From NCBI GenBank assembly GCA_963733905.1, contig CAVTEU010000013.1, forward strand, positions 157,389 to 221,388: DNA of 64,000 nt, read 5' to 3'. The position numbers were made by a program, and so were the translations under genes. The DNA is from an uncultured Actinomycetes bacterium (GTDB taxonomy: Bacteria > Actinomycetota > Acidimicrobiia > Spongiisociales > DATADW01). This document shows positions 1 through 64,000 of the stretch, in pieces (position 1 is the stretch's first letter; every line of letters starts with the position of its first letter). The notes under the pieces are model-generated. The model saw nothing but the letters and a program-made list of their open reading frames with translations. It was not told where the DNA came from and made no database searches.

Positions 1-584
1 CACCAGTTGCCGGCGATGAGGGTCTGCTCGGTGCCGGCAACCACCGTGTTGGTCGGGGTGATCTGGAAACGGAAGAGCCGGCCGTCGGCCATGCAGCCGC
101 CGCGTTGCCGCGGGCAGTCGTCGCTGTAGGTGTACCCGTCGTGGACCCGGGTGTGGAGCCCGTAGACCCAGGGCTCGGCAGGGAAGTTGGGGTCGAGAGC
201 CAGCCCGAGGAACCCACGGTCGAGGTAGTCGTAGGTCGGAGTGGTACCTGGGAGCTGGATGGTCGTTGGCGTGGCGTCGTCGAGTGAGTCGAACACCTTG
301 ATCCTCCCCGCCTTCTCGGCGACGAAGACCCGGCCATCCGAACTGAACCTCACCGCGGTGGGGACATTCAGCCCCGAAAGCTCTGTCACCACCTCGAACC
401 CGGTCTGGACCGGATCGCCCAGCGTTTCCACCGGAGCAGCAGCCGTGGCACGAGAGGTCGAAGAGGACGAGGAGGGAAGCCCCATGTCGCCACCCTCCGG
501 GGCCTGCTGCAGGGTGGCCCCGGTGAGGAGCGCAACAGCGACAAGCGCGATGACCGGCGCCATCACGAACCGTTTTCTCAACAT
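1..584 (-). CDS. PQQ-dependent sugar (glucose/sorbosone) dehydrogenase-like secreted protein, N-terminal part; 3' end runs off the window
   Basis: Absent from the ORF track because there is no stop in the window. Reverse translation from the ATG at 584-582 gives MLRKRFVMAPVIALVAVALLTG (signal peptide). It continues ...VRFSSDGRVFVAEKAGRIKVFDSL...GFLGLALDPNFPAEPWVY...GCMADGRLFRFQ, colinear with the N-terminus of the 5777-11746 protein. Confidence 0.7.
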   Translation of the reverse strand, partial: MLRKRFVMAPVIALVAVALLTGATLQQAPEGGDMGLPSSSSSTSRATAAAPVETLGDPVQTGFEVVTELSGLNVPTAVRFSSDGRVFVAEKAGRIKVFDSLDDATPTTIQLPGTTPTYDYLDRGFLGLALDPNFPAEPWVYGLHTRVHDGYTYSDDCPRQRGGCMADGRLFRFQITPTNTVVAGTEQTLIAGNW

Positions 585-711
585 TCCCCGCACCTCTGAA
601 CCGGAAGTTCGACGATCTGGATGCCGCGCCCGAGCGAACGGGCATCGGCCGACGGGGCATGAGTCCCCCTCACCCCGATTATCGGCCGAATGGCGTCCGA
701 ATTGAAGCCGA

Positions 712-1702
712 TCAGTACCGATATGTCAGCGGCGCGGGCCGAGCGCTACCGGGAACCGGCGGTGGCGAGGCGCCCTGCAATGAGTCCTTGGCGTGGTAGG
801 AGGATCGCACCAATGGGCCCGACTCGACATGCGGGATCCCGATACCTTCCCCAAATTCCTTATACATGGCGAACTCATCGGGATGGACATAGCGGTGGAC
901 CGGCCGATGTCTCGCCGTGGGGCGCAGGTACTGGCCGATGGTGACGATGTCCACGCCCACCGCCCGCAGGTCGGCCAGAGCGCCGAGCACCTCTTCTGCG
1001 GTCTCCCCCATCCCCACGATCAGCCCCGACTTGACCCGGGCCGACGGTTCGATCCAGCCGGCCCGAGCCAGCAGAGCCAGCGACCGGCCATAGCTGGCGG
1101 CGGTCCTGACGTCGCGCTGCAACCGCAAGCACCGTTTCCGTGTTGTGGTTGAGGACCTCAGGGTGCTCGGCCATCACCGTCTCCAGCGCCACCCTGTCGC
1201 CTTTGAAGTCGGGGATGAGCACCTCGACGGCACACTCCGGCGAGCGGCGACGGATCTCGCGGATGGTCGAGGCGAAGATGGCCGAGCCCCCGTCATCGAG
1301 GTCATCTCGGTTGACCGAGGTGACCACGGCGTGGCTCAGACCCATCTTGCTGACCGCATCCGCCGCTCGGAATGGCTCGAAGACGTCGAGCTCGGTGGGC
1401 TTGCCGGTGGTGACGTTGCAGAAACCGCACGCTCGGGTGCACCGATCCCCGAGGATCATGAGGGTGGCGGTCCCCATCCCCCAGCACTCGAAGATGTTGG
1501 GGCAGCCGGCTTCTTCGCAAACCGTGTGCAGCTCCAGGCCGCGCATCAGCTTCTTGAGCTGGAGGTATCCGTCGTCCATCCGCGCCTTGACCTTCATCCA
1601 CTCCGGCCGCGGCGGCTCACCGGGGAGACGGCCCCCGATCAGTACCGGCTCCTCCGACCTCCGCTCCGGTGAGAAGGTGCCGGCGGCGAGAAGTCGATCC
1701 AC
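712..1702 (-). CDS. lipA: lipoyl synthase, frameshifted near 1130
   Basis: PEWMKVKARM...LHTVCEEAGCPNIFECW...ILGDRCTRACGFCNV (radical-SAM Cys clusters) in frame 875..2038. The C-terminal half (RLQRDVR...GLIVGMGET...QYLRP...VRSSYHA) is in frame 712..1128. Start is tentatively the GTG at 1702. No stop separates it from the lipB C-terminus in this frame. Confidence 0.85.
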
Positions 1703-1738
1703 CTCGAATCGGCGATCGCGACCCTGTCCCCGGGTGAA

Positions 1739-2486
1739 GGCGCCGAGCTGGACCTCGCGGCGTTCGTACCCGAACACCTCGGCGAATCGGGGGACGACCA
1801 GGTCGATCGACTTCCTCGAGCGAGACACGGCGACCGCACAGCGAGCGGAGCGAGGTGACGGGACGATCTGAGATCCCGCACGGGTGCATGTGCCCGAAGA
1901 AGCCCAGGTCGGGATCGACGTTGAGGGCGAACCCGTGCATCGAGACACCCCTCGAGACCCGGACGCCGATGGCCGCCACCTTGCCGTCTTCGGTCCACAC
2001 TCCGGTGTAACCCGGCTCGGTCCAAGCGGATACACCAAGGTCGGAGAGCGCAGCGACGAGCGCCTGCTCGATGCGGCGGACGTGGGGGACGATCTGCTTG
2101 GGGTCGGTCAGCCCGACGATCGGGTAACCGACGAGCTGGCCCGGCCCGTGGTAGGTGACATCCCCACCGCGGTCCACCCGATGCACCTCTGCGCCGAGCG
2201 ACTGCAGCGACTCCTCGGGAACGAGCAGGTTGGAGCCGTCGCCGTTGCGGCCGACCGTATAGACGTGGGGATGCTCGAGCAGCAGCAGGTAGTCATCCGG
2301 GGTGCGCCCCTCCACCCGACCCTCCCACAGACGCCCGCTGCAGGTCCCATGCCTCCAAGTAGGGAAGCCGGCCCAACCAGCGAACCCGCAGAAGAGGCTG
2401 CGCAGGCGGATCGGGCTCCGTCCCCTCCGCAGGGAGGGAAGGGGTTCGCTGCGGAGGGCGGTTAGCCGGCGCTCGGCCCCAGTCAC
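1739..2486 (-). CDS. lipB: octanoyltransferase (lipoate-protein ligase B), at least 3 frame changes
   Basis: LLLLEHPHVYTVGRNG...VDRGGDVTYHGPGQLVGYPI...KVAAIGVRVSRGVSMHGFALNV in frame 1617..2486. PYLEAWDLQR is only readable in another frame around 2340-2375. The C-terminal IDLVVPRFAEVFGY lies in the lipA frame. The 3' boundary is uncertain. Confidence 0.75.
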
Positions 2487-2548
2487 TCCCCTCCGCTCGC
2501 TGCGCTCGTCAGACGCTCCCCCTCACCGGGGAGGCAAACCATGGCTCT

Positions 2549-4119
2549 TCATGCGAGCTCTTGGGTCCAGTCCCAGGTCTGGAGGTTCTCCTTGATCCGG
2601 CCGAGGAACATCACCGCCGTGCTCCCGTCAAAGGCGCGGTGGTCCCAGCTCAACCCGAGATACCCGATGTGGCGGATAGCGATGCCGTCCTGGCCATGCT
2701 CGTCGGTGATCACGACCGGCCGCTTGGCGACGGTGTCGGTGGAGAGGATCCCCACGTTGGGGACATTGATCACCGGCGCCGACATGAACGAGCCGAAGGG
2801 TCCGGGGTTGGTGATGGTGAAGCTGGAGCCGATCACGTCGTCCGGCTCGAGCTTTCCGTTCCTCGCCTTGTCGGCGAGCTCGCGTACCCGGCGGGCGACG
2901 GCGACCAGCCGGAGCTCGTCGGCGTCGCGGATGGTGGCGACGATGAGCCCCTTCTGATCGAGGTCTATGGCGATCCCGAGGTTGATCCGGTCGTGGAACA
3001 CCGCCTTGCGCTGCTCGAGGTAGTAGGAGCTGTTGACCACCGGGAAGGCGCGCAGGGCGTCGATCGTGGCCCTGGCGATGAACGGCAGGTAGGTGAGCGA
3101 GAAGCCCTCACGCTGCTTGAACGTCTCACGGTGCTCCTGACGGACCCGCTCCACCGCCTCGAAGTCGACCTCGACCGAGGTCCACACATGAGCGGCGGTC
3201 TGCTTGGCCCGGATCATGTTCTCGCCGATGCGGACACGGAGCCGGTCGAGGTCCTCTACCCGATCGCCGGGACCGCTCGGCACCTCGCCCGTAGCGGCCG
3301 CGGGGGCCGCAGCGGGTGCCGGCGCTGCCGGTGCTGCCGCGGGCGGGTGCTGCCGGCGCCTCACCCGGTGCCGGTGCGGTGGTGATCGCCGCCGGCGCTT
3401 CGGCCGGTTCCTGCGCCAGATAGGCCTCGACGTCCTGTCGGGTGATCCGCCCCCCCTGCCCGGTCCCCGGGACCGTCGCCAGGTCGAGACCGTGCTCGCG
3501 AGCCAGTTTGCGGACAACGGGTGAGAGGACTCGGCGCATCCCGTCGCCCTCGCCACCTCCGTTCCCCCCAACCGGGTACGCCGACGGGGACGGCTCCTCG
3601 GTGGGAGGTGCTGTTGTTTCCTTCTCCCCCGCTGTCGCCTCAACATCTGCCGGGGCCTCTTCGGGAGCAGATTCCTCGGCTGCAGGCGCTTCCTCGGTGC
3701 TCGGCGGCAGGTGCTTCCTCGGTGGCAACCTCATCCTCGGCTGCCTGATCCTCGGTCCGGCCAGCCTCATCGGACACTGCCTCACCGGACGGAGCCTCTT
3801 CCGGTGCCGCCTCCGCCCCGGGAGCTTCCTCCTCGGCCGTCGGCTGCTCGGTCGTCTCCTGTCCCGAATCCGTCTCCTCGCCGGCTTCGCCGATCACCAC
3901 CATGGCGGTGCCGACTGCCACCGTCTCACCTTCGGGAACGAGGATCTCGAGGATGGTGCCCGCCGCAGGCGAAGGCACCTCGGTGTCCACCTTGTCGGTG
4001 GATATCTCCACCAGGACCTCGTCGGCGGCGACGGTGTCGCCCACCTGCTTGGCCCAGCGGAGGATGGTGCCCTCGGTGACCGTCTCTCCCAGTTGCGGCA
4101 TGCTCACGGTGGTCGCCAT
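2549..4119 (-). CDS. 2-oxoacid dehydrogenase E2 (dihydrolipoyllysine-residue acyltransferase), 2 frame changes in linkers
   Basis: Lipoyl domain [28 protein letters not shown]...[14 protein letters not shown] from the ATG at 4119 (GGAG-rich RBS). E3-binding domain [34 protein letters not shown] is in frame 3126..3785. Catalytic domain ...[17 protein letters not shown] is in frame 2549..3646. Shifts at ~3699 and ~3345. Confidence 0.9.
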
Positions 4120-4133
4120 CTCGCAGGTCTCCT

Positions 4134-5526
4134 CTACTCCTGGGTGGTGGTCAATGCAAGCCTCTGACCGCTCGCCGCCAGCAAGGACTCCCCGACGGCC
4201 TCGGACAGCGACGGATGGGCGTGGATGAAGGCTGCAGCCTCTGCGGGCAGCGCCTCCCATCCCACGATGTACATCAACTCGTGGATCATCTCACCGGCGT
4301 GGGGCCCAACCACCGAAGCGCCGACGATGGGCCCGTCGCGCTGGGCGATGATCTTGACCATCCCCTGGTTCTGGCCGATGATCTGCGCCCGCCCGACACC
4401 GACGAAGCTGTGGTTGTGGGTCTCGACCTCGATCCCGGCTTCGGCTGCCTGGGGCTCGGTGAGACCGACCTCGGCCATCTCGGGATGGGTGTAGGTGACC
4501 CGAGGGATGGCGCGGTAGTCGACCGGCTTCTCCTCACCGGTGGCGAGATGCGTCACCGCGGCGATCGCCTCGGCGAACCCGGCATGGGCCAACTGCGGCG
4601 TGCCCGCCACGATGTCACCCACGGCGTAGACGCCCGGCGCCGCCAGCATCGTCTGCGGATCGACGGTTATGAAGCCTCGGTCCGGGGTGATCCCCACCGT
4701 GTCGAGCCCGATGTTCTCGGTGACCGGACCCCTGCCCACCGCCATCAGGGCGGCGTCGGCCTCGACGGATGTTCCGCCGGCGGTCACCATCACCGACGAC
4801 TCGCCAATCTTGGGCGCCTCTACCGAGGCTCCAAGCGAGAACTTGACGCCCCGCCTGGAGAGCAGCTTCTGCAACTCCTTGGCGGCGTCGGGATCGGCGC
4901 CGGGGATGATCTGTTCCATCAGCTCGAAGACGTGGACCTCGCTGCCGAGGTCGACCAGCAGCGAGGCGAACTCACAACCGATCACCCCGGCTCCGACGAT
5001 GACAACCCGATCGGGCCTGCTGGGCCAGTCGAGGGCATGGTCGGAGCTGACGATCCGGTCCCCATCGATCTCCCACCCCGGGATCGACCGGGGGACCGAG
5101 CCGGTGGCGACGATCACGTGTCGATCCCTCGACAACCTGCTCGCCGTTCTCGCCGCTCACCACCACCTTGCCGGCGCCGTCGAGCCGCCCGGTACCCCGG
5201 ATGACCTCGACCTTGCGCTGTTTGAGCAGCCCGGCGAGGCCGCGGACCAATCGGTCAACGATGGCGTTCTTGCGTTTGAGCCCCGCCTCCCAGTCGAAGC
5301 CGGCCTCGCCGGGAAGCGTCACCCCGAATTCGGCGGCGCTCTTGACGGTGGTCATGACCTCTGCCGCCTGAAGCCAGGTCTTCGCCGGGATGCACCCACG
5401 GAGGAGACAGGTCCCACCGACCCGCTCCTCCTTCTCCACCAGTGCCACGGAGAGCCCGAAGTTGTGGGCGTACAGGGCGGCGCCGTAACCGGCAGGCCCG
5501 CCACCGATGATTACGACGTCGTGCAA
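4134..5526 (-). CDS. lpdA: dihydrolipoyl dehydrogenase (E3), frameshift near 5130
   Basis: [19 protein letters not shown]...[13 protein letters not shown] (FAD site and redox disulfide) in frame 4972..5637. [13 protein letters not shown]...AVGDIV...HAHPSLSE is in frame 4134..5135. A TTG start at 5526 is preceded by GGAGGG. Confidence 0.9.
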
Positions 5527-5616
5527 GATCCCTCCGAATCGGCTGGACGCCGAGCCTAGTGAGACCCTGGATATTGGTCTGATGCCCCGACGCTCGACGG
5601 CTACCCTCCCTGACTC

Positions 5617-5631
5617 CCCACCCAGGGTTGG
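5617..5631. promoter_or_regulatory. near-palindromic CCCACCCAGGGTTGG site in the lpdA / giant-gene divergent intergenic region
   Basis: Shares the 16-mer ACCCAGGGTTGGCAGC with the palindrome array at 23292-23310. It lies ~150 nt upstream of the 5777 start. Confidence 0.25.
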
Positions 5632-5776
5632 CAGCAACGTCCACTCTGAGCGTTCGCTAGTCGACGGAACGCCGAGGCCCGGTGGCTCAGGATGCGCTTC
5701 AAGCCACTTCGATCCGATGCCGATAGACCGACCAAGGGGTGGGGTCGAGTCTTCTCAATTGAAATGGAGCGGGGGA

Positions 5777-8700
5777 ATGTCTGTTCGCCGTGTATTGGTC
5801 TGTCTCGTCGCGCTCGCGATCGCTGTGGGCGTGCTCCCCGGGACCGCCATGGCGGCTTCGCCCACCGCCCCCTCACCCGTCGCCCCTGCCCAGGACTCCA
5901 CTCAACCCACCCGCTGACCCGCTTCGGTTGGCGGACACCGACAGCACCAGCCCATACGCCGCTCTTCGTGAGGCTCCGTCGATCGCACCGCTGGCGGTGA
6001 CGGATCCCGAGTTCGAGGAGCAATCTGCCTTCACCGGGCTCGACCTGCCCACCGTCGTCCGCTTCGCCGCGGACGGCCGTGTCTTCGTCGGGGAGAAGGG
6101 CGGGAAGGTCAAGGTGTTCGATTCGATGTCCGACACCACGGCCACCACCGTCATAGACATTTCCGCCGAGACCTACGGGTGGTGGGACCGGGGGATGCTC
6201 GGGATGGCGCTCGACCCGAACTTCCCAGCCGAGCCATGGGTCTACCTGCTCACCACGACCTACCGCGGCCGCGACTATGCCGACGACTGTCCGTACGCCA
6301 CCGACCTCGACGCCGGCTGCATGGCCGACGGGCGGGTGGTGCGCTATCAGGTGTCGCCGACCAACGTCGCCAGCAACCGTCAGGTGCTCCTCGAGGGCAA
6401 CTGGTGCCAGCAGTACCCGAGCCACTCGATCGGGACCGTCGAGTTCGGGACCGCCGGCGAGCTCTACGTCGGCGCCGGCGACGGGGCCAGCTTCAACTTC
6501 AGCGACTACGGCCAGGGTGGGGGACGAAACACCGACACCCCGAAGAACCCGTGCGGTGATCCTCCCGTTCCCGGTCGGTGGCACGCAGCAGGCGACCACC
6601 GGTCAGGGCGGCGCTCTGCGCAGCCAGGACCTCCGCACCGCGGGCGATCCGGTGAACTGGAACGGCGCCATCCTGCGGGTCGACCCGGATACCGGCCAGC
6701 CCCTTCCCAACAACCCACTCGTCGGGCAGGGAAGCGCCGACGACGACCGGGTGGTGGCCTACGGGTTGCGCAACCCATTCCGCTTCACCGTCCAGCCGGG
6801 CACCGGCGAGCTGTGGATCGGGGACGTCGGCTGGGGCACCTGGGAGGAGATAAACCGCCACCAGAACCCCACGCAGACGGTCCGCAACTTCGGCTGGCCC
6901 TGCTACGAGGGAAACGCCCGCCAGAGCGGGTATGACTCGCTCAACAACAACGTGTGCGAGACCATGTACGGCGACGCCACCGCCCACACCCCGCCGGTTC
7001 TCCCCTGGAACCACTCGAGCTCGTTGGCGGGATGCGGCGGCGGCTCGAGCTCGGTGGCCGGGCTCGCCTTCTACGAGGGCGGCAGCTACCCCGACGCCTA
7101 CGACGGGGCGCTGTTCTTCTCCGACTTCTCCCGGCAGTGCATCTGGGTGATGTACCCCGGTAGCGGTGGCGTGCCCAATCCGGCGACCGTCGAGCTTTTC
7201 GCCAGCCAGGTGGGCACTGTCGGGCTCGAGATCGGGCCAGGCGGTGACCTCTTCGCCGTCGACCACTTCGGCGGCCGGATCATCCGATACCGCTACACGG
7301 TCGACCCTGAGAACACCGCACCGGTCGCCGCAGCATCGGCCAACCCCACCTCGGGCGCCTCCCCGCTCACCGTCAACTTCAGCGGCACCGGCTCCACCGA
7401 CGCCGATGGCGATCCGCTCACCTACGACTGGGACCTCGACGGCGACGGCGCCTTCGACGACGCCTCGGGGGCGACTCCGCAGTTCACCTATGTCACGCCG
7501 GGAATCCACACCGCGACCCTTCGGGTGAGCGATGGGCGCGGCGGGACCGACACCGCACAGACGGCCATCACCGTCAACCCGGCCAGCGGGTCCGGCGACG
7601 GCTACCTGACTCTCCCCGGGACCGCCGGGGTGGACATCTCCTCAGCGCCCTCGCCCACATTCGACATCACCGGTGATCTCGACCTGCGCGCCGATGTCGC
7701 CCTGAACGACTGGGACTCACCGTCGGGCAAGTTCGTCTCCAACCTGATCACCGGCACCGGCGCCCAGGGCTACGAGCTGATGCTCAACGGAACCACCAAG
7801 GGCCTCCGACTCGCCTGGGTGGACGGGGGCGGCACGGTCCGCGTGGCCAACTCGACCGTGGCCCTACCCGTCACCGACGGACAGCGGCTCCAGATCCGCG
7901 GCGTGCTCGACGTCAACAACGGAGCGGGCGGCCACACCGTCAGCTTCTTCTACCGCACCGATACCACCCCCGACCTGGAGGCCGATACCGGTTGGACCCA
8001 GCTCGGCGGTGCGGTCAACACCGGAACCGGCACCACTTCGGTCAACCCCGGGGACCAGGAGATGGTGCTCGGGGGGCGGGTCCTCCACGACGTCGAGTTC
8101 TGGTCGGGCCGCTACTACGCGGCCTCGATCATCAGCGGGACGACCGGCAGCGGCCAGGTGCGGGCCGACCTCGACTTCGGCACCACCGGCCAACTCACCT
8201 CGACCCCACCCGACTACTCGGAGTGGACCGACACCCCGGGCAATGTTTGGAATGTCAACGGGACCGGTTGGGGATACGTCCTCGGCGCCAACCAACCGCC
8301 GACCGCGGTGCTCGGGGCCAATCCCCAGTCCGGCCCGACCCCGCTCCAGGTGAGCTTCACCGCATCGTCTTCCACCGACCCGGATGGCGATCCGCTCAGC
8401 TACGCATGGGACCTCGACGGCGACGGCCAACTCGACGACTCCACGGCTAGCGGCACCGCAGTTCACCTACGCCACACCCGGCAGCTACCCGGTGACGCTT
8501 CGGGTCAGCGACGGCCGCGGCGGGGTCGACACCGACACGGTCACCATCGACGCCACCGACGGAAACACCGCCCCCACCGCCACCATCACCACCCCCGACG
8601 GCAGCGCCCTTTGGAAGGTGGGCGACACCATCAACTTCACCGGCACCGCCTCCGATCCGAACGAGACGCTCGGTGCCTCCTCGATGAGCTGGCGGCTGGT

Positions 8701-11700
8701 GATCCACCATTGCGCCCACAACGAGCCGACCGACTGCCACCAGCACGGGATCAACGACTGGAACGGCATCGCCGGCGGCTCCTTCGTGGCTCCCGACCAC
8801 GAGTACCCGTCGCTATCTCGAGCTGTCGCTCACCGTGACGGACTCGGGCGGCAAGACCGGGACCGACTCGGTCCGCCTCGACCCTCGCACCGTCGAGCTC
8901 ACCTTCGAGAGCGCCCCGGTCGCCGGGCTCGCCCTCTCGGTGGGGGCATTCGCCGAACGGACGCCTTTCACCCGAGAGGTGATCGTCGGGTCGGCCAACT
9001 CGGTGACCGCAGTCAACCCACAGGCAAAGGAAGGCGTGGTCTACGGCTTCGACTCGTGGGCCGACGGTGGAGCCGAGAGCCGATTGATAATCGCCCCGGC
9101 CGCCGACACCACATACCGGGCCGTGTTCCAGGGAGCGCCCCAGGAGCAGGACGGATATCTCACCCTCCCCGGAGCGGCAGGGACCGACATCACCGCTCCG
9201 GCGGGACCCAACTTCGACGCCATCACCGGGACCCTCGACATCAGGGCCGATGTCGCCCTCGACAACTGGTCCACCTCCAACGCCAAGTTGATCTCGAACC
9301 TGCGGACCTCGAGCCTCGGATCGGCCGAGGGCTATGAGCTGATCCTCGACGGGACCACGCGGCAGGCTCCGCCTCGCCTGGGTCAACTCGGCAGGCACGC
9401 TCCAGACGCGCACCTCGACCGTCGCCGTCCCGGTGGCCGACGGCCAGCGGATCCAGTTGCGCGCCACGCTCGAAGCCGACAACGGTGCCGGCGGCCACAC
9501 CGTGACGTTCTTCACCAGGAGCGACGTGGAAAACGAGCTGTTCAACCACTCTGGCTGGACCGAGTTGGGCACCGCGGTCACGACCGTCGGGGATAACCAC
9601 CGTCCGGCCCGGCGACAGGGACATGGTGCTCGGCTCCCGGTTCGACCATGCCGCCGGGTTCTGGTCGGGGCGCTATTACGCGGCGATGCTGATCAACGGG
9701 ATCGGCTTCTTCGGCCAGGTGGTGGCCAACCCCGACTTCAGGACGACCGCCCAGCAGGGCACGATCCCGCCGGACTATTCCGGGTGGACCGACGGTGTCG
9801 GCAATCCCTGGACGGTGGCCGGCGACGGCTGGAGCTACACGATCGGCGGGCCAAACCGCAGCCCGGTCGCCGCGCTCACCGCCAATCCCAACCAGGGTGA
9901 GGCACCGCTGACGGTCTCGCTCGATGCAACCGGCTTCCACCGATCCCGACGGGCACTCCCTCACTTACGACTGGGACCTCAACGGCGACGGACAGTTCGG
10001 CGACGGCGACGGCATCTACGATCCAGACCACCTACCCCGCAGGTACCCACAACCCCACGGTGCGGGTGGACGACGGACATGGCGGCACGGACACCGCCTC
10101 GGTCACGGTCACCGTCACCGAGGCGCCGCCCGGAGGCGTCGGCCACATCCAACTGCCTGGCCTCGCCGGCACCAGGGTGCAGACGCCCGACACCGCCGCC
10201 CTCGACATCACCGGCGACATCGATCTGCGCGCCGATGTCGCCCTCGACAACTGGGCCACTTCCAACGCCAAGCTGGTGTCGAAGTTCCCGGGCGCCTACG
10301 AGCTCATGCTCAACGGGACCACGAGACAGCTCCGGGTCGGGTTCGCCCGCGCCGTCGGCGGGGCGCAGACGGTGAACTCGACCGTCGCCCTGCCCGTCGC
10401 CAACGGCGACCGGCTCCAGGTGCGCGCCACGATCGACATTGACACCGCGGCCAAGAACACCAAGGTCACCTTCTGGTACCGGACCGATGTCACCGCCAAC
10501 CTGACCAACTCCACCGGCTGGACCCAGCTTGGAGCGGTCGTCACCAGGAACGGCGCGGTCGCCATCGCCAACGGGGCCAACGCCCTCTCGCTGGGCGCCG
10601 GGACCCGATGGGGCTGGTCCCTGGGCGGGGGACTTCTACCAGGCCGCGGTCCTCTCCGGGATCGGGGGCACCCCAGCCGCCGCCCTCGACCTGCGGACAC
10701 CGGCACAGGCGACCGCGCCCGACTTCTCGGAATGGACGGATGGAGCCGGCCGCGCCTGGGACGTGCTCGGCACGGGCTGGGTGTACGACCCGGGGACTCC
10801 GAACACGGCGCCCAACGCCATCCTCAGCGCCAACCCCCAGTCGGGGACGGCGCCGCTCACGGTGAACTTCAACGCCTCCACCTCGACCGACCCCGACGGC
10901 GACGCTGCTCACCTTCGCCTGGGACCTCGACGGCGACGGGCAGTTCGACGACGGCAGCGGCCCACCGCCACCCACACATACGCCGAGGGCACCCACCACC
11001 CCGCGGTGGAGGTGAACGATGGGCGGGGCGGGACCGACACCGCCACCGTCACCATCGTGGTCAACGCACCGACAGGGCCGGGTGGCGTGAGGTTCAACGG
11101 CGGCGCCGGGGCAGTCATCACCACCCCTGACCGGGCCCTGCTCGACATCGCCGGCGACCTCGACATCCGCGCCGACGTGGCGCTGGACGACTGGAACGAC
11201 GACGGGGCACGCCTCGTCTCGAAGGGGACCGCCTACGAGCTGTCTCTCAACGGCACCACCGGCGGGTTGCGTTTCGCCTGGACCCGACGCAACGGGTCGC
11301 CGTCGGCGGTCACCTCCACGGTCCCGCTACCCGTCGCCGACGGGGGTCGGATCCAGGTGCGGGTCACCTTCGACGGGGTCACCCCCCCGCCGAGGTTGAG
11401 CGCGGTCACCTTCTGGTACCGGACGGCAACCTCCACCGAGCTCTCCTCCAACAGCGGGTGGACCCAGCTCGGGTCGGTGGTCACCGCCGCCCAAACCGGA
11501 CAGCTGGCGGTCAACGCCACTGCCCTGGCCCTCGGGGCGACACCCGACGGCACCTCCGGCAACTGGGCGGGTGAGTACCACGCCGCCCTGGTCCTCTCCG
11601 GGATCGCCGGGACCGCCGTGGCCTCACCCGACTTCCGCGACCTCGACCAGCTGACCAGCACCCCACCCGACTACTCGCGCTGGACCGACCCCAACGCCAA

Positions 11701-11746
11701 CGCCTGGACCATCACCGGTTCCGGCTGGGGGTACGTGGCGGGATAG
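5777..11746 (+). CDS. giant secreted modular protein: PQQ-type sugar dehydrogenase beta-propeller plus PKD-like and four LamG/ConA-like modules; at least 11 frame changes
   Basis: Signal peptide MSVRRVLVCLVALAIAVGVLPGTAMA. Propeller motifs are DGRVFVGEKGGKVKVF, GMLGMALDPNF, HSIGTVEFGTAGELYVGAGDG, GAILRVDPDTG, YGLRNPFRFT and GELWIGDVGWGTWEEIN. PKD-like units read PLTVNFSGTGSTDADGDPLTYDWDLDGDG... LamG-like units read GYLTLPG...LDITGDLDLRADVALNDW...YELMLNGTT... Frame changes at ~5905, 6565, 8445, 8808, 9360, 9590, 9935, 10020, 10600, 10903 and 10965. Stop at 11744-11746. Confidence 0.8.
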
Positions 11747-11757
11747 CAACCGATCTC

Positions 11758-11775
11758 CTCCCCCGCCGGGGGGAG
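11758..11775 (+). terminator. GC-rich hairpin after the giant gene
   Basis: CTCCCCC-GCCG-GGGGGAG (7-bp stem, 4-nt loop), 12 nt after the stop. No T-tract. Confidence 0.4.
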
Positions 11776-11883
11776 TACCCGCGCCGGAGCGGCGGGGAGG
11801 GGGGCTGGCTCACTCCCAAGGTGCGAACCGCGTGTCGCACCGTTGGGAGCTCGCAGCCCCCCTACCCGCTCCTCCGCAGCGGG

Positions 11884-11903
11884 GTCCTCCCCCCGCGGGG
11901 GAC
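11884..11903 (-). terminator. GC-rich hairpin after the phosphorylase gene
   Basis: GTCCTCCCCCCGCGGGGGAC is an imperfect inverted repeat lying 10 nt beyond the stop at 11914. Confidence 0.35.
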
Positions 11904-11913
11904 AGAGAGTGAC

Positions 11914-12732
11914 TCATAAGACCGGAATCGCCGCCGAGATGATCTTCCTGAAGTCGTCGTGGGAGCGGCGGGTGGTCTCGAGGACGCGGTCGAGGGCGAT
12001 GGGGGCGGCGATCCCGGCAGACATGGTGGAGACGAAGGTGAAGGCGACGATCGCCATCCCGGCGTGATACCCAGCCATCACCTCGGGGAGGAAGCTGTTC
12101 GATGACACCGAGCAACCGGCGGACTGCGCCAGTCTGATCTCGGCAGGGGTCTCGAAGCTGGGTCCCATCCAGTAGCCGGCCACTCCGGTTCCCAGCGGGA
12201 CCCCGGCGTCGGTGGAGGCGGCACATACCGCGGCGGTGCGCTCGGCGTCGTACAACTCGGCCATCGAAAGGTAGGGCGTCGGCCACCCGCCACCCTCGCG
12301 CTCTGTCGACAATGGGTTGAACCCGGAGAAGTTGATGTGGTCGCTGAAGGCGAGGAACTCGCCGGGACCGAGGTCGCCCCGCATCGATCCCGAGTTCGCC
12401 GAGTAGAGAAGGGCCCGGCACCCGGTCCGGGCAAGGGTGCGGGCAGGGATCCCCGCCTGCTCCCAGGTTGCGCCGTCGCAAGGGAGGACCTTTGCCTTGA
12501 CCGCCGCCACCACCCGGTCACCAAGCCGGCCGACCTCGACTTCGTTGACGTGGCCCGGGATCGCGCTCGGTCGAAAACCGGGCAATTCCTCGAAGGGGAT
12601 GGTCACCCTGTCGGCAAGGACATCGGTGCACGGGGCGAACCCTGTGCCACAGATCAGCCCTACATCCGGCCGGAAGCCCGCTCGCTCCACGATGACCCGG
12701 GCGGCGCGCTCGGCCGTCTCCAGGGTGTCCAT
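11914..12732 (-). CDS. purine nucleoside / MTA phosphorylase family protein
   Basis: GLICGTGFAP...IPFEELPGFRPSAIPGHVNEVEVGRL...LLYSANSGSMR...FSDHINFSGFNPL follows the PunA/MtnP-type layout. ATG at 12732, with an alternative upstream ATG at 12786. Confidence 0.6.
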   Translation of the reverse strand: MDTLETAERAARVIVERAGFRPDVGLICGTGFAPCTDVLADRVTIPFEELPGFRPSAIPGHVNEVEVGRLGDRVVAAVKAKVLPCDGATWEQAGIPARTLARTGCRALLYSANSGSMRGDLGPGEFLAFSDHINFSGFNPLSTEREGGGWPTPYLSMAELYDAERTAAVCAASTDAGVPLGTGVAGYWMGPSFETPAEIRLAQSAGCSVSSNSFLPEVMAGYHAGMAIVAFTFVSTMSAGIAAPIALDRVLETTRRSHDDFRKIISAAIPVL

Positions 12733-12784
12733 GAGGGACCGGAGTGTATCGTGGCCGCCTTCGTCGATCCGGGGAGTAGGGACC

Positions 12785-14537
12785 ATGCGCAGGATCGGTT
12801 GGGCGTTGGCGTTGATGCTGGTAGCGGCGGCATGCACCGGCTCGGGGACCGGCGAGACGACCGTTTCGGAGAGCACGGTCGCGACGCCGTCCGAGACCAC
12901 TACCGCAGCCACCGAGACCACTCCCGGGGCCTCCGAGACCACGGTCGGCGCCACGGAGACCACCGTGGCAGCCACGCCGACGACTGCCGCCGCAGGCGAG
13001 GCGCAACAGGGCGGCAGCCTCCAGTTGGTGGCACTCAACGACCTGGCCTCGCTCGACAACAGCCAGGCGGTGTCGACCATCGACTACGACATGACGGCCG
13101 GCGCCCTCTACGAGGGTCTGTACCACTTCAACTCGGCAGGCGAATTGGAGCCGGGGTTGGCCACCGGGCCCCCCGAGATCTCCGACGATGGGCTCGTCTA
13201 CACGTTCACCATCGAGGAAGGCGCCATGTTCGCCGGTCCCGACTTCGAGCCACGGGCGGTGACCGCCGACGACGTCGCCTACGGGATGATCCGGGCGCTC
13301 GACCCCAACACGGTTCCAGCTCAATCATGGGGCGCGGGCTACTTGTTCCCCATCGAGGGCGCAGAGGCCTTCGCCAACGGCGAGGCCGACGAGGTGTCGG
13401 GGATCGAGGTGATCGACGACCAGACGCTCCAGGTGACGCTCGCCGCCCCAACCACCACGTTCATTTTCGGTCTCACCATTGCCACCAGCTGGCCGGTGCC
13501 CCAGGAGGCGGTCGAGGATCGGGGCGAGGACTTTGCCAGCAGTCCGGTGGGAGCCGGCCCCTTCTACCTCCAGGAATGGAACCGGGGCTCGGACGTCACC
13601 ATCGTGCGCAACCCCGGGTTACGTCGACCCCGATCTCCCCTACCTGGACGAGATCCGGATCGACCTGGGGGTGGACGAGAACACCCAGGTTCTCCGTCTC
13701 GAGAACGGTGAGGCGGACGGCGTGTTCGAGCAGTTCTCGCTGTCGCCCCAGGCCATCAGGCAGCTCGAGCAGAGCGACGCCATCACCATCTCCGAGTCGG
13801 TCGGACCGCGCATCTTCTATCTGGCGCTCAACAACGACGGCATATTCGGCTCCAAGGAACTGCGGATGGCGGTGGCGCATGCGCTCAACAAGGACTTCAT
13901 CGCCCAGTTCGGCGACCTGGCCCAGCCATGGAACCAGCTGATGTCATCGACCACCGCCCAGTCCGATCCGGAGGGGACGACGGTGTACGAGCACGACCCG
14001 GCGGAGGCTGCCCGTCTGGTGGAGGAGTCCGACTACGACGGGACTCCGGTCAAGATCGTCTACGACGTCTCCGACCCGTATACCTCGGCCAACTCGACGT
14101 CGCTGGCGCAGGACCTCGAGGCGGCAGGCTTCACGGTGGACCTCCAGGGGTTGCAGCAGACCGAGTTCTTCACCGCTATCTACGACCCGGCGCTTTACGA
14201 CATCTCGTCGACCTACTGGAGCGCCGACTACCCCGACGCCCAGGACTACATCTCGACCAACTTCATCTGCGGCACCATCGACATCCTCAACATTTCCCGC
14301 TTCTGCGACGAGTCGATCGACGAGGATTTCTTCGCCACAGAATCGATGGAGTTCGGCCCGGAGCGTGATGCCGCCCTGCTCGACGTGCAGCAGCGGCTCA
14401 TCGACGAGGTCGCCGGGGTCCCGGTGATGGAGGTGACGCCCCGGGTGCTCCAGGGTGCGGGGGTTGGCGAGATCCCCACGTTGGCCACCTATGCACCTTT
14501 CGACTGGAAGCGTGCCTGGGTCCAAGCCGAAGGCTGA
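12785..14537 (+). CDS. ABC transporter substrate-binding lipoprotein (peptide/nickel family 5), frameshift near 13618
   Basis: MRRIGWALALMLVAAAC lipobox, a Thr/Glu-rich linker, then SBP_bac_5-like sequence split between frames 12437..13711 and 13479..14537. Confidence 0.8.
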
Positions 14538-15498
14538 GCCGGCGCCGCTCCTCGAGATCGATGGGCTAAGGGTCGCCACCTCGTCGGGCGAGGTTCTCAG
14601 GGGGGTGGACCTCGCCCTCAATGGGGGTGAGATAGTCGGGGTCGTCGGGGAATCAGGATCCGGGAAGACGACCCTCGGGTTGGCAGTCATGGGGCTGCTC
14701 GGGTCGGGCCGGCAGGTGGTTGGGGGTGAGATCCGGTTCGATGGTGAAGTCGTGGTCGCCCCCGGGGTGGACCGCACCGAGCCCCTCCGCGGGACCCGCA
14801 TCGGTTACGTGCCCCAGGACCCGTTCACCTCCTTTGACCCTTTGCAGCGTGTGGGGGCCCAGATCGGCCGGAGCCTGCAACTCCACCGTGGGATGACCCG
14901 GGCTGAGGCGACGGCGCGGGCGGTGGAGATGCTGGGTGCGCTTGGCATCCGCCGCCCCGACGAGGTCGCAGCCGGTTACCCCCACCAGCTATCCGGGGGG
15001 ATGCTGCAACGGGCGGTGGTGGTGGCCGCGGTCCTCACCGAGCCCGAGCTGCTCATCGCCGACGAGCCGACCACCGCGCTCGACACGATCGTACGGGTCC
15101 GGGTGGCGGCGGAGCTGGTCAGGCTCGTCCGCCAGTTGGGGATTGCCATGGTGGTGGTCACCCACGAACTGGCTCTGCTGCGACGCGCCGCCGACCGGAT
15201 GGCGGTCATGTACGCGGGGAGCGTCGTCGAGTTCGGGCCGATCGGGTCGCTGCTCGATCAGCCACACCACCATTATCTGGCGGGACTGCTTCGAGCGAGC
15301 ACGACGCTCCACGGGCCGTTGGGGCGACTGACCGCTATCGAGGGCCACCCCCCAGCCCTCCCCGGGCCGCTGCTCCCCTGCGCGTTCGCGCCACGATGCC
15401 CGCGGGCAGACCACGTCTGTCTGGAGGAGCGTCCCGGCTATGTCTGGCCGGCTGAGGAGGGGTATGCCTGCCACCACCCGCTGGGCGAGGCATCGTGA
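14512..15498 (+). CDS. ABC transporter ATP-binding protein (Opp/DppD-like)
   Basis: Walker [10 protein letters not shown], signature LSGGMLQR, Walker B LLIADEPTTALD. The start is uncertain (GTG 14512, ATG 14491 or track start 14455). Confidence 0.85.
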   Translation: MPGSKPKAEPAPLLEIDGLRVATSSGEVLRGVDLALNGGEIVGVVGESGSGKTTLGLAVMGLLGSGRQVVGGEIRFDGEVVVAPGVDRTEPLRGTRIGYVPQDPFTSFDPLQRVGAQIGRSLQLHRGMTRAEATARAVEMLGALGIRRPDEVAAGYPHQLSGGMLQRAVVVAAVLTEPELLIADEPTTALDTIVRVRVAAELVRLVRQLGIAMVVVTHELALLRRAADRMAVMYAGSVVEFGPIGSLLDQPHHHYLAGLLRASTTLHGPLGRLTAIEGHPPALPGPLLPCAFAPRCPRADHVCLEERPGYVWPAEEGYACHHPLGEAS

Positions 15499-16343
15499 TC
15501 CCGCAGCCGCTCTCCCTCGACAGGCCCTCTCGTCGCCCCGCCCTGGTGGCGGGGTGCCTCATCGTCGGTCTGGTGGCCGTGGTGACGATCGCGGCGCCGC
15601 TGCTCACCCCCTACGACCCGACCTTCGAGACCATCGAGGGCCTCGCCCCCGACGGAGGGCCGTTGGATGCCGGGGCACCCGGCCACATCCTCGGCACCGA
15701 CCCAAAGGGCCGCGACCTCTTCTCACGCATCATCTATGGGGGCCGGGTCACCTTCGTGGCCGCACTGGCCGCGGTGGGAATCGCCACAGTTGTTGGTCTC
15801 GCCATAGGTCTTACCGCGTCGGCTGCGCCCAACAGGTTCGGCGGAGCGCTGATGCGGGTGACAGACATCGGGCTGGCCATACCTGGGCTGCTGCTCGCCG
15901 CGGCGATCGCCGCTGTGCTCGGTCGGGGACTGGTCTCGCTGATCGTGGGACTGGCCGGCGTGTTCTGGGCCCCACTGGCGCGGGTCACATATGGCCAGGC
16001 GGTCGTCACCCGGAACCTCCCCTTCATCGACGCCTCCAAGGTTCTCGGTGCAACGCCGCGATTCACCCTGGTTCGCCACGTGCTGCCTCACGTTCTCCCG
16101 GTGGTGGCCGCCTACGCCGCCCTTTCGGTGGGGTGGGCGGTCCTCTTCGAGAGCTCGCTCGGGTTCTTGGGAGCCGGGGTACAGGAGCCCACGCCGAGCA
16201 TCGGCAACCTCCTCGGCTGCTGCCTGGTCTACTACCGGGACCACCCCGGGCTGATCCTGTTCCCGGCGATCTACCTGGGGTTGATGGTCGCCGGAGCCAA
16301 CCTGCTCGGTGAGGCGCTCCGCCTCCCACCCGAGGCAGATTGA
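15495..16343 (+). CDS. ABC transporter permease (DppC/OppC-like)
   Basis: Multi-TM protein with an N-terminal PLLTPYDP motif; its start overlaps the upstream gene's stop at 15495-15498. Confidence 0.8.
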   Translation: MIPQPLSLDRPSRRPALVAGCLIVGLVAVVTIAAPLLTPYDPTFETIEGLAPDGGPLDAGAPGHILGTDPKGRDLFSRIIYGGRVTFVAALAAVGIATVVGLAIGLTASAAPNRFGGALMRVTDIGLAIPGLLLAAAIAAVLGRGLVSLIVGLAGVFWAPLARVTYGQAVVTRNLPFIDASKVLGATPRFTLVRHVLPHVLPVVAAYAALSVGWAVLFESSLGFLGAGVQEPTPSIGNLLGCCLVYYRDHPGLILFPAIYLGLMVAGANLLGEALRLPPEAD

Positions 16344-17266
16344 TGGGAAGGTATCTGCTCCGCAGGCTGGGATCGACCCTGATCACACTGGCGCTGATCA
16401 TCACGGCCGGTTTCCTATTGGTCGAGTTGATCCCCGGAGACCCGGCACCGAGCCTGGCCGGCCCGGGTGCATCCGAGCAGACGCTGGACCAGATCCGCCA
16501 GGCCTATGAGTTCGACCAGCCCTTCCTGACCCGGTTCACCACCACCTTCACCCGGCTCGCCCAGGGTGATCTGGGGTTCAGCTTCTCCCGCGGCGAGCCG
16601 GTGACCGAGGTACTAGTCCGGTCGCTGCCGCCCACGCTGCTGTTGACCACGCTCGCCTTTCTGGTGGAGGTCGCCATCGGCATCCCGCTCGCCTTGTGGG
16701 TGATCAGCAGGCGGGGCCGTTGGGCCGACCGGATGCTGGTTGCGGCTGCCGGTGCGACCAGCGCGATCCCCGCCTTCCTCGTCGGGCTGATCTTCATCTA
16801 TCTGTTCGCCTTCGTCCTCGGATGGTTCCCCCTCGGCGGGGGCGGTTCCATCTCCGGGTACGTCCTCCCGGTGTTTGCGGTTGGGATCCCATTCGGTCTG
16901 GTGCTCGCCAGACTGCTTCGCAACACCTTGCTGCAGGAGGCCGACGAGGCCTATGTCGTCTTCGCCGCCGGCAGGGGCGAGCGCCGCCGGTCGATCAGGG
17001 TGCGCCACCTGCTGCCAAACGCCTTGCTCCCCCTCTTCTCGGTGCTGGCGCTCGACTTCGCCGGCCTCTTCTCCAGCGTGGCCGTGGTCGAGGCGGTGTT
17101 CTCGATGCCTGGACTCGGTGCCGACCTCCTCACCTCGCTTCGCCGACTCGACACCGCCCTCATCATCGGCATCGGGCTCGCCAGCGGACTGGTCGTCGCC
17201 GTGGTCAATCTCATCGCCGACGTTGCCGTGGTCGTGGTGGATCCCCGAGCCCGGGAGCGGGTGTAG
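16340..17266 (+). CDS. ABC transporter permease (DppB/OppB-like)
   Basis: MGRYLLRRLGSTLITLALIITAGFLLVELIPGDP is a typical N-terminus. ATGA overlap with the upstream gene. Confidence 0.8.
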   Translation: MMGRYLLRRLGSTLITLALIITAGFLLVELIPGDPAPSLAGPGASEQTLDQIRQAYEFDQPFLTRFTTTFTRLAQGDLGFSFSRGEPVTEVLVRSLPPTLLLTTLAFLVEVAIGIPLALWVISRRGRWADRMLVAAAGATSAIPAFLVGLIFIYLFAFVLGWFPLGGGGSISGYVLPVFAVGIPFGLVLARLLRNTLLQEADEAYVVFAAGRGERRRSIRVRHLLPNALLPLFSVLALDFAGLFSSVAVVEAVFSMPGLGADLLTSLRRLDTALIIGIGLASGLVVAVVNLIADVAVVVVDPRARERV

Positions 17267-17346
17267 GAGCGGATCGGAAGATGGCTACCCGGTCAGTCGG
17301 AGGCGCGAGCAAAGCGAGCGGAGGGGTGATTCGTCTGGCTGCCCTC

Positions 17347-17369
17347 CTGCCGTCTGCCGTCTGCCGTCT
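17347..17369. repeat. heptamer tandem repeat (CTGCCGT) x3.3
   Basis: ctgccgt ctgccgt ctgccgt ct, at the convergent junction and overlapping the stop of the 17368..18313 gene. Confidence 0.7.
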
Positions 17370-18313
17370 ACCCCGGAAAGAAGCACGCCACCGGGTGACC
17401 TTGGCCGCGCTCGACCAGCGCCGGGCGCTCGGTGGCACAGATGTCGGCGGCGCGTGGGGCACCGGTCCCGGTACAGGCAGGCGTCGTCGTTGGGAAGCTC
17501 CCCCTCCTCGACGCCGGGGACCGCAGGCTCCGCCGATTCGAGTGGATCGATGGCGGCAGCCGCAGCCAGCAGCGCTTCGGTGTAGGGGTGCGCCGGGTGG
17601 TCGAAGATCTGGTCACGTGTTCCGGTCTCGACCACCCTCCCCCGGTGCATCACCGAGACCCGGTTGGCGACGTGGCGGACCATCGCCAGGTCGTGGGCGA
17701 CGAGCACATAGCTCAACCCCAACTCCTCCTGGAGATCGAGGAGGAGGTTGAGTATCTGGGCCTGGACCGATAGGTCGAGCGAGGAGACCGGCTCGTCGCA
17801 CACGATCAGTGACGGCTCCAGCGCCAGGGCACGGGCGATCCCGATCCGCTGCCGCTGGCCCCCGGAGAACTTCGCCGGGAGCCGCCCCCCCAGCGCCGGG
17901 TCGACCCCCACCTTCGCCAGCAACTCCTCGGCCCGTGCCCGGCGGTCCTCGGGTCGGTGGACACGGTGGACGTCCCACGGCTCGGCGACGCTCCGCCACA
18001 CCGGTTGTCGGGGATCGAGCGACGAGTAGGGATCCTGGAAGATCATCTGGAGGTGGCGCCGCGCCCGGCGCATCTCGCCGGTCGCCAACGAGTTCAGGTC
18101 TTGGCCGCGGAACCTGGTGGACCCTGCATCGGGCTCGAGCAGCCGAACCAGAAGCCTCCCAGTGGTGGTCTTCCCCGACCCGGACTCACCCACAAGAGCG
18201 TGGGTCTCCGCCTCCCCGACCACGAGATCCACTTCGTCCACCGCGAGCACCGACGTGCCGTTCGGCCCCGGGAACCGCTTCACCAACCCGGTCGCTTCGA
18301 GCAGCGCGCCCAT
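17368..18313 (-). CDS. ABC transporter ATP-binding protein (Opp/DppF-like), frameshift near 17455
   Basis: [14 protein letters not shown]..., Walker [10 protein letters not shown], signature FSGGQRQR, Walker [13 protein letters not shown]. The C-terminal [28 protein letters not shown] is in frame 17368..17616. Confidence 0.85.
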
Positions 18314-18438
18314 CCCTGCAGGATGGCAGAGACAGTCAGACCCCGCCCTCGCCTGGTGCGATCCCTGTTGAAGGGAGGGGGTTGGGCGGAGGGTGATCGC
18401 CCCACAGGGCACAGTCACCTCCTACGTCGCTTTGCTCG

Positions 18439-18458
18439 CGCCCGCCCTCACGCGGGCG
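18439..18458 (-). terminator. hairpin downstream of the last gene of the glycan locus
   Basis: CGCCCGC-cctcac-GCGGGCG, a 7-bp stem. Confidence 0.3.
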
Positions 18459-18544
18459 AGGAGACATGGTCAGCCCGACCGCTCTGCAACGGCCACCTGG
18501 CTGTGGCTCCCCCCGGGCGAAGTAGACGCAGGCCGCTAGCCCCT

Positions 18545-19567
18545 TCAGATCAAGCGCAGCTTGTCGTCGATCACGCCCCGCTGCTTGAGGCCGTTGATGG
18601 TCTTCAAGCGGTAGTAGCGCGGGCCATTCCAGGTCGCCTCGTCGAGCTTGGCGGCCTTGTAGGCGTTGTAGAGCTCCTCGATCCCGGCCTTGAGCGTCCA
18701 CGTGGGCTTGTAGCCGGGGAGCTGGCGCGCGATCTTCGAGAAGTCGACGCGGTAGTCGCGCGTGTCGCCCGACGCGCCAGGCGCGAACGTCACCTCGGAG
18801 CCGGGGACGGTGCCCGCGACGAGCTCGGCGACCTGCGGATGCGGTAGTTCTCGTCGTTGCTCTTGCCGACGTTGAAGGCCTGGTTGTGGATGGCCTCGAC
18901 GGGCGCCTCGAGGCAGCACTCGAAGGCGTGGATGATGTCGCCGATGTGCACGAGCGGGCGCCAGGGCGTGCCGTCGCTCTGCAGGAGGACCTTGCCGGTC
19001 GTCACGGCGTGACCCACGAGGTTGTTGACGACGATGTCGGCGCGCAGGCGGCGCGAGACGCCGTAGGCCGTCGCGTTGCGCAGGTACACGGGCGCGAACT
19101 TGTCGTCGGCGATCTTCGACACCTCCTGCTCGACGCGCACCTTCGATTCGCCGTAGGCCGTCACGGGGTTGAAGGCCGCCGTCTCGTCGAGGAAGCCGTC
19201 GCCGCCCGCGCCGTAGAGGCTGCACGACGACGAGAACAGGTACCGCTTCACGCCCGCCGCCTTGGCTGCCTGCGCGAGCCTCACGGAGGCGTGCAGGTTG
19301 ATGTCGTAGGTCAGCTCCTTGTCGAGGTCGCCGAGCGGATCGTTCGACAGCGCGCCCAGGTGGATCACGGCGTCGAAGCCCTTGAGGTGCTCGGCCGTGA
19401 CGTCGCGCAGGTCGACGCGCAGCGTGGCGTCTCGTCGGGCGGGCTGACGAAGTCGCACTCGTCGTAGTAGCCCGTGTCGAGGCCGACGACCTCGTGCCCC
19501 GCCTGCGCAGCACGGGGACCATCTCGACGCCGATGTAACCGCGGTGTCCGGTGACCAATACCTTCAT
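18545..19567 (-). pseudogene. NAD-dependent epimerase/dehydratase (SDR), readable only with at least 3 frame changes
   Basis: MKVLVTGHRGYIGVEMVP..AGHEVVGLDTGYY..DAVIHLGALSNDP...YGESKVRVEQ...PLVHIGDIIHAF...RDYRVDFSKIARQLPGYKPTW is spread over three frames. Confidence 0.7.
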
Positions 19568-19611
19568 GGCTGTTCTTTCTCTCTTCGCTCCGCGGTTGGG
19601 CGGGCTTGCCA

Positions 19612-20926
19612 TCAGGCCGTGGGCGTTTTGAAATATTCGTATTGCTCGGCGCGCAGCTGGTCGGCGAGCCGGCCCGGCGGCAGCTCGACGTCGTCGTAGG
19701 TGATGACCGCGTCCTTGGCGATGTCGCGCTTGAGCTTGCAGCCCTCGACCAGGCCCTCGGGCAGGTAGCTTCTCGCGCCGCATCTCGTCGGCGTTCACGG
19801 CCTCGCCGTAGGTCATGTAGCTGCCGTACTCGTCGAGGGTCTCGCCGGCCTTGAGGTCGCGCTTGGCGCACCGCGCAGACCTCGACGAGCGGGCCGCCGA
19901 GCGGGCTACGTCGGCGTCGCCGAACAGCACGACGCGCGCCACGGTGTTCGGGCACCTCGAAGTGGCAGAGGTGATAGGGCGTGTAGAAGCTGTAGAGCGG
20001 GCCCTCGCCCAGCTTGTAGAGGTTGAGGTAGTGCCGCTGCTTGGGGTCGGCGTGCTCGGCGATGCAGTAGACGCCGGGGTTCGGCTGCGCGCCGACGACG
20101 TAGTCGACGATGCCGCCGAGCTCGCGCAGCTCGTCGACGTCGTAGACTTCGTCGCAGCTCGTCGACGTGCGCCGTCGTGCTCGAAGCCGCGCGACATGCC
20201 GCGCTGACTGCACCTGCAGCCCGTCGCGTTGGCGACGATCGCCTGCTCGAAGCTGATCTTCGAGCCGTCGGCGAAGCGACGTCACCATCGACGGGTTCTG
20301 GCCCCACTTCTCGGCGAAGCCCTTCTGCGTCGTCGGGTTGCGGTACGGGTCCTGCAGGCCCTTGATGTTGCCCATGACGCGCGGGATCAGGCCGAGGCCC
20401 TTGACGAAGCGGTAAGGTTGATCTCGACGCCGGGCTGGTCGCCGTCGCAGGCGGACAGGATCACGCCGTGCTCGCTTGGCGTACACCTGCAGGATCGGGC
20501 CGAGCGTCGCGTCGAGCTCGGCGTTCATGAGCACGACGTGCTTGCCGTGCTTGAAGGCCTCGAGCGACGACTGCGCGCCGAACTCGACGGCGCCGGTGAC
20601 GTCGACGAGGCACGTCGATCTGCTCCGAGCGCGGCAGAGCAGCATCGGGTCCTCGGTCACGACGGGCTTGCCGGCGCGGATCGCGTCCTCGAGGTCGTCC
20701 TGGCGTCGTCGCGACCCGGCGCTCGCCGAGCCCGGCGTAGGCGATAGACGTCGAGCGCCTTGCTCGAGCGTGCCGGTTGTAGATCGCGACCAGCCGCATG
20801 CCCGGGACGCGAGTTGACGATCTGGTTGGCGAGGCCGCGGCCCATGAAGCCGGCGCCGATCATGCCGACGCGGATCGGCTTGCCCTGCGCCTCGCGCGCC
20901 TGCAGTGCGTTGTCGACGATGATCAT
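19612..20926 (-). pseudogene. NAD-binding oxidoreductase with C-terminal SAF-like region (homoserine-dehydrogenase-like), heavily frameshifted
   Basis: MIIVDNALQAREAQGKPIRVGMIGAGFMGRGLANQIV, MRLVAIYNR, DDLEDAIRAGKPVVTEDPMLL, VDVTGAVEFGAQSSLEAFKHGKHVVLMNAELDATLGPIL, GLIPRVMGNIKGLQDPYRNPTTQKGFAEKWGQNPSMVTS, GGIVDYVVGAQPNPGVYCIAEH, GPLYSFYTPYHLCHFEVP and LKAGETLDEYGSYMTYGEAV occur in alternating frames (at least 6 shifts). Confidence 0.6.
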
Positions 20927-21522
20927 CGGAGCCTCCCTCTTGCGCCTGCACGCTCGCGGTCATGCGCTGCGTCGAGCTCCCGCTCGGCACGTCGTCGAGC
21001 AGCGCGCCAGTTCGCGTCCTTGTCGGAGATGACCGTGACCGGCGAGCGGCCACGAGAGCCGAGGCGCGGATCGTCGTAGCGCAAGCCGCCGCTCGGCGCC
21101 GGCGTGTAGAACTCGCCCACCTGGTAGCTCGTCTCGGTGTTGTCGCTCGAGCACCTGGTAGCCGTGGGCGAAGCGCTCGCGGCACGTAGAGTCGCGCGGC
21201 GGTTGTCCGCGGTGAGCTCGACCGCGACGTGCTCGAGGTAGGTGGGCGACTCGGGGCGCAGGTCGACGATGACGTCGAGGATCGCGCCGCGGGTGCAGCG
21301 CACGAGCTTCGTCTCGGCGGCGGGCGGGAACTGGAAGTGCATGCCGCGCACCGTGCCCTTGAGCTGTTGAACGCGATGTTGGCCTGCGCGATGACCGGCT
21401 TCAAGCCCGTGGTCGCCGAACTCGTGCTGGCAGAAGGCGCGGGCGAAGAACCCGCGGTCGTCCTCGCGCCGCTCGAGGTCGAGGATGAAGGCGCCCTTGA
21501 GCTTGGTCTCCGTGAAAATCAT
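20923..21522 (-). pseudogene. sugar-nucleotide 3,5-epimerase (RmlC/cupin family), heavily frameshifted
   Basis: MIFTETKLKGAFILDLERREDDRGFFARAF, KPVIAQANIAFNS, GTVRGMHFQFPPAAETKLVRCTRGAILDVIVDLR, LYVPR, DNTETSYQVGEFYTPAPSGGLRYDDPRLG, LSWPL and PVTVISDKDANW occur in different frames. Confidence 0.65.
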
Positions 21523-21664
21523 GGAACGGAACCCTCCGGTTTTTTCACGGTTTTAGATGATCCACTTGTGGCCGACCACGGGATCGTGGACGGTCACCTC
21601 CGCCCGGCTCCCACCAAACGTCGGAGGACCGGAAAGGCCGGCGACTCCCGGGTCGAGGCCAGGG

Positions 21665-22317
21665 TCACAGCAACACCATCTTCATGCAGTGGAAGGCTTC
21701 TGCCATCCCGGAGGGGCGCGGCTTTCGATGCCACGCAACCGAAGCAGCGCCCTGAAGGTCTCCTCGGTGAACCACTCACGCCGCTTCTGGCTGGGGAACC
21801 CGTCGATGATCCCCGCCAACTTCCCCTCGGCATGCCGCTCCTCGAGATGGACATACACAGAAGGCCGGCCGAGGTCGCCGTCGAACTTGGGGATCTCGTA
21901 CTCGAGCACCAACTGGTCGCGGAAGGTGTTGCCAACAAGTTCCGAGACGGTGCGATGGTCCTGGTGGGCGTCGCCACGCCAGGGGCACAGCACCAGATCG
22001 GGCTCGATCTCCCGGCCGAGTTCGTCGAACCACTCCTTCAGCTCCGGCTGGTGGGGGAAGTAGCGCTCGCGGAAGTTCTCCACCCGGACCCGGGTGACAC
22101 CGGCACCTGCCAGAAACCGCTCGGCGCTGGCCGTCGCCTCGTCGGACCGTTCGCCGGGGGCGGTGAGGACCACCCAGTCGACCTCGATGCCGGGGCACGA
22201 CTCGACGAGTTGCAGCACCGTTCCACCGCACCCGATCTCGATGTCGTCACTGTGAGCTCCAAGACAGAGCACCCGCCGGATCTGGGCGCCGAGCGGCGCC
22301 GCCCCAACCTTCAACAC
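21665..22317 (-). CDS. PIG-L/LmbE family deacetylase, C-terminal frameshift near 21705
   Basis: VLCLGAHSDDIEIGCGGT...HQDHR. The track ORF ends ...PPGWQKPSTA, but the shifted frame gives the family-typical AEAFHCMKMVLL stop at 21665. Confidence 0.75.
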
Positions 22318-22324
22318 CTGGAGC

Positions 22325-23122
22325 TCAACTCGGCTCGGAGGACGGTTGCTTCCAGACCTCCCAGGGGGCGTCCCCTGCTCCGTAGCCCTCTTCGAGCGCC
22401 TGGCGGTCCTTGAAGGTGTCCATCGCCGTCCAGAAGCCGCGGTAGCGGTGTGCCCACAGCTTGCGCTCAGCGATGAGTCGCTGGAATGGCTCGAACACGA
22501 GATCCTCGCCCTCGTGGAGGTGATTGAAGATCTCCTTGCGAAAGACGAAGTACCCGCCGTTGACCCAGAGGTCGGACTCGCTCAGCGGATCGATCGACCT
22601 CACCTCTCCGTTCTCTCCGATGTCGGTCACGTGGAACGACTGGGTGGAATGGACGGCGAGGAACCCGGCAACCTTGTCGGGTTGGGCGAGGAAGGTGTCG
22701 ACATAAGCGCTCAGGTCGAGATCGGTCAGCCCGTCGGAATAGTTGGCCAGGAAGACCTCCTCGTCGTCGAGGTAGGGCTCCACCGCCTTGAGCCGCTCGC
22801 CGATGCTCGAGCTGATCCCCGTCTCGGCGAACGTGATCTTCCAGTCGTCGATGTCGCGGCTGAGCAACTGGATGTCGCGTCCCCCCTCAGACAGGACGAA
22901 GTCGTTGGAGACCCACTCGCGGTAGTCGAGGAAGTACTCCTTGATCACCTGGCTCTTGTAGCCGAGGCACAGAATGAACTCGGTGTGCCCGAAGTGGGCG
23001 TAATACCTCATCAGATGCCAGAGGATTGGCCGCGGGCCGATGGGCACCATCGGCTTGGGGACGGCATCGGAGTACTCGCGCAGCCGTGTACCCAAACCCC
23101 CACAAAAAAGGACAACCTTCAT
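22325..23122 (-). CDS. rfbF: glucose-1-phosphate cytidylyltransferase
   Basis: MKVVLFCGGLGTRLREYSDAVPKPMVPIGPRPILWHLMRYY...; AAGGAGGG RBS; no frameshift seen. Confidence 0.85.
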   Translation of the reverse strand: MKVVLFCGGLGTRLREYSDAVPKPMVPIGPRPILWHLMRYYAHFGHTEFILCLGYKSQVIKEYFLDYREWVSNDFVLSEGGRDIQLLSRDIDDWKITFAETGISSSIGERLKAVEPYLDDEEVFLANYSDGLTDLDLSAYVDTFLAQPDKVAGFLAVHSTQSFHVTDIGENGEVRSIDPLSESDLWVNGGYFVFRKEIFNHLHEGEDLVFEPFQRLIAERKLWAHRYRGFWTAMDTFKDRQALEEGYGAGDAPWEVWKQPSSEPS

Positions 23123-23190
23123 CCCGCCCTCCTTGGGACGCTCCCCGCCATCGGCACGCACTTCACCCTGGCAGGCATGGCGCGCCCGAC

Positions 23191-23349
23191 CTATCCGTTC
23201 TCATCGGCCAGAGCGCGCTCGATCTGAAGCGAAACGACCACACCCGATGGACTGCCGAACCCAGGGTTCGAAGCGCGCCACCACGACCATTCGAACCCAG
23301 GGTTGGCAGCTACCGCCGCGGTACTCACCAACCCTGGGTTGGCGGTCAT
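23191..23349 (-). CDS. possible 52-aa ORF containing three 12-residue (A/S)NPG(L/F) repeats; may instead be non-coding
   Basis: MTANPGLVSTAAVAANPGFEWSWWRASNPGFGSPSGVVVSLQIERALADENG. Its ATG overlaps the upstream mini-ORF stop (ATGA). The repeats coincide with DNA palindromes, and third-position GC looks lower than in neighbouring genes. Confidence 0.25.
   Translation of the reverse strand: MTANPGLVSTAAVAANPGFEWSWWRASNPGFGSPSGVVVSLQIERALADENG
23256..23342. repeat. three 15-bp palindromes spaced exactly 36 bp centre to centre
   Basis: CGAACCCAGGGTTCG (23256-23270), CGAACCCAGGGTTGG (23292-23306), CCAACCCTGGGTTGG (23328-23342). Confidence 0.85.
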
Positions 23350-23444
23350 GCAGAGCCGAGCGCCAATGCGAACCACACGGCACCGGCGGCGAGGATCACC
23401 AGCGCCGCCACCAGGGCGAGGATGATCAAGACCCTGGTCGGCAT
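23346..23444 (-). CDS. 32-aa hydrophobic mini-protein (single TM helix)
   Basis: MPTRVLIILALVAALVILAAGAVWFALALGSA. Below the track's size cut-off. Strongly G/C-ending codons. Lies 23 nt after the sulfotransferase stop; no clear RBS. Confidence 0.4.
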   Translation of the reverse strand: MPTRVLIILALVAALVILAAGAVWFALALGSA

Positions 23445-23467
23445 ACCTGCAAGACCGCGCCCATCGG

Positions 23468-24229
23468 TCAGCGCTCGGCATCCGCTTCAAGCAGACGGTG
23501 GAGCGCCGCGGTTTCCGGGGCGTACATTTCCTCGAGCAGTCGACGGTGCTCGTCGGGGATGGCGTCGGGACGCTGGCGCCCCACCACGTCAGCCCCGCCG
23601 CCTACCCCCCGGTCGATGACCGACCCTGCGGGAAACTGTCCCCAGTCGCCGGGGACCGAGACACCGAGGTGGGTGAGCACCCGGGTCAAGAGCTCGAGCG
23701 GGCGATCCCGGATCTCATCGTTGGATACAACGAGCAGCCGTTCGTATGGGTACTCGGCCCGCCACCGCTCGATCATGGCGGTGTAGTCGACATTGCTCCG
23801 GGTCGAGGCGCGACCGAAGAACTCCCGGTACTCCTCGGAGGGGACGTCAGACGGTTTCCGCGCCTGCTCCCTAGCCAGCTTCATCACGGCGTGCGACCAC
23901 ACCGTGTCGACCGGATCACGGACGACGAGGATCAGCCGGGCATCGGGCAGGAGCCGCCGCACCGCCGCCACCCGCTTCGGAGGAAGCAACGAGTAGGCGG
24001 GAGTTATCTCGCCCCTGACTTTCCCGGCTCCGGCGGCGAAGTGCCCTGCGTACCAGTGGGGCGACTTGTGCCAGCGGCCGTCGAAGTAGTGGACCTCCTT
24101 CACGTCGGGGAGGTACAGCTCTGGATGAGCCCGGAGGTTGTGGTGGAGCCATGTGGTCCCGGTCTTGGCCGCACCGATCCCGAGGAAGTCGGGCAGGTTG
24201 GCCGGGGGCTGGATCCATCCTCTGGCCAT
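23468..24229 (-). CDS. sulfotransferase family protein
   Basis: PAPS 5'-phosphosulfate loop GIGAAKTGTTWLHHNL and LILVVRDPVDTVWSH. Intact. Confidence 0.8.
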   Translation of the reverse strand: MARGWIQPPANLPDFLGIGAAKTGTTWLHHNLRAHPELYLPDVKEVHYFDGRWHKSPHWYAGHFAAGAGKVRGEITPAYSLLPPKRVAAVRRLLPDARLILVVRDPVDTVWSHAVMKLAREQARKPSDVPSEEYREFFGRASTRSNVDYTAMIERWRAEYPYERLLVVSNDEIRDRPLELLTRVLTHLGVSVPGDWGQFPAGSVIDRGVGGGADVVGRQRPDAIPDEHRRLLEEMYAPETAALHRLLEADAER

Positions 24230-24394
24230 GGCCCACCGGATCGCATCAGAGCGGGACGATCTCGGTGCGCTGCAACGACCGCATCGCCCTTTTGACCCAC
24301 GCTCCGCCCGGGACCTGCGACCAGCGGACCGTGCCCTTCGGTGGCCGGGCTGCTGCCTCGAGGGATCGCCGGGTAGACCCCAGGTCAGGCTCGG

Positions 24395-24631
24395 TCACCG
24401 GCGTTCCTCGACCAGGCGGGCTATGCCGGCGACATTCTCGAAGTGCGAGAGGTCGACATCATCGGCGTTGATCTCGACACCGAACTCCTCCTCGAGGAAC
24501 CCGATGAGTGTGAGCACCCCCATCGAGTCGACGATCTCGGATGTGATCAGCGGCGTGTCGTCGTCGATCACCGACCCGGGCGCGAGCTCTTCGGAGATGT
24601 AACGGCGGATCGTCTGAGCAGTCGAGGTCAT
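24395..24631 (-). CDS. acyl/peptidyl carrier protein (79 aa)
   Basis: MTSTAQTIRRYISEEL...LITSEIVDSMGVLTLIGFLEEEFGVEINADDV. The Ser of DSM is the likely phosphopantetheine attachment site. Confidence 0.8.
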   Translation of the reverse strand: MTSTAQTIRRYISEELAPGSVIDDDTPLITSEIVDSMGVLTLIGFLEEEFGVEINADDVDLSHFENVAGIARLVEERR

Positions 24632-24834
24632 GAGCACTTCTAGGTCTGGTCGCGGTGTTCCGCGCCGTCGGAGGGTCGATGGTACCGGCGGGCATGTCCC
24701 ATCGTTCGCGCTGCAGTATCGACCCGGGGTGGCCGATATTTGAGCTGACACCGGGCCACGACCCGGTCGTCCGTACACTCCTGCAACCCGCCGCGGCCCA
24801 CTGGGCGAAGAGCGCGGCACCGAGGTAGAACGTC

Positions 24835-25738
24835 ATGTTGGAGGTGAGGTCGATAGAGACGACCATGCTCGAGGAGGATGGCTCCCGGGCCGAGGCCTGT
24901 TTCGTCGAGACCGACCGGGGGGCCCTGTTCATGGTTACGCACCTACCCGCCGGACCGGCGCAGGGTGCCGTGGTCGTGTGCAGCCCGATCCAATCCGAAT
25001 TGCTCAAGAACAACCGCCGCGAGGTGATGCTCGCCCGCCGCCTCGCCAGCCAAGGCTTGGCGGTGGCTCGCTTCCACTACATCGGCACCGGGAACAGCGA
25101 CGGCGAGGTGAGCGACGTCACCATCGACGGCATGGCTGCGGACACTGCCGCGGTCGCCACCGCCCTTGCCGCGGACACCGACCGGATCGGGTTCGTCGCC
25201 ACGAGGCTCGGTTCGCTGGCTGCGTCCCACGTCGCATCTGGGCTGCCCGGTTCGCCCCTCGCCTTGTGGGAGCCGGTGGTCTCGGGTCGCGGCTACCTCA
25301 AGGAGCTGATGCGGGTCAGGCTGATGGTTGGGATGCGGCAGGGGACCGACGGGAGCGAGGCGCCACCGGTGACCGACGAGATCGCAGACCAGCTCGCCCG
25401 GACAGGCTCGTTCGCGGTCATGGGATTCTCCATCGGAGGCGGACTCAAGGATGACCTCGAGCGAAGCGATCTCAGGATCGAGCATCCCGCCGATCATGAC
25501 GTGCTCGTTGTCCAGTTCGGTCAGCGGGCGGGGATACGCCGCGAACTCCGAGCGCTCGCTACGGATCTCGAACAACGAGGAGGTGCTCCCGACGGTCGAG
25601 CAGGTGCCTTTTGACGAGGCCTGGTGGCTCCATGTCGATGTGGATGCCCTCACCCCCGAACGTGAGCTTGCTCTGAACACCGATGTCGTCGGCCGCACCG
25701 AGCGGTGGCTGACCGGCGCTCTCGGGGTGGTTGTATGA
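24835..25738 (+). CDS. alpha/beta-fold protein, type A (Arg at nucleophile-elbow position), frameshift near 25585
   Basis: VVVCSPIQSELLKNNRREVMLARRLASQGLAVARFHYIGTGNSDGE; elbow FVATRLGSLAA. The C-terminus (VEQVPFDEAWW...) is in frame 25451..25738. Paralogous to 26661..27536. Confidence 0.7.
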
Positions 25739-26664
25739 CCGGGGCACTGCTCTCCACCGGTGTGCGCGAACGCCCCGTCTTCTTTCCATCCGATGGGAAC
25801 ACCCTGTTCGGTGTGCTGACCGAGCCGGAGGGACCCCGCAACGGGGTCGGTGTCCTCCTCATCCAGGGCGGCGACACCGTCAACGTCTCGCTCCACCGCA
25901 ACCGGCTCGCCGTCAGGCTGGCACGCAGCCTCGCCGCCGATGGGTACACCTGCCTCCGCTTTGACTACCACGGTTTGGGGGAGAGCTCGGGTGACATCGG
26001 GGCCTTGCACCTCAACAACCCCTTCACCGAGGACGCCGAAGCCGCGGCCGAGGTGATGCACCAGCTCGGGATCGACGACCTGGTGCTCGTCGGCGCCTGT
26101 TTCAGCGCCCGGACCGCCCTATCGGCAGCGCCGCTCATCGACGGAGTCCGCGCCGTGGTTATGGCCACGCCACCTGTGGCCGGCTACGGGCGGGACGACG
26201 CCATGGCCGAGCGGCTGTCGCGGGAATGGTCGTGGTCTGATTATGTGAAGAGGGCAGCTCGCCTCGAGACCCTCGCCAACCTGGCTCGGCCGTCGCACCG
26301 TCAGGCATACAGCCGGTTCGCCCGCTCCAAGCTGCGTGGCACACGCCGCCCCGGAGGAGGCGACCCCACATTGCGTTGGGTGAGCCCGATGTTGCTCGAT
26401 CCGCTCGACACCATGGTGGAGAGGGGCGTGCCCGTGCTCGTCGTGTTCGGCGACAAGGACCCGCTTCTCGGCGAATGGCAGCGGGCGTCCACAGGACGAC
26501 TCGGCTCCATCCTGGAGAGGGCAGGTGACCAGGTCGAAGTGATTGACGACCTGCCCGGCGTGGTTCACGGCTTCCTCGGGATCGATGTCCAGGACCGGTT
26601 CCTCGCACTGACGACCGACTGGATCAGGGCAAGGGTGCCCACCGCCGTTCGGGATCTTCAGTGA
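25735..26664 (+). CDS. alpha/beta-fold protein, type B (Cys at nucleophile elbow)
   Basis: LFGVLTEPEGPRNGVGVLLIQGG...RLARSLAADGYTCLRFDYHGLGESSGD...LVLVGACFSARTA...VVFGDKD...VVHGF. ATGA overlap with the upstream gene. Confidence 0.75.
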   Translation: MTGALLSTGVRERPVFFPSDGNTLFGVLTEPEGPRNGVGVLLIQGGDTVNVSLHRNRLAVRLARSLAADGYTCLRFDYHGLGESSGDIGALHLNNPFTEDAEAAAEVMHQLGIDDLVLVGACFSARTALSAAPLIDGVRAVVMATPPVAGYGRDDAMAERLSREWSWSDYVKRAARLETLANLARPSHRQAYSRFARSKLRGTRRPGGGDPTLRWVSPMLLDPLDTMVERGVPVLVVFGDKDPLLGEWQRASTGRLGSILERAGDQVEVIDDLPGVVHGFLGIDVQDRFLALTTDWIRARVPTAVRDLQ

Positions 26665-27536
26665 AGATGGCGGCCGTGGCGACGAGACCATGGCGACGAG
26701 ACCCGACAACCGACATCACCGAAGAGGCTGGCTACGACGGTGACCGGTTCTGGGTCTCGCACCAGCCAGAGCGCCCCCGCTTGGGGGTTCTGGTCTGCAG
26801 TCCGCTCCACGCCGAGATGCAGCGCAACTACCGCCGCGAGGTGCTGCTGAGCCGCCGGTTGGCAAGCGCCGGCGCCGCAGTCGAGCGATTCCACTACCGC
26901 GGCATCGGCAACAGTGCCGGGGAGCCCAGTCGCCTCGCTCTGGAGACGATGATCGAAGACGGGGTCGCCGCCGTCCGCCATCTCCAGCAACGGGTAGGGG
27001 GCGTGCCGTTGGTGGTCCTCGGGACCAGGGTCGGAGGACTGGTCGCCGCCGCCGTGGCTGCAGAGGAGAAGGCAGCCGGTCTCGCCCTGTGGCAACCACT
27101 GGTCAAGGGGTCTGCCTACATGCGCGAGGCGGAGCGCTCCGCCATGGCGAGGGCCATCACCCGAACTGGCGATGAGCGCCCACCGCCACTCCGGGAGGTG
27201 CTCGCCTCCCAGGGATCGGCCGACGTGCTCGGGGAGAGGGTTTACGCCGCGCTGAGCGCCAGCCTGGAGACGGCTCAGCTGAGAACGCTCATCGGCGACG
27301 AGCCGCGGCCCGTCCTGCTGGCGCAGGCCGGCGGTCCCGAAGGACTGCGCGGCGAGCTGGCACGGTTGGCCGACGAGCTCTCCGAGAACGGGTTCACCGT
27401 CACCGCCCGTCCCACCGGGGACGCAGAGGTCTGGTGGGCCAACCCCGGTGGCGACCTATTCCGCGAGGAGGACGACAAGCCCCTCACCGTCGAGCTTCTT
27501 CGGATCACTTCCGAATGGTTGGAGACGTTGTCGTGA
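26661..27536 (+). CDS. alpha/beta-fold protein, type A' (Arg at nucleophile elbow)
   Basis: VLVCSPLHAEMQRNYRREVLLSRRLASAGAAVERFHYRGIGNSAGE; elbow VVLGTRVGGLVAA. GTGA overlap with the upstream gene. Confidence 0.75.
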   Translation: MKMAAVATRPWRRDPTTDITEEAGYDGDRFWVSHQPERPRLGVLVCSPLHAEMQRNYRREVLLSRRLASAGAAVERFHYRGIGNSAGEPSRLALETMIEDGVAAVRHLQQRVGGVPLVVLGTRVGGLVAAAVAAEEKAAGLALWQPLVKGSAYMREAERSAMARAITRTGDERPPPLREVLASQGSADVLGERVYAALSASLETAQLRTLIGDEPRPVLLAQAGGPEGLRGELARLADELSENGFTVTARPTGDAEVWWANPGGDLFREEDDKPLTVELLRITSEWLETLS

Positions 27537-28390
27537 TCGAGCAGCCCTTTTTCGTCGAGTCCGGCGGGGAGGATCTCTTCGGGGTCGTCGCTCTGCCGGA
27601 TGTGCCGGCACGGACCGTCGCCACCCTGCTACCCGCGGGCGGCTACACGTTCTCGCCGCAACGAAATGGGTGGGGCACCAGGCTTACCCGGAGTCTGGCG
27701 GACTCCGGTTTGGCCGCCGTCCGCTTCGACTGGCACGGCATCGGGGACAGTTCGGGACGGGCGGGCAACTTCGCCCTCGACCAGCCTTTCGCCGATGACG
27801 CCCTGGCGCTGGTGGAGATGGCCCGGTCGGAGGGCTGGGAGCGACAGGTCCTCGTGGGACATTGCTTCGGGGCCCGCACCGCCCTCGCCATCGCACCACA
27901 AGTGCCAGGTCTCGTCGGAGTAGCCCTCGTGTCCCCGCCGGTCCGGGACCATGCCCGTGGCGAGGGCGGGGCCAACCGGCTCGCCTACGACCTTGGCACC
28001 GCCGGGTACCTGCGCACCGCGGCGGGCAAGTTCCGCTGGAGCGCGCTGTCCGACCCGGCCGAGCGACGGCGCTACCTGCGGCTTGCTCGCTCCTTTGTCA
28101 GGATCCGGTTGGGCGCCGCCAAGCGCCGGGTTCAACAGTTGCGTGGCAGCGGCGTCGATCCCGTGCCATGGGTGAGCAGGCCGATGCTCGACCAGTTGGC
28201 GTGGCTCGCCGACAGAGGGCGTCCCGGTGCTGTTCGTCTACGGGGACGAAGAGAACGACTTCACCGAGTTCGGCGAGGCGCGCCAAGGCCGGCTGGGTGA
28301 GATCCTCGAGAAGAACGCCGAGAAGATCCGCCTAGAAGTGGTCCCGGGCTCGGGTCTCGGCGTCGCGCTATGGGGAATGGCACGCAGCCA
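27533..28390 (+). CDS. alpha/beta-fold protein, type B' (Cys at nucleophile elbow); frameshift near 28218 and 3' end disrupted at the IS remnant
   Basis: LFGVVALPD...RLTRSLADSGLAAVRFDWHGIGDSSGR...QVLVGHCFGARTA...; PVLFVYGDEEN is in frame 28227... GTGA overlap. The natural C-terminus is not identifiable. Confidence 0.65.
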
Positions 28391-28398
28391 CGAAGGCG

Positions 28399-29150
28399 AT
28401 GACATCGCCGGGATGGACGCAAGACACCCAGGAGCTGGTGGCGAGGGGATGGCGCCACTACCTGGGCCCGGTGAACGAGAAGGGATCCCCGCTGCTGATC
28501 GACATCGATTCCACCCACATCGAGACGTTCGGCAAAGCCAAGGAGGGAGCCAGCGCCCGCAACTATCTGGGGGCCAAGGGATATCACCCGCTGCTCTGCG
28601 CCGAAGCCTCCACCGGGCAGATCCTGGGGACGGAGCTCCGCCGAGGCAACACAGCTGATGACAACGACGCCGCCGCTTTCTTGGACGCCACCTGGGACAG
28701 CTGCGTACTGTCATCAGCGCAGACCAGACCGTGGTGTTACGAGCCGATTCCGGCTTCTACACCGGCGAGATCGTCGATGCCTGCAGCCGTCACCGAGTTG
28801 GCTACTCGATCACGGTGCGACAGTTCCCCCCATCAGAAAACGGATCGGCGACATCCCAGCGGAGGAATGGCAACCCGCGGTGCACACCCGCACGCGGCAT
28901 GAAGACCTCGCCGCGATTCCCTTCACCATCAAAGGCCGCCGCGGCAGCAACAGAACACCCACGACTTGCCGACTGGTGGTGCGACGTACCACCACCCCGG
29001 CCGACACCGGACAAAGCCAACCCCGGTTGTTCGACCTGGTAGACTACCACGCCTTCATCACCGACCAACCCGGAGACCCCGCCGTTCTCGCCTCGCGCCA
29101 CCGCCGCCACGCCGTGATCGAGAACGTCACCCGAGACCTCAAGACGGCTG
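28399..29150 (+). mobile_element. IS1380-like DDE transposase remnant (both ends truncated, frameshifted)
   Basis: LLIDIDSTHIETFGKAKEGASARNYLGAKGYHPLLCAEASTGQILGTELRRGNTADDND, VVLRADSGFYTGEIVDACSRHRVGYSITVRQ and CRLVVRRT...LFDLVDYHAFITDQPGD...HRRHAVIENVTRDLK lie across three frames. No terminal inverted repeats recognised. Confidence 0.6.
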
Positions 29151-30078
29151 CGGAACCACCCCCTCCGCTTGCGTTCGGCTCTGGCCTCGCCCTCACCTGG
29201 GGAGGCCGGGGAGTTCCGTCTTCCGTCTTCCGTCTTCCGCCTTCTCGGCGGAACAACTCAAATCCGGTGAGGAAACGCTCGAGGAACTCGCCGCCTGCTT
29301 CGTCGAGCAGGCTTTCCCAGCGGGGGTCGCCGCGGTAGCGGGTCACCTGCGAGACGTGGGCGGCGATCGCCGCTTCCTTTTGGTCGAGAACCTCGGCCAC
29401 CGGGACCGCCCAGGTGAACCCGGCGGTGGGCTCACCGGTCGCAGCGGCGGTAAGGGCGGTCTTCATCCGGCGGGCGAGCTTGCGCAACCCACCGCGGCCG
29501 GTCAACGGGAGCGGCCCCCATGGCCAGTGCTGCCACCACCACACCGGGTACTCGACCACGGCGGCGTCGGAACCGACCGATGCGAGTGCTTGCCGAGCGA
29601 TTCGATAGGCCGCCTCGTGGTCGGGATGGCCGTCGTCGGCCGCGGTGACGAACACCTCGGCGGGGCGGACCTCCTCGAGGATCGGGACCAGTTGGGCGGC
29701 GGCCGCCGCTTCGTCCTGTCGCAGGGCGCCGTCGCGGAACCCGAGAAACCAGGCGCGGTGAGGGCCAACCCCGAGCTGGTCGAGCGATGCGATCTCCTCA
29801 CGGCCACGGAGAGCCGTCAACTCGGCGCGGTCGATCAGGTCCCGATTGGCGAAGGCACCGTCGGTGAGCACCGCCACGGCGACATCGACGTCCAATCTCC
29901 TCTTGCGGGCGATAGTCCCCCCGCACCCCAGAGTGTCGTCATCTGGGTGAGGCGCCACCACCAACGTCGGCCGGCGAAGTTGCTCATCGTCGGCCACCGA
30001 CCATTCACGGGCAGCGCGGCGCCAGCGGCGGTCCCGCACCCGAGCGCGCCAACCGCGTTCCCGGGGTTGGACGGTCAT
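29044..30078 (-). CDS. PIG-L/LmbE family deacetylase; ORF tail probably extended into the IS remnant
   Basis: TLVVAPHPDDDTLGCGGTIA...DGHPDHEAAYR...AIAAHVSQV. Family-like sequence ends near FELFRRE (~29250), and the remaining ~200 nt of the ORF are antisense to IS-derived DNA. Confidence 0.7.
   Translation of the reverse strand: MTVQPRERGWRARVRDRRWRRAAREWSVADDEQLRRPTLVVAPHPDDDTLGCGGTIARKRRLDVDVAVAVLTDGAFANRDLIDRAELTALRGREEIASLDQLGVGPHRAWFLGFRDGALRQDEAAAAAQLVPILEEVRPAEVFVTAADDGHPDHEAAYRIARQALASVGSDAAVVEYPVWWWQHWPWGPLPLTGRGGLRKLARRMKTALTAAATGEPTAGFTWAVPVAEVLDQKEAAIAAHVSQVTRYRGDPRWESLLDEAGGEFLERFLTGFELFRREGGRRKTEDGTPRPPQVRARPEPNASGGGGSAAVLRSRVTFSITAWRRWREARTAGSPGWSVMKAW
29214..29241. repeat. heptamer tandem repeat (TTCCGTC) x4, last copy imperfect
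   Basis: ttccgtc ttccgtc ttccgtc ttccgcc, at the junction of the IS remnant and the 3' end of the minus-strand PIG-L gene. Confidence 0.7.
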
Positions 30079-31315
30079 TTTGGGCTCCTCGTCGGTATCA
30101 AGGTCGAGTAGAGGTCGAGGGTACGCGCGGTGACCTTCTCCCAGTCGTACGCCTGTGCCAGCTGCCTGCCTGCTTCGCCCATACGGCGTGCTAGTTCCGG
30201 GTCACGGCGGATCTGGAGGATGGCATCGGCCAACTCTGCCGGATCTTCCGGCTCGATGAGGACGCCGCTGGTCCCGTCGGCTACGAGATACTCCTGGCCA
30301 CCGACCCGGGTGGCGATCACGGGCCGTCCCCGACGCCATGGCCTCCACCACCGTCATCCCGAAAGACTCACTCAAAGAAGGATTCACCAGCACTGAAGCC
30401 GCGGCGTATCTGACGGGCAGATCCTGGTAGGGCACCACGCCGGCCCAATCGACCCGGGACCGCAGCCCAGCGGGGATCCTCTGCTCGAGTTGCGCCCGGT
30501 ATGGAGGTCCCCCATACCACCTACCGAGTTCTCGCACTTGGGGGTCGGTCGAACCACGGACAACCGCCTCGGCGGGGAGGACGCTGTGCGGACCGACCAG
30601 CGTGAGCTTGATCCGATCATCATCAGCGGCCAGGGCAACAACGGCATCGATCAGGGTGTGGACACCCTTTTCCGGGGAGACCCTCCCCACGAACAGCACG
30701 TTGAAGTCCTCGCCGTCGGTGACTATCGACAGCGGAGAAGGCGGAGGCATCGACGCCGTTGGGGATGGTGTGGATTCGCCCCGCGTTCGCCGGGTGGGCG
30801 AGTCGAGCGCGCCGGGTCACGTGGTCGCTGCAGGTGACCACGGCATCGGCCGCCCGGACCGCCGGGGCGGTCTGAGCCGGGGACAGGTCGGAGAGCCACT
30901 CGTTGTGGAGGTGGAGCACGATCGGCACCCGCCGGTTGAACGCCCTGATGACGCGGGTGAAGGGGAACTGGCTCTGAATGTGGACCAGGTCGGGGCGGCG
31001 GCGGCGGATGTCGATCGCCGCCTGGATGGCGAACCCCAGGTGGGTCCACAACGAGGTGAGACGGGGGCGGCGCGGATCCTTGCTCGATGGCAAGAACCGC
31101 AGCATTCGGGAAAGGAGGTTGTCGGGAAGCGTCGCCAGCAGCCGGTACTCGACACCGTGGTGGCTCTGGCGGGTGGTGCCGGTGCGTTCCCCGCTGGCAT
31201 AGACAGTCACTTCGTGGCCGGCTGCGACCATGCGGCGGGCCACTTCACCGCTCCAGATCCCTATCGAGATTGTCGGAGTCGGTGGACGGGAAGCGGCGCC
31301 GGGTTGGTTGACCAT
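30075..31315 (-). CDS. glycosyltransferase family 4, 2 frame changes (~30735, ~30325)
   Basis: RIAMVNQP... N-terminal domain in frame 30623..32647; FNVLFVGRVSPEKG...SESFGMTVVEAMASG in frame 30202..30750; IATRVGGQEYLVADGTSGVLIEPEDP in frame 30075..30320. Confidence 0.8.
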
Positions 31316-31363
31316 GGCGATTCGGAGCGGCCGGGCGGCGCCATCCCGGTACGCTCCCTCGCC

Positions 31364-32263
31364 GTGGGCGAGATCTTCGAAGCCCTTCTCCGACCCGAGA
31401 TGTTCGCCGGGCTCGCCGCCGGTGCCATTGCCGCCGTCGCTTGCGCCGCGGCTGCCCTCATCTTGCGTCGCCGCCCGCTCCCGGTCGCTGGACTGGCGAT
31501 CGCTGCCGCCTTCCTCGCCGTCCTCCGCCCCCCCACCCCCGTGCTCATCGCCGTGGGCTTGCTGGCGTTGATCGGGATAGCCGGCGATCTTCGGCCCGGT
31601 CTGATCCCCTTGGCCGGTGTGCTGGCTATCGGACCGGCGATGTTGTTGGTCTTCTCCGGAGAGGTCTTCGAGCCGTTGTGGGGTCGGATCGCCGGTGTGG
31701 CGGCCATATCGCTTGGTGGAGGACTCGCCGCCTGGTCGGAGCATCGGCGCCCCTCGAGCTGGGCCGGTCCGGTACTGGCCGCGGGCAGCGCTCTCGGGGT
31801 GTTCATCGTGGTTCCCGACACTGAGCGTGCCCTTGTCCTCCTCGGTGCGGCGCTGCCGGTCGCGCTCCTCGGCTGGCCATTGCGGCTGGCCAGGCTGGGA
31901 ACGGGCGGCGTGCTCTCCTTCGTCGGTGTCCTGGTGTGGGTCGTGCTCCGCGACGGCGCCACCCGCGACTCGGCCATCGTTGGCGGGCTTGCCGCCCTCG
32001 GCGTGCTGGTGGCCGAGCCGGTGGCTGTGCTGTTGGGTCGCCTGTTCTCGGGCGCTTGGTCCCCCCCGGTTTCCGATTGGCTCCTCGTTGCCACCGATGC
32101 CGTGGTCATCCTTCTCGCCGGCCGACTGGCCGGGACCCTCGACTCGGCCGAGGATGCCATGCTCGTCGCCGGGCTCGTCCTGGCGGGAGCGGTGGCGCTG
32201 CTGACCGCGGCGGAGCTGCGCCGACCCGAGCCGGAGGAAGCTGCCGGTCACGGGCCCCGGTAG
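31364..32263 (+). CDS. polytopic membrane protein of unknown function (~300 aa, about 8-9 predicted TM segments by eye)
   Basis: Second half of track ORF 30602..32263 is Ala/Leu/Gly-rich hydrophobic segments. Start candidates are GTG 31364 or ATG 31400. Divergent from the GT4 gene. Confidence 0.55.
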   Translation: MGEIFEALLRPEMFAGLAAGAIAAVACAAAALILRRRPLPVAGLAIAAAFLAVLRPPTPVLIAVGLLALIGIAGDLRPGLIPLAGVLAIGPAMLLVFSGEVFEPLWGRIAGVAAISLGGGLAAWSEHRRPSSWAGPVLAAGSALGVFIVVPDTERALVLLGAALPVALLGWPLRLARLGTGGVLSFVGVLVWVVLRDGATRDSAIVGGLAALGVLVAEPVAVLLGRLFSGAWSPPVSDWLLVATDAVVILLAGRLAGTLDSAEDAMLVAGLVLAGAVALLTAAELRRPEPEEAAGHGPR

Positions 32264-33052
32264 CCCCGCACCAGACGCCTCACTCGGTCCTCGAGCCGAA
32301 GGCCACCAACCATTCGGTGCCGGAAGAAGGTGATTCCGTCGCTCAGCTGGACCGGTACCCGGTTGAGCAGCAGCGGGTCGGTGGCACCCGTGACCGCCTT
32401 TCCGCTCCCCAGCGTGGCCGTCTCGTATGCCGATCGGACCACTCGGTCCGCCTGCGGCGACCAGTAGCCCCACGGATAGGTGAAGTGCCTCGGCTCGACC
32501 CCGAGCCGATCCTCGATCAGCCGGTTGGAGACGGTGACCTCCTCGGCCACCTCGGCTTCGTCGATCGAACGGAGGTCGGGGTGGGTGTGGGTATGGGCGC
32601 CAATGGTCACCCGGCCCTGCTCTGCCATCTCCCCCACCTGGTCCCAAGTCAGCGGCTCGGCGCGTCCGTCTTCGCGTAGGGGCTTTCTCGTTTCGATCGG
32701 CCCACTGGTGAGGTAGAGCGTGAAGGCGAGCCCTCTCTCCCGGAGAAGTGGAAAGGCATGGTGGTAGATGTCGGCGTAACCATCGTCAAAGGTCAACACG
32801 AACATCCGTGAGGACTCGGGGAAGAGATCGTGAGGCAACCGCGGTCTCGAGGTCGACGACCTCACCGTTCTCACCCAGCCAGTCGAGTTGGCGGCGGAAG
32901 TCATCGGTGGTGACCTCCATCTCCAGCCCGGTTCCGGCTCCAACCTGGTGATAGATGAGGATTCGCGGCCCGCGGAGTGGCCCGACGACCTTGTCGCCCG
33001 CGGCCGCCGCAAGCTTCACCGCCTGTTTGGCGGCTCTCGCCGCCGAGCTCAT
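32248..33052 (-). CDS. polysaccharide deacetylase (CE4/NodB homology), frameshift near 32830
   Basis: ILIYHQV... in frame 32786..33241; FVLTFDDGYADIYHHAFPLLRERGLAFTLYL...GAHTHTHPDL...FTYPWGY in frame 32248..33012. The ATG at 33052 overlaps the upstream stop (ATGA). Confidence 0.8.
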
Positions 33053-33813
33053 TCGGCGGCGAGAGCGGAGAGTTCGTCCCAGGACAAGACGGGAGCAGCC
33101 AGCAGACCCAGCCGCTGCAACGGAGCCAGATTGGGCCTGATCCCCTCGCTGAACTCGGGTGCCCAACCCTGGGGCTGGTTTCGATCGCCCCGCCACGGAT
33201 AGCGGATCCGTGCCTCTGGCGTAGTTCCCTCGTACAGCCACCCGAGGGTGATGTCGAAGGTGCGCAGCTCTTTCACCTGCGAATCCAACGCATCCACCTC
33301 GTCGCTGCGTCCCGCCTGGACGGCGTTGCGCAACTGGCGGTTGAGCCCGTCAATCTGATTGTGGAGCATCCCGGTGCGGAGATCGTCGAGGTGGTCGCGG
33401 TTGCACTGCACCGCCGGCACCAGAGCCTCGAAGGTTCCGTCGCGGCTCCGAACCTGCCACACATCGGGGTGCTGGTCCGTCTCTGCGACATGGCGGGTGA
33501 AGAAGCTTCGCCTCACCCAACCGTCGATCCCTTCGGCACCGTCCTGGGAACCGAGGACCGAGGCGAGCTCTCTATCGAGAGCGCGCTGGCTTGCCGGATC
33601 GAGGTCTGCGCCGAGCCGCTGGAGCACCAGTTCGCCGACCGTGGGGTGATCCTTGATCTCGACCAAGGGGATGAATCCCTCCCGGTTCACCTGTGCAGCC
33701 GGCTCGCCGGTCTCGGTGCCGTCACCGGTGAGCAGAGCGAGGACCTGGGCGTAAAGCTCGTCCTCCAGCTTGCCCCGACCCACGTCCACGCCGTCGAGCA
33801 CTTCGGCGAGCAT
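33049..33813 (-). CDS. protein resembling the C-terminal ~250-aa module of BREX/Pgl PglX-type (type IIG-like) DNA methyltransferases; no methyltransferase domain present
   Basis: EGFIPLVE...VGELVLQRLGADL...GIDGWVRRSFFTRHV...DVWQVRSRDGTFEALV...coiled segment...GWAPEFSEGIRPNLAPLQRLGLLAAPVL. ATG at 33813, but it may be fused to the upstream gene through a frame change. Confidence 0.45.
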   Translation of the reverse strand: MLAEVLDGVDVGRGKLEDELYAQVLALLTGDGTETGEPAAQVNREGFIPLVEIKDHPTVGELVLQRLGADLDPASQRALDRELASVLGSQDGAEGIDGWVRRSFFTRHVAETDQHPDVWQVRSRDGTFEALVPAVQCNRDHLDDLRTGMLHNQIDGLNRQLRNAVQAGRSDEVDALDSQVKELRTFDITLGWLYEGTTPEARIRYPWRGDRNQPQGWAPEFSEGIRPNLAPLQRLGLLAAPVLSWDELSALAAE

Positions 33814-35758
33814 CGGAGACGCTTCGCCGTCGACCTCGCTCGGCTCCGGCGTTGCCACCGGGGCCTCGAGCAGGCCCCGTGCTGAGGCCGGGCGGCCGAC
33901 GAGGTCGCCAGCGCACCGACGGGCTCCGATGCCGGTTCGGGCATCGCAACCGGTGGTGCGACAGGTGCCGGCGTCGGTGCAGCCTTGGGGAGAGGTGGCG
34001 GCGACGGCTCGACGATGATTTCGGGGAGTGGGCGATCGCTCTTGGATCCCCGCCGCTTGAACAGCCCTCGCAGCCCACGTGCCTCGGGATTGACCAGGGT
34101 GGCCCCGAGAACGCTCACTCCCCGCGACGACAGGTCGCGGTACATCTCTTCGACGGCAGACGCCGTACTGGTCCCGGGTTTTATGCACATGACGGTTTGG
34201 TCCACGTCGTAGAGCAAGGTCTGGGTCGTCGGGTCGGCCACGGCACCGGCAGCGACCACGACAGCGTCGAACCGCTCCTGGGCGGCATCGATCAACTGCA
34301 CCGCCCGTCTAGCGGCGACGGCATCGGCCGGATCATCGAGACCGATGCCGACCGGGATGGCGCGCAGCCCGGGCCCGGTCTCGGTCGATTCGGAGAGCAC
34401 CCAGTCGACGAACCCGGCGACCGCGGTGTTGTCGCGCGCCATCGGGTCGATCACATCGGAAAGGCTGGGCCCAAGTCCCTCGTACTCCGGAAGATCGGAG
34501 GGATGGGCGAAGTCACCGTCGATCAGCAGGACCCGCTGCCCTGCGGTGGCCAGGCTCATCGCATAGTCGGCTGCCACGGCGTGGGCGTCGCGTGAGCTGA
34601 CGTCCATGCCGGTGAACCCGAGCGCCAGGTGACGCTGGCGGGCGCGGCCGTCGATGGCGGCGCGCAGTGCCTGCACAGCCTGCTTGCGCGGCGAGCGGCG
34701 GACGGTCTGGTACCAGGGGCGTTGCCCGCTGGAGATCGGAGTCCTGGACGGCACCTCGCCCAGTGCTGGCACGGCGTCGAGGTCTCCGGTGGTCCACACC
34801 GGCCGGCGAATCCGGTCGGCGACGATCAGCACCGCCAGCCCGAGCAGCAGCCCGGCAACCGCACCGAGCAACCCGTTGATCAGCAGGTTGGCCGCTTGTG
34901 GGGTGACGTCCTCGGTGACTGCGGTCCCAAACGACTGCTCGCCCTCGGGACCAGCGGTGGCCAGCGCGGTGTGCTGATCGAGGACGGCCTGGAACTCCTC
35001 CTCGAGCAGTTGCTTCTGCACCTGCTCGGCGGACTGGGGCGCCTCGCCCTCGGCGGGCAGGGCGTCGAGTTCGGCTTGGAGGACGTCGAGCGCCTCCTCG
35101 ACCTCGGCGATCTCGGCATCGACGTCCTCGGCGGTCCGCTCCTCTTCCGCCTGGGGGTTCTGGGTCGGGCCGAGGATGTCCTCCACTCTGAGTCCGCTGA
35201 GCCTGTCCTCGAGGGCATCGATCGATTCCTGAATCTGCTCCCGGTCTCCGACGACCTCGGGGTCCTCGGCCAACTGGGCATCGATCCCTTCAATCTCGGA
35301 CCTGATCTCCTCAAGGCGTTCCTGCAGCGCGTCCAACTCCTCTTGCTTCTCTTGCGCCGCCTGGGTCTCTTCGTCCCCCCCGCCTGCCGGTATGACCGGA
35401 CCATGCCGTTCAACTCTTGGGTTGCGGTGTCCTGGTCAGGGGCGAATACCTGAAAGGTGAGGGTGCCTTCCTGGGTGTCACCGGTGATGCTGGCCGCCTC
35501 CCCGAGCCGGGCCAGCGTCTCCTCGTTGGCATCTTCCGAATCGATCTGGGCTGCCTCCACCGCCGAGCTGAGCCCCTCGCCGGTGCGGTCCGCCTCGCCT
35601 TGGGTGAAAGTGATGGTCCGCGTCGCTTGGAACACGGGTTGGATGGCGTCGTTGCGCCGTGACGTGATGACGACCGCTGGGATGGCGCCGAGCGCCGCCA
35701 CCAGCACAAGGACCCACCACCGGGCCTTGATCAGTCGTCCTATACGTGTCAGGTCCAC
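33687..35758 (-). CDS. polysaccharide co-polymerase (Wzz/Wzc-like) with degenerate BY-kinase-type P-loop domain; frameshift near 35380
   Basis: TM1 (ARWWVLVLVAALGAIPAVVI), a long acidic coiled-coil region, TM2 (LLINGLLGAVAGLLLGLAVLIV), then LGFTGMDVSSRDAHAVAADYAMSLATAGQRVLLIDGDFAHPS...FDAVVVAAGAV. No GK[ST] Walker A and no Tyr-rich tail. The true 3' end is unclear; the reading turns junk-like after ~33900. Confidence 0.7.
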
Positions 35759-37723
35759 TCTTCTTCACCTTCCTCCGGAACGCCCCCTTGTATTACAGCT
35801 TGCGACCAGGAAGCACCTACGACCTCACCGAGGAGGGCGCGGATCCCGGCCATGTCCCCATCGCCGGCCAGCTTGGCCAGTTGGGGGACAGCGTCGCCGA
35901 TGGCGCCACCCAGGGAGGCGCCGGCGCGAGCTACGTTGATCTTCGGGTTCGACGTCGGGAGCAGCGGCTCGAGAGAGAGCTGCTCGGTCATCTTCTCACC
36001 CTCTCGCCTCCCGGTGACCTCGACCTTGATGTCGCGGCCCGGGACCATCCCGGCCAGTCGGATCAGGCGGTGGGCTAAATCGCCGATCCGGACCGGCTCG
36101 GCCATGTCGAGCACGAAGATCTCGCCGCCCATCGCGAGGGCGCCTGCCTGCAGCACCAATTGAACCGCCTCGTCGACGGTCATGAAGTATCGCCTCATGT
36201 CCGGGTCGGTGAGAGTCACCGGTCCCCCCGATTTGATCTGACGGATGAATGTTGGGACCACGCTCCCCCGGCTGCCCAGGACATTCCCGAACCGGACCGA
36301 GGTGTAGGTGCAGCCGTCGTCCTGGCATGCCGCTTCCTGGACCATCAACTCCGCCACCCGCTTGGTGCTGCCCATGACGCTGGTGGGGGCCACCGCCTTA
36401 TCGGTGGAGATGAGGACAAATCGCCGCACCCCCACGGCGCGAGCCGCATCGAGCACGTTCCGGGTCCCGACGACGTTTGTCGCCACCGCCTCCTCGGGGC
36501 AGTCCTCGAGGATGGGGACGTGCTTCAACGCCGCGGCGTGGAAAACGACCTCAGGCTTGGTCTCGAGAAAGACACGTCGCACCCGTTCCCGGTCGCGGAT
36601 GTCGCACAGGACCTGGAGCGGCTCGCGACCCGTCTTCCGCCTCCAATCGAGGTTCGCCTCGAACAGGTGGGTTTCATCGTGGTCGACCACCACGATCTCG
36701 GCGGGCTCGAACTCGAGCAGCTGGCGGACAATCTCCGAGCCGATCGACCCGCCGGCACCGGTGACGAGGACCCGGCTCCCCCTGACCAGGGCGGCTACGG
36801 CGTCCAACTCGGTGGACACCGCCGGGCGTGGGAGGAGGTCAGTGATCTCCAGGTCACGGATGTCGCCCGTCGGCTGCCCACCTGCGAGCACGGCTCCGAG
36901 CTCGGGGACGATGCGGAGTCGGGCATTGTTGTAGAGGCATGCGTCGAGCACCTTGCGTGCCATGCGCTCGCCGCCTTCGGCAACGATCACCTGGTCGACC
37001 TCTTGCTCGTCCACCAACTCGGCGAGATCGTCGACCGAGCCCAGCACCGGTAGACCTACCAGCCGTCGGGACGCCTCGTAGGCGCTGTCGGTGACAAAGC
37101 CCGCCACATCGCCGCCGTGTGTCGACGTAAGGCTGCGCGCCACCTCGGCGGCGGCGCGTCCGGTGCCGACGATGATCGTCCTCTCAACCCGCGACCCATC
37201 GGGGTTCCGCTTGAAGCTGAAGAGACGTGACCGGAACCGCACCAGCCCCATGGCGAACAGGGTCAAGAGACCGCCGGTCACCACCACCGCCACTGGGATG
37301 GGACGCAGCCAAGGCTCCGCCACCGCCTCTGCCGGCCGACCGGGGGTTCCTGCCGGGGCGGGGGAGACAGCGGGGTCGATCAGGGTGTAGACGGCGAGGC
37401 CGACGAGGAGGATGGCGATGGCCGTGGCCGCGGCGAGCACCACCCGCTTGGCTTCGGCCACGCTGGCGTACTCCCACACGTGCCCGTAGGCACCGAAGAC
37501 GATGTTGGTGGACGAGGTGGACGAGGATGATGATCGGGAGCAGGACGAAGAGGCTCTCGGTGAACTCGCCCCGCAACCGGGCTGTCTCGGGGTCGAGCAG
37601 CCGGAGCCCGAGGGCCGAGGAATAGGCGAGTACCACGAGGATGGCGTCGATGAGGGCGAACGAAATGTCGGCGCGCACATGTGCGGCCGTCCTCGATACT
37701 TTCACCCGCCAGTCAGAGCTCAC
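35749..37723 (-). CDS. membrane-anchored polysaccharide biosynthesis protein CapD/WbpM-like (nucleotide-sugar 4,6-dehydratase), frameshift near 37505
   Basis: N-terminal TM region in frame 37184..37723; VLVTGAGGSIGSEIVRQL...FHAAALKHVP...STDKAV.PTSVMGSTKR in frame 35749..37680. Confidence 0.85.
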
Positions 37724-38002
37724 CAGCTCCCCCTGTCACCTCGGAAACAGCAGGGTTCCCGCTCGGGTGGGCAGCTTCGGAGCATCGAGGCCGTGGGCCT
37801 CAACTCTTCGGATACCCCCCGCAGCAGGACCCTAATCACGCTGCGTGTTCAACTAGACACAGATCGGCGTGTCGGCGCGAGTTCTTGAGCAGGCACAACG
37901 CGCCCAGGGTGGCGGCGTGCCCACGCTGGGAACGGGCTTCAGAAGCCGGTCCGGGGTGCCGATTCTATGCTCGTCAACCCGAACCCAAAGGGGAGTACTC
38001 CT

Positions 38003-38875
38003 ATGAAAGCTCTAGTCACTGGTGGTGCCGGTTTTCTCGGCCGCCAGGTCGCACGCCACCTCACCGCCAGCGGTTTTGAGGTCTCGATCTTCGATCGGAT
38101 GGACGCAGCCGATCCAGACATCCCGACCATCGTCGGTGATCTCGTCGACCCCGAGGCGGTGCGCGCCGCCGTCGAAGGACACGACGTCGTGTGCCACATC
38201 GGCGCCATCGGTGACGTCTACCTCGCCGGCGAGCAGCCGGCTCTGGCGTCTTCGGTCAACGTCACCGGCACCGCCCTGGTCGCCGATGCCGCCATCGCCA
38301 CCGGCGCCCGGGTGGTCTACGCCTCCACCTGGGAGGTGTACGGCGAGCCGCAGTACGAGCCGGTCGACGAGAACCATCCCACCGAGCCCGATCACCCGTA
38401 CAGCATCACCAAGCTCGGCGGGGAGAGGATCCTGATCTCCGCAGCCCATCTGCGGGGCCTCTCGACGGTCGCCCTCCGGCTGGGCACCGCCTACGGTCCG
38501 GGTCTCCGGCCCAACTCGGTGTTCCGCATCTTCATCGACCGGGCACGGCGCGGCGAGCCCATCACCATCCAGGGTGGCGGGTCGCAGGGACGTCAGTTCA
38601 CCCACTCCTCGGACATCGCCCGCGCCTTCGAGCTGGCGGCACGGTCCGACGTGAGCGGCCAGGTCTTCAACACGGTCGCCGACGAGACGGTTTCGATCAA
38701 GCAGCTCGCCGAACTGGTGGTCGAGCGCATCCCCACCGAGCTCACCTTTGGTGATCCCCGGCCGGGCGACGTGCCACCCGCCTTGGTGTCGTCGCAGAAG
38801 ATCGCCGACGTCCTCGGGTGGCGCCCCGAGATGCCGTTCGAGCAAGGTCTGCGCCATCTGATCGACGAGGGCTGA
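38003..38875 (+). CDS. NAD-dependent epimerase/dehydratase (SDR)
   Basis: MKALVTGGAGFLGRQVARHL...PYSITKLGGE...; RBS AAAGGGGAG; intact. Confidence 0.85.
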   Translation: MKALVTGGAGFLGRQVARHLTASGFEVSIFDRMDAADPDIPTIVGDLVDPEAVRAAVEGHDVVCHIGAIGDVYLAGEQPALASSVNVTGTALVADAAIATGARVVYASTWEVYGEPQYEPVDENHPTEPDHPYSITKLGGERILISAAHLRGLSTVALRLGTAYGPGLRPNSVFRIFIDRARRGEPITIQGGGSQGRQFTHSSDIARAFELAARSDVSGQVFNTVADETVSIKQLAELVVERIPTELTFGDPRPGDVPPALVSSQKIADVLGWRPEMPFEQGLRHLIDEG

Positions 38876-38877
38876 CA

Positions 38878-40019
38878 ATGCCCACCTCCGGGGCTGCCCC
38901 CCCGGGCGGGCCCGAAGGCCCGATGACCGCCCGTGCCCGGGTCCTTGTTCTCATCAAGGGCCTGGGCATTGGTGGTGCCGAGAGGCTCATCGCCGAGTCC
39001 GCCGGCTTCTGGGACCGCCGGTCTTTCGACTACTCGGTGGCGTACGTGCTCCCGTGGAAGGACCAGTTGGTCCCGGAGTTGCGCGCCCAGGACGTGGATG
39101 TGACCTGCATCGGAGGACGACGGGGAACCTCCCCGGCAACACCGATCAGGCTGCGCCGGATCATCCGAGAACGGGGTATCGACCTGGTCCACGCCCACCT
39201 CCCCAGCACGGGGATCATGGCGAGGACCGTTTCTTCGGTTCCGGTCGTTTACACCGAGCACAACGTCGCCCACTCGTATCGGGAGCCCACACGGACTCTC
39301 AACCGGCTCACCTACCGGCGCAACCGGGCGACCATCGCCGTCTCCGACGCCGTGGCCGAGAGCCTCGCCGGTTACGGGACCAAGGTTGAGGTGATCCCCA
39401 ACGGGGTCTCTGTGAGTGTTTCCGAGGCCGAGACCGATGCGGTGCGCGCCGAACTCGGTTTGAGCCGCGACGGACCCATTGGTTGTCCATGTCGGCAACA
39501 TCCGGCCGCACAAGGGGCACCGCAATCTGCTCGCCGCCGCCGGCGCGGTGCTCGCCCACCACCCCGACGCCACGATCGTCTCGGTCGGAGGCGAGAAGCA
39601 TCCCGGGGACCTGGCTGCGCTCGATGGCGGCAGCGGTCGAGGCCGGTGTATCCGACCGGGTGCGCTTCCTCGGACGCCGCGGCGATGCGCTCGCCTTCAT
39701 CGCAGCCGCCGACGTCGTGGTCAATCCCTCCGATCAAGAGGGTCTGCCCGTGGCGCTCCTCGAGGCGCTCGCCCTGGCCCGTCCGGTTGCCGCCACAGAT
39801 GTTGGGGGGGTTTCATCGGTGATCCACCAAGGCGAGACCGGGCTTCTCGTGCCCGCCGGGGACCCTGCGGCGCTGGCGGAGGCGGTCAGCCGGCTGCTCG
39901 GGGACCGCGAGATGGCCGCTGGGATGGGCAAGGCGGGGCGTGCCCTCGTCGAGGCGAAGCACGGCCTCGCCACGATGGTGAACGAAGTAGAAGACGTCTA
40001 CCGCCGGGTCCTCAGGTAG
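38878..40019 (+). CDS. glycosyltransferase family 4, 2 frame changes (~39478, ~39620)
   Basis: VLVLIKGLGIGGAERL... (frame 38818), VHVGNIRPHKGHRNLL (frame 39479), NPSDQEGLPVALLEALALARPVAATDVGGVSSVIHQGETGLLVPAGD (frame 39483..40019). An alternative start is at 38923. Confidence 0.8.
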
Positions 40020-40027
40020 TGAGCGGT

Positions 40028-40981
40028 ATGAACGAGACCATCACCATCCGCCCGTTCCGCGACGACGACCTCGACGCGGTTCTCGAGCTGCTTCGCTCCT
40101 CGCTCGGCGAGACCTCCCTGCTCCAGAGGACGCCCGAGTTGTTCGCCTGGAAGCACCTCGACAACCCGTTCGGCCGTTCCATCATCCTGGTAGCCGACGC
40201 TGGGGGGACTATCGCCGGGCTGCGCGCCTTCATGCGCTGGGAGCTGACCACGCCCGAAGGCGAGACGCTCCGCTGCGTGCGTGCGGTCGACACAGCCACT
40301 CACCGCGACTTCCAGCGCCGGGGAATCTTCAGCAGGCTCACCGAAGCTGCTGTCGAGGCGGCGAGTGAGGATGGGGTGGATCTCATCTTCAACACCCCCA
40401 ACGAGAAGTCGGGCGCCGGATACCTCAAGATGGGTTGGCAGCAGGTCGGACCCATCGGTGTGATGATGCGCCCCGGGATTGGGCTGCTGCGGAAAGGCAC
40501 CGGAGATGGCATCCCCCAGACGGGAGACCTGGTTCCCGGGAGTGAGCCGCTGGTGGACTTCCCCCCGGTCACCGCCCGTCTGCCGCGTGGCCTGCGGACC
40601 GCACGCACCCCCGATTACCTCCGCTGGCGGTTCACCGCCCACCCAACCGCCCGATATGCAGCGGTGGAAGCTGCCGACGGGGTCGCCGTGGTCCGCCCCA
40701 ACCTGCGCCGCGGTCGCCGCGAGCTCGTGCTCTCCGAGTTGATCGGCCCGGGTTCTGCTGCCGCCGCCAGGGAGACGACTCGGCGCTCGCGCGCCGACTA
40801 CATGGTCGGGTGGTTCTCCAAAGGAAGTCCCGAGCGCTCCGCCGCAGTCTCCGCCGGGCTGATCCCGCTACCCAAGGTCACCGCGCTGACCCTGGTGGCG
40901 CGCCCGCTGCGGGACCTGCCCGTGGACGTCACCTCGCCCGCAAGCTGGGACCTGGCTATGGGCGACCTGGAGTTACTGTGA
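40028..40981 (+). CDS. GNAT family N-acetyltransferase with C-terminal extension
   Basis: MNETITIRPFRDDDLDAVLELL...RAVDTATHRDFQRRGIFSRLTEAAV...FNTPNEKSGAGYLKMGW. Confidence 0.75.
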   Translation: MNETITIRPFRDDDLDAVLELLRSSLGETSLLQRTPELFAWKHLDNPFGRSIILVADAGGTIAGLRAFMRWELTTPEGETLRCVRAVDTATHRDFQRRGIFSRLTEAAVEAASEDGVDLIFNTPNEKSGAGYLKMGWQQVGPIGVMMRPGIGLLRKGTGDGIPQTGDLVPGSEPLVDFPPVTARLPRGLRTARTPDYLRWRFTAHPTARYAAVEAADGVAVVRPNLRRGRRELVLSELIGPGSAAAARETTRRSRADYMVGWFSKGSPERSAAVSAGLIPLPKVTALTLVARPLRDLPVDVTSPASWDLAMGDLELL

Positions 40982-40991
40982 GCGACGGGCG

Positions 40992-42620
40992 ATGAAGCAG
41001 GAATGGCTCTGGATCGGTTTCGCTGCGGCGCTGGCGGCTGCGGTCGGGGTGGCGCTCGGGTTCGGCGTCGCCGCCGAGGTGCTGGTGATCTCCATCCTGT
41101 TCCTCCCGCTCTTCGCCTGGATGGGTCAGAGGCTGTCAGACGATGACGATGCCCACGTGCTCCCGCTGCTGCTCCCCGCCGCCTATCTGGCAAAAATCGT
41201 CGGCGGCGGTGCCCGGTATCTGGTCCTCCAGTTGCTCTACGGTGGAATCGGCGACTCGGTCGGCTACCACAACGCCGGGCTCGACTACGCCGCCACACTC
41301 CGGGATCTGGCCATACCCGACACCTCTGGTGTCCGGGTCGGTTTCGGAACCATCGTCACCAGGCTGATCACCGCCGGGGTGTACGCCATCTACAGCCCGG
41401 AGACGCTGCTCGGCGGGTTCATCATCTTCTCGATCATCTGCTTCGCCGGGCAGTTGCTCTTCTATCTGGCGGTGCGCGACGCGGTCCCCCGCAACCGGCG
41501 TTTCTGGCTCGGGCTCGGCATCTTCTTCCTCCCCACCATGGTCTTCTGGCCCTCGAGCGTGGGGAAGGACGCCCTCATGGTGTTCGGGATCGGGCTGGCG
41601 ACCTTCGGTCTGAGCAAGCTCTACCGACGACTCACTCTGGGCCCGATGGTGCTGGCACTGACAGCCCTCACCATGCTGGCCTTGATCCGGGCACATGTCG
41701 CCGCCCTCATCGTCGGCGCCTTCGTGGTCGGCCTCCTGTTCAACCGGCGCAGGGGTGGGAAGCTCTCGCTGGGAAGGGCGACCGTGTCGCTGGTGCTCGC
41801 CATGGGGTTGATGGGTGGCGCCGCCTGGGCGCTCACCTCCACCCTCCGGCTCGACCTGTCCGAGGAGGGTCTCGAAGAGCTCGCCTCCACGGCCGAGTCC
41901 CAAACCGATACCGGTGGCTCATCGGTCGAGGGTTCTGCGGTGCGTGGACCCCAAGACCTCCCCGAGGCGACGCTGCGGGTGCTCTTCCGGCCTCTGATCC
42001 ACGAGGCGTCGGGTGCCCAGCTCGCCAGCGGCGTCGAGGGCACCGTCCTGCTGCTGGTGTTCATCTGGCGATTGCCGACGCTGGGGCGCAACTTCTTTCG
42101 GATGCGACACAAACCGATCCTGCTCATGTCGGCCGCATACACATTTGGGTTCATCATCGTGTTCAGCCCGTTCCTCAACCTGGGCATCCTCGCCCGGCAG
42201 CGCAGCCAGCTGATGCCGTTCCTCATCGCATGGCTCATCGGCGCCGGCTGGGGCGAGATCACCGCACCCGGTGAGGAACAAGCCGACGTGCCCCAAGCCG
42301 AGTTGCCCGATGCCGGGGAGACCCGACCCGATTCCCGCCCCGGTCTGAAACCAGTTTTGGCGTCACCAAACGCGGAGGACCCGTTGCGTGACGCCAAAAC
42401 CGGATCTTCTTCTCAGCCGGCGAGCCGGGGGCGGACAAACCCGAGAGCCGCCAGCCCGGCCAGCACTGCGACGGCGAGGACGCCGAGGACCACAACCGCC
42501 GACCAGCCCTCCATCGTGGCGTCCACACCGATAACAATCGCCGCCCACACCACCTGGGCGGCGGCAGCGAGCAGCGCCACCCTGCGGATGGTCATCCCTC
42601 GATCGTGTAGCTGGTCATAG
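40992..42620 (+). CDS. polytopic membrane protein, Wzy/O-antigen-polymerase-like; 3' end of the open frame is probably artefactual
   Basis: Many TM segments with a large loop (LSEEGLEELASTAESQTDTGGSS...). The frame stays open to 42620 across a 12-bp inverted-repeat terminator and the 3' end of the convergent gene. A +1 frame stop lies at 42346-42348. Confidence 0.6.
   Translation: MKQEWLWIGFAAALAAAVGVALGFGVAAEVLVISILFLPLFAWMGQRLSDDDDAHVLPLLLPAAYLAKIVGGGARYLVLQLLYGGIGDSVGYHNAGLDYAATLRDLAIPDTSGVRVGFGTIVTRLITAGVYAIYSPETLLGGFIIFSIICFAGQLLFYLAVRDAVPRNRRFWLGLGIFFLPTMVFWPSSVGKDALMVFGIGLATFGLSKLYRRLTLGPMVLALTALTMLALIRAHVAALIVGAFVVGLLFNRRRGGKLSLGRATVSLVLAMGLMGGAAWALTSTLRLDLSEEGLEELASTAESQTDTGGSSVEGSAVRGPQDLPEATLRVLFRPLIHEASGAQLASGVEGTVLLLVFIWRLPTLGRNFFRMRHKPILLMSAAYTFGFIIVFSPFLNLGILARQRSQLMPFLIAWLIGAGWGEITAPGEEQADVPQAELPDAGETRPDSRPGLKPVLASPNAEDPLRDAKTGSSSQPASRGRTNPRAASPASTATARTPRTTTADQPSIVASTPITIAAHTTWAAAASSATLRMVIPRSCSWS
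42355..42399. terminator. bidirectional terminator-like inverted repeat
   Basis: TTTTGGCGTCAC (42355-42366) and GTGACGCCAAAA (42388-42399) are perfect 12-bp arms with a 21-nt spacer, between convergent genes. Confidence 0.6.
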
Positions 42621-43378
42621 AGGTGGCTGCGGTCGCCGATGAACAACCGTGCTCCCGACAGCCGTCTCCGCAGCAAGGCGACGATGAGGTCGAATGCGGG
42701 GACTCCGAGGAGGAACGCCGCCACCGTCAGCCGAGGTGCGCTCTCGTCACCTGCGGAAACCGTCGCCATCCCGTATACGAGGACGAGGCCAACGACGTAG
42801 GCGCCGTTGTCGCCAAAGAAGACACGTGCCGGGTGCCAATTGAGAACGAGCACCCCGGCGCAGGTAGCTGCAAGCAACAGCGGTACGACGGCACCAACCT
42901 CCCGCATCGACCCCATCACGAATAGCGCCAACCCGGTCACCAATGCGACCGAGCCGAGCAACCCGTCGAGCCCGTCGAACAGGTTGACCGCATTCACCGC
43001 CGCCACCACCAGGATCACCACCACCACCCGCTCGACGGGCCCAAAGCCGCCGGGGACGGCGCCGAGCGCCAGCACCACACCTGCCACCGCCTCCACCAGG
43101 AGCCGAACACGTGGGTCGAGCCCGGCCCGGTCGTCGACCAACCCGAGTACCAGCAGGATCGCCATCGCCACCGCCAGCCATGGCGAGATGAACCCTTCCA
43201 CCACAGAGCCGGCCAGCACCCCGAGAAAGACACCCACTCCGCCGAGAGGCACCGCCGGTGTGCGATGCGTCTTGAGAACGTCGTCCGGCCGGTCTACGAA
43301 ACCGAGCGCCGGTCCTAGCCAGAGCGAGAGGACGCACCAGGCCAGGGCCACCGCAAAGGCAATGACTACTCCGACCAC
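42413..43378 (-). CDS. polyprenyl-phosphate N-acetylhexosamine-1-phosphate transferase (WecA/MraY family priming glycosyltransferase)
   Basis: LGFVDRPDD.LKTHRTPAVPLGGVGVFLG...LGLVDDR...AVNAVNLFDGLDGL...FFGDNGAYVVG. A GTG start at 43378 overlaps the upstream gene's end. Confidence 0.8.
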   Translation of the reverse strand: MVGVVIAFAVALAWCVLSLWLGPALGFVDRPDDVLKTHRTPAVPLGGVGVFLGVLAGSVVEGFISPWLAVAMAILLVLGLVDDRAGLDPRVRLLVEAVAGVVLALGAVPGGFGPVERVVVVILVVAAVNAVNLFDGLDGLLGSVALVTGLALFVMGSMREVGAVVPLLLAATCAGVLVLNWHPARVFFGDNGAYVVGLVLVYGMATVSAGDESAPRLTVAAFLLGVPAFDLIVALLRRRLSGARLFIGDRSHLYDQLHDRGMTIRRVALLAAAAQVVWAAIVIGVDATMEGWSAVVVLGVLAVAVLAGLAALGFVRPRLAG

Positions 43379-45123
43379 ACCAGTTCCACCGACGGTTCCC
43401 CGGCATGGACCGCCACCTCGTCGGCGTCCACGAACCCGGCCGAGCGGAACAGGGCGAGCGACGCCGTGTTGTCGGCACCGACCACGACACGGACCGATGG
43501 GAGCCGGCGGCGGCGGTAGCACGACTCCATCTCGGCGAGCAGCCGGCCGCCGACCCCCCTCCCCCTGACCTCGGCGCTCACCGCCACGGCGAGAAGCTCG
43601 GCGGGGACAGTGCTCGAGTCTCCACCCCCATAGCGGAGAGTCTCCAGCGCCCGCCGCAGCACCGATGGCCGCACCAGCCGGGGAGACGCGGCGAATGCGG
43701 CGAACAGACCATGACGTCTCAGGAAGTAGCGGTAGAAGGCCGGCGTGTCAGCGGTGGAGGCGGCGAAACCCACGGGTCCTGCTTGGTCCTCCGCCACGAG
43801 CACATCGGCGCCGGGCCATTCGATCAGCGCCCTGTAGAGGCGGCGGAGGAATCCCCGACCGAGCCTGGGTAAGAACCCGGTGGCTATCTCGGCATGGAGA
43901 CCGGCGACAACCGGGGCGTCCTCGGGCGTGGCCGGGCGGATCGGCGGAGGTGAGCCGGGGGTCGCCTCGGGGAGCAACCGGGCCAGACCCTTGCTCCGCC
44001 CGGCGCGCCGGTAGGTGTCGAGGACGATCTGGACGACGCGCCGCTCGTCGAACTCGGCCTCTGCCTTGCGGCGCGCCTCGACACCCATCTCTCGCCGCCG
44101 GTCGCCGCTCTCGCCGATGGCGATGATGGCGGCCCGAAGTGCCTCGGGATCCTCGACCGGAACGAGGAGACCGGTCTCACCGTCGGCCACCACCTGGCGG
44201 CACCCTCTGATGTCGGTCGCCACCACAGGGAGCCCGGTCGCCGCCGCCTCCATGGCCGAGCGGGGAAAACCCTCGCGGTGTGACGGGAGCACGAAGATGT
44301 CCATGGCGGCGTAGAGCCGGTCGACGTCGTCGCGCATGCCGAGAAAACGCACCCCGGTCGCCTCGGCTGCGGCAACCATCTCACGGGGAAGGGCATCTGG
44401 CTTGTCGGGCTCGTCGGGGCCGATGGCGAGCACCAGGTACCGGTCGTCAAGCCCCTCGGCTGCTGCGAAGAGCTCGGGGTAACCCTTCTCGGCCACCAGT
44501 CTCCCCACGACACCGACCACAACGTCGTCCGGTCGAGCACCGATCTCTTCCCTGATCCGGGCCCGCTCTTCGGCGTCGAATCTCGCCGGGTTGAACCTCT
44601 CCAGGTCCACACCGTTGCCGAGAAGACCGGTCTTCTCCGGGGCAGAGATGTGCCACCTGGTGAGCAGTTCCAGATCCTCAGGGTTCTGGACCAACTCGGC
44701 GTCGGAGCAGCGCGAGGCAATGGCCTCCAACAGGTAGACCCCGAGACGCTTGGTGGGCCGGTCCTCCTCGGTGGCGTAGAGGCCATGGACCGTGTTGACC
44801 ACCAGCGGAACCCCGGCGAGCCGGCCGACGATCCGCCCGTACACTCCCGGCTTGGGGTTGTGGGTGTGGAGGACGTCGGGGCGGATCTTGCGGAGGATGC
44901 CCCACAACGCCCTGGCGGCGCGCAGGTCCTCGCTAAGGCTCCACCCCCTCGTCGACCCCTCCAAAGGGATGAAACGGACGCCGGCGGCGACTATCTCCTC
45001 GACGAAGGGCCCCTCCGCCGAGATCCCATATGCCTCGCCCCCCAGGTCCACCACCGACGTGAGTTGGGGAAGCACCAGGAAGCGGAGGCTCATGTCCACG
45101 GTGGTGAGGTGAGCCACCCTCAT
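43366..45123 (-). CDS. glycosyltransferase family 4 fused to a C-terminal GNAT-like acetyltransferase domain (585 aa, intact)
   Basis: MRVAHLTTVDMSLRFLV...LPSHREGFPRSAMEAAATGLPVVATDIRGCRQVVADGETGLLVP, then ...LLAVAVSAEVRGRGVGGRLLAEME...NTASLALFRSAGF. Confidence 0.8.
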   Translation of the reverse strand: MRVAHLTTVDMSLRFLVLPQLTSVVDLGGEAYGISAEGPFVEEIVAAGVRFIPLEGSTRGWSLSEDLRAARALWGILRKIRPDVLHTHNPKPGVYGRIVGRLAGVPLVVNTVHGLYATEEDRPTKRLGVYLLEAIASRCSDAELVQNPEDLELLTRWHISAPEKTGLLGNGVDLERFNPARFDAEERARIREEIGARPDDVVVGVVGRLVAEKGYPELFAAAEGLDDRYLVLAIGPDEPDKPDALPREMVAAAEATGVRFLGMRDDVDRLYAAMDIFVLPSHREGFPRSAMEAAATGLPVVATDIRGCRQVVADGETGLLVPVEDPEALRAAIIAIGESGDRRREMGVEARRKAEAEFDERRVVQIVLDTYRRAGRSKGLARLLPEATPGSPPPIRPATPEDAPVVAGLHAEIATGFLPRLGRGFLRRLYRALIEWPGADVLVAEDQAGPVGFAASTADTPAFYRYFLRRHGLFAAFAASPRLVRPSVLRRALETLRYGGGDSSTVPAELLAVAVSAEVRGRGVGGRLLAEMESCYRRRRLPSVRVVVGADNTASLALFRSAGFVDADEVAVHAGEPSVELVWSE

Positions 45124-46233
45124 GCTGGACCATCCTGGTCCCTGGTCAGCAAGCGGTCGAACACGGTGGCAAACCGGTCGACGGCAGCGTCGAGGGTGAA
45201 CCGGGAGAGGGCAAGGCGGCGCGCCTCCTCGCCCATGGCGAGCGTTCGGTCCCGATCGGTGGCCATCTCCGCCAGGACCGCCGAAAGTGCATCGATGTCG
45301 CCTCGGTTGACCAGTCGCCCTGTTGTTCCGTCGACCACTGCCTCGCTCACTCCTCCGACATCGAACCCGGCAGTAGGCACCCCGGCGAACGCCGCCTCGA
45401 GGACAGCTCCGGGTAGTCCTTCGGTAGCCGAGGTGAGTATCAGGACGTCTGCCCACTGAAGGTGCGGAAGAACATCGGCAACAACGCCGATCAACTCGAC
45501 CGTTCCGGTGAGACCGCGCCGCTCCACCTCCTCGCTCAGTGTCTTCTCCTGGGCGCCGCCCCCCACCACACGCATCCGGACCGGGACAGACCGACCAGCC
45601 CGCTCCACGGTCTCCAGCGCCGCCAGCGGGTCCTTCTCGGTGGTGAGGCTGCCCAGAAAGAGGATCCGAAGCTCGGGGTGGTCATCATCCCGGACTGACC
45701 TCGGACAATCGCGGCGCGGCGCCGATCGGCGACACCTCGACCCGATCCGGGGGAACTCCGAGTCCCAACAACTGGCCGCGGGTGGCGGTGGAGACGGCGG
45801 TGACGAAATCGGCCATTCGGAGCTGGATCGAGAGGAGACGGCGCGAGAGCGGCGTGCGGGCCCAGTGCGCCGGCTCCCCGATGCTCCCGTAAACCAGAAG
45901 AGGACGGCGGCGTCGGAAACGGGTGGCGGCGATGCCATAGCGCAACGTTGCGCCACCGTTGGCGAAGACGATGCCGGGACGGAACTCATCGACCCTGCGA
46001 CGCAAAGGCACGACCACGTCGCGACTGAGTCGCCCCAGCCGAGCGCGCTCCCGGTCGCCCACGACCTCCGCATCCACCGTCGCCCCGCCAACAGCAGATG
46101 CCGGCGCCGATGAGAGCGCCACCAGATCGGTCTCCCAACCGCGCGCCGCCAGGCCGCCAGCCAACTGGCTCCCGAAAACCTCGGCCCCGCGCCGCTGGTT
46201 GGAGGTGATGAGCACCATTACCCGATGCGGCAT
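45120..46233 (-). CDS. glycosyltransferase family 4, frameshift near 45700
   Basis: MPHRVMVLITSNQRRGAEVF... in frame 45685..46608; ILFLGSLTTEKDP...TSATEGLPGAVLEAAFAGVPTAGFDVGGVSEAVVDGTTGRLV in frame 45120..46091. Confidence 0.8.
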
Positions 46234-46235
46234 GC

Positions 46236-46608
46236 TCAGCCGAGTTCGTTGAGGGGTCGGCCGGCCGGCGTAGCCCGTATCGACGTCGTGCCACCACTCG
46301 ATGTCGTCCTCGCCCTGCTGCCAGCAGAGGAGCACGACACGACCACCGGCACGATGGGGGAAGTCGATCAGAAGCGGGTCGAATCCTTTGATCTCGATCC
46401 CTTGGCGGCGGAACCACTCGAGATCTGCCCTCACCGAGAGCGTCCCGTCGAGAGCCGCCGGGTCGTGTCCATTTCCCCCGGCCACCTCTGCCAGGTGGTC
46501 GATGCCCGCCCGCACCTCGTCCAAGCCGGCGGCTATGCGATCGGCCCGGGTACGTGCCTCGGGGAGCAGGGTCCGAGCCTCGTCCACCGAGAACAGTCTC
46601 GACATCAC
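46236..46608 (-). CDS. DUF2203-like protein; as written it reads through in-frame into the downstream GT4 gene
   Basis: MSRLFSVDEARTLLPEAR...GIEIKGFDPLLIDFPHRAGGRVVLLCWQQGEDDIEWWHDVDTGYAGR. A 1-nt shift in GGCCGGCCG (~46262) would give ...RPLNELG and a stop at 46236-46238. Confidence 0.6.
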
Positions 46609-47478
46609 CCGGTTCCCGGGGCGGCTGCTTCGCCGTCCAGGCCAAACATCCGGGCGGCGTTGTCGTGGAGCACGGCCCGTGTCACCTCATCGGGCATTTC
46701 GAGATGTTCCCAATCGCCGAGCCACTTGTCGGGAGTGATGAACGGGTAGTCGCTCCCGAACAGCGTCCGGTCCGCAAGAGGACCCCGCACCGCCTCGATG
46801 AGTTGCGGCGGGAAAAGCCGCGGCGACCATCCGGACAACTCGAGGTAGACGTTTGTCTTGTGACGGGCGACGGCGAGCGCCTCGTCCTGCCACGGCCACG
46901 AGGGATGGGCCATGATGATGGTCAGACGCGGGGAACTCGGCGGCGATCTCGTCGAGGTACATCGGGTTGGCGTTACCCAACCGGATTCCCGATCCGCCCG
47001 GGACGCCGGCGCCGAGACCCGTCGTCCCCGTGTGGAACAGCAGGACGAGCCCATGGCCCTGCGCCGCCTCCCATACCGGGAAGTAGCGGCGATTCGTCGG
47101 GTTGAACCGCTGGGCGGGTGGATGAAGCTTGAGACCAAGAAGACCAAGACGGGCCGCTTCGTGCACCCCCGCCAGCGCAGCCGATCCCTTTTAGGGGTCC
47201 ACGCTCCCAAACCCGAGGAAGACGTCGGGATTGGCATTGACCAGCGCCGCCACCTCGGCGTTGCGGAACGGGGGACGGCGGGTCGCCGTCTGGGCGTCCC
47301 ATCCGAGCAGCACCGCCCGCCCGTCCCTCTCCCTGTAGTGCGCCGCCACCTCGTCGCCGCTCATCACCGGGAGTGGACGACCGAAATAGCTCTCCAGTTG
47401 CTCCCGGTAGGGAGCAAAGGCACCTTCCAGAAAGCCGGGCACAGGCGGGTGGACGTGGACGTCGATGAACCGGGTCAC
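46605..47478 (-). CDS. amidohydrolase-2 (TIM-barrel metal-dependent hydrolase) family protein, 2 frame changes (~47190, ~46925)
   Basis: MTRFIDVHVHPP... (frame 47191..47478); GLLGLKLHPPAQRFNP...LLFHTG (frame 46687..47166); IIMAHPSWPW...LFGSDYPF (frame 46605..47237). Confidence 0.75.
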
Positions 47479-47510
47479 GGGATGAGCCTAAGCGGGACCG
47501 GGGATAGGGC

Positions 47511-47807
47511 TCAGGAGAGCTCGGGCTTGACCGTGGCGGGGCGGGGTGTAGGCCGGAACCCGCGGTTTTCCGCCTCGACCAGGGTGTCGGGTGCGAATGA
47601 GGAGAGCAGGCACCTCGTCAGCAGGTCGTCCTCGGCAACCCGGCCCTCGAGTGCTGCGGCGTCATCATCATCGTCGCAGTCGTAGACGAGCATGGTGTCC
47701 CGTGCCCCCACGAACCGATGCTGTTCGAACCTGCGAAGCCTGGCCAACCGCACTCCGTCCTCAACCGAGTGGTGCCGCGGCCGCCACCGCCGCCCCCACC
47801 CCGGCAT
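47511..47807 (-). CDS. hypothetical small acidic protein (start uncertain)
   Basis: Track ORF ...MLVYDCDDDDDAAALEGRVAEDDLLTRCLLSSFAPDTLVEAENRGF... No family recognised. The 5' part overlaps the LLM gene's end. Confidence 0.3.
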   Translation of the reverse strand: MPGWGRRWRPRHHSVEDGVRLARLRRFEQHRFVGARDTMLVYDCDDDDDAAALEGRVAEDDLLTRCLLSSFAPDTLVEAENRGFRPTPRPATVKPELS

Positions 47808-48666
47808 CTCCTACCGGGACCGGGCGCACCACCAATTCATCGATCGGGAGGTGACGATACTCCTCGAGCCTCTGACTCACTCCTTCCGGGTCGCCGGCTA
47901 TCCCGACCGCGCCTGGGTCCACCGCCGAAGGGTCGAACCCTTGCCTCTCCATGTGGCTGCGGTAGTCGGGGAGACGGAGGTACGAGGCCAGTTCGGCGGC
48001 GAGGGCATCCCTCGCTCTGGACCCGTCGGGATGACAGGCGACACGGACATAAGCGGCTATCCGAAATGGTCGCTCTCCCACCTTTGCCCGCAACTCCTGC
48101 GCCGTCGCGGTGAGCTGATCGGGGCTCGACCAGTTGAGGAGCACCCCGTCGGCTGATCGGGCTGCCACCCCGGCCATGAGAGGGCCAAGCGCTGCCAGCA
48201 CCACGGGGATCTCGCCTGCTGCGGGCAGCCCCAGCCGGGCGCCCTCGATATGGATGTGCTCCCCGTGGTATTCGACCGTCTCCCCGGAGAGCAGATCCTT
48301 GACCACGGTGAGGTACTCCTCGACGCCGGCCACTCCCGATATCCGATCATTGCCGAACTGACGTCCCAGCGCCGAGTGGCCGGCACCGATCCCGAGCACC
48401 ACCCTCCCACTACCCACCGACTCGGCAAGCGTCGCCGCCGCCATGGCCGCGGTCAAGGGAGGGCGGTTGTAGATCGGGCAAACGCCGGTGCCAAGCCGGG
48501 TCTTTGACGTGGCGTGCCCCCATCCGGTGAGGGTGACGAACGCATCCCGTCCGGTGGACTCGTTGGTCCACAGAGAGGTGAACCCGAGTCTTTCGGCCTC
48601 GACAGCAACCCTGGTCAGATCGCTCGGGGCGAGTTTCGGGTCGACCAGCGAAACCCCGAGGTCCAT
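47761..48666 (-). CDS. LLM-class (luciferase-like) flavin/F420-dependent oxidoreductase
   Basis: MDLGVSLVDP...AERLGFTSLWTNES...VVLGIGAGH...GDPEGVSQRLEEY. Confidence 0.75.
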   Translation of the reverse strand: MDLGVSLVDPKLAPSDLTRVAVEAERLGFTSLWTNESTGRDAFVTLTGWGHATSKTRLGTGVCPIYNRPPLTAAMAAATLAESVGSGRVVLGIGAGHSALGRQFGNDRISGVAGVEEYLTVVKDLLSGETVEYHGEHIHIEGARLGLPAAGEIPVVLAALGPLMAGVAARSADGVLLNWSSPDQLTATAQELRAKVGERPFRIAAYVRVACHPDGSRARDALAAELASYLRLPDYRSHMERQGFDPSAVDPGAVGIAGDPEGVSQRLEEYRHLPIDELVVRPVPVGDAGVGAAVAAAAPLG

Positions 48667-48870
48667 GTGGTCAGCGGGCAGCGGCGCCCCGAGATGCAAA
48701 TGCGGCGAGCGACACAACGGGATCGCCGACGACGAGCATCAGGGCTGGAGGTGAACCCGGGTCGAGACGGCCGACCGGCACCGTGCTCGGTGCGACCGCC
48801 ATGAAGGCGGCAAAACCCCAGCGACGCGCAACCACGCGCCATCCGGGTCTCTCCTCGGGTCTACCCGCCC

Positions 48871-49149
48871 TCACCGTGTCCCGGCACCAGTTGTCACCGA
48901 GGTCCCGCAGTTTGGGCACGTCGCCACGTCGATCTCCCCCACGATGAAGGAGAAGGAGCAGTCCGGGCATACCAGGCGGGGTGATGGTGGATCCGGTGGT
49001 GGAGGCGTGGGCCGCGGCGGTACCTCGGGTGGCCCAGGGGCCCCGCCGTTATCCCGGACCTCGTTGACAGATCCGCACCGGGCGCACCGGTAGCGTCCGG
49101 GGCCGGTCACGTCGAATTCGGTGCGGCAGGCGCCGCATCGCACCCTCAC
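48871..49149 (-). CDS. double zinc-ribbon protein
   Basis: MRVRCGACRTEF...RCARCGS, a Pro-rich linker, then CPDCSFSF...CPNCG. Its start overlaps the upstream gene's stop. Confidence 0.6.
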   Translation of the reverse strand: MRVRCGACRTEFDVTGPGRYRCARCGSVNEVRDNGGAPGPPEVPPRPTPPPPDPPSPRLVCPDCSFSFIVGEIDVATCPNCGTSVTTGAGTR

Positions 49150-49628
49150 CTCTGCTCACCTCCATGCGGGTCTTCGCCGATGGTATCGGGGCTGTCGACC
49201 GTGGGTGATACCGCATCGGTAACCGGTTGGCCTACCGCCCCGATGGCGAGGAGGTACTCGGCCTCGAGACGCAGCACTGCTGCAACGTCCTCGCGGCTGT
49301 GTTCCACCCGGTTCCGCTCCCTGATCCCGTCGACCACGAAGTCGATTGCCACCTCGTCCCCCCCGGCGATGGTGTCCTGAGGCCGGGCATGCGCCAGACC
49401 CTGCAGGTAGTAGACCTCCCATTCCAGGATCCGCCGCACCTTGGCGTCGTCGAGGCGGGAGGCGATGTCATCGGGGAGACGCTGACGCACAAATGAGACC
49501 GCGTCGTTGATCACGTAGACCCTGGGCTCACGTTGTGCCCGTCTCTTCGCCTCCTGCCATACGAGAGCCGCCACCATCACCATCAGTACGGCGGCGAGCA
49601 AAGCAGCGACGACCACCTCAGCGGCCAT
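49146..49628 (-). CDS. N-terminally membrane-anchored hypothetical protein
   Basis: MAAEVVVAALLAAVLMVMVAALVW followed by a soluble domain. No family recognised. Confidence 0.55.
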   Translation of the reverse strand: MAAEVVVAALLAAVLMVMVAALVWQEAKRRAQREPRVYVINDAVSFVRQRLPDDIASRLDDAKVRRILEWEVYYLQGLAHARPQDTIAGGDEVAIDFVVDGIRERNRVEHSREDVAAVLRLEAEYLLAIGAVGQPVTDAVSPTVDSPDTIGEDPHGGEQR

Positions 49629-49646
49629 TGGCCGACACGGTAGGGC

Positions 49647-50072
49647 TCAGGCGACGGGGCGGCGCACCCGACCGAGCAGGGCGCCATGGCCGGCTTCCAA
49701 CTGCAGACCCGGGTCGTCGAGATGGAGCCACGACAGCCTGCGCACCGTTCCCTCATCAGTGCCGGCGGGGTGGTCCCAGGGATCTGCGGGCGAGTTCACC
49801 GGCGGCTCGAGTTGGAAGACATGCCGCTCCCGCACCTCGGCCCGCCCGTAATTGCTCATGTCGTACTCGGCCACGCCCAGGTACCCGTTGATGCTGGCGG
49901 AGAGTCCTGTCTCCTCCGTGACTTCGCGCACCACCGCCTCTCGGATGTCCTCGCCTTCCCCGATGGAACCATATGGAACCTGGAGCCCACGTATCGGCCC
50001 ATCAGACCGCTCCACCACGAGCAGATGCTCGCCGCGCAGCACATATGCGAGCACTTCGATGGTCCGGATCAC
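49647..50072 (-). CDS. NUDIX hydrolase
   Basis: Nudix box GSIGEGEDIREAVVREVTEETGL. Confidence 0.85.
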   Translation of the reverse strand: MIRTIEVLAYVLRGEHLLVVERSDGPIRGLQVPYGSIGEGEDIREAVVREVTEETGLSASINGYLGVAEYDMSNYGRAEVRERHVFQLEPPVNSPADPWDHPAGTDEGTVRRLSWLHLDDPGLQLEAGHGALLGRVRRPVA

Positions 50073-50124
50073 AGCGAGCGAACGCTAGACGGACGGCCCG
50101 GCGTCAAGGCGACGCCAGCGATGC

Positions 50125-51249
50125 TCACAGTCCGAGGCGGCCGGCGAGGATCTCGCGGTGATAGACCGGGTCGCCGAACAACAGCTCGGAGCTCTTGGCT
50201 CGCTTGAAGTAGAGATGGGCGTCGTGCTCCCAGGTGAAGCCGATCCCACCGTGGATCTGAATGTTCTCGGCGGCACAGTGGAAGAAGGCTTCGGTGCAGT
50301 ACGACTTGGCCAGAGGAGCCACCACCGCGAGCTCATCCGGGTCCTCTTGGGCGGCCCACCCGGCGTATGCGGATGCCGACTTGGCCGACTCCACCTCGAG
50401 CAGCATGTCGGCGCACTTGTGTTTGATCGCCTGAAAAGACCCGATGGGACGGCCGAACTGGACCCGGGTCTTGGCGTACTCCACCGACATCTCCAGACAG
50501 CGCTCAGCACCGCCCACCGCCTCGGCGGCCAGCGCCACCGAAGCCAGGTCGAGGACTCGAGTGAGGATCGGCCACCCACCGCCCTCCACACCGAGCAGGG
50601 CATCACCGGGGAGCCTCAGCGAGTCGAATGTGACCTCGGCCAGTTTGCGGGTGGTGTCCATCGTGTCGAGCGCCCGGCGGGCGGCATCCTCACCGGACAC
50701 CACGAACAGGCTGATGCCGCCCGGACCCGGCGAGGTTCGCGCTGCGACGATCAGTGTCTCGGCGGTGTGCCCATCGACCACGAACGACTTGGTCCCCTCA
50801 AGCACCCAATCCCCCGAATCGGGCAGGGCCTCGAGTTCGATTCCCTGGTCATCCCAGCGGCCCGCCTGCTCGGTGATTGCCAACGCCACACGGTGCTCGC
50901 CAGATGCGATCCCGGGTAACAGCTTCTCCTTGTGTTCCTCATCACTCGACTCGAGCAGCGTGTATGCCCCCAAAATCACGGACGAGAAGAAGGGGGACGG
51001 GTACAGCGCCCTCCCCATCTCCTGGAGAAGCACGACCAGTTCGATGAAGCCGAAACCGGCCCCGCCGTACCGCTCTGGGATGGCCATCGCCTGCCAGCCC
51101 ATGGCGGCATTTTCGTCCCACAGCGACCGATCAAAGCCTTCGTCGCTCTCCATGATCCGTCGGACGACGGCGGAAGGCGCCTTCTGTTCGAGGAAGCGGC
51201 GCGCCGTGGCCCGCAACTCCTCTTGCTCCTCGCTGAAGGCGAAGTTCAT
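50125..51249 (-). CDS. acyl-CoA dehydrogenase
   Basis: 374-aa intact ORF with typical ACAD N-terminal, middle and C-terminal layout (...YAKTRVQFGRPIGSFQAIKH...IHGGIGFTWEHD...). Confidence 0.9.
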   Translation of the reverse strand: MNFAFSEEQEELRATARRFLEQKAPSAVVRRIMESDEGFDRSLWDENAAMGWQAMAIPERYGGAGFGFIELVVLLQEMGRALYPSPFFSSVILGAYTLLESSDEEHKEKLLPGIASGEHRVALAITEQAGRWDDQGIELEALPDSGDWVLEGTKSFVVDGHTAETLIVAARTSPGPGGISLFVVSGEDAARRALDTMDTTRKLAEVTFDSLRLPGDALLGVEGGGWPILTRVLDLASVALAAEAVGGAERCLEMSVEYAKTRVQFGRPIGSFQAIKHKCADMLLEVESAKSASAYAGWAAQEDPDELAVVAPLAKSYCTEAFFHCAAENIQIHGGIGFTWEHDAHLYFKRAKSSELLFGDPVYHREILAGRLGL

Positions 51250-51347
51250 CGCCGGGTGGGCATCCTCACGGGCGCCGGGATGCTAGGCGACCCGCTGGCT
51301 TCGAACCCGAGTGCACAATGTCCGGCAGATGGCGAGGAGGAGGCACC

Positions 51348-51737
51348 ATGGACTGGAAGCTCGAGGTCGTCCCCGTTCCGGTGGAAGACATCGATAGGGC
51401 ACTGGCCTTCTACCGGGACCGGTTCGGGTTTGCCGTCGACCTCGACGACCAGGTGTCCGACGAGGTGCGGTTGGTGCAACTCACCCCGCCGGGATCGGGG
51501 TGCTCCATCCACCTCGACACGACCGAGATGCCCCCAGGCTCGCTGCGCGGGCTACAGATCGTTGTGGACGACATCACCGCCGCCCGCGCCGACCTCGTCG
51601 AACGCGGCGTGGAGGTCAGCCCGATCCGCCATTTCGACGCCGGCAATTGGGTCGATGGACCGGGAGGCCGCTGGAACTCTTTTGTCTTTCTCAGCGATCC
51701 AGATGGCAACACCTGGGTGCTTCAAGAACGCGGGTAA
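51348..51737 (+). CDS. glyoxalase/bleomycin-resistance/dioxygenase (VOC) family protein
   Basis: MDWKLEVVPVPVEDIDRALAFYRDRFGF...FLSDPDGNTWVLQE. Confidence 0.75.
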   Translation: MDWKLEVVPVPVEDIDRALAFYRDRFGFAVDLDDQVSDEVRLVQLTPPGSGCSIHLDTTEMPPGSLRGLQIVVDDITAARADLVERGVEVSPIRHFDAGNWVDGPGGRWNSFVFLSDPDGNTWVLQERG

Positions 51738-51755
51738 TGCGTAGTGGGATTCCGA

Positions 51756-51779
51756 CTAAGTACTAAGTACTCAGTACTC
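51756..51779. repeat. AT-rich heptamer repeat with AGTACT palindromes between convergent genes
   Basis: ctaagta ctaagta ctcagta ctc. Can form an imperfect hairpin, so it is a likely bidirectional terminator. Confidence 0.6.
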
Positions 51780-51783
51780 GGTC

Positions 51784-53598
51784 TCAGAAAGCCGCTTCGT
51801 CGAGCACCATCAATGCACCGTCCTCGGCCTCGGCGTCGAGGCGACGGGCGGTGACTTGGGGTGCGCTGTGGCGGACGAACCACCTGGCTGCGGCGAGCTT
51901 GCCTTCGTAAAAGGGTCGCTCATCGGTGGTCGCCAGCGCGGCGATCGCCACTTCGGCGTGTCGGAGCAATTGCCAGGAGATCACCAATTCGGCAAGCGAG
52001 TCGAGCAACCCGTTGGTGTGCAGACCCACCGAGTAGATCCTCTCGGGATCGCCGCCCAGCGACGCCATGAGGTGGTCCACCATGGCACCGAGGTGCGCCT
52101 CGACGTCGTCGAGCATCCTCACCAGTCGGTCGCGATCCGCGGTCAAATCGTCGTCATGTCCACCCTTGCCGAACACCCTGATCTCGCCGAGCAGTTCCTG
52201 GATGGCGCGTCCCTGGTCGCGGGCGATCTTGCGGAAGAAGAGATCGAGAGCCTGGATCCCCGTGGTGCCCTCGTAGACCGTGTCGATCTTGGAGTCGCGA
52301 ATGTACTGCTCGAGCGGGTAGTCCTGGGTGTAGCCCGAGCCGCCAAGAACCTGGAGAGACTGGGACAAGACCTCATACGCCTTCTCGGAGGCGTACCCCT
52401 TCACCAGCGGAAGCATCAGGTCTCCACGCGCCGCCATCGCCAGGTCGTATGGCGCCGTTTCGGCGCACCCTTGCACAGTGGCGGCGTACAACACCAGGGC
52501 GCGCAGTCCTTCGGCTGTCGCCTTCTGCTCCATGAGCATGCGGCGCACGTCGGGGTGCCTGATGATGGGTACCCGCGGCGCCGACTTATCGCCGGCTTCG
52601 GCCAGGTCGGCGCCCTGGACCCGCTCGGTTGCATAGGCGAGGGCGTTGAGATACCCGGTGGAAATGGTGGCCGCCGACTTGGTCCCGATCGTCATCCGGG
52701 CGTGCTCGACCACACGGAACATCTGTCTGATCCCATCATGGACCCCGCCGACCAGGTAACCGACACAGGGAGCTCCGGCGCCGAGGGTGAGCTCACAGGT
52801 TGTCGACCCTTTGAGACCCATCTTGTGCTCGACCCGGGTAGCGAAGATCCCGTTGCGCTCCCCGAGCGAACCGTCCGGTTCGATGAGCCATTTGGGGACC
52901 ATGAAGAGCGACAGACCCTTGGTCCCGGGACCGGCCCCCACCGGGCGAGCGAGCACCAGGTGGACGATGTTCTCCGCCCCGTCGTGTTCGCCGCCGGTGA
53001 TGAATCGCTTCACCCCCTCCAGATGCCACATGTCGCCCCCGACGTGGGTGGCGCGTGTGGTCCCGGCACCGACGTCGGAGCCGGCATCGGGCTCGGTGAG
53101 GACCATGCTCCCCGCCCAGCCCCGCTCGATCATGAGCGCCGCGACCCGGCGCTGCTCGGGGGTGCCTTCGTCGTGGAGAAGCCGGGCGGACAGTGGTCCG
53201 GAGGAGTAGAAGACAGCCGTGGGATTGGCGCCGAGCAGGAGCTCCTGGGTCGCCCAGAAGACGGCACGCGGCACCCGGATTCCGCCGAGTTCCTCGGGGA
53301 GCCCGAAACGGTCCCAACCGCCATCGCGCAACGCCGCCAGGCTGCTCTTCATCTCGTCGGGAAGGACGACCTCCCCGCCATCCAGGACCAGATCGATGCG
53401 ATCGGCGACTTCGAAGCTGGCGGCCCACTCGTTCCGAGCCAGTCGCTCGATCTCGGCCAAGGCGGCACGCAAAGTGGCCTCGTCGAGATCGGTGAAGGGG
53501 GGCCGGTCAAGCTGATCTTGGATCCGGTGCACTTCAAAGAGGTTGAACTCGATGTCGCGAAGGTTCGACCGGTAGTGCCCCATCTGCTCCGTCTCCAT
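51784..53598 (-). CDS. large acyl-CoA dehydrogenase (FadE/extended C-terminal type)
   Basis: 604-aa intact ORF: ...GWAGSMVLTEPDAGSDVG...KRFITGGEHD...TIGTKSAATISTGY...QVLGGSGYTQDYPLEQYIRDSKIDTVYEGTTGIQ. Confidence 0.9.
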   Translation of the reverse strand: METEQMGHYRSNLRDIEFNLFEVHRIQDQLDRPPFTDLDEATLRAALAEIERLARNEWAASFEVADRIDLVLDGGEVVLPDEMKSSLAALRDGGWDRFGLPEELGGIRVPRAVFWATQELLLGANPTAVFYSSGPLSARLLHDEGTPEQRRVAALMIERGWAGSMVLTEPDAGSDVGAGTTRATHVGGDMWHLEGVKRFITGGEHDGAENIVHLVLARPVGAGPGTKGLSLFMVPKWLIEPDGSLGERNGIFATRVEHKMGLKGSTTCELTLGAGAPCVGYLVGGVHDGIRQMFRVVEHARMTIGTKSAATISTGYLNALAYATERVQGADLAEAGDKSAPRVPIIRHPDVRRMLMEQKATAEGLRALVLYAATVQGCAETAPYDLAMAARGDLMLPLVKGYASEKAYEVLSQSLQVLGGSGYTQDYPLEQYIRDSKIDTVYEGTTGIQALDLFFRKIARDQGRAIQELLGEIRVFGKGGHDDDLTADRDRLVRMLDDVEAHLGAMVDHLMASLGGDPERIYSVGLHTNGLLDSLAELVISWQLLRHAEVAIAALATTDERPFYEGKLAAARWFVRHSAPQVTARRLDAEAEDGALMVLDEAAF

Positions 53599-53610
53599 GA
53601 CCCTGGAAGC

Positions 53611-53645
53611 TTGAGTATAGCGTCAAAGTTTGAGCGTCCACTCAA
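53611..53645. promoter_or_regulatory. long imperfect palindrome upstream of the large ACAD gene (possible operator or 5'-UTR hairpin)
   Basis: TTGAGTATAGCGTCAAA-G-TTTGAGCGTCCACTCAA. The outer TTGAGT/ACTCAA arms are perfect. Begins 13 nt upstream of the start codon. Confidence 0.3.
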
Positions 53646-53663
53646 GGATGGGCGGTGGGAGCC

Positions 53664-53717
53664 GGAGCTGCCTCTTTCGCAACGAGGGGGTCACGGGTTC
53701 AAATCCCGTCAGCTCCA
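53664..53717 (+). ncRNA. 54-nt tRNA-like element lacking a D-arm (acceptor stem, anticodon-like arm, T-arm); possibly a deletion derivative of a tRNA or a tmRNA tRNA-like domain
   Basis: GGAGCTG|CCTCT|TTCGCAA|CGAGG|GGGTC|ACGGG|TTCAAAT|CCCGT|CAGCTCC|A. The acceptor stem is a perfect 7 bp and the T-arm a perfect 5 bp with a canonical TTCAAAT loop. The anticodon-like loop has CGC in the centre. No CCA is encoded. Confidence 0.45.
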
Positions 53718-54073
53718 CTGATGTCAGCCTGTACTAGTTGACAAATTGCTCGAGCCTGATTCAGGTCCGACGAGAGTTCTCAGTCATACGCGCCACACCG
53801 CCGCTCCACAGGCGTGCCACAGGATCGGGTCCGAAGCACCTCTCACCCAGCGAGGTGCTCACGGATCTGTCCCGCAATCCCATGATGTCAACGCTTCGCC
53901 AATCCGGTCGCTGTCTACGGAGGCGACCGGGAGGGTTCGGAAAGCTCGTAGGTCGATTCTCCTCGGCTGAGGCTCCAAATAGCGCGGCCGTAGCCTCTGG
54001 CTGGTCCCCTTCACCGGCTGGCTGTTTCCGTCGCTGCTGCTCCCCATCGGTCTTGGGGCTTTGATCCTCGGTT

Positions 54074-56442
54074 TCAGGGAAACGGAGTCACCTCCGTCGT
54101 CCCATCGAACCGCTTGACCACGGGGCCGCTCGGATCCGCCACCACGGTGATCGTGCCTGCGGTTGCGAGGTCGGTCGACGATGTCCCGATCAGCACCTCG
54201 ATCGATCCGGGCTCGACCACATATTCCAGGTCACGATCGTAGAACCCGAGCTGGCCGACCGGCACCTGGAAGTTCACACGGCACGACGCCCCGGCGGGCA
54301 GATGAACCCGGGCGAAGCTCTTCAGCTCCAGCACGGGACGGGTCAAGCTGGCCGACGGGTCTCTGACATATAGCTGGAGGACCTCGTCGCCTTCGCGCTT
54401 GCCTGTGTTGGCGATCGTCGACGCCGCGGTGATCACCCCATTCCACGAGACCTCGTCGGTGCTCAGCTCGAGGTCTGACACCTCGAACCTGGTGTAGCCA
54501 AGACCGTGCCCGAACGGGTAGAGCGGCGTGGCCTCGCCGTCGACATAGTCACCCTTCCAATGCGATCGTCCTCCGGAGATCTTGTGCCCGTAGTAGACGG
54601 GGATCTGCCCTGCCGACCGCGGATGCGAGATGGGCAGCTTCCCGCCTGGGCTCACCACTCCGCTGAGCACATCGGTGATGGCGTCGGCTCCCTCCTCGCC
54701 CGGTAGCCAGGCCTGGACGACCGCGGCGCTGTGCTCATGGGCCCATTGGCTCCCGCAGGGTCGGCCGGTCACCAGGACGAGCACGACCGGGGTCCCGGTG
54801 TCGATGACCGCCCGGACCAGATCTTCCTGGACGCCGGGAAGATCGAGCGAGAGACGGTCGCGGCCCTCGCCGGAGGTGCAGTCGCTGGTCAGGCCCGCCT
54901 TGTCTCCCATGACCATCACGGCCAGGGCTGCCTCTCGGGCCAGGGCGACCGCCTCCTCGAACCCGTCACGCGACTGACTGTCGACGTCACAGCCCCGGGC
55001 GTAGCCGACGCTGTCGCCCAGACGTTCGCGGAGGGCATCGAAGACGGTGCGTGCTTGTTTCATGGAGCCTTCGAGGCTCACCACGCCGGAGAACGGCACC
55101 CCGAATACGTTGTCGCCCGATTGCATGTCGACCAGTGCTTCGATGTGGGCCGGGTAGGTGTAGTCACCGAAGAGATTCCGAGCGTCGTGAGCGTTGGGCC
55201 CGATTACGGCGATCGAGCCGGCTCCAGGGGTAATGGGGAGTATGCCGTCGTTGGCCAGGAGAACCATGCTCTTCACGGCGATCCGCCGCGCCAGCTCGGC
55301 CTCTGACAATGCCTCGATCTCGGTCGAGACGGCGTCGGCATCTACGAAGGGCTTTTCGAAGAGGCCCAGTTCGAACTTCGACAGCAGAACTCTCCTCACC
55401 GCAGTATCGACGACACCGGGATCGATCGTCCCGGCCTTCACGCCTTCGATAAGTGGGGTCCCGTAGCAGTCGGTCCCGGGGAGCTCGACATCGATCCCGG
55501 CGGTGAGCGCGGTCCCCGCCGCGTCCGTGGCGTCTCGAGCCACGTGGTGATAGCTGGCCAGTTGCCTGACGGCGAAGTAGTCGGACACCACGGTGCCTTC
55601 GAATCCCCAATGCTCCCTGAGAAGCACTGTGAGCAGATCGCGGTCCGCGCCGCAAGGTATCCCGTCGAGCTCGTGATATGCGTTCATCACCGACCATGCC
55701 CCAGCGGCCACGACCGCTTCGAATGGATGGAGGTAGACCTCCCTCAGTTCCCGGGGGGGAGATGGGGAGGGGCCCAGTTCAATCCTCCCTCGGAGGCGCC
55801 ATACCCGACGAAGTGCTTGGCGGTCGCCACCACGCCCTCGGTAAGATCGGCCCCTGCAGCCCCTCGACAAAGGCGATTCCCATCCTGGCGACGAGGTAGG
55901 GATCCTCTCCGAAGGTCTCCTCGATCCGGCCCCAGCGCGGGTCTCTTGCGACGTCGAGGACCGGAGACAGCCCGTGGTGGGCGCCCATGGCGCGCATCTG
56001 CCGCCGAACCGCGGTCGGCCATCGCCCGGGCGAGATCCGGATCCCAGGTGGCGGCGACACCGATCGCCTGGGGGTAGACGACGGCGTGGCGCGACATCAG
56101 CCCCGAGCAGATCTCCTCGTGGACGATGGCCGGGATGCCGAGTCGGGTCTCATCGAGGAGGAAGCGCTGGATCTCGTTTGCAAGTCTGGCCGCATCCTCC
56201 GCACCGAGGTCGCTGGCCCCGGAGATCCTCGTCACGTGGCCGAGACCCTCACCGAGCAGGTCCCGCGCCTTGCCGTCAGAGAGCCGTCCATCCTCGGTCA
56301 GCTGGAAGACCCAGGCGCTCCCCAATTGTGCGACCTTCTCCTCGAGGGTCATCATCTCGAGCAGATCCTCGACCCGCTCGCCCACCAAGAGGCCGGGATC
56401 GCGGTAGGCCGGTTGCTGGCCGTCGACGGTGACCGCGGTCAT
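54074..56442 (-). CDS. glycoside hydrolase family 3 beta-glucosidase (BglX-like), at least 3 frame changes (~56020, ~55860, ~55770)
   Basis: LEEKVAQLGS..., RDPRWGRIEETFGEDPYL, KHFVGYGASEGG, GFEGTVVSDYFA, VMVMGDKAGLTSDCTSGEGRDR, FGHGLGYT. ATGA overlap with the upstream permease stop. Confidence 0.85.
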
Positions 56443-57299
56443 CCCTTCACTCCTCCTGCCGTGAGCCCACTCACGATCTGACGCTGGGCGATGAAGTAGA
56501 AGATCAAGGCCGGGATCATGGCCAGCGTTGTGTAGGCCAGGATCATCGCGGTGTCGGTCACGTACTGAGCCGAGATGTTGTTGATGCCGAGCGGCAGAGT
56601 CCATTGCTCGGGTTGTATCAACACCAGCAATGGGAGCAGGAAGGCGTTCCAGCTTCCCACCACGGTGAGCACCGCGATCGTGCTCAACACCGGGCGGGAC
56701 AAGGGGAGCATGACCGACCAGTAGAAGCGCAGCGGGCCACAGCCGTCGATGGCGGCCGCGTCTTCGAGGTCACGGGGGATGCTGCGGAAAAACGGGCGAA
56801 GGATCACGATCGAGAGCGGGAGCCCAAATGCCGCCTGGGGGAGGGCGATACCGAGAGGGCTGTTCAGCAGCCCTGTCTGTCGGAGAGTGATGAACAAGGG
56901 AAGGATGGCCACAGCTACGGGGAACAGCAGGCCCAGTGTGAACAGGGCGAAGAAGAATTCTCGGCCCCGGAAGCGGTATCGGGCGATCACGAATGCTGCC
57001 AGGGACGCAGCGGGGAGGACCAGGGCAGTGGTGATCAGAGCGATCAGAACACTGTTCTTCACCCACCCGTAGAAGCTGGGATCGGTCAGCGCCGTCTGGT
57101 AGTTGCTGAAGATCCAGGGGTCGGGGAGCCCGACCGGGTCGGCGGCGAGTTGGGCGTTGCTCCGAAATCCGCCGATGATCGAGAAGCTCAGCGGCACGAC
57201 GATCACCAGCAGGACGACGACTGCGATCACGATAGAGAAGCCCGCGGCCGAAGTCGAACTTTCGGAGCGGGTTGCTGGTGGGGCTGTGGTCGCAGTCAT
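56439..57299 (-). CDS. carbohydrate ABC transporter permease (MalG-like)
   Basis: 286-aa intact multi-TM ORF with an EAA-loop-like DLEDAAAIDGCGPLRFYWSVMLP. Confidence 0.85.
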   Translation of the reverse strand: MTATTAPPATRSESSTSAAGFSIVIAVVVLLVIVVPLSFSIIGGFRSNAQLAADPVGLPDPWIFSNYQTALTDPSFYGWVKNSVLIALITTALVLPAASLAAFVIARYRFRGREFFFALFTLGLLFPVAVAILPLFITLRQTGLLNSPLGIALPQAAFGLPLSIVILRPFFRSIPRDLEDAAAIDGCGPLRFYWSVMLPLSRPVLSTIAVLTVVGSWNAFLLPLLVLIQPEQWTLPLGINNISAQYVTDTAMILAYTTLAMIPALIFYFIAQRQIVSGLTAGGVKG

Positions 57300-58244
57300 G
57301 CGGTGAGGGCGCCCTCAAGGTCACGCCGGAGCACGAATCGTTGATAGAGGAGGGCCACGATCAGGGAGAGCCCGAAGACGATCACGGAAACGGCGCTGGC
57401 GTAGCCGAATTGGGCTCGTGCGGAAGCCCCAGTCGACGAGATAGGTGGCCATGGTGGCGGTGGCGTTGACCGGTCCACCTTTGGTGGTGACCCAGACCAG
57501 ATCGAATAGCTGCAGGGCGCCGATGATGGAGAGGAACATCGAGACCCGGATAGTGGGCCCGAGCAGCGGGAGGGTCACAAATCGGAAGCCTTTCCAGAAG
57601 GAGGCGCCGTCGATGGCTGCTGCCTCTTCGAGCTCGGTGGGGATGAGCTGGAGACCGGCGAGGATCAGCACCATGTGGAAGCCGAAGTACTTCCAGGAGA
57701 TGACGAAGAACAGGCTGTAGAGGGCGATATTGGGATCGGCCAGCCACTCCCTGGTCACGTCCGCCTGCACCGACTCGAGCCCAGGAGCTGGTCGAAGAGG
57801 CCATCGGGTCGATAGATCTGGCGCCAGACCACCCCGGTGACCACCTCGGAGAGGATGAACGGGGCGAAGTACATCGTCCGAAACACCCCGCGCCCCTTCA
57901 GATTGCGGCTGAGGAGGACGGCGAGGGCGACGGCGAAAGGGATCTGGAGAAGCAGAGAGAGCCCGATGATGATCCCGTTATGGGTGATCGCCTCAATGAA
58001 GAGTGGGTCGGCGAACGCGTCCCTGAAGTTCTGCAAGCCCACCCAATCGGTCAGCGGCTCCAGCCCATTCCAGTCGTACCCGCTGTAGCGGATGCTCTGG
58101 GTGATCGGGTAGAGCACGAAGAGCGTGTAGAGCGCCAGGGCAGGCAACAGGAACGCAAGGATCACCGGCCAGGGAGCGGTCCCTGGCGCGCGTCGACTCG
58201 TTCGGCTCGGCGCGCGTCACTCTGACTGGTGTCTCGCTGGTCAC
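57296..58244 (-). CDS. carbohydrate ABC transporter permease (MalF-like), about 3 frame changes (~58175, ~57775, ~57420)
   Basis: PWPVILAFLLPALALYTLFVLYPI..., ELEEAAAIDGASFWKGFRFVTLP..., FGYASAVSVIVFGLSLIVALLYQRF, spread over four track ORFs. Confidence 0.8.
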
Positions 58245-58316
58245 GATCGGCTTCGATGGGTGGAGGGCCGCCGGACCGGCGGCCCTCCACGACTTTGCTC
58301 ACGATACGACTGGTGG

Positions 58317-59683
58317 CTATCCGGCCGCGGCCGTTATGGCCTGAGTGACCTCCTCCGGTGTGGCCTCCCGGCGAACAGCGTCACGACCGCATCGTTGACT
58401 GCTGCGCCCAGCTCCGGGCTGAAGAACTGGTCCAGATAGAGCTGGACGAACCCAGCATGGCCCAGACCCTCCAGCACCTGCCAGCTGGAGCGGATCGGTG
58501 ACCGAGACCTCCGCGCCCTTGACCACCGGGAGGAAGAAGGCGGTCTCGCCGATCCGGATTGCCTGCTCGACCTCACTGATGTACTCCAGGAACTGGACCG
58601 CCTCAGGTGGGGCATCCTTGCCCACTGCGAAGCCGTCGCCACCGCCAAAACCGTCGGTCACGGCTCACCGGCGCCACCCTCTACGGCCGGGAAGGGGAAC
58701 CACCCGAATTCGGCTGGGAGACGCTCGGCGATGGGATCCTCGGGAGTCCCTATTCCTGACTGGTTGGCATAGCCACCCGGTCCCCACTGGCCCATCAGGC
58801 TGATCGCGGCCTGGCCGGTGCCGATAGTCCCGGACTCTCCGTCGGGAGCGTCCCATGGCGCGGCCAGGAAGCCAGGCTGGAAAGGCTCCATGTCGATCAG
58901 CCGCTGCAATTGATTGCCGGCCTCGACGAACTCGGGCTTGTTGAAGTCGAGATCGGTCGGTGACTTGCGTCCATGGCCGGCTCGCCACCCTCTCGGATCA
59001 TCAGATACGAGTAGTAGAAGTGGGCGGGCCACTTGTCTCCGGCGCCGACCGCGATCGGCGTGATCCCGGCGTCCTTCAGCGCCTGGACATCCTCCAGGAA
59101 CTCATCCCATGTCGCCGGTGGAGCATCGATTCCTGCCTGGGCGAACAGGTCTTTGTTGTACCAGAACCCGACCATTCCCAGGTTGAACGGAATGCCGTAC
59201 TGGACCCCATCCACCTGATACAGGCCGACCGCGCCCTCGTTGATGTTGCCGATGAATCCCGACGAAGCGTCGGTGATGTCCTGAAGCAGACCGGCTTCTA
59301 CCTGTTGCCTGAGGCCACCGCCACCCCAGGACTGGAACAGATCGGGCACGTCCCCGGCCTGGAGATTGGTCTGTAGCGCCGCCTTGAACGCCTCGTTCTC
59401 CATCACTGTGATGTTGATCTGACGTTGGGATTGGCCTCCATGAACTCATCGGCAATTCCTGCCAGAGCGACAACATCGGTTCGGTGTTCTGGATGTGCCA
59501 CCACTCGATGGTGACCTCCTCCGCCGGCGTCTCGGCTGCGGCGGTTGTCGTCGCTGCTTCGGCCGCCGTCGTCTCGGCCACCGCGCCGCCGGTAGTGGTG
59601 GACGCGTCTTCGGCGGTGCCGCCACCCCCGCAGGCGGCCAGGACCAGGGCCAGGATGGCCAGAATCGCCATGGGTCGTCTCAC
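58317..59683 (-). CDS. carbohydrate ABC transporter substrate-binding lipoprotein, about 5 frame changes
   Basis: MRRPMAILAILALVLAAC lipobox; EVTIEWWHIQNTEP; DLFQSWGGGGLRQQVEAGLL; YGIPFNLGMVGFWYNKDLF; GITPIAVGAGDKWPAHFYYSYL. C-terminal fragments lie in three further frames. Confidence 0.8.
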
Positions 59684-59719
59684 CGTTTCACGTGTTCCTC
59701 CTTCGGTCTGCCTCCGCGT

Positions 59720-59733
59720 TGAAAACGTTTTCA
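59720..59733. promoter_or_regulatory. LacI/GalR-type operator, perfect palindrome
   Basis: TGAAAACGTTTTCA matches the TGNAANCGNTTNCA consensus. It lies 37 nt upstream of the SBP start codon at 59683. Confidence 0.7.
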
Positions 59734-59772
59734 GTCAGGGTCTGGTCGTTTCTTCCTCCTCCTCGGATTAGT

Positions 59773-60784
59773 CTAGCGGACAGGGCCCGGCACGACTGCC
59801 GGACCACCAGCTCGGTGGGAAGTGTCAGATGGATCGGGTCCTGGTCGGGCTCGTCGATGAGCTCGAGAGAAGCTGCGTTGCCTCGTAGCCCATCTCCTGG
59901 ATGGATTGGTCGATGGTGGTCAGAGGGGGTCGAGCAGGGCCGACTCGGGGATGTTGTCGAATCCAATGACCGAAAGGTCCTCGGGCACTGAGAGCCCGAG
60001 TGATTGGGCTACCTCGATCGTGGCCAGCGCCGACACGTCGTTGGCGGCGAAGATCGCTGTCGGGGGATCGCTCATCTCGAGCAGCTCATGGGCCGGCCCC
60101 TCTGTGGCCTCCCGGGTGTACTCGCCGACCCGGACCAGGCCGGGCTCGTAGTGGATCCCCGCCCGCTCGAGAGCCTTGCTGATATCCCTGTTCCCGGAGC
60201 CGGGCCGACTCGAGATCGGGTCGGCCGGCGATGAACCCGATCCTGCGATGCCCGAGCCCGATCAGGTAATCGGTCGCCGTCATCGCCCCTTCGAGGTTCT
60301 GGGAGGCAACAGTCGGAAGGGGCGAAGCGCCGGCGTGCGGGTCGACGGCGACCACGGGCGCGGTGTGGGCCACGTCGACAACGGTGGGAGTGACCAGCAG
60401 CGTCCCGTCGGCGAGGGTGCCGTTGAGACGGGATAGATACCGGCGCTCCCAGCCCACCTGGGCGCCGACGTTGCCGTCCCCAGCGTACACGATCAACTCG
60501 TAACCGGTGGAGTGGATGGCACGGGCCGCTCCCTTGAGCAACTCGGCGCTGAACGGCTCGAGATCGGGAACGATGATCCCGACGACGTTGGTGCGATGAC
60601 TGCGCATGCTTCTCGCCACGAGACTCGACTCATAGCCCATGTCGTCGATCACAGCCTGGACCCGGGAGGAGGTGTCGCGGGCGACCCCGTATCGGCCATT
60701 GACCACTCGGGAGACCGTGGCGATCGACACCCCCGCCTCGGCGGCGACGTCACCGATAGTGACCCGGTCCTGCGCTTCTCTCAT
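59773..60784 (-). CDS. LacI family transcriptional regulator, about 3-4 frame changes
   Basis: HTH VTIGDVAAEAGVSIATVSRVVNG; GIIVPDLEPFSAELLKG; then ALERAGIHYEPGLV...AIFAANDVSALATIEVAQSLGLSVPEDLSVIGFDNIP and LPTELVVRQSC in other frames. 3' end uncertain. Confidence 0.8.
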
Positions 60785-60812
60785 GTTCTGGGATCGTTGT
60801 CGAGAACAATAT

Positions 60813-60826
60813 CGAAATCGTTTACA
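60813..60826. promoter_or_regulatory. second LacI-type operator-like site upstream of the lacI-family gene
   Basis: CGAAATCGTTTACA matches 13 of 14 consensus positions. Confidence 0.45.
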
Positions 60827-60908
60827 ACCTAAACACACGCCTGCGCTCCGTGCGTCGCACAACGGGGAGTTTCTTGCGGGGGGGGCTTCCGTCAGTTGAG
60901 AAAATATG

Positions 60909-60927
60909 CCGTACAATTGTCCGTACA
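60909..60927. promoter_or_regulatory. direct CCGTACA repeats / GTACAATTGT near-palindrome upstream of the antitoxin gene (possible autoregulatory operator)
   Basis: CCGTACAattgtCCGTACA lies 17 nt upstream of the ATG at 60944. The AGGAG RBS is at 60934-60938. Confidence 0.35.
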
Positions 60928-60943
60928 TCACCTAGGAGCGTTT

Positions 60944-61222
60944 ATGGCGGTGAAGACTGATCGTATGGAGGCTCGAGTGTCGCCTGAGGAGCGGCAGCGC
61001 ATCGAGCAGGCGGCCGCCGTTGCCGGTGTTTCTGTTTCGGCCTTCATTGTGAACGCAGCGGTGGATCGAGCCGAGGACGTCATATCTCAGGTGGCGATGA
61101 CAACGGTGCCGGCGGACTTCTTTGATGCTCTTTTGGCTGCGTTGGACGAGGCTGAGTCGGCTCCGCGGCTTACCCGCGCGGCCAAGGAAGCGTCTCGGAA
61201 CAGAAGAATCCGGGATAGGTGA
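60944..61222 (+). CDS. tacA: DUF1778-type ribbon-helix-helix antitoxin (TacA-like)
   Basis: MAVKTDRMEARVSPEERQRIEQAAAVAGVSVSAFIVNAAVDRAE...; overlaps the downstream GNAT gene (GTGA). Confidence 0.8.
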   Translation: MAVKTDRMEARVSPEERQRIEQAAAVAGVSVSAFIVNAAVDRAEDVISQVAMTTVPADFFDALLAALDEAESAPRLTRAAKEASRNRRIRDR

Positions 61223-61719
61223 CCTTTCGTGTCGAACCGATCGACGAAAACGATGTAGAAGGATTTCGTTGCGGCGTCGGTGAGCTCGATGAGTGGCTCA
61301 TCCAGCATGCAACCCATGCGACCGGGCAGGGCACGCGCACCTACGTTCTGGTTGAAGCCGATGAATCCGTTGTCGGCTACTTCGCCATCTCCCCGCATCT
61401 TTTGCGGCGGGAAGATGCCCCCTCGCGGATCGCCAGGGGTGCACCACGTGAGATACCCGCGATCCTCCTCGCCAAGCTGGCGCTGGATCGATCGCACCAT
61501 GGTTCCGGTCTGGGATCGGAGCTGCTCGTCTCAGCCATTGCGACCATCGTCGAAGCGGCCCGTCGTGCCGGAGGCCGGATGATCGTGGTGGACGCAATCA
61601 ACGACCAAGCAAGAAGCTTCTACCAGCACCACGACTTCAAGCCGTTGCCGGGGAACGCCCGGCGGCTAGTCATGAAGCTCAGCACGGCGGCGAAGGCCAT
61701 CGGAGTCGACTGGCCCTAG
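61219..61719 (+). CDS. tacT: GNAT-family acetyltransferase toxin (TacT-like)
   Basis: FRCGVGELDEWL...YVLVEADESVVGYFAIS...AILLAKLALDRSHHGSGLGSELL...FYQHHDFKPL. Intact and paired with the DUF1778 gene. Confidence 0.8.
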   Translation: MTFRVEPIDENDVEGFRCGVGELDEWLIQHATHATGQGTRTYVLVEADESVVGYFAISPHLLRREDAPSRIARGAPREIPAILLAKLALDRSHHGSGLGSELLVSAIATIVEAARRAGGRMIVVDAINDQARSFYQHHDFKPLPGNARRLVMKLSTAAKAIGVDWP

Positions 61720-61771
61720 GGCCAAGAGCCCGGCCGCCGTCACATCTCACACTGTCTCACGAGGCTCGTGT

Positions 61772-61849
61772 CACAGCCGCGCCACAAGACTCTGAAACGG
61801 GCCTAAAACCCCTGGTCGCAGCGTTTTGACCGCATCTTTCGCAACGAGG
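61772..61849. repeat. relic copy of the 3' end and downstream flank of a TetR-family gene
   Basis: Colinear with 63287-63364, 61 of 78 positions identical by my hand alignment. This includes the 19-mer CACAGCCGCGCCACAAGAC and GTTTTGACCGC.TCTTTCGCAAC. The minus strand reads ...LVAKDAVKTL, like the end of the TetR at 63331. Confidence 0.6.
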
Positions 61850-61882
61850 GGGCCACGGGTTCAAATCCTGTCAGCTCCACCA
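61835..61882 (+). other. tRNA/tmRNA 3'-half fragment with encoded CCA (att-like site)
   Basis: TCTTTCGCAACGAGGGGGCC|ACGGG|TTCAAAT|CCTGT|CAGCTCC|ACCA. 44 of 46 positions are identical to 53673-53718. CAGCTCCACCA is the 3' end typical of tmRNA, and tRNA-Ala ends similarly. Confidence 0.6.
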
Positions 61883-61900
61883 ACGCCCAAATCTGGGCGT
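61883..61900 (+). terminator. hairpin immediately after the CCA end
   Basis: ACGCCCA-aatc-TGGGCGT, a perfect 7-bp stem. Confidence 0.5.
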
Positions 61901-62428
61901 CCTCGTCTTCGATGAGGCGAATCAGTTGGGTTTGGTCGATGCCCTGCACTATTTCAGCTCACCATCGAGGTCGTGGCCGCTTCGGTGGTGGTATGGCAGT
62001 TCCGAGCCGAGCTTCGTGGCGGTGGGATGACGAGCGGTAGCGGCGAGCTCTGAAACTGATAGCAGTGACCTTTCTCGTGTTGGCCGCTTATGTAACGGTC
62101 GAGGCGATCCGAGATCTTCTGACGGGCGAGCAGGCTGCCACTTCGACGGTGGGGATCGTGCTGGCGGCGGTCTCCCTAGCGGTGATGCCCACCCCTCGCC
62201 TGGCTGAAGCGACAGACAGGGATCCGACTCGACCGCAGGACCCTGGTCGCCGACTCGGCCGAGTCGTTCCTCTGCGCCTGGCTGTCCGCCATCCCGCTTG
62301 CCGGATTGGTGATCAACGCCACGGGCGGCTGGTGGTGGGCCGACCCGTTGGCAGGACTAGGGGTCGCCTGGCTTGCACTGCGCGAAGGCGCCGAAGCCTG
62401 GCGTGGCGAGATCCTCGATGAGGATTGA
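61900..62428 (+). pseudogene. cation-efflux (CDF-like) membrane protein remnant, 5'-truncated and frameshifted
   Basis: LTIEVVAASVVVWQFRAEL, IAVTFLVLAAYVTVEAIRDLL.G, VGIVLAAVSLAVMP, LVADSAESFLCAWLSAIPLAGLVINATGGWWWADPLAGLGVAWLALREGAEAWRGE are spread over at least 3 frames. Stop at 62426-62428. Confidence 0.45.
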
Positions 62429-62470
62429 CCGCCCGTCTCGGCTGGACCACGATGCTCGAACATATCTGAG

Positions 62471-62572
62471 TTCCATCCGCAGCTATTGAACAGCGACATG
62501 GAGGCAGTCGACGGCACACCCGTCGTCGACCTCAAACCAGAGATCGCCCTGATGGCAAAGGCTGACAAATAG
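62471..62572 (+). pseudogene. short remnant resembling the DGTPxxDxKP region of TrmO/TsaA-like methyltransferases
   Basis: FHPQLLNSDMEAVDGTPVVDLKPEIALMAKADK then stop. Only ~33 codons, with an in-frame stop just upstream. Confidence 0.3.
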
Positions 62573-62587
62573 AAAGGAGAACACGCG

Positions 62588-62989
62588 ATGGCGAAAACGC
62601 GCAAGCCAAATACGACCCGAAAGCCGCCTGTGCCATCGGAGAGTCACTCCGAGATCGAGGATTGGATCCGGAGCCAGATGCCGGATCTGCAGCCCATCGT
62701 CAAAGGGGTCGACGAATTGATCCGCGAGATGATCTCCGGGCTTCAGTACGCCATCAAGTGGAAGCAGGCTTACTACGGGTTACCAGACCTCGGGTGGATC
62801 GTCGAGATGGTCGCCTACGACGTCTCGGTGAATGTCGTCTTCTTCGGCGGCGCGGATTTCGACCCTCAGCCGCCACTAGGAGACACCGACCGGAGTCGCT
62901 ACGTCAAGTTGGCGACCCTGGAGGAGGCGCAGGAACCGGAGATGCACAAGTGGATCGAGCAAGCGGGGCGTGTCCCGGGTTGGAAATGA
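62588..62989 (+). CDS. DUF1801 (YdhG-like) domain protein
   Basis: ...LQYAIKWKQAYYGLPDLGWIVEMVAYDVSVNVVFFGGADFDP...; AAAGGAGA RBS; intact. Confidence 0.7.
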   Translation: MAKTRKPNTTRKPPVPSESHSEIEDWIRSQMPDLQPIVKGVDELIREMISGLQYAIKWKQAYYGLPDLGWIVEMVAYDVSVNVVFFGGADFDPQPPLGDTDRSRYVKLATLEEAQEPEMHKWIEQAGRVPGWK

Positions 62990-63330
62990 GCGTCTATGCA
63001 CCGGACGCTCCTGAAGACGATTGAGGACGAGGAGGAATGATATGTGAGCTTGACCCGTGTGTGGTGGACACTCGATTCTGGTGTTATCCAGAGAGGGGGT
63101 CCCGGATGGGCCGTCCTAGGCGATCAGTCCGAGAATGGAGGGCGATGCGGCCAGGACAACCGCGAGATCGGGCAGTAAGCGCTCGCGCAGAAAACGCAAC
63201 GGCGTACTTCCTATCAGGGGTCGACGCCTTGCCAGAAGTGATGGAGGAGGCGGCGGTCATTCTGCCAGAGCTCACTCCGCCTGTGCCACAGCCGCGCCAC
63301 AAGACCATGAATGAGAACCGCATCCTCTGG

Positions 63331-63888
63331 TCAGAGGGTTTTGACCGCGTCTTTCGCAACAAGGCGCTCGGCGTGCATCGCAAAGTCGAAACCCGGGTCG
63401 AGCAGCGATTGAAGTGCATACCCATTTAGCGCCGCCACCAATGCCTCCGCCCGCAGCGGATTCCCGGCGCCGGGTGAGGCGCGGTCCATCGCCTCGGCGA
63501 AGCGGGTCACCCTGGCTTGGTGATGACGGAGGACTCGACCCGCCATCGCCTGGTCGGTGAGCGCGCCGCCGACCGCCATCCTGAGGTAGACGCGGGCGAG
63601 CGGCTCCTCCTCGGTGATGAACCGGACATAGGCGGAGACCAGGTCGGACACTGTGTCTGACCCGGTGCCGCTTGGATCGGGGTCGACCGCCGTTATTGCC
63701 TGACGGACCACCGTGAGGACCACCTCTTCCTTCGACCCGAAAAGGTTGTAGAAGCTTCCCGGCTGGATCCCCGCCATCTCGCAGATCGCCTTGAGAGTTG
63801 CTGCCTCGAGCCCGCCCTGGGCGAGGAGGTCGCGGGTGGCGGCGAGTATTCGGTCACGGGTTTCGAGACCGACGCGGTACCTGGCCAT
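63331..63888 (-). CDS. TetR/AcrR family transcriptional regulator
   Basis: RDRILAATRDLLAQGGLEAATLKAICEMAGIQPGSFYNLFGSKEEVV (HTH). Intact. Confidence 0.85.
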   Translation of the reverse strand: MARYRVGLETRDRILAATRDLLAQGGLEAATLKAICEMAGIQPGSFYNLFGSKEEVVLTVVRQAITAVDPDPSGTGSDTVSDLVSAYVRFITEEEPLARVYLRMAVGGALTDQAMAGRVLRHHQARVTRFAEAMDRASPGAGNPLRAEALVAALNGYALQSLLDPGFDFAMHAERLVAKDAVKTL

Positions 63889-63903
63889 GAGGCTGCAAGG
63901 TAA

Positions 63904-63925
63904 TGCCCGGCCGGCCCGGCGGGCA
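63904..63925. promoter_or_regulatory. inverted repeat in the TetR divergent intergenic region (possible operator)
   Basis: TGCCCG-N10-CGGGCA, between the TetR start (63888) and the next plus-strand ATG (63942). Confidence 0.3.
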
Positions 63926-63941
63926 CTACGGTCCCCCGTCC

Positions 63942-64000
63942 ATGTCTTCTCTGGTGCTCCTCGACGAGCCGGACAGGTATTTGGTGCGGCTGGCGCTCGG
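63942..64000 (+). CDS. start of an unidentified gene divergent from TetR (runs off window)
   Basis: ATG at 63942 then MSSLVLLDEPDRYLVRLALG. Too short to classify. Confidence 0.25.
   Translation, partial: MSSLVLLDEPDRYLVRLAL

Follow-up and report, generated by a model that had tools for sequence, protein, structure and literature searches.

Duplicated pairs of a Cys-elbow alpha/beta-fold enzyme and an Arg-elbow pseudo-enzyme as a candidate carrier-protein-dependent acyl-transfer module in an uncultured Acidimicrobiia genome

What reaction could be performed by two adjacent alpha/beta-fold proteins, one with Cys and the other with Arg at the place of the hydrolase nucleophile? The question is raised by a 64-kb stretch of DNA (the window) from an uncultured Acidimicrobiia genome (MAG), a host that the original prediction had taken to be actinobacterial. 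The window contains two tandem copies of such a gene pair (A+B and A'+B'), which is widespread (78 genomes from several phyla). Together with a carrier protein and a sulfotransferase (ST), the four genes form a set of six, followed by the remnant of an insertion sequence (IS):

23468..24229, minus strand: sulfotransferase core, ATG at 24229
24395..24631, minus strand (24631->24395): carrier protein of 78 aa, phosphopantetheine serine in EIVDSMG
24632..24834, no strand: divergent intergenic region
24835..25738, plus strand: A (pair 1), Arg-elbow alpha/beta-fold pseudo-hydrolase with VATRLGS, frame-broken
25735..26664, plus strand: B (pair 1), intact 309-aa alpha/beta-fold enzyme with Cys-Asp-His
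26661..27536, plus strand: A' (pair 2), intact 291-aa Arg-elbow pseudo-hydrolase
27533..28353, plus strand: B' (pair 2), Cys-elbow enzyme with GHCFGA, C-terminus cut off
28354..29215, plus strand: IS remnant, fragmentary and frame-broken DDE transposase

The plus-strand genes follow the order A-B-A'-B' and are coupled by stop/start overlaps visible in the sequence (ATGA at 25735, GTGA at 26661 and GTGA at 27533), as originally described. The alternation of two protein types was also correctly recognized, each protein scoring to its own type with locally built HMMs (A, 246 bits; B, 455 bits; A', 343 bits; B', 209 bits). The carrier protein is encoded divergently at a distance of about 200 nt from A; it contains the announced DSM serine attachment motif and matches PF00550 (31.9 bits versus a cut-off of 20.8). 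The intergenic region, delimited by reading the sequence, separates the carrier-protein/sulfotransferase operon from the A-B-A'-B' operon and presumably holds the promoters of both. The sulfotransferase, rightly placed after the carrier protein gene, lies directly downstream of it and matches the PAPS-dependent sulfotransferase families PF13469 (64.6 bits; cut-off 27) and PF00685 (44.7 bits; cut-off 22); in relatives it starts at a GTG that overlaps the carrier-protein stop (24398-24396; GTGA overlap).

The B-type proteins carry Cys in the elbow motifs GACFSA (B) and GHCFGA (B'). When B is aligned with the solved structures 9pjb and 8b4u, C122 (in GACFSA), D242 (in FGDKD) and H278 (in VVHGF) fall on their Ser, Asp and His, the Cys matching the Ser of GLSMGG, and the AlphaFold model of B (pLDDT 86.8) places C122 between a strand (115-121) and a helix (123-134). 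Among 91 homologs, the Cys is invariant (91/91), and the Asp and His are conserved in 85/91 and 84/91, respectively. Pfam matches above the gathering score are Abhydrolase_1 (33.9 bits) and Abhydrolase_6 (32.7 bits) for B and Hydrolase_4 (43.4 bits) for B'; Foldseek and PDB matches are alpha/beta hydrolases. B-type proteins are thus the enzymes of the pair as judged by alignment, with Cys-Asp-His at the canonical positions.

The A-type proteins carry Arg in the corresponding motifs, ATRLGS (A) and GTRVGG (A'). This Arg is invariant in 92/92 homologs; after clustering at 50% identity, 126/128 representatives have it, and a Trp-Trp (WW) is conserved among them as well. Profile alignment reveals no nucleophile, His, acid or oxyanion HG motif in the A-type. 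In A', R123 belongs to GTRVGG, while WW stands in the place of the His and SP in that of HG; in the alignment with the solved structure 9pic this Arg falls on the Ser of GFSLGG, and the AlphaFold model of A' (pLDDT 93.3) puts R123 at the turn from strand 117-122 to helix 124-135. A' matches Pfam Hydrolase_4 at 46.7 bits, above the gathering score. The fragment of the broken A hits no Pfam domain, but does match TIGR03101 and the local A-type HMM. The nucleophile-acid-His triad of a competent alpha/beta hydrolase therefore occurs in the B-type only (without the His in the B' of the window), the A-type having Arg, no acid and WW. By these alignments the A-type is a conserved pseudo-enzyme, in which Arg replaces the nucleophile and Trp-Trp the His. 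The invariance of Arg (92/92) and Cys (91/91) indicates that the elbow pattern is not due to chance. The original placement of Arg and Cys at the nucleophile elbow is borne out by both the profile alignments to Ser-hydrolases and the modelled strand-turn-helix, and the roles proposed for them, a catalytic Cys protein and a non-catalytic Arg protein, agree with the retention of Asp and His in B and loss of the triad in the A-type.

The original prediction compared the two proteins with hydrolases 1 and 2 of the exosortase A system (TIGR03100 and TIGR03101). For each A-type protein tested, from the window or from five distant loci, the top NCBIfam match is TIGR03101, and for each B-type protein it is TIGR03100; to this extent the resemblance holds. 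The scores, however, are far below the curated cut-offs: for TIGR03101 (202.75 bits), 91.7 (A), 83.9 (A') and 73-105 bits in relatives from the five loci; for TIGR03100 (168.45 bits), 71.3 (B), 48.1 (B') and 45-68 bits in the same loci. Membership in either family is ruled out by these values (45-105 bits versus 168 and 203), and by sequence score the A/B proteins are a sister clade. Neither an exosortase, a PEP-CTERM protein, a TIGR03098 ligase nor a TIGR03099 PLP decarboxylase was found among the scanned ORFs of the window or the Pfam matches in the flanks of relatives, and no adenylase was detected in the 64-kb window by phmmer or AMP-binding motif, nor any other loading enzyme, in agreement with the absences first reported for the window.

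A lies directly upstream of B on the same strand for 84 of 98 B genes (78 genomes). Fusion proteins occur among the best 150 representatives, five in the order A-B and one in the order B-A; each is a singleton cluster, and a single base error at an ATGA overlap could produce such a protein. The tree of A mirrors that of B. A and B, co-translated by way of the stop/start overlaps, co-diversify and probably act as a heteromer. The usual order in relatives is A-B-dehydrogenase-adenylase-carrier protein, which upholds the predicted synteny with carrier proteins, and most genomes have one pair and one carrier protein. The dehydrogenase is PigA/RedW-like, of the kind acting on aminoacyl-carrier proteins; those of L065, L021 and L056 score 423-448 bits with the PigA model and 393-424 bits with the RedW model (258 and 268 bits, respectively, for the L009 copy). 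The adenylase matches TIGR01733 above cut-off and TIGR03098 at 316-352 bits; its best solved single-domain match is PltF (6o6e; 354 bits), and the specificity residues are DLFYLALV or DLLYLALV in 30 of 39 adenylases. Because a PltF-like proline adenylase, a carrier protein and a dehydrogenase adjoin the pair, the donor in most relatives is probably a pyrrolyl-2-carboxyl-S-carrier protein, and the A/B pair itself appears most likely to be a carrier-protein-dependent acyl-transfer module.

The favored reading, to which we assign a probability of roughly one half, is that the locus holds two anciently duplicated pairs in which a Cys enzyme and its Arg pseudo-enzyme partner transfer an acyl group from a carrier protein, likely to a glycan. 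The B cysteine would attack an acyl- or aminoacyl-thioester on the phosphopantetheinyl carrier protein, and the resulting acyl-S-enzyme would pass its acyl load on to an acceptor, either a hydroxyl or an amine. A would contribute a surface rich in Arg on which the acidic carrier protein, its phosphopantetheine arm or an acceptor that is anionic (sulfated, for example) could dock or be bound as an anion. Alpha/beta-fold-type transferases whose substrates are carrier-protein thioesters have precedents in CouN7, CmaE and SyrC (PMC8748450) and in OlsI (PMC12493201). In most relatives, the donor would be made next door by the PltF-like L-proline adenylase, the carrier protein and the PigA/RedW-like dehydrogenase. 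We infer transferase rather than hydrolase chemistry, as well as the role of the Arg and the nature of the acceptor.

Hydrolysis is a competing reading. B might be a thioesterase acting on acyl- or aminoacyl-S-carrier proteins, with A as a regulatory or docking subunit, and would either free the acid (for example, pyrrole-2-carboxylate) or edit mis-loaded carrier proteins. Stand-alone alpha/beta-fold thioesterases are common beside carrier-protein pathways, every one of the nearest solved structures is a hydrolase or esterase, and two cassettes (L085 and L086) are not in a glycan locus. This reading seems unlikely, however, given that the replacement of Ser by Cys has no exception (91/91) and that Cys is typical of transfer enzymes that preserve the thioester energy (CmaE, SyrC, PHA synthase) rather than of hydrolysis; nor would an obligatory pseudo-enzyme partner and a duplication of the pair be expected for a simple thioesterase. 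The G-x-C-x-G lipase-box-like motif, the Cys-Asp-His triad and the two subunits also recall class III/IV PHA synthases, so that B could be imagined to polymerize carrier-bound hydroxy- or aminoacyl units with A as a PhaE/PhaR-like partner. This is highly improbable: PhaC has about 360-590 aa versus about 300 aa here, and the matches by sequence or by fold include neither a family nor a structure of PHA synthases.

The duplication reported in the original prediction is real, but the A and B trees contain two old pair lineages: the duplication is ancient and no local novelty. L015 and L013 have two carrier proteins and two pairs (ST-ACP <-> A-B-D-D-A-B-adenylase-PCP), and the pair beside the adenylase and PCP has its ortholog in the window's pair 2. 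In the window's clade, the dehydrogenase, the adenylase and the second carrier protein are gone from the locus, whereas both pairs and one carrier protein are kept. The L015-type arrangement and this orthology would suit a carrier-to-carrier shuttle of the CmaE/SyrC and CloN2/CloN7 kind, for which CmaE and SyrC are precedents (PMC8748450): one pair would move the acyl group from the adenylase-linked to the ST-linked carrier protein and the other pair would pass it to the final acceptor. Such a relay is very doubtful, since most genomes have only one pair and one carrier protein, and the window's clade has both pairs with one carrier protein and no adenylase.

What the window's clade retains is the duplicated pair, with its own carrier protein and a sulfotransferase of the carbohydrate type, in a glycan-synthesis locus. 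The solved structures nearest to the sulfotransferase are heparan sulfate 3-O-sulfotransferases (3-OST) and N-sulfotransferases (NDST), and the surrounding glycan synthesis genes include PIG-L deacetylases. These features make a sugar residue of a cell-surface polysaccharide the most likely acceptor in the window. The L085 cassette lies beside lpd and E2, and the L086 cassette beside flavin halogenase-like and hydantoinase genes, both outside glycan loci; a polysaccharide acceptor is thus not general. Of the originally proposed ACP-dependent transfer onto polysaccharide, the carrier-protein part is backed by synteny, while the acceptor is not established.

Is the cassette still at work in this genome? 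Three of the six genes contain frame breaks. A, initially described as one gene, is split by a 1-nt insertion (CC->CCC) near 25588 into a first frame (24835-25614) and a second frame ending at 25738, whereas it is intact (300 aa) in the relative L001. B' has a 1-nt insertion near 28215, its L001 counterpart being intact (301 aa), and the N-terminal extension of the sulfotransferase is put out of frame by a 1-nt insertion near 24252. In addition, B' is replaced after position 28353 by a transposase fragment of about 0.8 kb, which matches PF13701 (DDE_Tnp_1_4) at profile positions 133-203 of 435 and stands in place of about 166 bp of the relatives, namely the 3' end of B' and the intergenic spacer. 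Alignments with L001, L004, L007 and L008 all stop at 28351-28353, and the remnant is absent from these four relatives. Position 28390, where the original description ended, accordingly falls within the IS remnant and not at a gene end. The last 29 or so codons of B' are lost, including that of the catalytic His (VVPGS|VHGM in L001). Pair 2 is disabled here by the IS remnant, and B', as read from its truncated sequence, is probably inactive.

The whole cassette might be a decaying remnant, idle in this genome, in line with the three insertions seen on comparison with L001 (and, for ST, with L004 too), with the IS fragment, found only in the window, that costs B' its catalytic His, and with the lack of an adenylase in 64 kb. 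Yet the insertions in A and B' lengthen short C/G runs. The housekeeping gene lpd is also frame-broken, and the closest relatives are MFD MAGs with fragmented gene calls as well. Assembly error is therefore the simpler reading of the frameshifts, and the 1-nt insertions in ST, A and B' are probably assembly errors. Moreover, B and A' are intact, and all six genes are under purifying selection within the window's clade (dN/dS 0.08-0.19; carrier protein 0.08, sulfotransferase 0.16). General decay is thus distinctly unlikely.

Among known systems, exosortase A has hydrolases 2 and 1 (TIGR03101/TIGR03100), which are likewise an adjacent two-protein alpha/beta-fold pair. Its TIGR03098 ligase and ACP have counterparts in the AMP-forming adenylase (second-best model TIGR03098) and carrier protein of the relatives. 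The differences are that no exosortase or PEP-CTERM context was found here, that the tailoring enzyme is a PigA/RedW-like protein of the acyl-CoA-dehydrogenase fold and not a PLP decarboxylase, and that the hosts are Acidimicrobiia, other Actinomycetota, Eisenbacteria, Armatimonadota and others. The pyrrole cassette of pyoluteorin and prodigiosin biosynthesis (PltF/PltL/PltE; PigI/PigG/PigA) is matched by the three genes after A-B in relatives (PltF, 354 bits; PigA model, 423-448 bits, near its cut-off of 500). It is missing from the window, and the relatives' version is not followed by a PKS or NRPS, the A/B pair being its only partners.

The fold of CmaE, SyrC and CouN7/CloN7 is of the alpha/beta-hydrolase type, and the first two work with a Cys. 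CmaE and SyrC act on thioesters through a covalent acyl-enzyme and shuttle aminoacyl groups between carrier proteins, and CouN7/CloN7 moves pyrrolyl-2-carboxyl off a carrier protein onto the hydroxyl of a sugar, also through a covalent acyl-enzyme (PMC8748450). The CouN7 pathway follows the same proline adenylase/carrier protein/dehydrogenase logic that flanks the pair in relatives. These are, however, single proteins of antibiotic or toxin pathways without a pseudo-enzyme partner, and A/B is likened to them by mechanism and not by sequence. OlsI, in the ornithine-lipid pathway of planctomycetes, is an O-acyltransferase of the alpha/beta-hydrolase fold with a dedicated ACP (PMC12493201). It matches neither A nor B at E<0.01 in the NCBIfam search, and the GH3-like OlsH is not present here; the carrier protein of the window nonetheless finds its top NCBIfam match in the ACP model of the OlsHI pathway (NF052616, ACP_for_OlsHI), at 54.5 bits versus a cut-off of 130.

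The two divergent operons of the window, delimited by ORF listing and three-frame translation, are separated by ~200 nt of intergenic DNA. The minus-strand operon encodes a carrier protein and a sulfotransferase, and the plus-strand operon alternates Arg-elbow alpha/beta-fold proteins (A, A') with Cys-elbow partners (B, B') as pair 1 (A-B) and pair 2 (A'-B').

Features of the locus in the window
Roughly 17.4 to 47 kb: glycan locus
24229->23468, minus strand: sulfotransferase core, directly downstream of the carrier-protein gene; PF13469/PF00685
24631->24395, minus strand: carrier protein, 78 aa, serine motif EIVDSMG; Pfam PF00550
24835-25738, plus strand: A, first of the four genes
25735-26664, plus strand: B, Pfam alpha/beta-hydrolase family
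26661-27536, plus strand: A', Pfam alpha/beta-hydrolase family
From 27533, plus strand: B', Pfam alpha/beta-hydrolase family
28354-29215: DDE transposase remnant, frame-broken fragments, PF13701-type

The stop/start overlaps of the four plus-strand genes (ATGA, GTGA and GTGA) lie exactly where the original prediction had placed them.

The invariant elbow residues define a clear division of labor, in which A-type proteins have lost every catalytic residue and gained an Arg, while B-type proteins use a Cys. In B-type proteins the Cys of G-x-C-F-G/S is invariant across 91 homologs, and the Asp (85/91) and His (84/91) are nearly so. Profile alignment to the solved Ser-hydrolase structures 9pjb and 8b4u places the Cys on the nucleophile Ser of G-L-S-M-G-G, and the Asp and His on their counterparts; thus, the B-type protein is a Cys-Asp-His enzyme. 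The A-type Arg is invariant in G-T-R-x-G across 92 homologs, is kept in 126 of 128 representatives clustered at 50% identity, and aligns on the Ser of G-F-S-L-G-G in a third Ser hydrolase, 9pic. Relative to that structure, A-type proteins have Trp-Trp at the His position and Ser-Pro at the oxyanion His-Gly position and are thus conserved pseudo-enzymes. AlphaFold models agree with the predicted location of both residues at the nucleophile elbow: C122 of B (pLDDT 86.8) lies between strand and helix in nucleophile-elbow geometry, and R123 of A' (pLDDT 93.3) is likewise between strand and helix. The invariant Cys46 of A-type proteins was considered as an alternative nucleophile and rejected, as it corresponds to a buried residue at the end of a strand, where 9pic has a Cys as well.

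The pairing had been likened to the exosortase A system-associated hydrolases 1 and 2, and this was a correct lead, because the corresponding models are the top NCBIfam matches: TIGR03101 (hydrolase 2) for A (92 bits) and A' (84 bits), and TIGR03100 (hydrolase 1) for B (71 bits) and B' (48 bits). All four copies nevertheless fall far below the curated cut-offs (203 and 168, respectively) and are not members, and ten proteins from five distant loci show the same below-cut-off pattern. By these profile scores, the A/B-type proteins form a sister clade of the two equivalog families, for which an HMM search gave a minimum of 1,309 sequence clusters (E<=1e-30). Neither an exosortase nor a PLP decarboxylase occurs among the window ORFs scanned, as had been noted. 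When A' was searched by tblastn against plasmids, no PGAP-named exosortase hydrolase was matched. Profile searching with those A-type proteins that diverge most, and a whole-library HMM search, yielded unnamed close relatives only; the Foldseek matches of the B model were all generic alpha/beta hydrolases, and exact look-ups of B, A' and the protein P0097 found no record. Literature on the exosortase cassette, on the TIGR accessions and on the specificity strings of the adenylase yielded nothing functional; the one paper that cites TIGR03100 lists it just as a predicted hydrolase.

Relatives were collected by scanning one genome per species and keeping the best 80 of 537 loci, and their neighborhoods were typed with HMMs built locally from homolog alignments. 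The closest of these 80 loci is in an uncultured Acidimicrobiia MAG (99% amino-acid identity); other hosts belong to Actinomycetota, Armatimonadota, Eisenbacteria, Gemmatimonadota, Binataceae, Chloroflexi, Verrucomicrobia and Proteobacteria. A lies directly upstream of B on the same strand for 84 of 98 B genes, the remainder being mostly fragmented genes or extra B copies. The commonest order is A-B-dehydrogenase-adenylase-carrier protein. At three loci (L065, L021 and L056) the dehydrogenase reaches 423-448 bits against the prodigiosin PigA model (cut-off 500) and 393-424 bits against that for L-prolyl-carrier-protein dehydrogenase; the copy of L009 is weaker on both (258 and 268 bits). The adenylase passes the amino-acid-adenylation model, with the exosortase-associated ligase TIGR03098 second best, and its best single-domain solved-structure match is the L-proline ligase PltF (354 bits). 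The specificity residues DLFYLALV or DLLYLALV are common to 30 of 39 adenylases and presumably resemble the specificity code of stand-alone proline ligases. On these matches, the pair accompanies a pyrrolyl-2-carboxyl-S-carrier-protein-type cassette in most genomes, which gives a concrete substrate hypothesis, namely pyrrolyl-2-carboxyl-S-carrier protein.

Several relatives depart from this scheme. The adenylases at L013 (15165-16754) and L015 (14567-16156), which adjoin orthologs of pair 2 of the window, have specificity residues DMAYSAQV and DMPYTAQV, unlike the common strings, and this suggests that the lineage nearest the window may use a different amino-acid substrate. At L086, the complete cassette stands outside any glycan locus and has directly upstream of it (7500-9806) genes for a tryptophan-halogenase-like flavoprotein and for a divergent sulfotransferase; this hints that the product could be a halogenated and/or sulfated pyrrole. 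At L085 (1-6792), an A-B cassette with two dehydrogenases, an adenylase and a carrier protein (PCP) lies a few kb from the lipoyl synthase, E2 and lpd genes, with two small genes between them (one unannotated, one for an SLH-domain protein). The left flank of the window (900-5487) contains the same housekeeping genes, but here PKD-domain proteins, an oligopeptide ABC transporter and the glycan locus intervene.

The duplication is ancient and no novelty of this locus. Neighbor-joining trees of the A-type and B-type proteins are congruent: pair 1 of the window groups with pair 1 of L014 and L015 and the single pair of L009, L011 and L017, and pair 2 clusters with the second pair in L013 and L015, downstream of which these two loci encode an adenylase and a carrier protein. 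The order in L015 is sulfotransferase-ACP <-> A-B-D-D-A-B-adenylase-PCP (D, dehydrogenase) and that in the clade of the window is sulfotransferase-ACP <-> A-B-A-B. By these groupings and orders, the dehydrogenases, the adenylase and the second carrier protein have disappeared from the locus in this clade. An adenylating enzyme had been described as missing, and indeed none was detected in the 64 kb, whether by phmmer using the adenylases of three relatives or through the AMP-binding signature; by comparison with the L015-type order, however, it was lost from the locus. Two acyl-CoA dehydrogenases at 50134-53607 were rejected as candidates for the missing dehydrogenase: their matches to that of the cassette reach only 134 and 41 bits, and they lie 22 kb away, outside the glycan locus.

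In this genome the cassette could instead be a decaying remnant, and the window copy is indeed damaged relative to L001 (~95% DNA identity), L004, L007 and L008, in which all four genes are intact (A, B, A' and B' of 300, 309, 289 and 301 aa). Single-base insertions relative to L001 are present in A near 25588 (CC->CCC) and in B' near 28215, and another lies near 24252 in the N-terminal extension of the sulfotransferase. In addition, a ~0.8-kb insert after 28353, absent from these four relatives and encoding the DDE transposase fragments, takes the place of about 166 bp, among them the 3' end of B', so that the last ~29 codons, among them the catalytic His (VVPGS|VHGM in L001), are replaced. 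The lpd gene (dihydrolipoamide dehydrogenase; 4170-5487, minus strand) is also split over two frames near 5120-5128, and the E2 and lipoyl synthase genes (900-4134) seem to be in pieces, as would be expected if single-base assembly errors occur throughout the window. The gene calls of the nearest relatives, MFD-series MAGs, are similarly fragmented. The three 1-nt insertions are thus most simply assembly errors, and the IS remnant is probably a genuine structural difference. Between L001 and L007, dN/dS is 0.08-0.19 for all six genes (sulfotransferase, carrier protein, A, B, A' and B'), which indicates that the reduced module is upheld by selection in this clade. The window is therefore a trimmed and partly damaged example of the wider clade.

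A physical A:B partnership is supported by the conserved overlapping codons and the congruent trees. Among the top 150 of the 1,309 clusters, five polypeptides carry a full A-type followed by a full B-type domain and one has the B-A order; four of these six polypeptides retain both elbow motifs. Each is a singleton cluster from a JGI, Logan or NCBI contig, and they are no more than suggestive, because an indel at an ATGA overlap could create such a fusion. The same caveat applies to P0096, a more distant 527-aa fusion from an ENA metagenome assembly whose contigs are contig_-numbered like those of the MFD MAGs.

The glycan locus encodes nucleotide-sugar enzymes, two PIG-L family deacetylases, several GT4 glycosyltransferases, a WecA/MraY-type priming transferase, GNAT acetyltransferases and large membrane proteins without a Pfam match. 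The nearest solved structures to the sulfotransferase are heparan sulfate glucosaminyl 3-O- and N-sulfotransferases, which fits a sugar substrate and speaks against CurM-type action on a carrier-bound acyl chain. A CurM-like sulfotransferase and thioesterase logic was rejected, since the CurM sulfotransferase was absent from the sulfotransferase PDB matches and the CurM thioesterase ranked merely 31 in the Foldseek search with B. Deacetylation combined with sulfation and/or acyl transfer onto the freed amine would be an appealing logic for the locus.

The large polytopic membrane proteins (window 30602-32260, plus strand, and orthologs of L001 16616-19327; about 550-660 aa and 903 aa) are candidates for polymerase, ligase or export functions. 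Window 18330-21658 looks like a variable sugar-precursor segment: it fails to align with its 4.6-kb counterpart in L001, L004 and L008 (DRL_cat/SAF dehydrogenase, dTDP-sugar isomerase, UDP-glucose/GDP-mannose dehydrogenase and epimerase), and the 3.3-kb window version apparently lacks the UDPG_MGDP dehydrogenase. Two minus-strand regions combine domains in an unusual way: at 43369-45132 a GT4 glycosyltransferase carries a GNAT domain at its C-terminus, and at 45697-46629 a DUF2203 precedes a GT4 N-terminal domain; the latter may be an artefact of a frame break.

As a whole, the data are best read as describing a carrier-protein-dependent acyl or aminoacyl transferase (B) with a non-catalytic docking partner (A), at a probability of roughly one half. 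The Cys of B would take an acyl or aminoacyl group from the carrier-protein thioester and hand it to an acceptor; A would contribute an Arg-rich surface on which an anionic group or the acidic carrier protein docks. Precedents are CouN7, which transfers pyrrolyl-2-carboxyl from a carrier protein onto a sugar (PMC8748450), CmaE and SyrC, which shuttle aminoacyl groups between carrier proteins (PMC8748450), and OlsI, an alpha/beta-fold O-acyltransferase (PMC12493201). A link to the OlsHI ornithine-lipid pathway was rejected, as the ACP alone matches, weakly, and A and B have no OlsI match. Rival activities for the Cys-Asp-His enzyme are simple thioester hydrolysis, PHA-synthase-like polymerization and a two-step carrier-to-carrier shuttle like that of CmaE and SyrC. 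For the transferase reading, the polysaccharide proposed as acceptor is plausible at the window locus but not general, because some relatives' cassettes stand outside glycan loci.

The original observation is thus real and statistically solid, and its interpretation was largely right in direction, with four corrections: the proteins are not TIGR-family members, the duplication dates far back, the absent loading genes reflect loss and are not simply missing, and the window copy is damaged. A broader reading is tentative and rather doubtful: the pair may be an obligate pseudo-enzyme-enzyme heteromer, a new class of carrier-protein-dependent acyltransferase placing pyrrole-2-carboxyl, or other acyl groups derived from amino acids, on glycans of the cell surface or on sulfated metabolites across many uncultured phyla, with the invariant Arg serving docking or anion recognition and the same chemistry explaining exosortase-A hydrolases 1 and 2. 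Should a glycan prove to be the acceptor, bacteria would have a novel means of decorating their surface polysaccharides. The exosortase-associated hydrolase 1/hydrolase 2 pair has for years been a named unknown of genome annotation, and the sister clade offers a route to the function of these exosortase-linked genes. We rate the pair as a variant of a known but uncharacterized kind, whose wider clade supplies a substrate hypothesis for this long-standing unknown.

Follow-up and report, generated by a model that had tools for sequence, protein, structure and literature searches.

Organization of the locus

The window, i.e., the whole stretch of 64,000 nucleotides analyzed here, contains an acyl-CoA dehydrogenase (ACAD) gene and a gene for a TetR-family regulator that lie approximately 9.7 kb apart (Table 1). 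The first-pass annotation, which was made from the sequence alone, had described two direct repeats 8162 bp apart in this region. This spacing was confirmed, and an alignment of 53670-53718 with 61832-61880 gave 46 identical positions out of 49 (94%). A 43-mer of the repeat occurs only twice in the 64-kb window, with 0 occurrences expected by chance. Both repeats are the 3' half of the tRNA-Ala(CGC) gene of Acidimicrobiia. A third, truncated copy, which had been overlooked, is present at 63271-63364; it shares 76% identity over 94 nt with 61756-61849.

The segment between the first two copies encodes a GH3 beta-glucosidase, two ABC permeases, a sugar-binding protein (SBP) and LacI on the minus strand, as well as a TacA-like antitoxin (60896-61222) and a GNAT toxin (61219-61719) on the plus strand. 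Pfam matches and ORFs thus bear out the earlier description of a LacI/ABC/GH3 sugar operon with a TacAT module. In agreement with the same annotation, no integrase was found in the 64-kb window, including the two cassettes E_A and E_B, either with Pfam or in the gene calls of L120, a 97.6%-identical contig carrying the same junction.

Table 1. Features of the TetR-ACAD locus. Positions are counted from the first nucleotide of the window; the names of cassettes and att sites follow the interpretation favored in the text.
Feature	Position	Strand	Basis
ACAD gene, host left flank	51784..53598	-	Pfam Acyl-CoA_dh_M/_1/_C; orthologs 84-99% identical
Host intergenic DNA upstream of ACAD	53599..53641	.	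Conserved in L119, L121-L124
Displaced original TetR 3' end, codons V-A-K-E-A-A-P-A-P-T-A-H-P-stop	53642..53683	-	Colinear with four uninterrupted junctions
Probable attL core, element-borne tRNA-Ala(CGC) 3' half, anticodon loop to discriminator	53673..53718	+	Identical to 3' half of 53 canonical genes; identical in L120
Cassette E_A, left arm (P'-type)	53719..53868	+	92% identical to L075 over 127 nt
Cassette E_A, cargo	53869..61739	.	Pfam matches and ORFs
Cassette E_A, right arm (P-type): CACA-motif pair 61768/61779, then CCCCTGGTCGCAGCGTTTTGACCGC and ATCT	61740..61834	+	Homologous to >30 loci
Probable internal junction core (right copy of first-pass annotation): second tRNA 3' half, CCA, 7-bp hairpin	61835..61900	+	Repeat comparison
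Cassette E_B, cargo: DUF1801 protein (62588-62989, plus) and hypothetical ORFs	61901..63270	.	Pfam, L120 gene calls
Cassette E_B, right arm: CACA-motif pair 63283/63294, then CCTCTGGTCAGAGGGTTTTGACCGCG	63271..63349	+	76% identical to 61756-61849
Probable true attR core remnant TCTTTCGCAACAAGG; host TetR resumes after crossover	63350..63364	+	Third repeat copy
TetR-family regulator, intact, C-terminal tail replaced by element-derived codons	63331..63888	-	Pfam TetR_N, orthologs, reconstruction

The repeats and their relation to tRNA genes

Downstream of the right copy are CCA (61880-61882) and a 7-bp hairpin (ACGCCCA-AATC-TGGGCGT, 61883-61900), as had been noted. A perfect T-arm had been claimed for each copy; in the right one the T-stem is ACGGG/CCTGT and includes a G-T pair. 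No tRNA 5' half was found by ARAGORN upstream of this copy (61835-61900). The 3' end had also been likened to that of a tmRNA. This identity was rejected: a search with ARAGORN found no tmRNA, and the Rfam tmRNA model (RF00023) scored 19.4 bits versus a gathering score of 47, with an alignment limited to the T-arm, the acceptor strand and the CCA.

The left copy is directly preceded by GGAGCTG (53664-53670), which adjoins the anticodon-stem-like CCTCT. The 54-mer 53664-53717 does fold without a D-arm, as predicted, with an energy of -25.1 kcal/mol (z = -3.6). ARAGORN calls a 70-nt tRNA-Ala(cgc) at 53649-53718; inspection of the sequence indicated that the D-stem of this model does not pair. 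The Rfam tRNA model (RF00005) scores 33.9 bits at the left copy versus a gathering score of 29, and in this alignment the D-arm is missing, with 13 positions deleted. A complete cloverleaf with a D-arm and the conserved G18 G19 is absent from the left copy; canonical genes read GGGGCTGTAGCTCAGCCTGGCAGAGCACCTCG. The anticodon stem contains a T-C mismatch at 31-39. Furthermore, GGAGCTG gives an A3-U70 pair and not G3-U70; G3 is present in all canonical copies (53/53).

Uninterrupted sites in related genomes

A comparison with related genomes revealed empty sites, as the first-pass annotation had proposed to look for. In L121, L122, L123 and L124 the TetR gene (184-190 aa) is located directly upstream of the ACAD gene without a tRNA half. 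When the left flank of the window through TCTTTCGCAAC is joined to the right flank after TCTTTCGCAAC (63361 onward), the result is a 189-aa TetR protein ending in LVAKEAAPAPTAHP*, and the reconstructed TetR-ACAD junction is colinear with the four uninterrupted ones. The native tails of TetR orthologs (..LVAEGTMPADWGSHP and ..LVADAAPAG) are similar to the reconstructed tail. The inserted DNA between the last codons of TetR and ACAD reaches from 53684 to approximately 63349; the 8.1-kb bracket, which had been taken for the element, is only part of this insertion.

The acceptor-like strand GGAGCTG corresponds to Pro-Ala-Ala codons of the displaced TetR tail (Ala-Ala-Pro on the minus strand). The uninterrupted L123 reads GGGGCTG at the homologous site, a 6/7 match. 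The prior for exact 7/7 complementarity of GGAGCTG at this position is about 1e-4. This complementarity is a real coincidence; it is less striking given the post-hoc selection and the 6/7 form in L123.

Synteny between the window and L119 ends at 53651. In L119 the same proximal arm (35 nt) is fused to TetR, which likewise ends in DAVKTL; the cargo differs and there is no attL. The state of L119 needs an additional deletion or replacement step.

The insertion point resembles an anticodon stem-loop

The insertion point CCTCTTTCGCAACAAGG in the TetR gene reads CCTCT-TTCGCAA-CAAGG, compared with CCTCG-TTCGCAA-CGAGG in the anticodon stem-loop of tRNA-Ala(CGC). This match in 15 of 17 positions argues that the insertion point would be a secondary attachment site. 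By chance, a 4-Mb genome should contain about 0.3 sites in which the loop is exact and 8 or more of the 10 stem positions match. A pre-integration allele with exactly GCCTCTTTCGCAACAAGG was not found, a scan of metagenomes having given two unrelated chance matches; we therefore infer what the ancestral sequence was within the crossover region. The corresponding sequence in relatives is TCTGCCACCAG or TCCTCCGTAACCAG, which matches the tRNA stem-loop less well.

A family of cassettes in Acidimicrobiia

The ends of the cassettes match a family present in more than 100 loci from metagenome-assembled genomes (MAGs) of Acidimicrobiia. In 53 loci a canonical tRNA-Ala(CGC) gene was found that has the complete D-arm and the same 3' half; in 38 of these the surrounding housekeeping context is conserved, with a TACAAT promoter. 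In the attP of the family, which is about 290 bp long, the 46-nt tRNA 3' half is placed between a right arm and a left arm. All four att combinations occur among the loci: tRNA with unrelated host flank, tRNA with left arm, right arm-half-left arm, and right arm-half with other sequence. The tRNA-Ala(CGC) gene is the normal target of this integrative element family. A tyrosine integrase gene (PF00589, E = 5e-11, HDLRD...Y) directly follows the type III left arms in L083, L084, L085, L094 and L100, and cassettes without an integrase are common, with complete ones in L042, L056 and L079.

The three tandem CACA-motif pairs in the window coincide exactly with its three arms. In the left arm of E_A, which also matches L008, L058, L092, L093, L032 and others, the pair is located at 53803/53814. 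This arm also contains a TTGACA-containing type II sequence, CACA-motif repeats at 53790-53825 and a hairpin (GCACCTC..GAGGTGC, 53836-53858).

Like a tRNA-targeting integrative element, the locus has repeats that are the 3' part of a tRNA together with shared att arms, and its relatives have an empty site. An integrase encoded by the element beside the att site is missing, and the integration is not in the tRNA gene proper; its target is the 3' end of TetR. An integron-like platform with a resident integrase beside the primary site was also considered and rejected: among the genes upstream of the canonical tRNA-Ala(CGC) in 38 loci there are only housekeeping genes and no recombinase.

Origin of the insertion

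Very probably, a mobile cassette that normally targets tRNA-Ala(CGC) landed in a look-alike at the end of the TetR gene; the left copy would be attL, the third copy attR, and the right copy the internal junction of tandem cassettes without an integrase. A tyrosine integrase of the family, which we assume to act in trans, would have recombined attP with the TetR look-alike. The crossover presumably occurred in the 7-nt loop TTCGCAA (53676-53682). The earlier proposal that the repeat is the identity segment of an integrase with an anticodon-loop crossover is supported. The resulting attL would comprise the remnant of the TetR tail, the element-borne tRNA 3' half and the left arm, and attR would comprise the right arm, TCTTTCGCAAC and the TetR body with its new tail DAVKTL*.

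Two cassettes would thus lie in tandem, E_A (8.1 kb) with the sugar-uptake/GH3 operon and the TacAT addiction module, and E_B (1.5 kb) with the DUF1801 gene. The tandem may have arisen by integration of E_A into the attL of a resident E_B (accretion), or E_A and E_B may have integrated together as a composite. E_A has both arms and is flanked by att sites; it encodes no recombinase and no integration or transfer genes. The assignment of E_B as a cassette depends on its right arm, because no left arm was recognisable; nucleotide homologs of its cargo were not found in other loci. The minus strand of the E_B right arm now codes for the last codons and the stop of TetR (..DAVKTL*), and the proximal 35 nt of this arm are common to L119.

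The first-pass annotation had offered two explanations for the tRNA-like structure at the left copy. A functional, minimal D-arm-less RNA transcribed from 53664-53717 would agree with the stable fold, with an Rfam tRNA score above the gathering threshold and with the acceptor pairing, which is exact over 7 bp. However, the 5' strand of this pairing is inherited coding sequence that also occurs in an empty site, and the mismatch at 31-39 lies in the anticodon stem. Alanine tRNA identity requires a G3-U70 pair, which is replaced by A3-U70. No promoter-like or terminator-like site was found for the 54-nt element; its 5' flank is seen in 0 of 124 other copies, and the left junction is known only from this strain and L120. 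These results make a functional RNA extremely unlikely. According to the other explanation, attB was a real tRNA-Ala(CGC) gene from which the D-arm (positions 8-26) was subsequently deleted. Both ARAGORN and Rfam call a tRNA here, and the 3' half agrees perfectly with that of tRNA-Ala. The orthologous locus in L121-L124 speaks against this deletion, since TetR adjoins ACAD there without any tRNA gene. The displaced 3' end of TetR, still in frame, accounts for the 24 nt from the host boundary to the repeat. The canonical tRNA-Ala(CGC) gene is located in a different conserved context with its TACAAT promoter, and the left flank has T31 and A3 versus the canonical G31 and G3. We consider loss of the D-arm very improbable; what stands of the decayed integrative islet that had been proposed is the integrated islet without an integrase. 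The 54-nt cloverleaf is fortuitous, a junction scar; the pairing partner of the acceptor 3' strand is a 7-nt stretch of the old Ala-Ala-Pro codons of TetR.

A pre-formed block could also have arrived by homologous or illegitimate recombination, in which case the likeness of the TetR site to the tRNA would be a consequence of the junction and not its cause. The sequence of the crossover region could belong to either host or element, and the weaker match in the relatives would fit such an arrival. Yet both junctions are located exactly at the family core, each end has a complete inward-facing arm, the match to the anticodon stem extends to the host bases that flank the loop (CCTCT, CAAGG), and the two products are the pair expected from a tyrosine-integrase reaction. 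Arrival without an integrase is therefore improbable. An assembly artefact or chimera, formed when copies of a repeat collapsed during long-read metagenome assembly, might be suspected from the many 1-nt indels and from the 46-mer, which is multi-copy in these genomes and often located at contig ends. However, L120 is an independent contig that differs elsewhere by about 2% substitutions, and its attL, internal junction and attR are identical base for base to those of the window; attL and attR are the reciprocal outcome of one event, and L119 independently has the same proximal arm joined to TetR. There is hardly any chance that the junction is artificial. Integration of tandem cassettes into the TetR look-alike thus remains our preferred reading.

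Significance and comparison with known systems

The mechanism is an ordinary one and known mechanisms are not overturned; the element family is abundant in soil Acidimicrobiia and previously undescribed. Its tRNA-Ala(CGC)-targeting cassettes carry genes for sugar use, regulation, stress, toxin-antitoxin systems and defence. At this locus, a natural secondary-site integration would be explained by a 15/17 mimic of the anticodon stem-loop, and the C-terminus of a regulator gene would have been rewritten by an element arm. The secondary-site attL is called by ARAGORN and scores above the Rfam tRNA gathering threshold, so that pipelines would annotate a tRNA-Ala. Such a false tRNA can be recognised by seeking an empty site in relatives and then reading the 5' flank on the opposite strand. 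It is conceivable, albeit doubtful, that the cassettes form a gene-capture system across the Acidimicrobiia lineage. Small cassettes (1.5-10 kb), most of them lacking an integrase and each bounded by the same ~290-bp module, would build arrays, be shuffled in trans by the few integrase-bearing members, similar to an integron with a half-tRNA site, and seed new arrays at look-alike sites such as TetR.

Williams (2002) reportedly classified tRNA integration sites, including an anticodon-loop class. As with this class and with actinomycete integrative elements such as pSAM2 and SLP1, the cassettes restore the tRNA 3' half, and the family has a tyrosine integrase with arm-type sites; unlike them, the cassettes reside in Acidimicrobiia, target tRNA-Ala(CGC), and in most copies lack int, rep and tra.

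Secondary attachment sites of a tRNA-targeting element have been described for ICEBs1 of Bacillus subtilis (Menard and Grossman 2013, PMC3715440), where secondary integration was forced by deletion of attB and then tested experimentally. Both systems have a primary attB in a tRNA gene and an insertion at an attB-like chromosomal sequence (here 15/17) in or beside an ordinary gene. The present case differs in that it is deduced from comparative genomics of an uncultured actinobacterium, in that the units have no integrase, and in that attL folds like a tRNA.

The cassettes also resemble cis-mobilizable elements (CIMEs), for which tandem accretion is known (Pavlovic 2004, Bellanger 2011, as reviewed in PMC5704250). 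They are att-flanked, lack integration and transfer genes and stand in tandem with one common att core, the pattern expected from accretion or composite co-integration. By definition, CIMEs are ICEs or IMEs of Firmicutes that have decayed, and experiments have demonstrated their mobilization (PMC5704250). In contrast, the cassettes described here have short conserved arm modules around very diverse small cargo.

Tandem genomic islands at ssrA of Dehalococcoides (McMurdie 2011, PMC3146451) are similar in that they are numerous, strain-specific, found in uncultured or fastidious hosts and flanked by direct repeats derived from the 3' end of such a tRNA-like gene; some of them have no integration module, and mobilization in cis has been proposed for these. 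In Dehalococcoides a serine recombinase (DsiB) crosses over in the T-loop of tmRNA and the repeat is 20 bp long, whereas in the present family the enzyme is a tyrosine integrase, the crossover lies in the anticodon loop of tRNA-Ala(CGC) and the repeat measures 46 bp.

Reading frames and start of the ACAD gene

A very high frameshift density had been reported for the islet. Single-base indels relative to L120 are indeed present; they are not restricted to the islet, their density being 1.7/kb in the left flank compared with 3.1/kb in E_A (8.1 kb) and 5/kb in E_B (1.5 kb). In L120 the frameshifts are absent and all genes are intact; the products are LacI (337 aa), SBP (453 aa), the permeases (288 and 286 aa) and GH3 (789 aa). 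The real start of ACAD is probably at 53583, which gives 599 aa as in L120. Upstream of it, the palindrome CTTGAGT (53610-53616)/ACTCAAG (53640-53646) is likely an operator.

Half-tRNA repeats in the window

The direct repeats described in the first-pass annotation are real. The left and right copies share 46 of 49 positions and are direct repeats with a spacing of 8162 bp; a 43-mer from the block occurs in the window at these two positions only (0 expected by chance). A third copy, which had been missed, is 76% identical to 61756-61849, its tRNA-like block ending after 15 nt. Alignment and folding also confirmed the tRNA-like fold at the left copy. There CCTCT, which resembles an anticodon stem, stands immediately 3' of GGAGCTG, and the 54-mer folds with -25.1 kcal/mol (z = -3.6) into an acceptor stem, an anticodon-like arm and a T-arm. 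ARAGORN calls a tRNA-Ala(cgc) of 70 nt at this place, and the Rfam tRNA model reaches 33.9 bits (gathering score 29), a score obtained only with the D-arm deleted. The right copy is followed directly by CCA and a 7-bp hairpin. The earlier suggestion of a tmRNA was dropped: ARAGORN called none, and the Rfam tmRNA model scored 19.4 bits, below its gathering score of 47.

Positions of the features discussed (window coordinates)
Feature	Positions	Remarks
Insertion relative to L120	42351-42397	47 nt
ACAD (acyl-CoA dehydrogenase) gene	51784-53598	flanks the insert
Inverted repeat	53610-53646	CTTGAGT..N23..ACTCAAG, 7 bp, just upstream of ACAD
Predicted attL	53642-53868	TetR tail, tRNA 3' half of the element, left arm
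ARAGORN tRNA-Ala(cgc)	53649-53718	70 nt
Synteny-defined host boundary	53651	
GGAGCTG	53664-53670	
Left copy	53670-53718	
TCTTTCGCAAC, left	53673-53683	
E_A	53719-61834	family-typical arms at both ends; GH3/ABC/LacI operon and TacA-GNAT toxin pair
Arm module example	53719-53868	
Arm module example	61740-61834	
Right copy	61832-61880	
E_B	61881-63349	right arm only; DUF1801 gene
Arm module example	63271-63349	
Third copy; predicted attR	63271-63364	right arm, TCTTTCGCAAC, TetR body
TCTTTCGCAAC, right	63350-63360	
TetR gene	63331-63888	minus strand; 9.7 kb away from ACAD

A family of tRNA-Ala(CGC) cores

A 42-nt core from the tRNA-Ala(CGC) 3' half, used as a query against species-representative genomes, matched at least 118 stretches. 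Those listed are all from Acidimicrobiia MAGs, some of them mislabelled as Acidobacteriota; several of these genomes have multiple core copies, and many copies lie at contig ends. By their 5' flank, 124 core copies among the matches listed fall into three groups. In 53 of the 124 the core follows GGGGCTGTAGCTCAGCCTGGCAGAGCACCTCG and completes a tRNA-Ala(CGC) gene, and at 38 loci among these matches the canonical tRNA stands in a conserved housekeeping neighbourhood. About 60 of the listed copies, including the right and third copies of the window, are preceded by a conserved right arm (..GCGCCACAAGAC.., then CCCCTGGTCAGAGGGTTTTGACCGC, ATCT and the core). The remaining handful are odd, and the left copy of the window is one of them.

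On its 3' side the core is followed either by unrelated host DNA or by a left arm, conserved and about 150 nt long. This arm opens with 30 variable nt that come in three types: type II (TTCGCCTTGTACTAGTTGA), type III (CCTGGTTATACTGTCAGAAAGT) and a "trailer" sequence of hairpin type; tandem CACA motifs and then a hairpin (GAAGCACCTC..GAGGTGCTT) follow. Among the listed copies, each of the four possible pairings of a 5' with a 3' flank occurs. Because position 31 is G in canonical copies and T in arm copies, the identity begins at the anticodon loop. The four flank combinations are the signature of site-specific integration with a crossover in the anticodon loop.

The module of about 290 bp (right arm, tRNA-Ala 3' half, left arm) was seen more than 60 times in the matched loci L001-L118, frequently with several copies in one genome and with copies at contig ends; the cassettes bounded by it are small, very diverse in cargo and mostly without an integrase. 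A scan of viral contigs with the 42-mer gave 0 matches, and looking for a protein whose end is encoded directly 3' of the half-tRNA copies yielded nothing but short ORFs. One odd copy, in contig L056 (6343-6414, minus strand), consists of the tRNA 3' half and about 10 nt resembling a D-stem/anticodon-stem junction; it begins directly after the stop of a 372-aa gene (..REAELVVSGG), and ARAGORN calls a 72-nt tRNA-Ala there. It may be a second false tRNA created by rearrangement or secondary-site integration. Its GGGCGG and GGAGCTG are shared with the left copy, but orthology of the two was dropped, these bases being the end of the unrelated 372-aa gene.

Integrase and cassettes

Clustering the ORFs beside the arms in search of an integrase returned variable cargo only, and the motif H.LRH[TS] had no matches, the family integrase having HDLRD instead. 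In type III left arms the CACA motifs are followed immediately by an ORF (MGHIERTDRPKPWRARYRAPDGR...), seen in L083, L084, L085, L094 and L100. Fragments of this ORF have matches to Phage_int_M/SAM and Phage_integrase (PF00589, E = 5e-11; HDLRD...Y). A different PF00589 integrase adjoins the tRNA in L060. Three complete cassettes (L042, 2.8 kb; L056, 5 kb; L079, 4.8 kb), with hydrolase, TetR, cupin, HSP20 and TPR genes as cargo, contain no integrase. The fact that complete cassettes lack an integrase which is found behind type III arms therefore indicates that the family has a few autonomous and many integrase-less members.

The insert in the window consists of two such cassettes in tandem, E_A and E_B, and the right copy of the first-pass annotation is their junction. 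The motif GYKYCACARS occurs six times in the 64-kb window, always as 11-nt-spaced pairs, one within each of the three arms. Either E_A entered the attL of a resident E_B, or a composite arrived as one unit. These tandem integrase-less units fit the definition of a cis-mobilizable element (CIME) and the accretion model (PMC5704250).

The host locus and its empty sites

We located the same locus in relatives by means of ACAD homologs. In L120 (ACAD 99% identical in protein, 97.6% nucleotide identity over 21.9 kb), the insertion and its three junctions are exactly as in the window. In L121, L122, L123 and L124 (84-89% identity) a TetR gene of 184-190 aa lies directly upstream of ACAD, and there is no tRNA half between the two. 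The left flank of the window through TCTTTCGCAAC and the right flank after TCTTTCGCAAC are colinear with these four uninterrupted junctions. Joining the flanks in silico restores a TetR of 189 aa ending in ..HAERLVAKEAAPAPTAHP before its stop; native orthologs end in ..LVAEGTMPADWGSHP and ..LVADAAPAG. The 24 nt between the host boundary and the core are thus the old TetR tail. The GC and skew profile of the window has no sharp island boundary.

The inverted repeat upstream of ACAD is conserved in all relatives and probably serves the adjacent TetR as operator. Through the insertion TetR came to lie 9.7 kb from this putative operator, and the C-terminal tail of TetR was altered.

The proximal arm and DAVKTL tail of the window recur in L119 (87% ACAD identity), whose cargo differs and includes a DUF262-like gene; L119 has no attL. 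It would reflect either one ancestral event shared with the window and later replacement, or a second event that hit the same site. The different insert at its TetR-ACAD site (reverse complement, around 12030-12300) measures 5.6 kb, and the DUF262-like motif of its first ORF (..FFVAAYQRGYRWG..) suggests a defence gene. The TetR-ACAD site thus looks like a small variable hotspot.

Probable secondary-site integration and the apparent tRNA

At the insertion point TetR reads CCTCT-TTCGCAA-CAAGG, which agrees with the anticodon stem-loop of the tRNA, CCTCG-TTCGCAA-CGAGG, in 15 of 17 positions. For the exact loop with at least 8 of 10 stem bases about 0.3 sites are expected per 4-Mb genome, and a chance look-alike is therefore plausible. 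The predicted allele before integration is GGAGCTGCCTCTTTCGCAACAAGGCGCTCGG. Recombination between attP and this secondary site would yield exactly the two junction products seen, attL and attR, and the last TetR codons (DAVKTL and the stop) are now encoded by the arm. A metagenome scan with the attL/empty-allele 20-mer, GGAGCTGCCTCTTTCGCAAC, gave two matches, both unrelated chance ones, in a GC-rich gene on two soil metagenome contigs (L125, 1427-1446; L126, 972-991). Anticodon-loop look-alikes do arise by chance, as these matches show.

The idea of an integrative islet in the first-pass annotation was right in kind; the two specific readings given with it are wrong. Its proposed target, a tRNA gene that had lost its D-arm, conflicts with the four relatives that have no tRNA half at this place and with the 5' flank being TetR tail. 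A functional minimal tRNA, the other reading offered for the fold, is contradicted by the acceptor 7-mer itself: GGAGCTG is the reverse complement of the Ala-Ala-Pro codons of the TetR tail, which makes the cloverleaf coincidental. The prior for this exact 7-mer is about 1e-4; the coincidence is less striking because a version matching at 6 of 7 positions, GGGGCTG, already stands at the homologous position in the uninterrupted L123. The cloverleaf is a chance meeting of an element-borne half-tRNA with displaced TetR-tail codons. Alignment to the empty sites also made it needless to regard the 5' flank as a degenerate tRNA 5' half or a degenerate right arm. All arms read LVAKDAVKTL and a stop on the minus strand, but an origin of the arms from a TetR tail was rejected: the frame stops inside the T-loop in ordinary arm copies, and insertion-free TetR orthologs end differently.

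The locus offers a clean case of natural secondary-site integration and a caution for tRNA annotation, and it points to an abundant, undescribed cassette family in Acidimicrobiia; a limited literature search found no earlier description of these tRNA-Ala(CGC) elements. The proposed mechanism is like that of ICEBs1, a tRNA-targeting element for which secondary-site integration has been shown (PMC3715440). Across the lineage, the pattern is reminiscent of the tandem ssrA islands of Dehalococcoides, which involve a serine recombinase and crossover in the T-loop (PMC3146451).

Divergence between the window and L120

Relative to L120, the island has indels of 1-2 nt only, at densities of 3.1/kb in E_A and 5/kb in E_B versus 1.7/kb in the left flank, a roughly two-fold excess; ACAD and the junctions are free of indels. 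Since L120 has intact genes for LacI, the sugar-binding protein (SBP), the permeases and GH3, and sister contigs of these long-read assemblies are similarly fragmented, consensus error is at least as likely a cause of the frameshifts as true decay. Between 41734 and 63592 the att junctions have 0 substitutions relative to L120 and ACAD has 4/kb, against 20-23/kb in the rest; none of the 49 indels has a length divisible by three. This unevenness, together with the indel lengths, suggests strain divergence mixed with long-read consensus error. The 47-nt insertion, whose ends form a 10-bp inverted repeat (TTGGCGTCAC..GTGACGCCAA), is possibly a small hairpin element, or else an indel specific to this strain.
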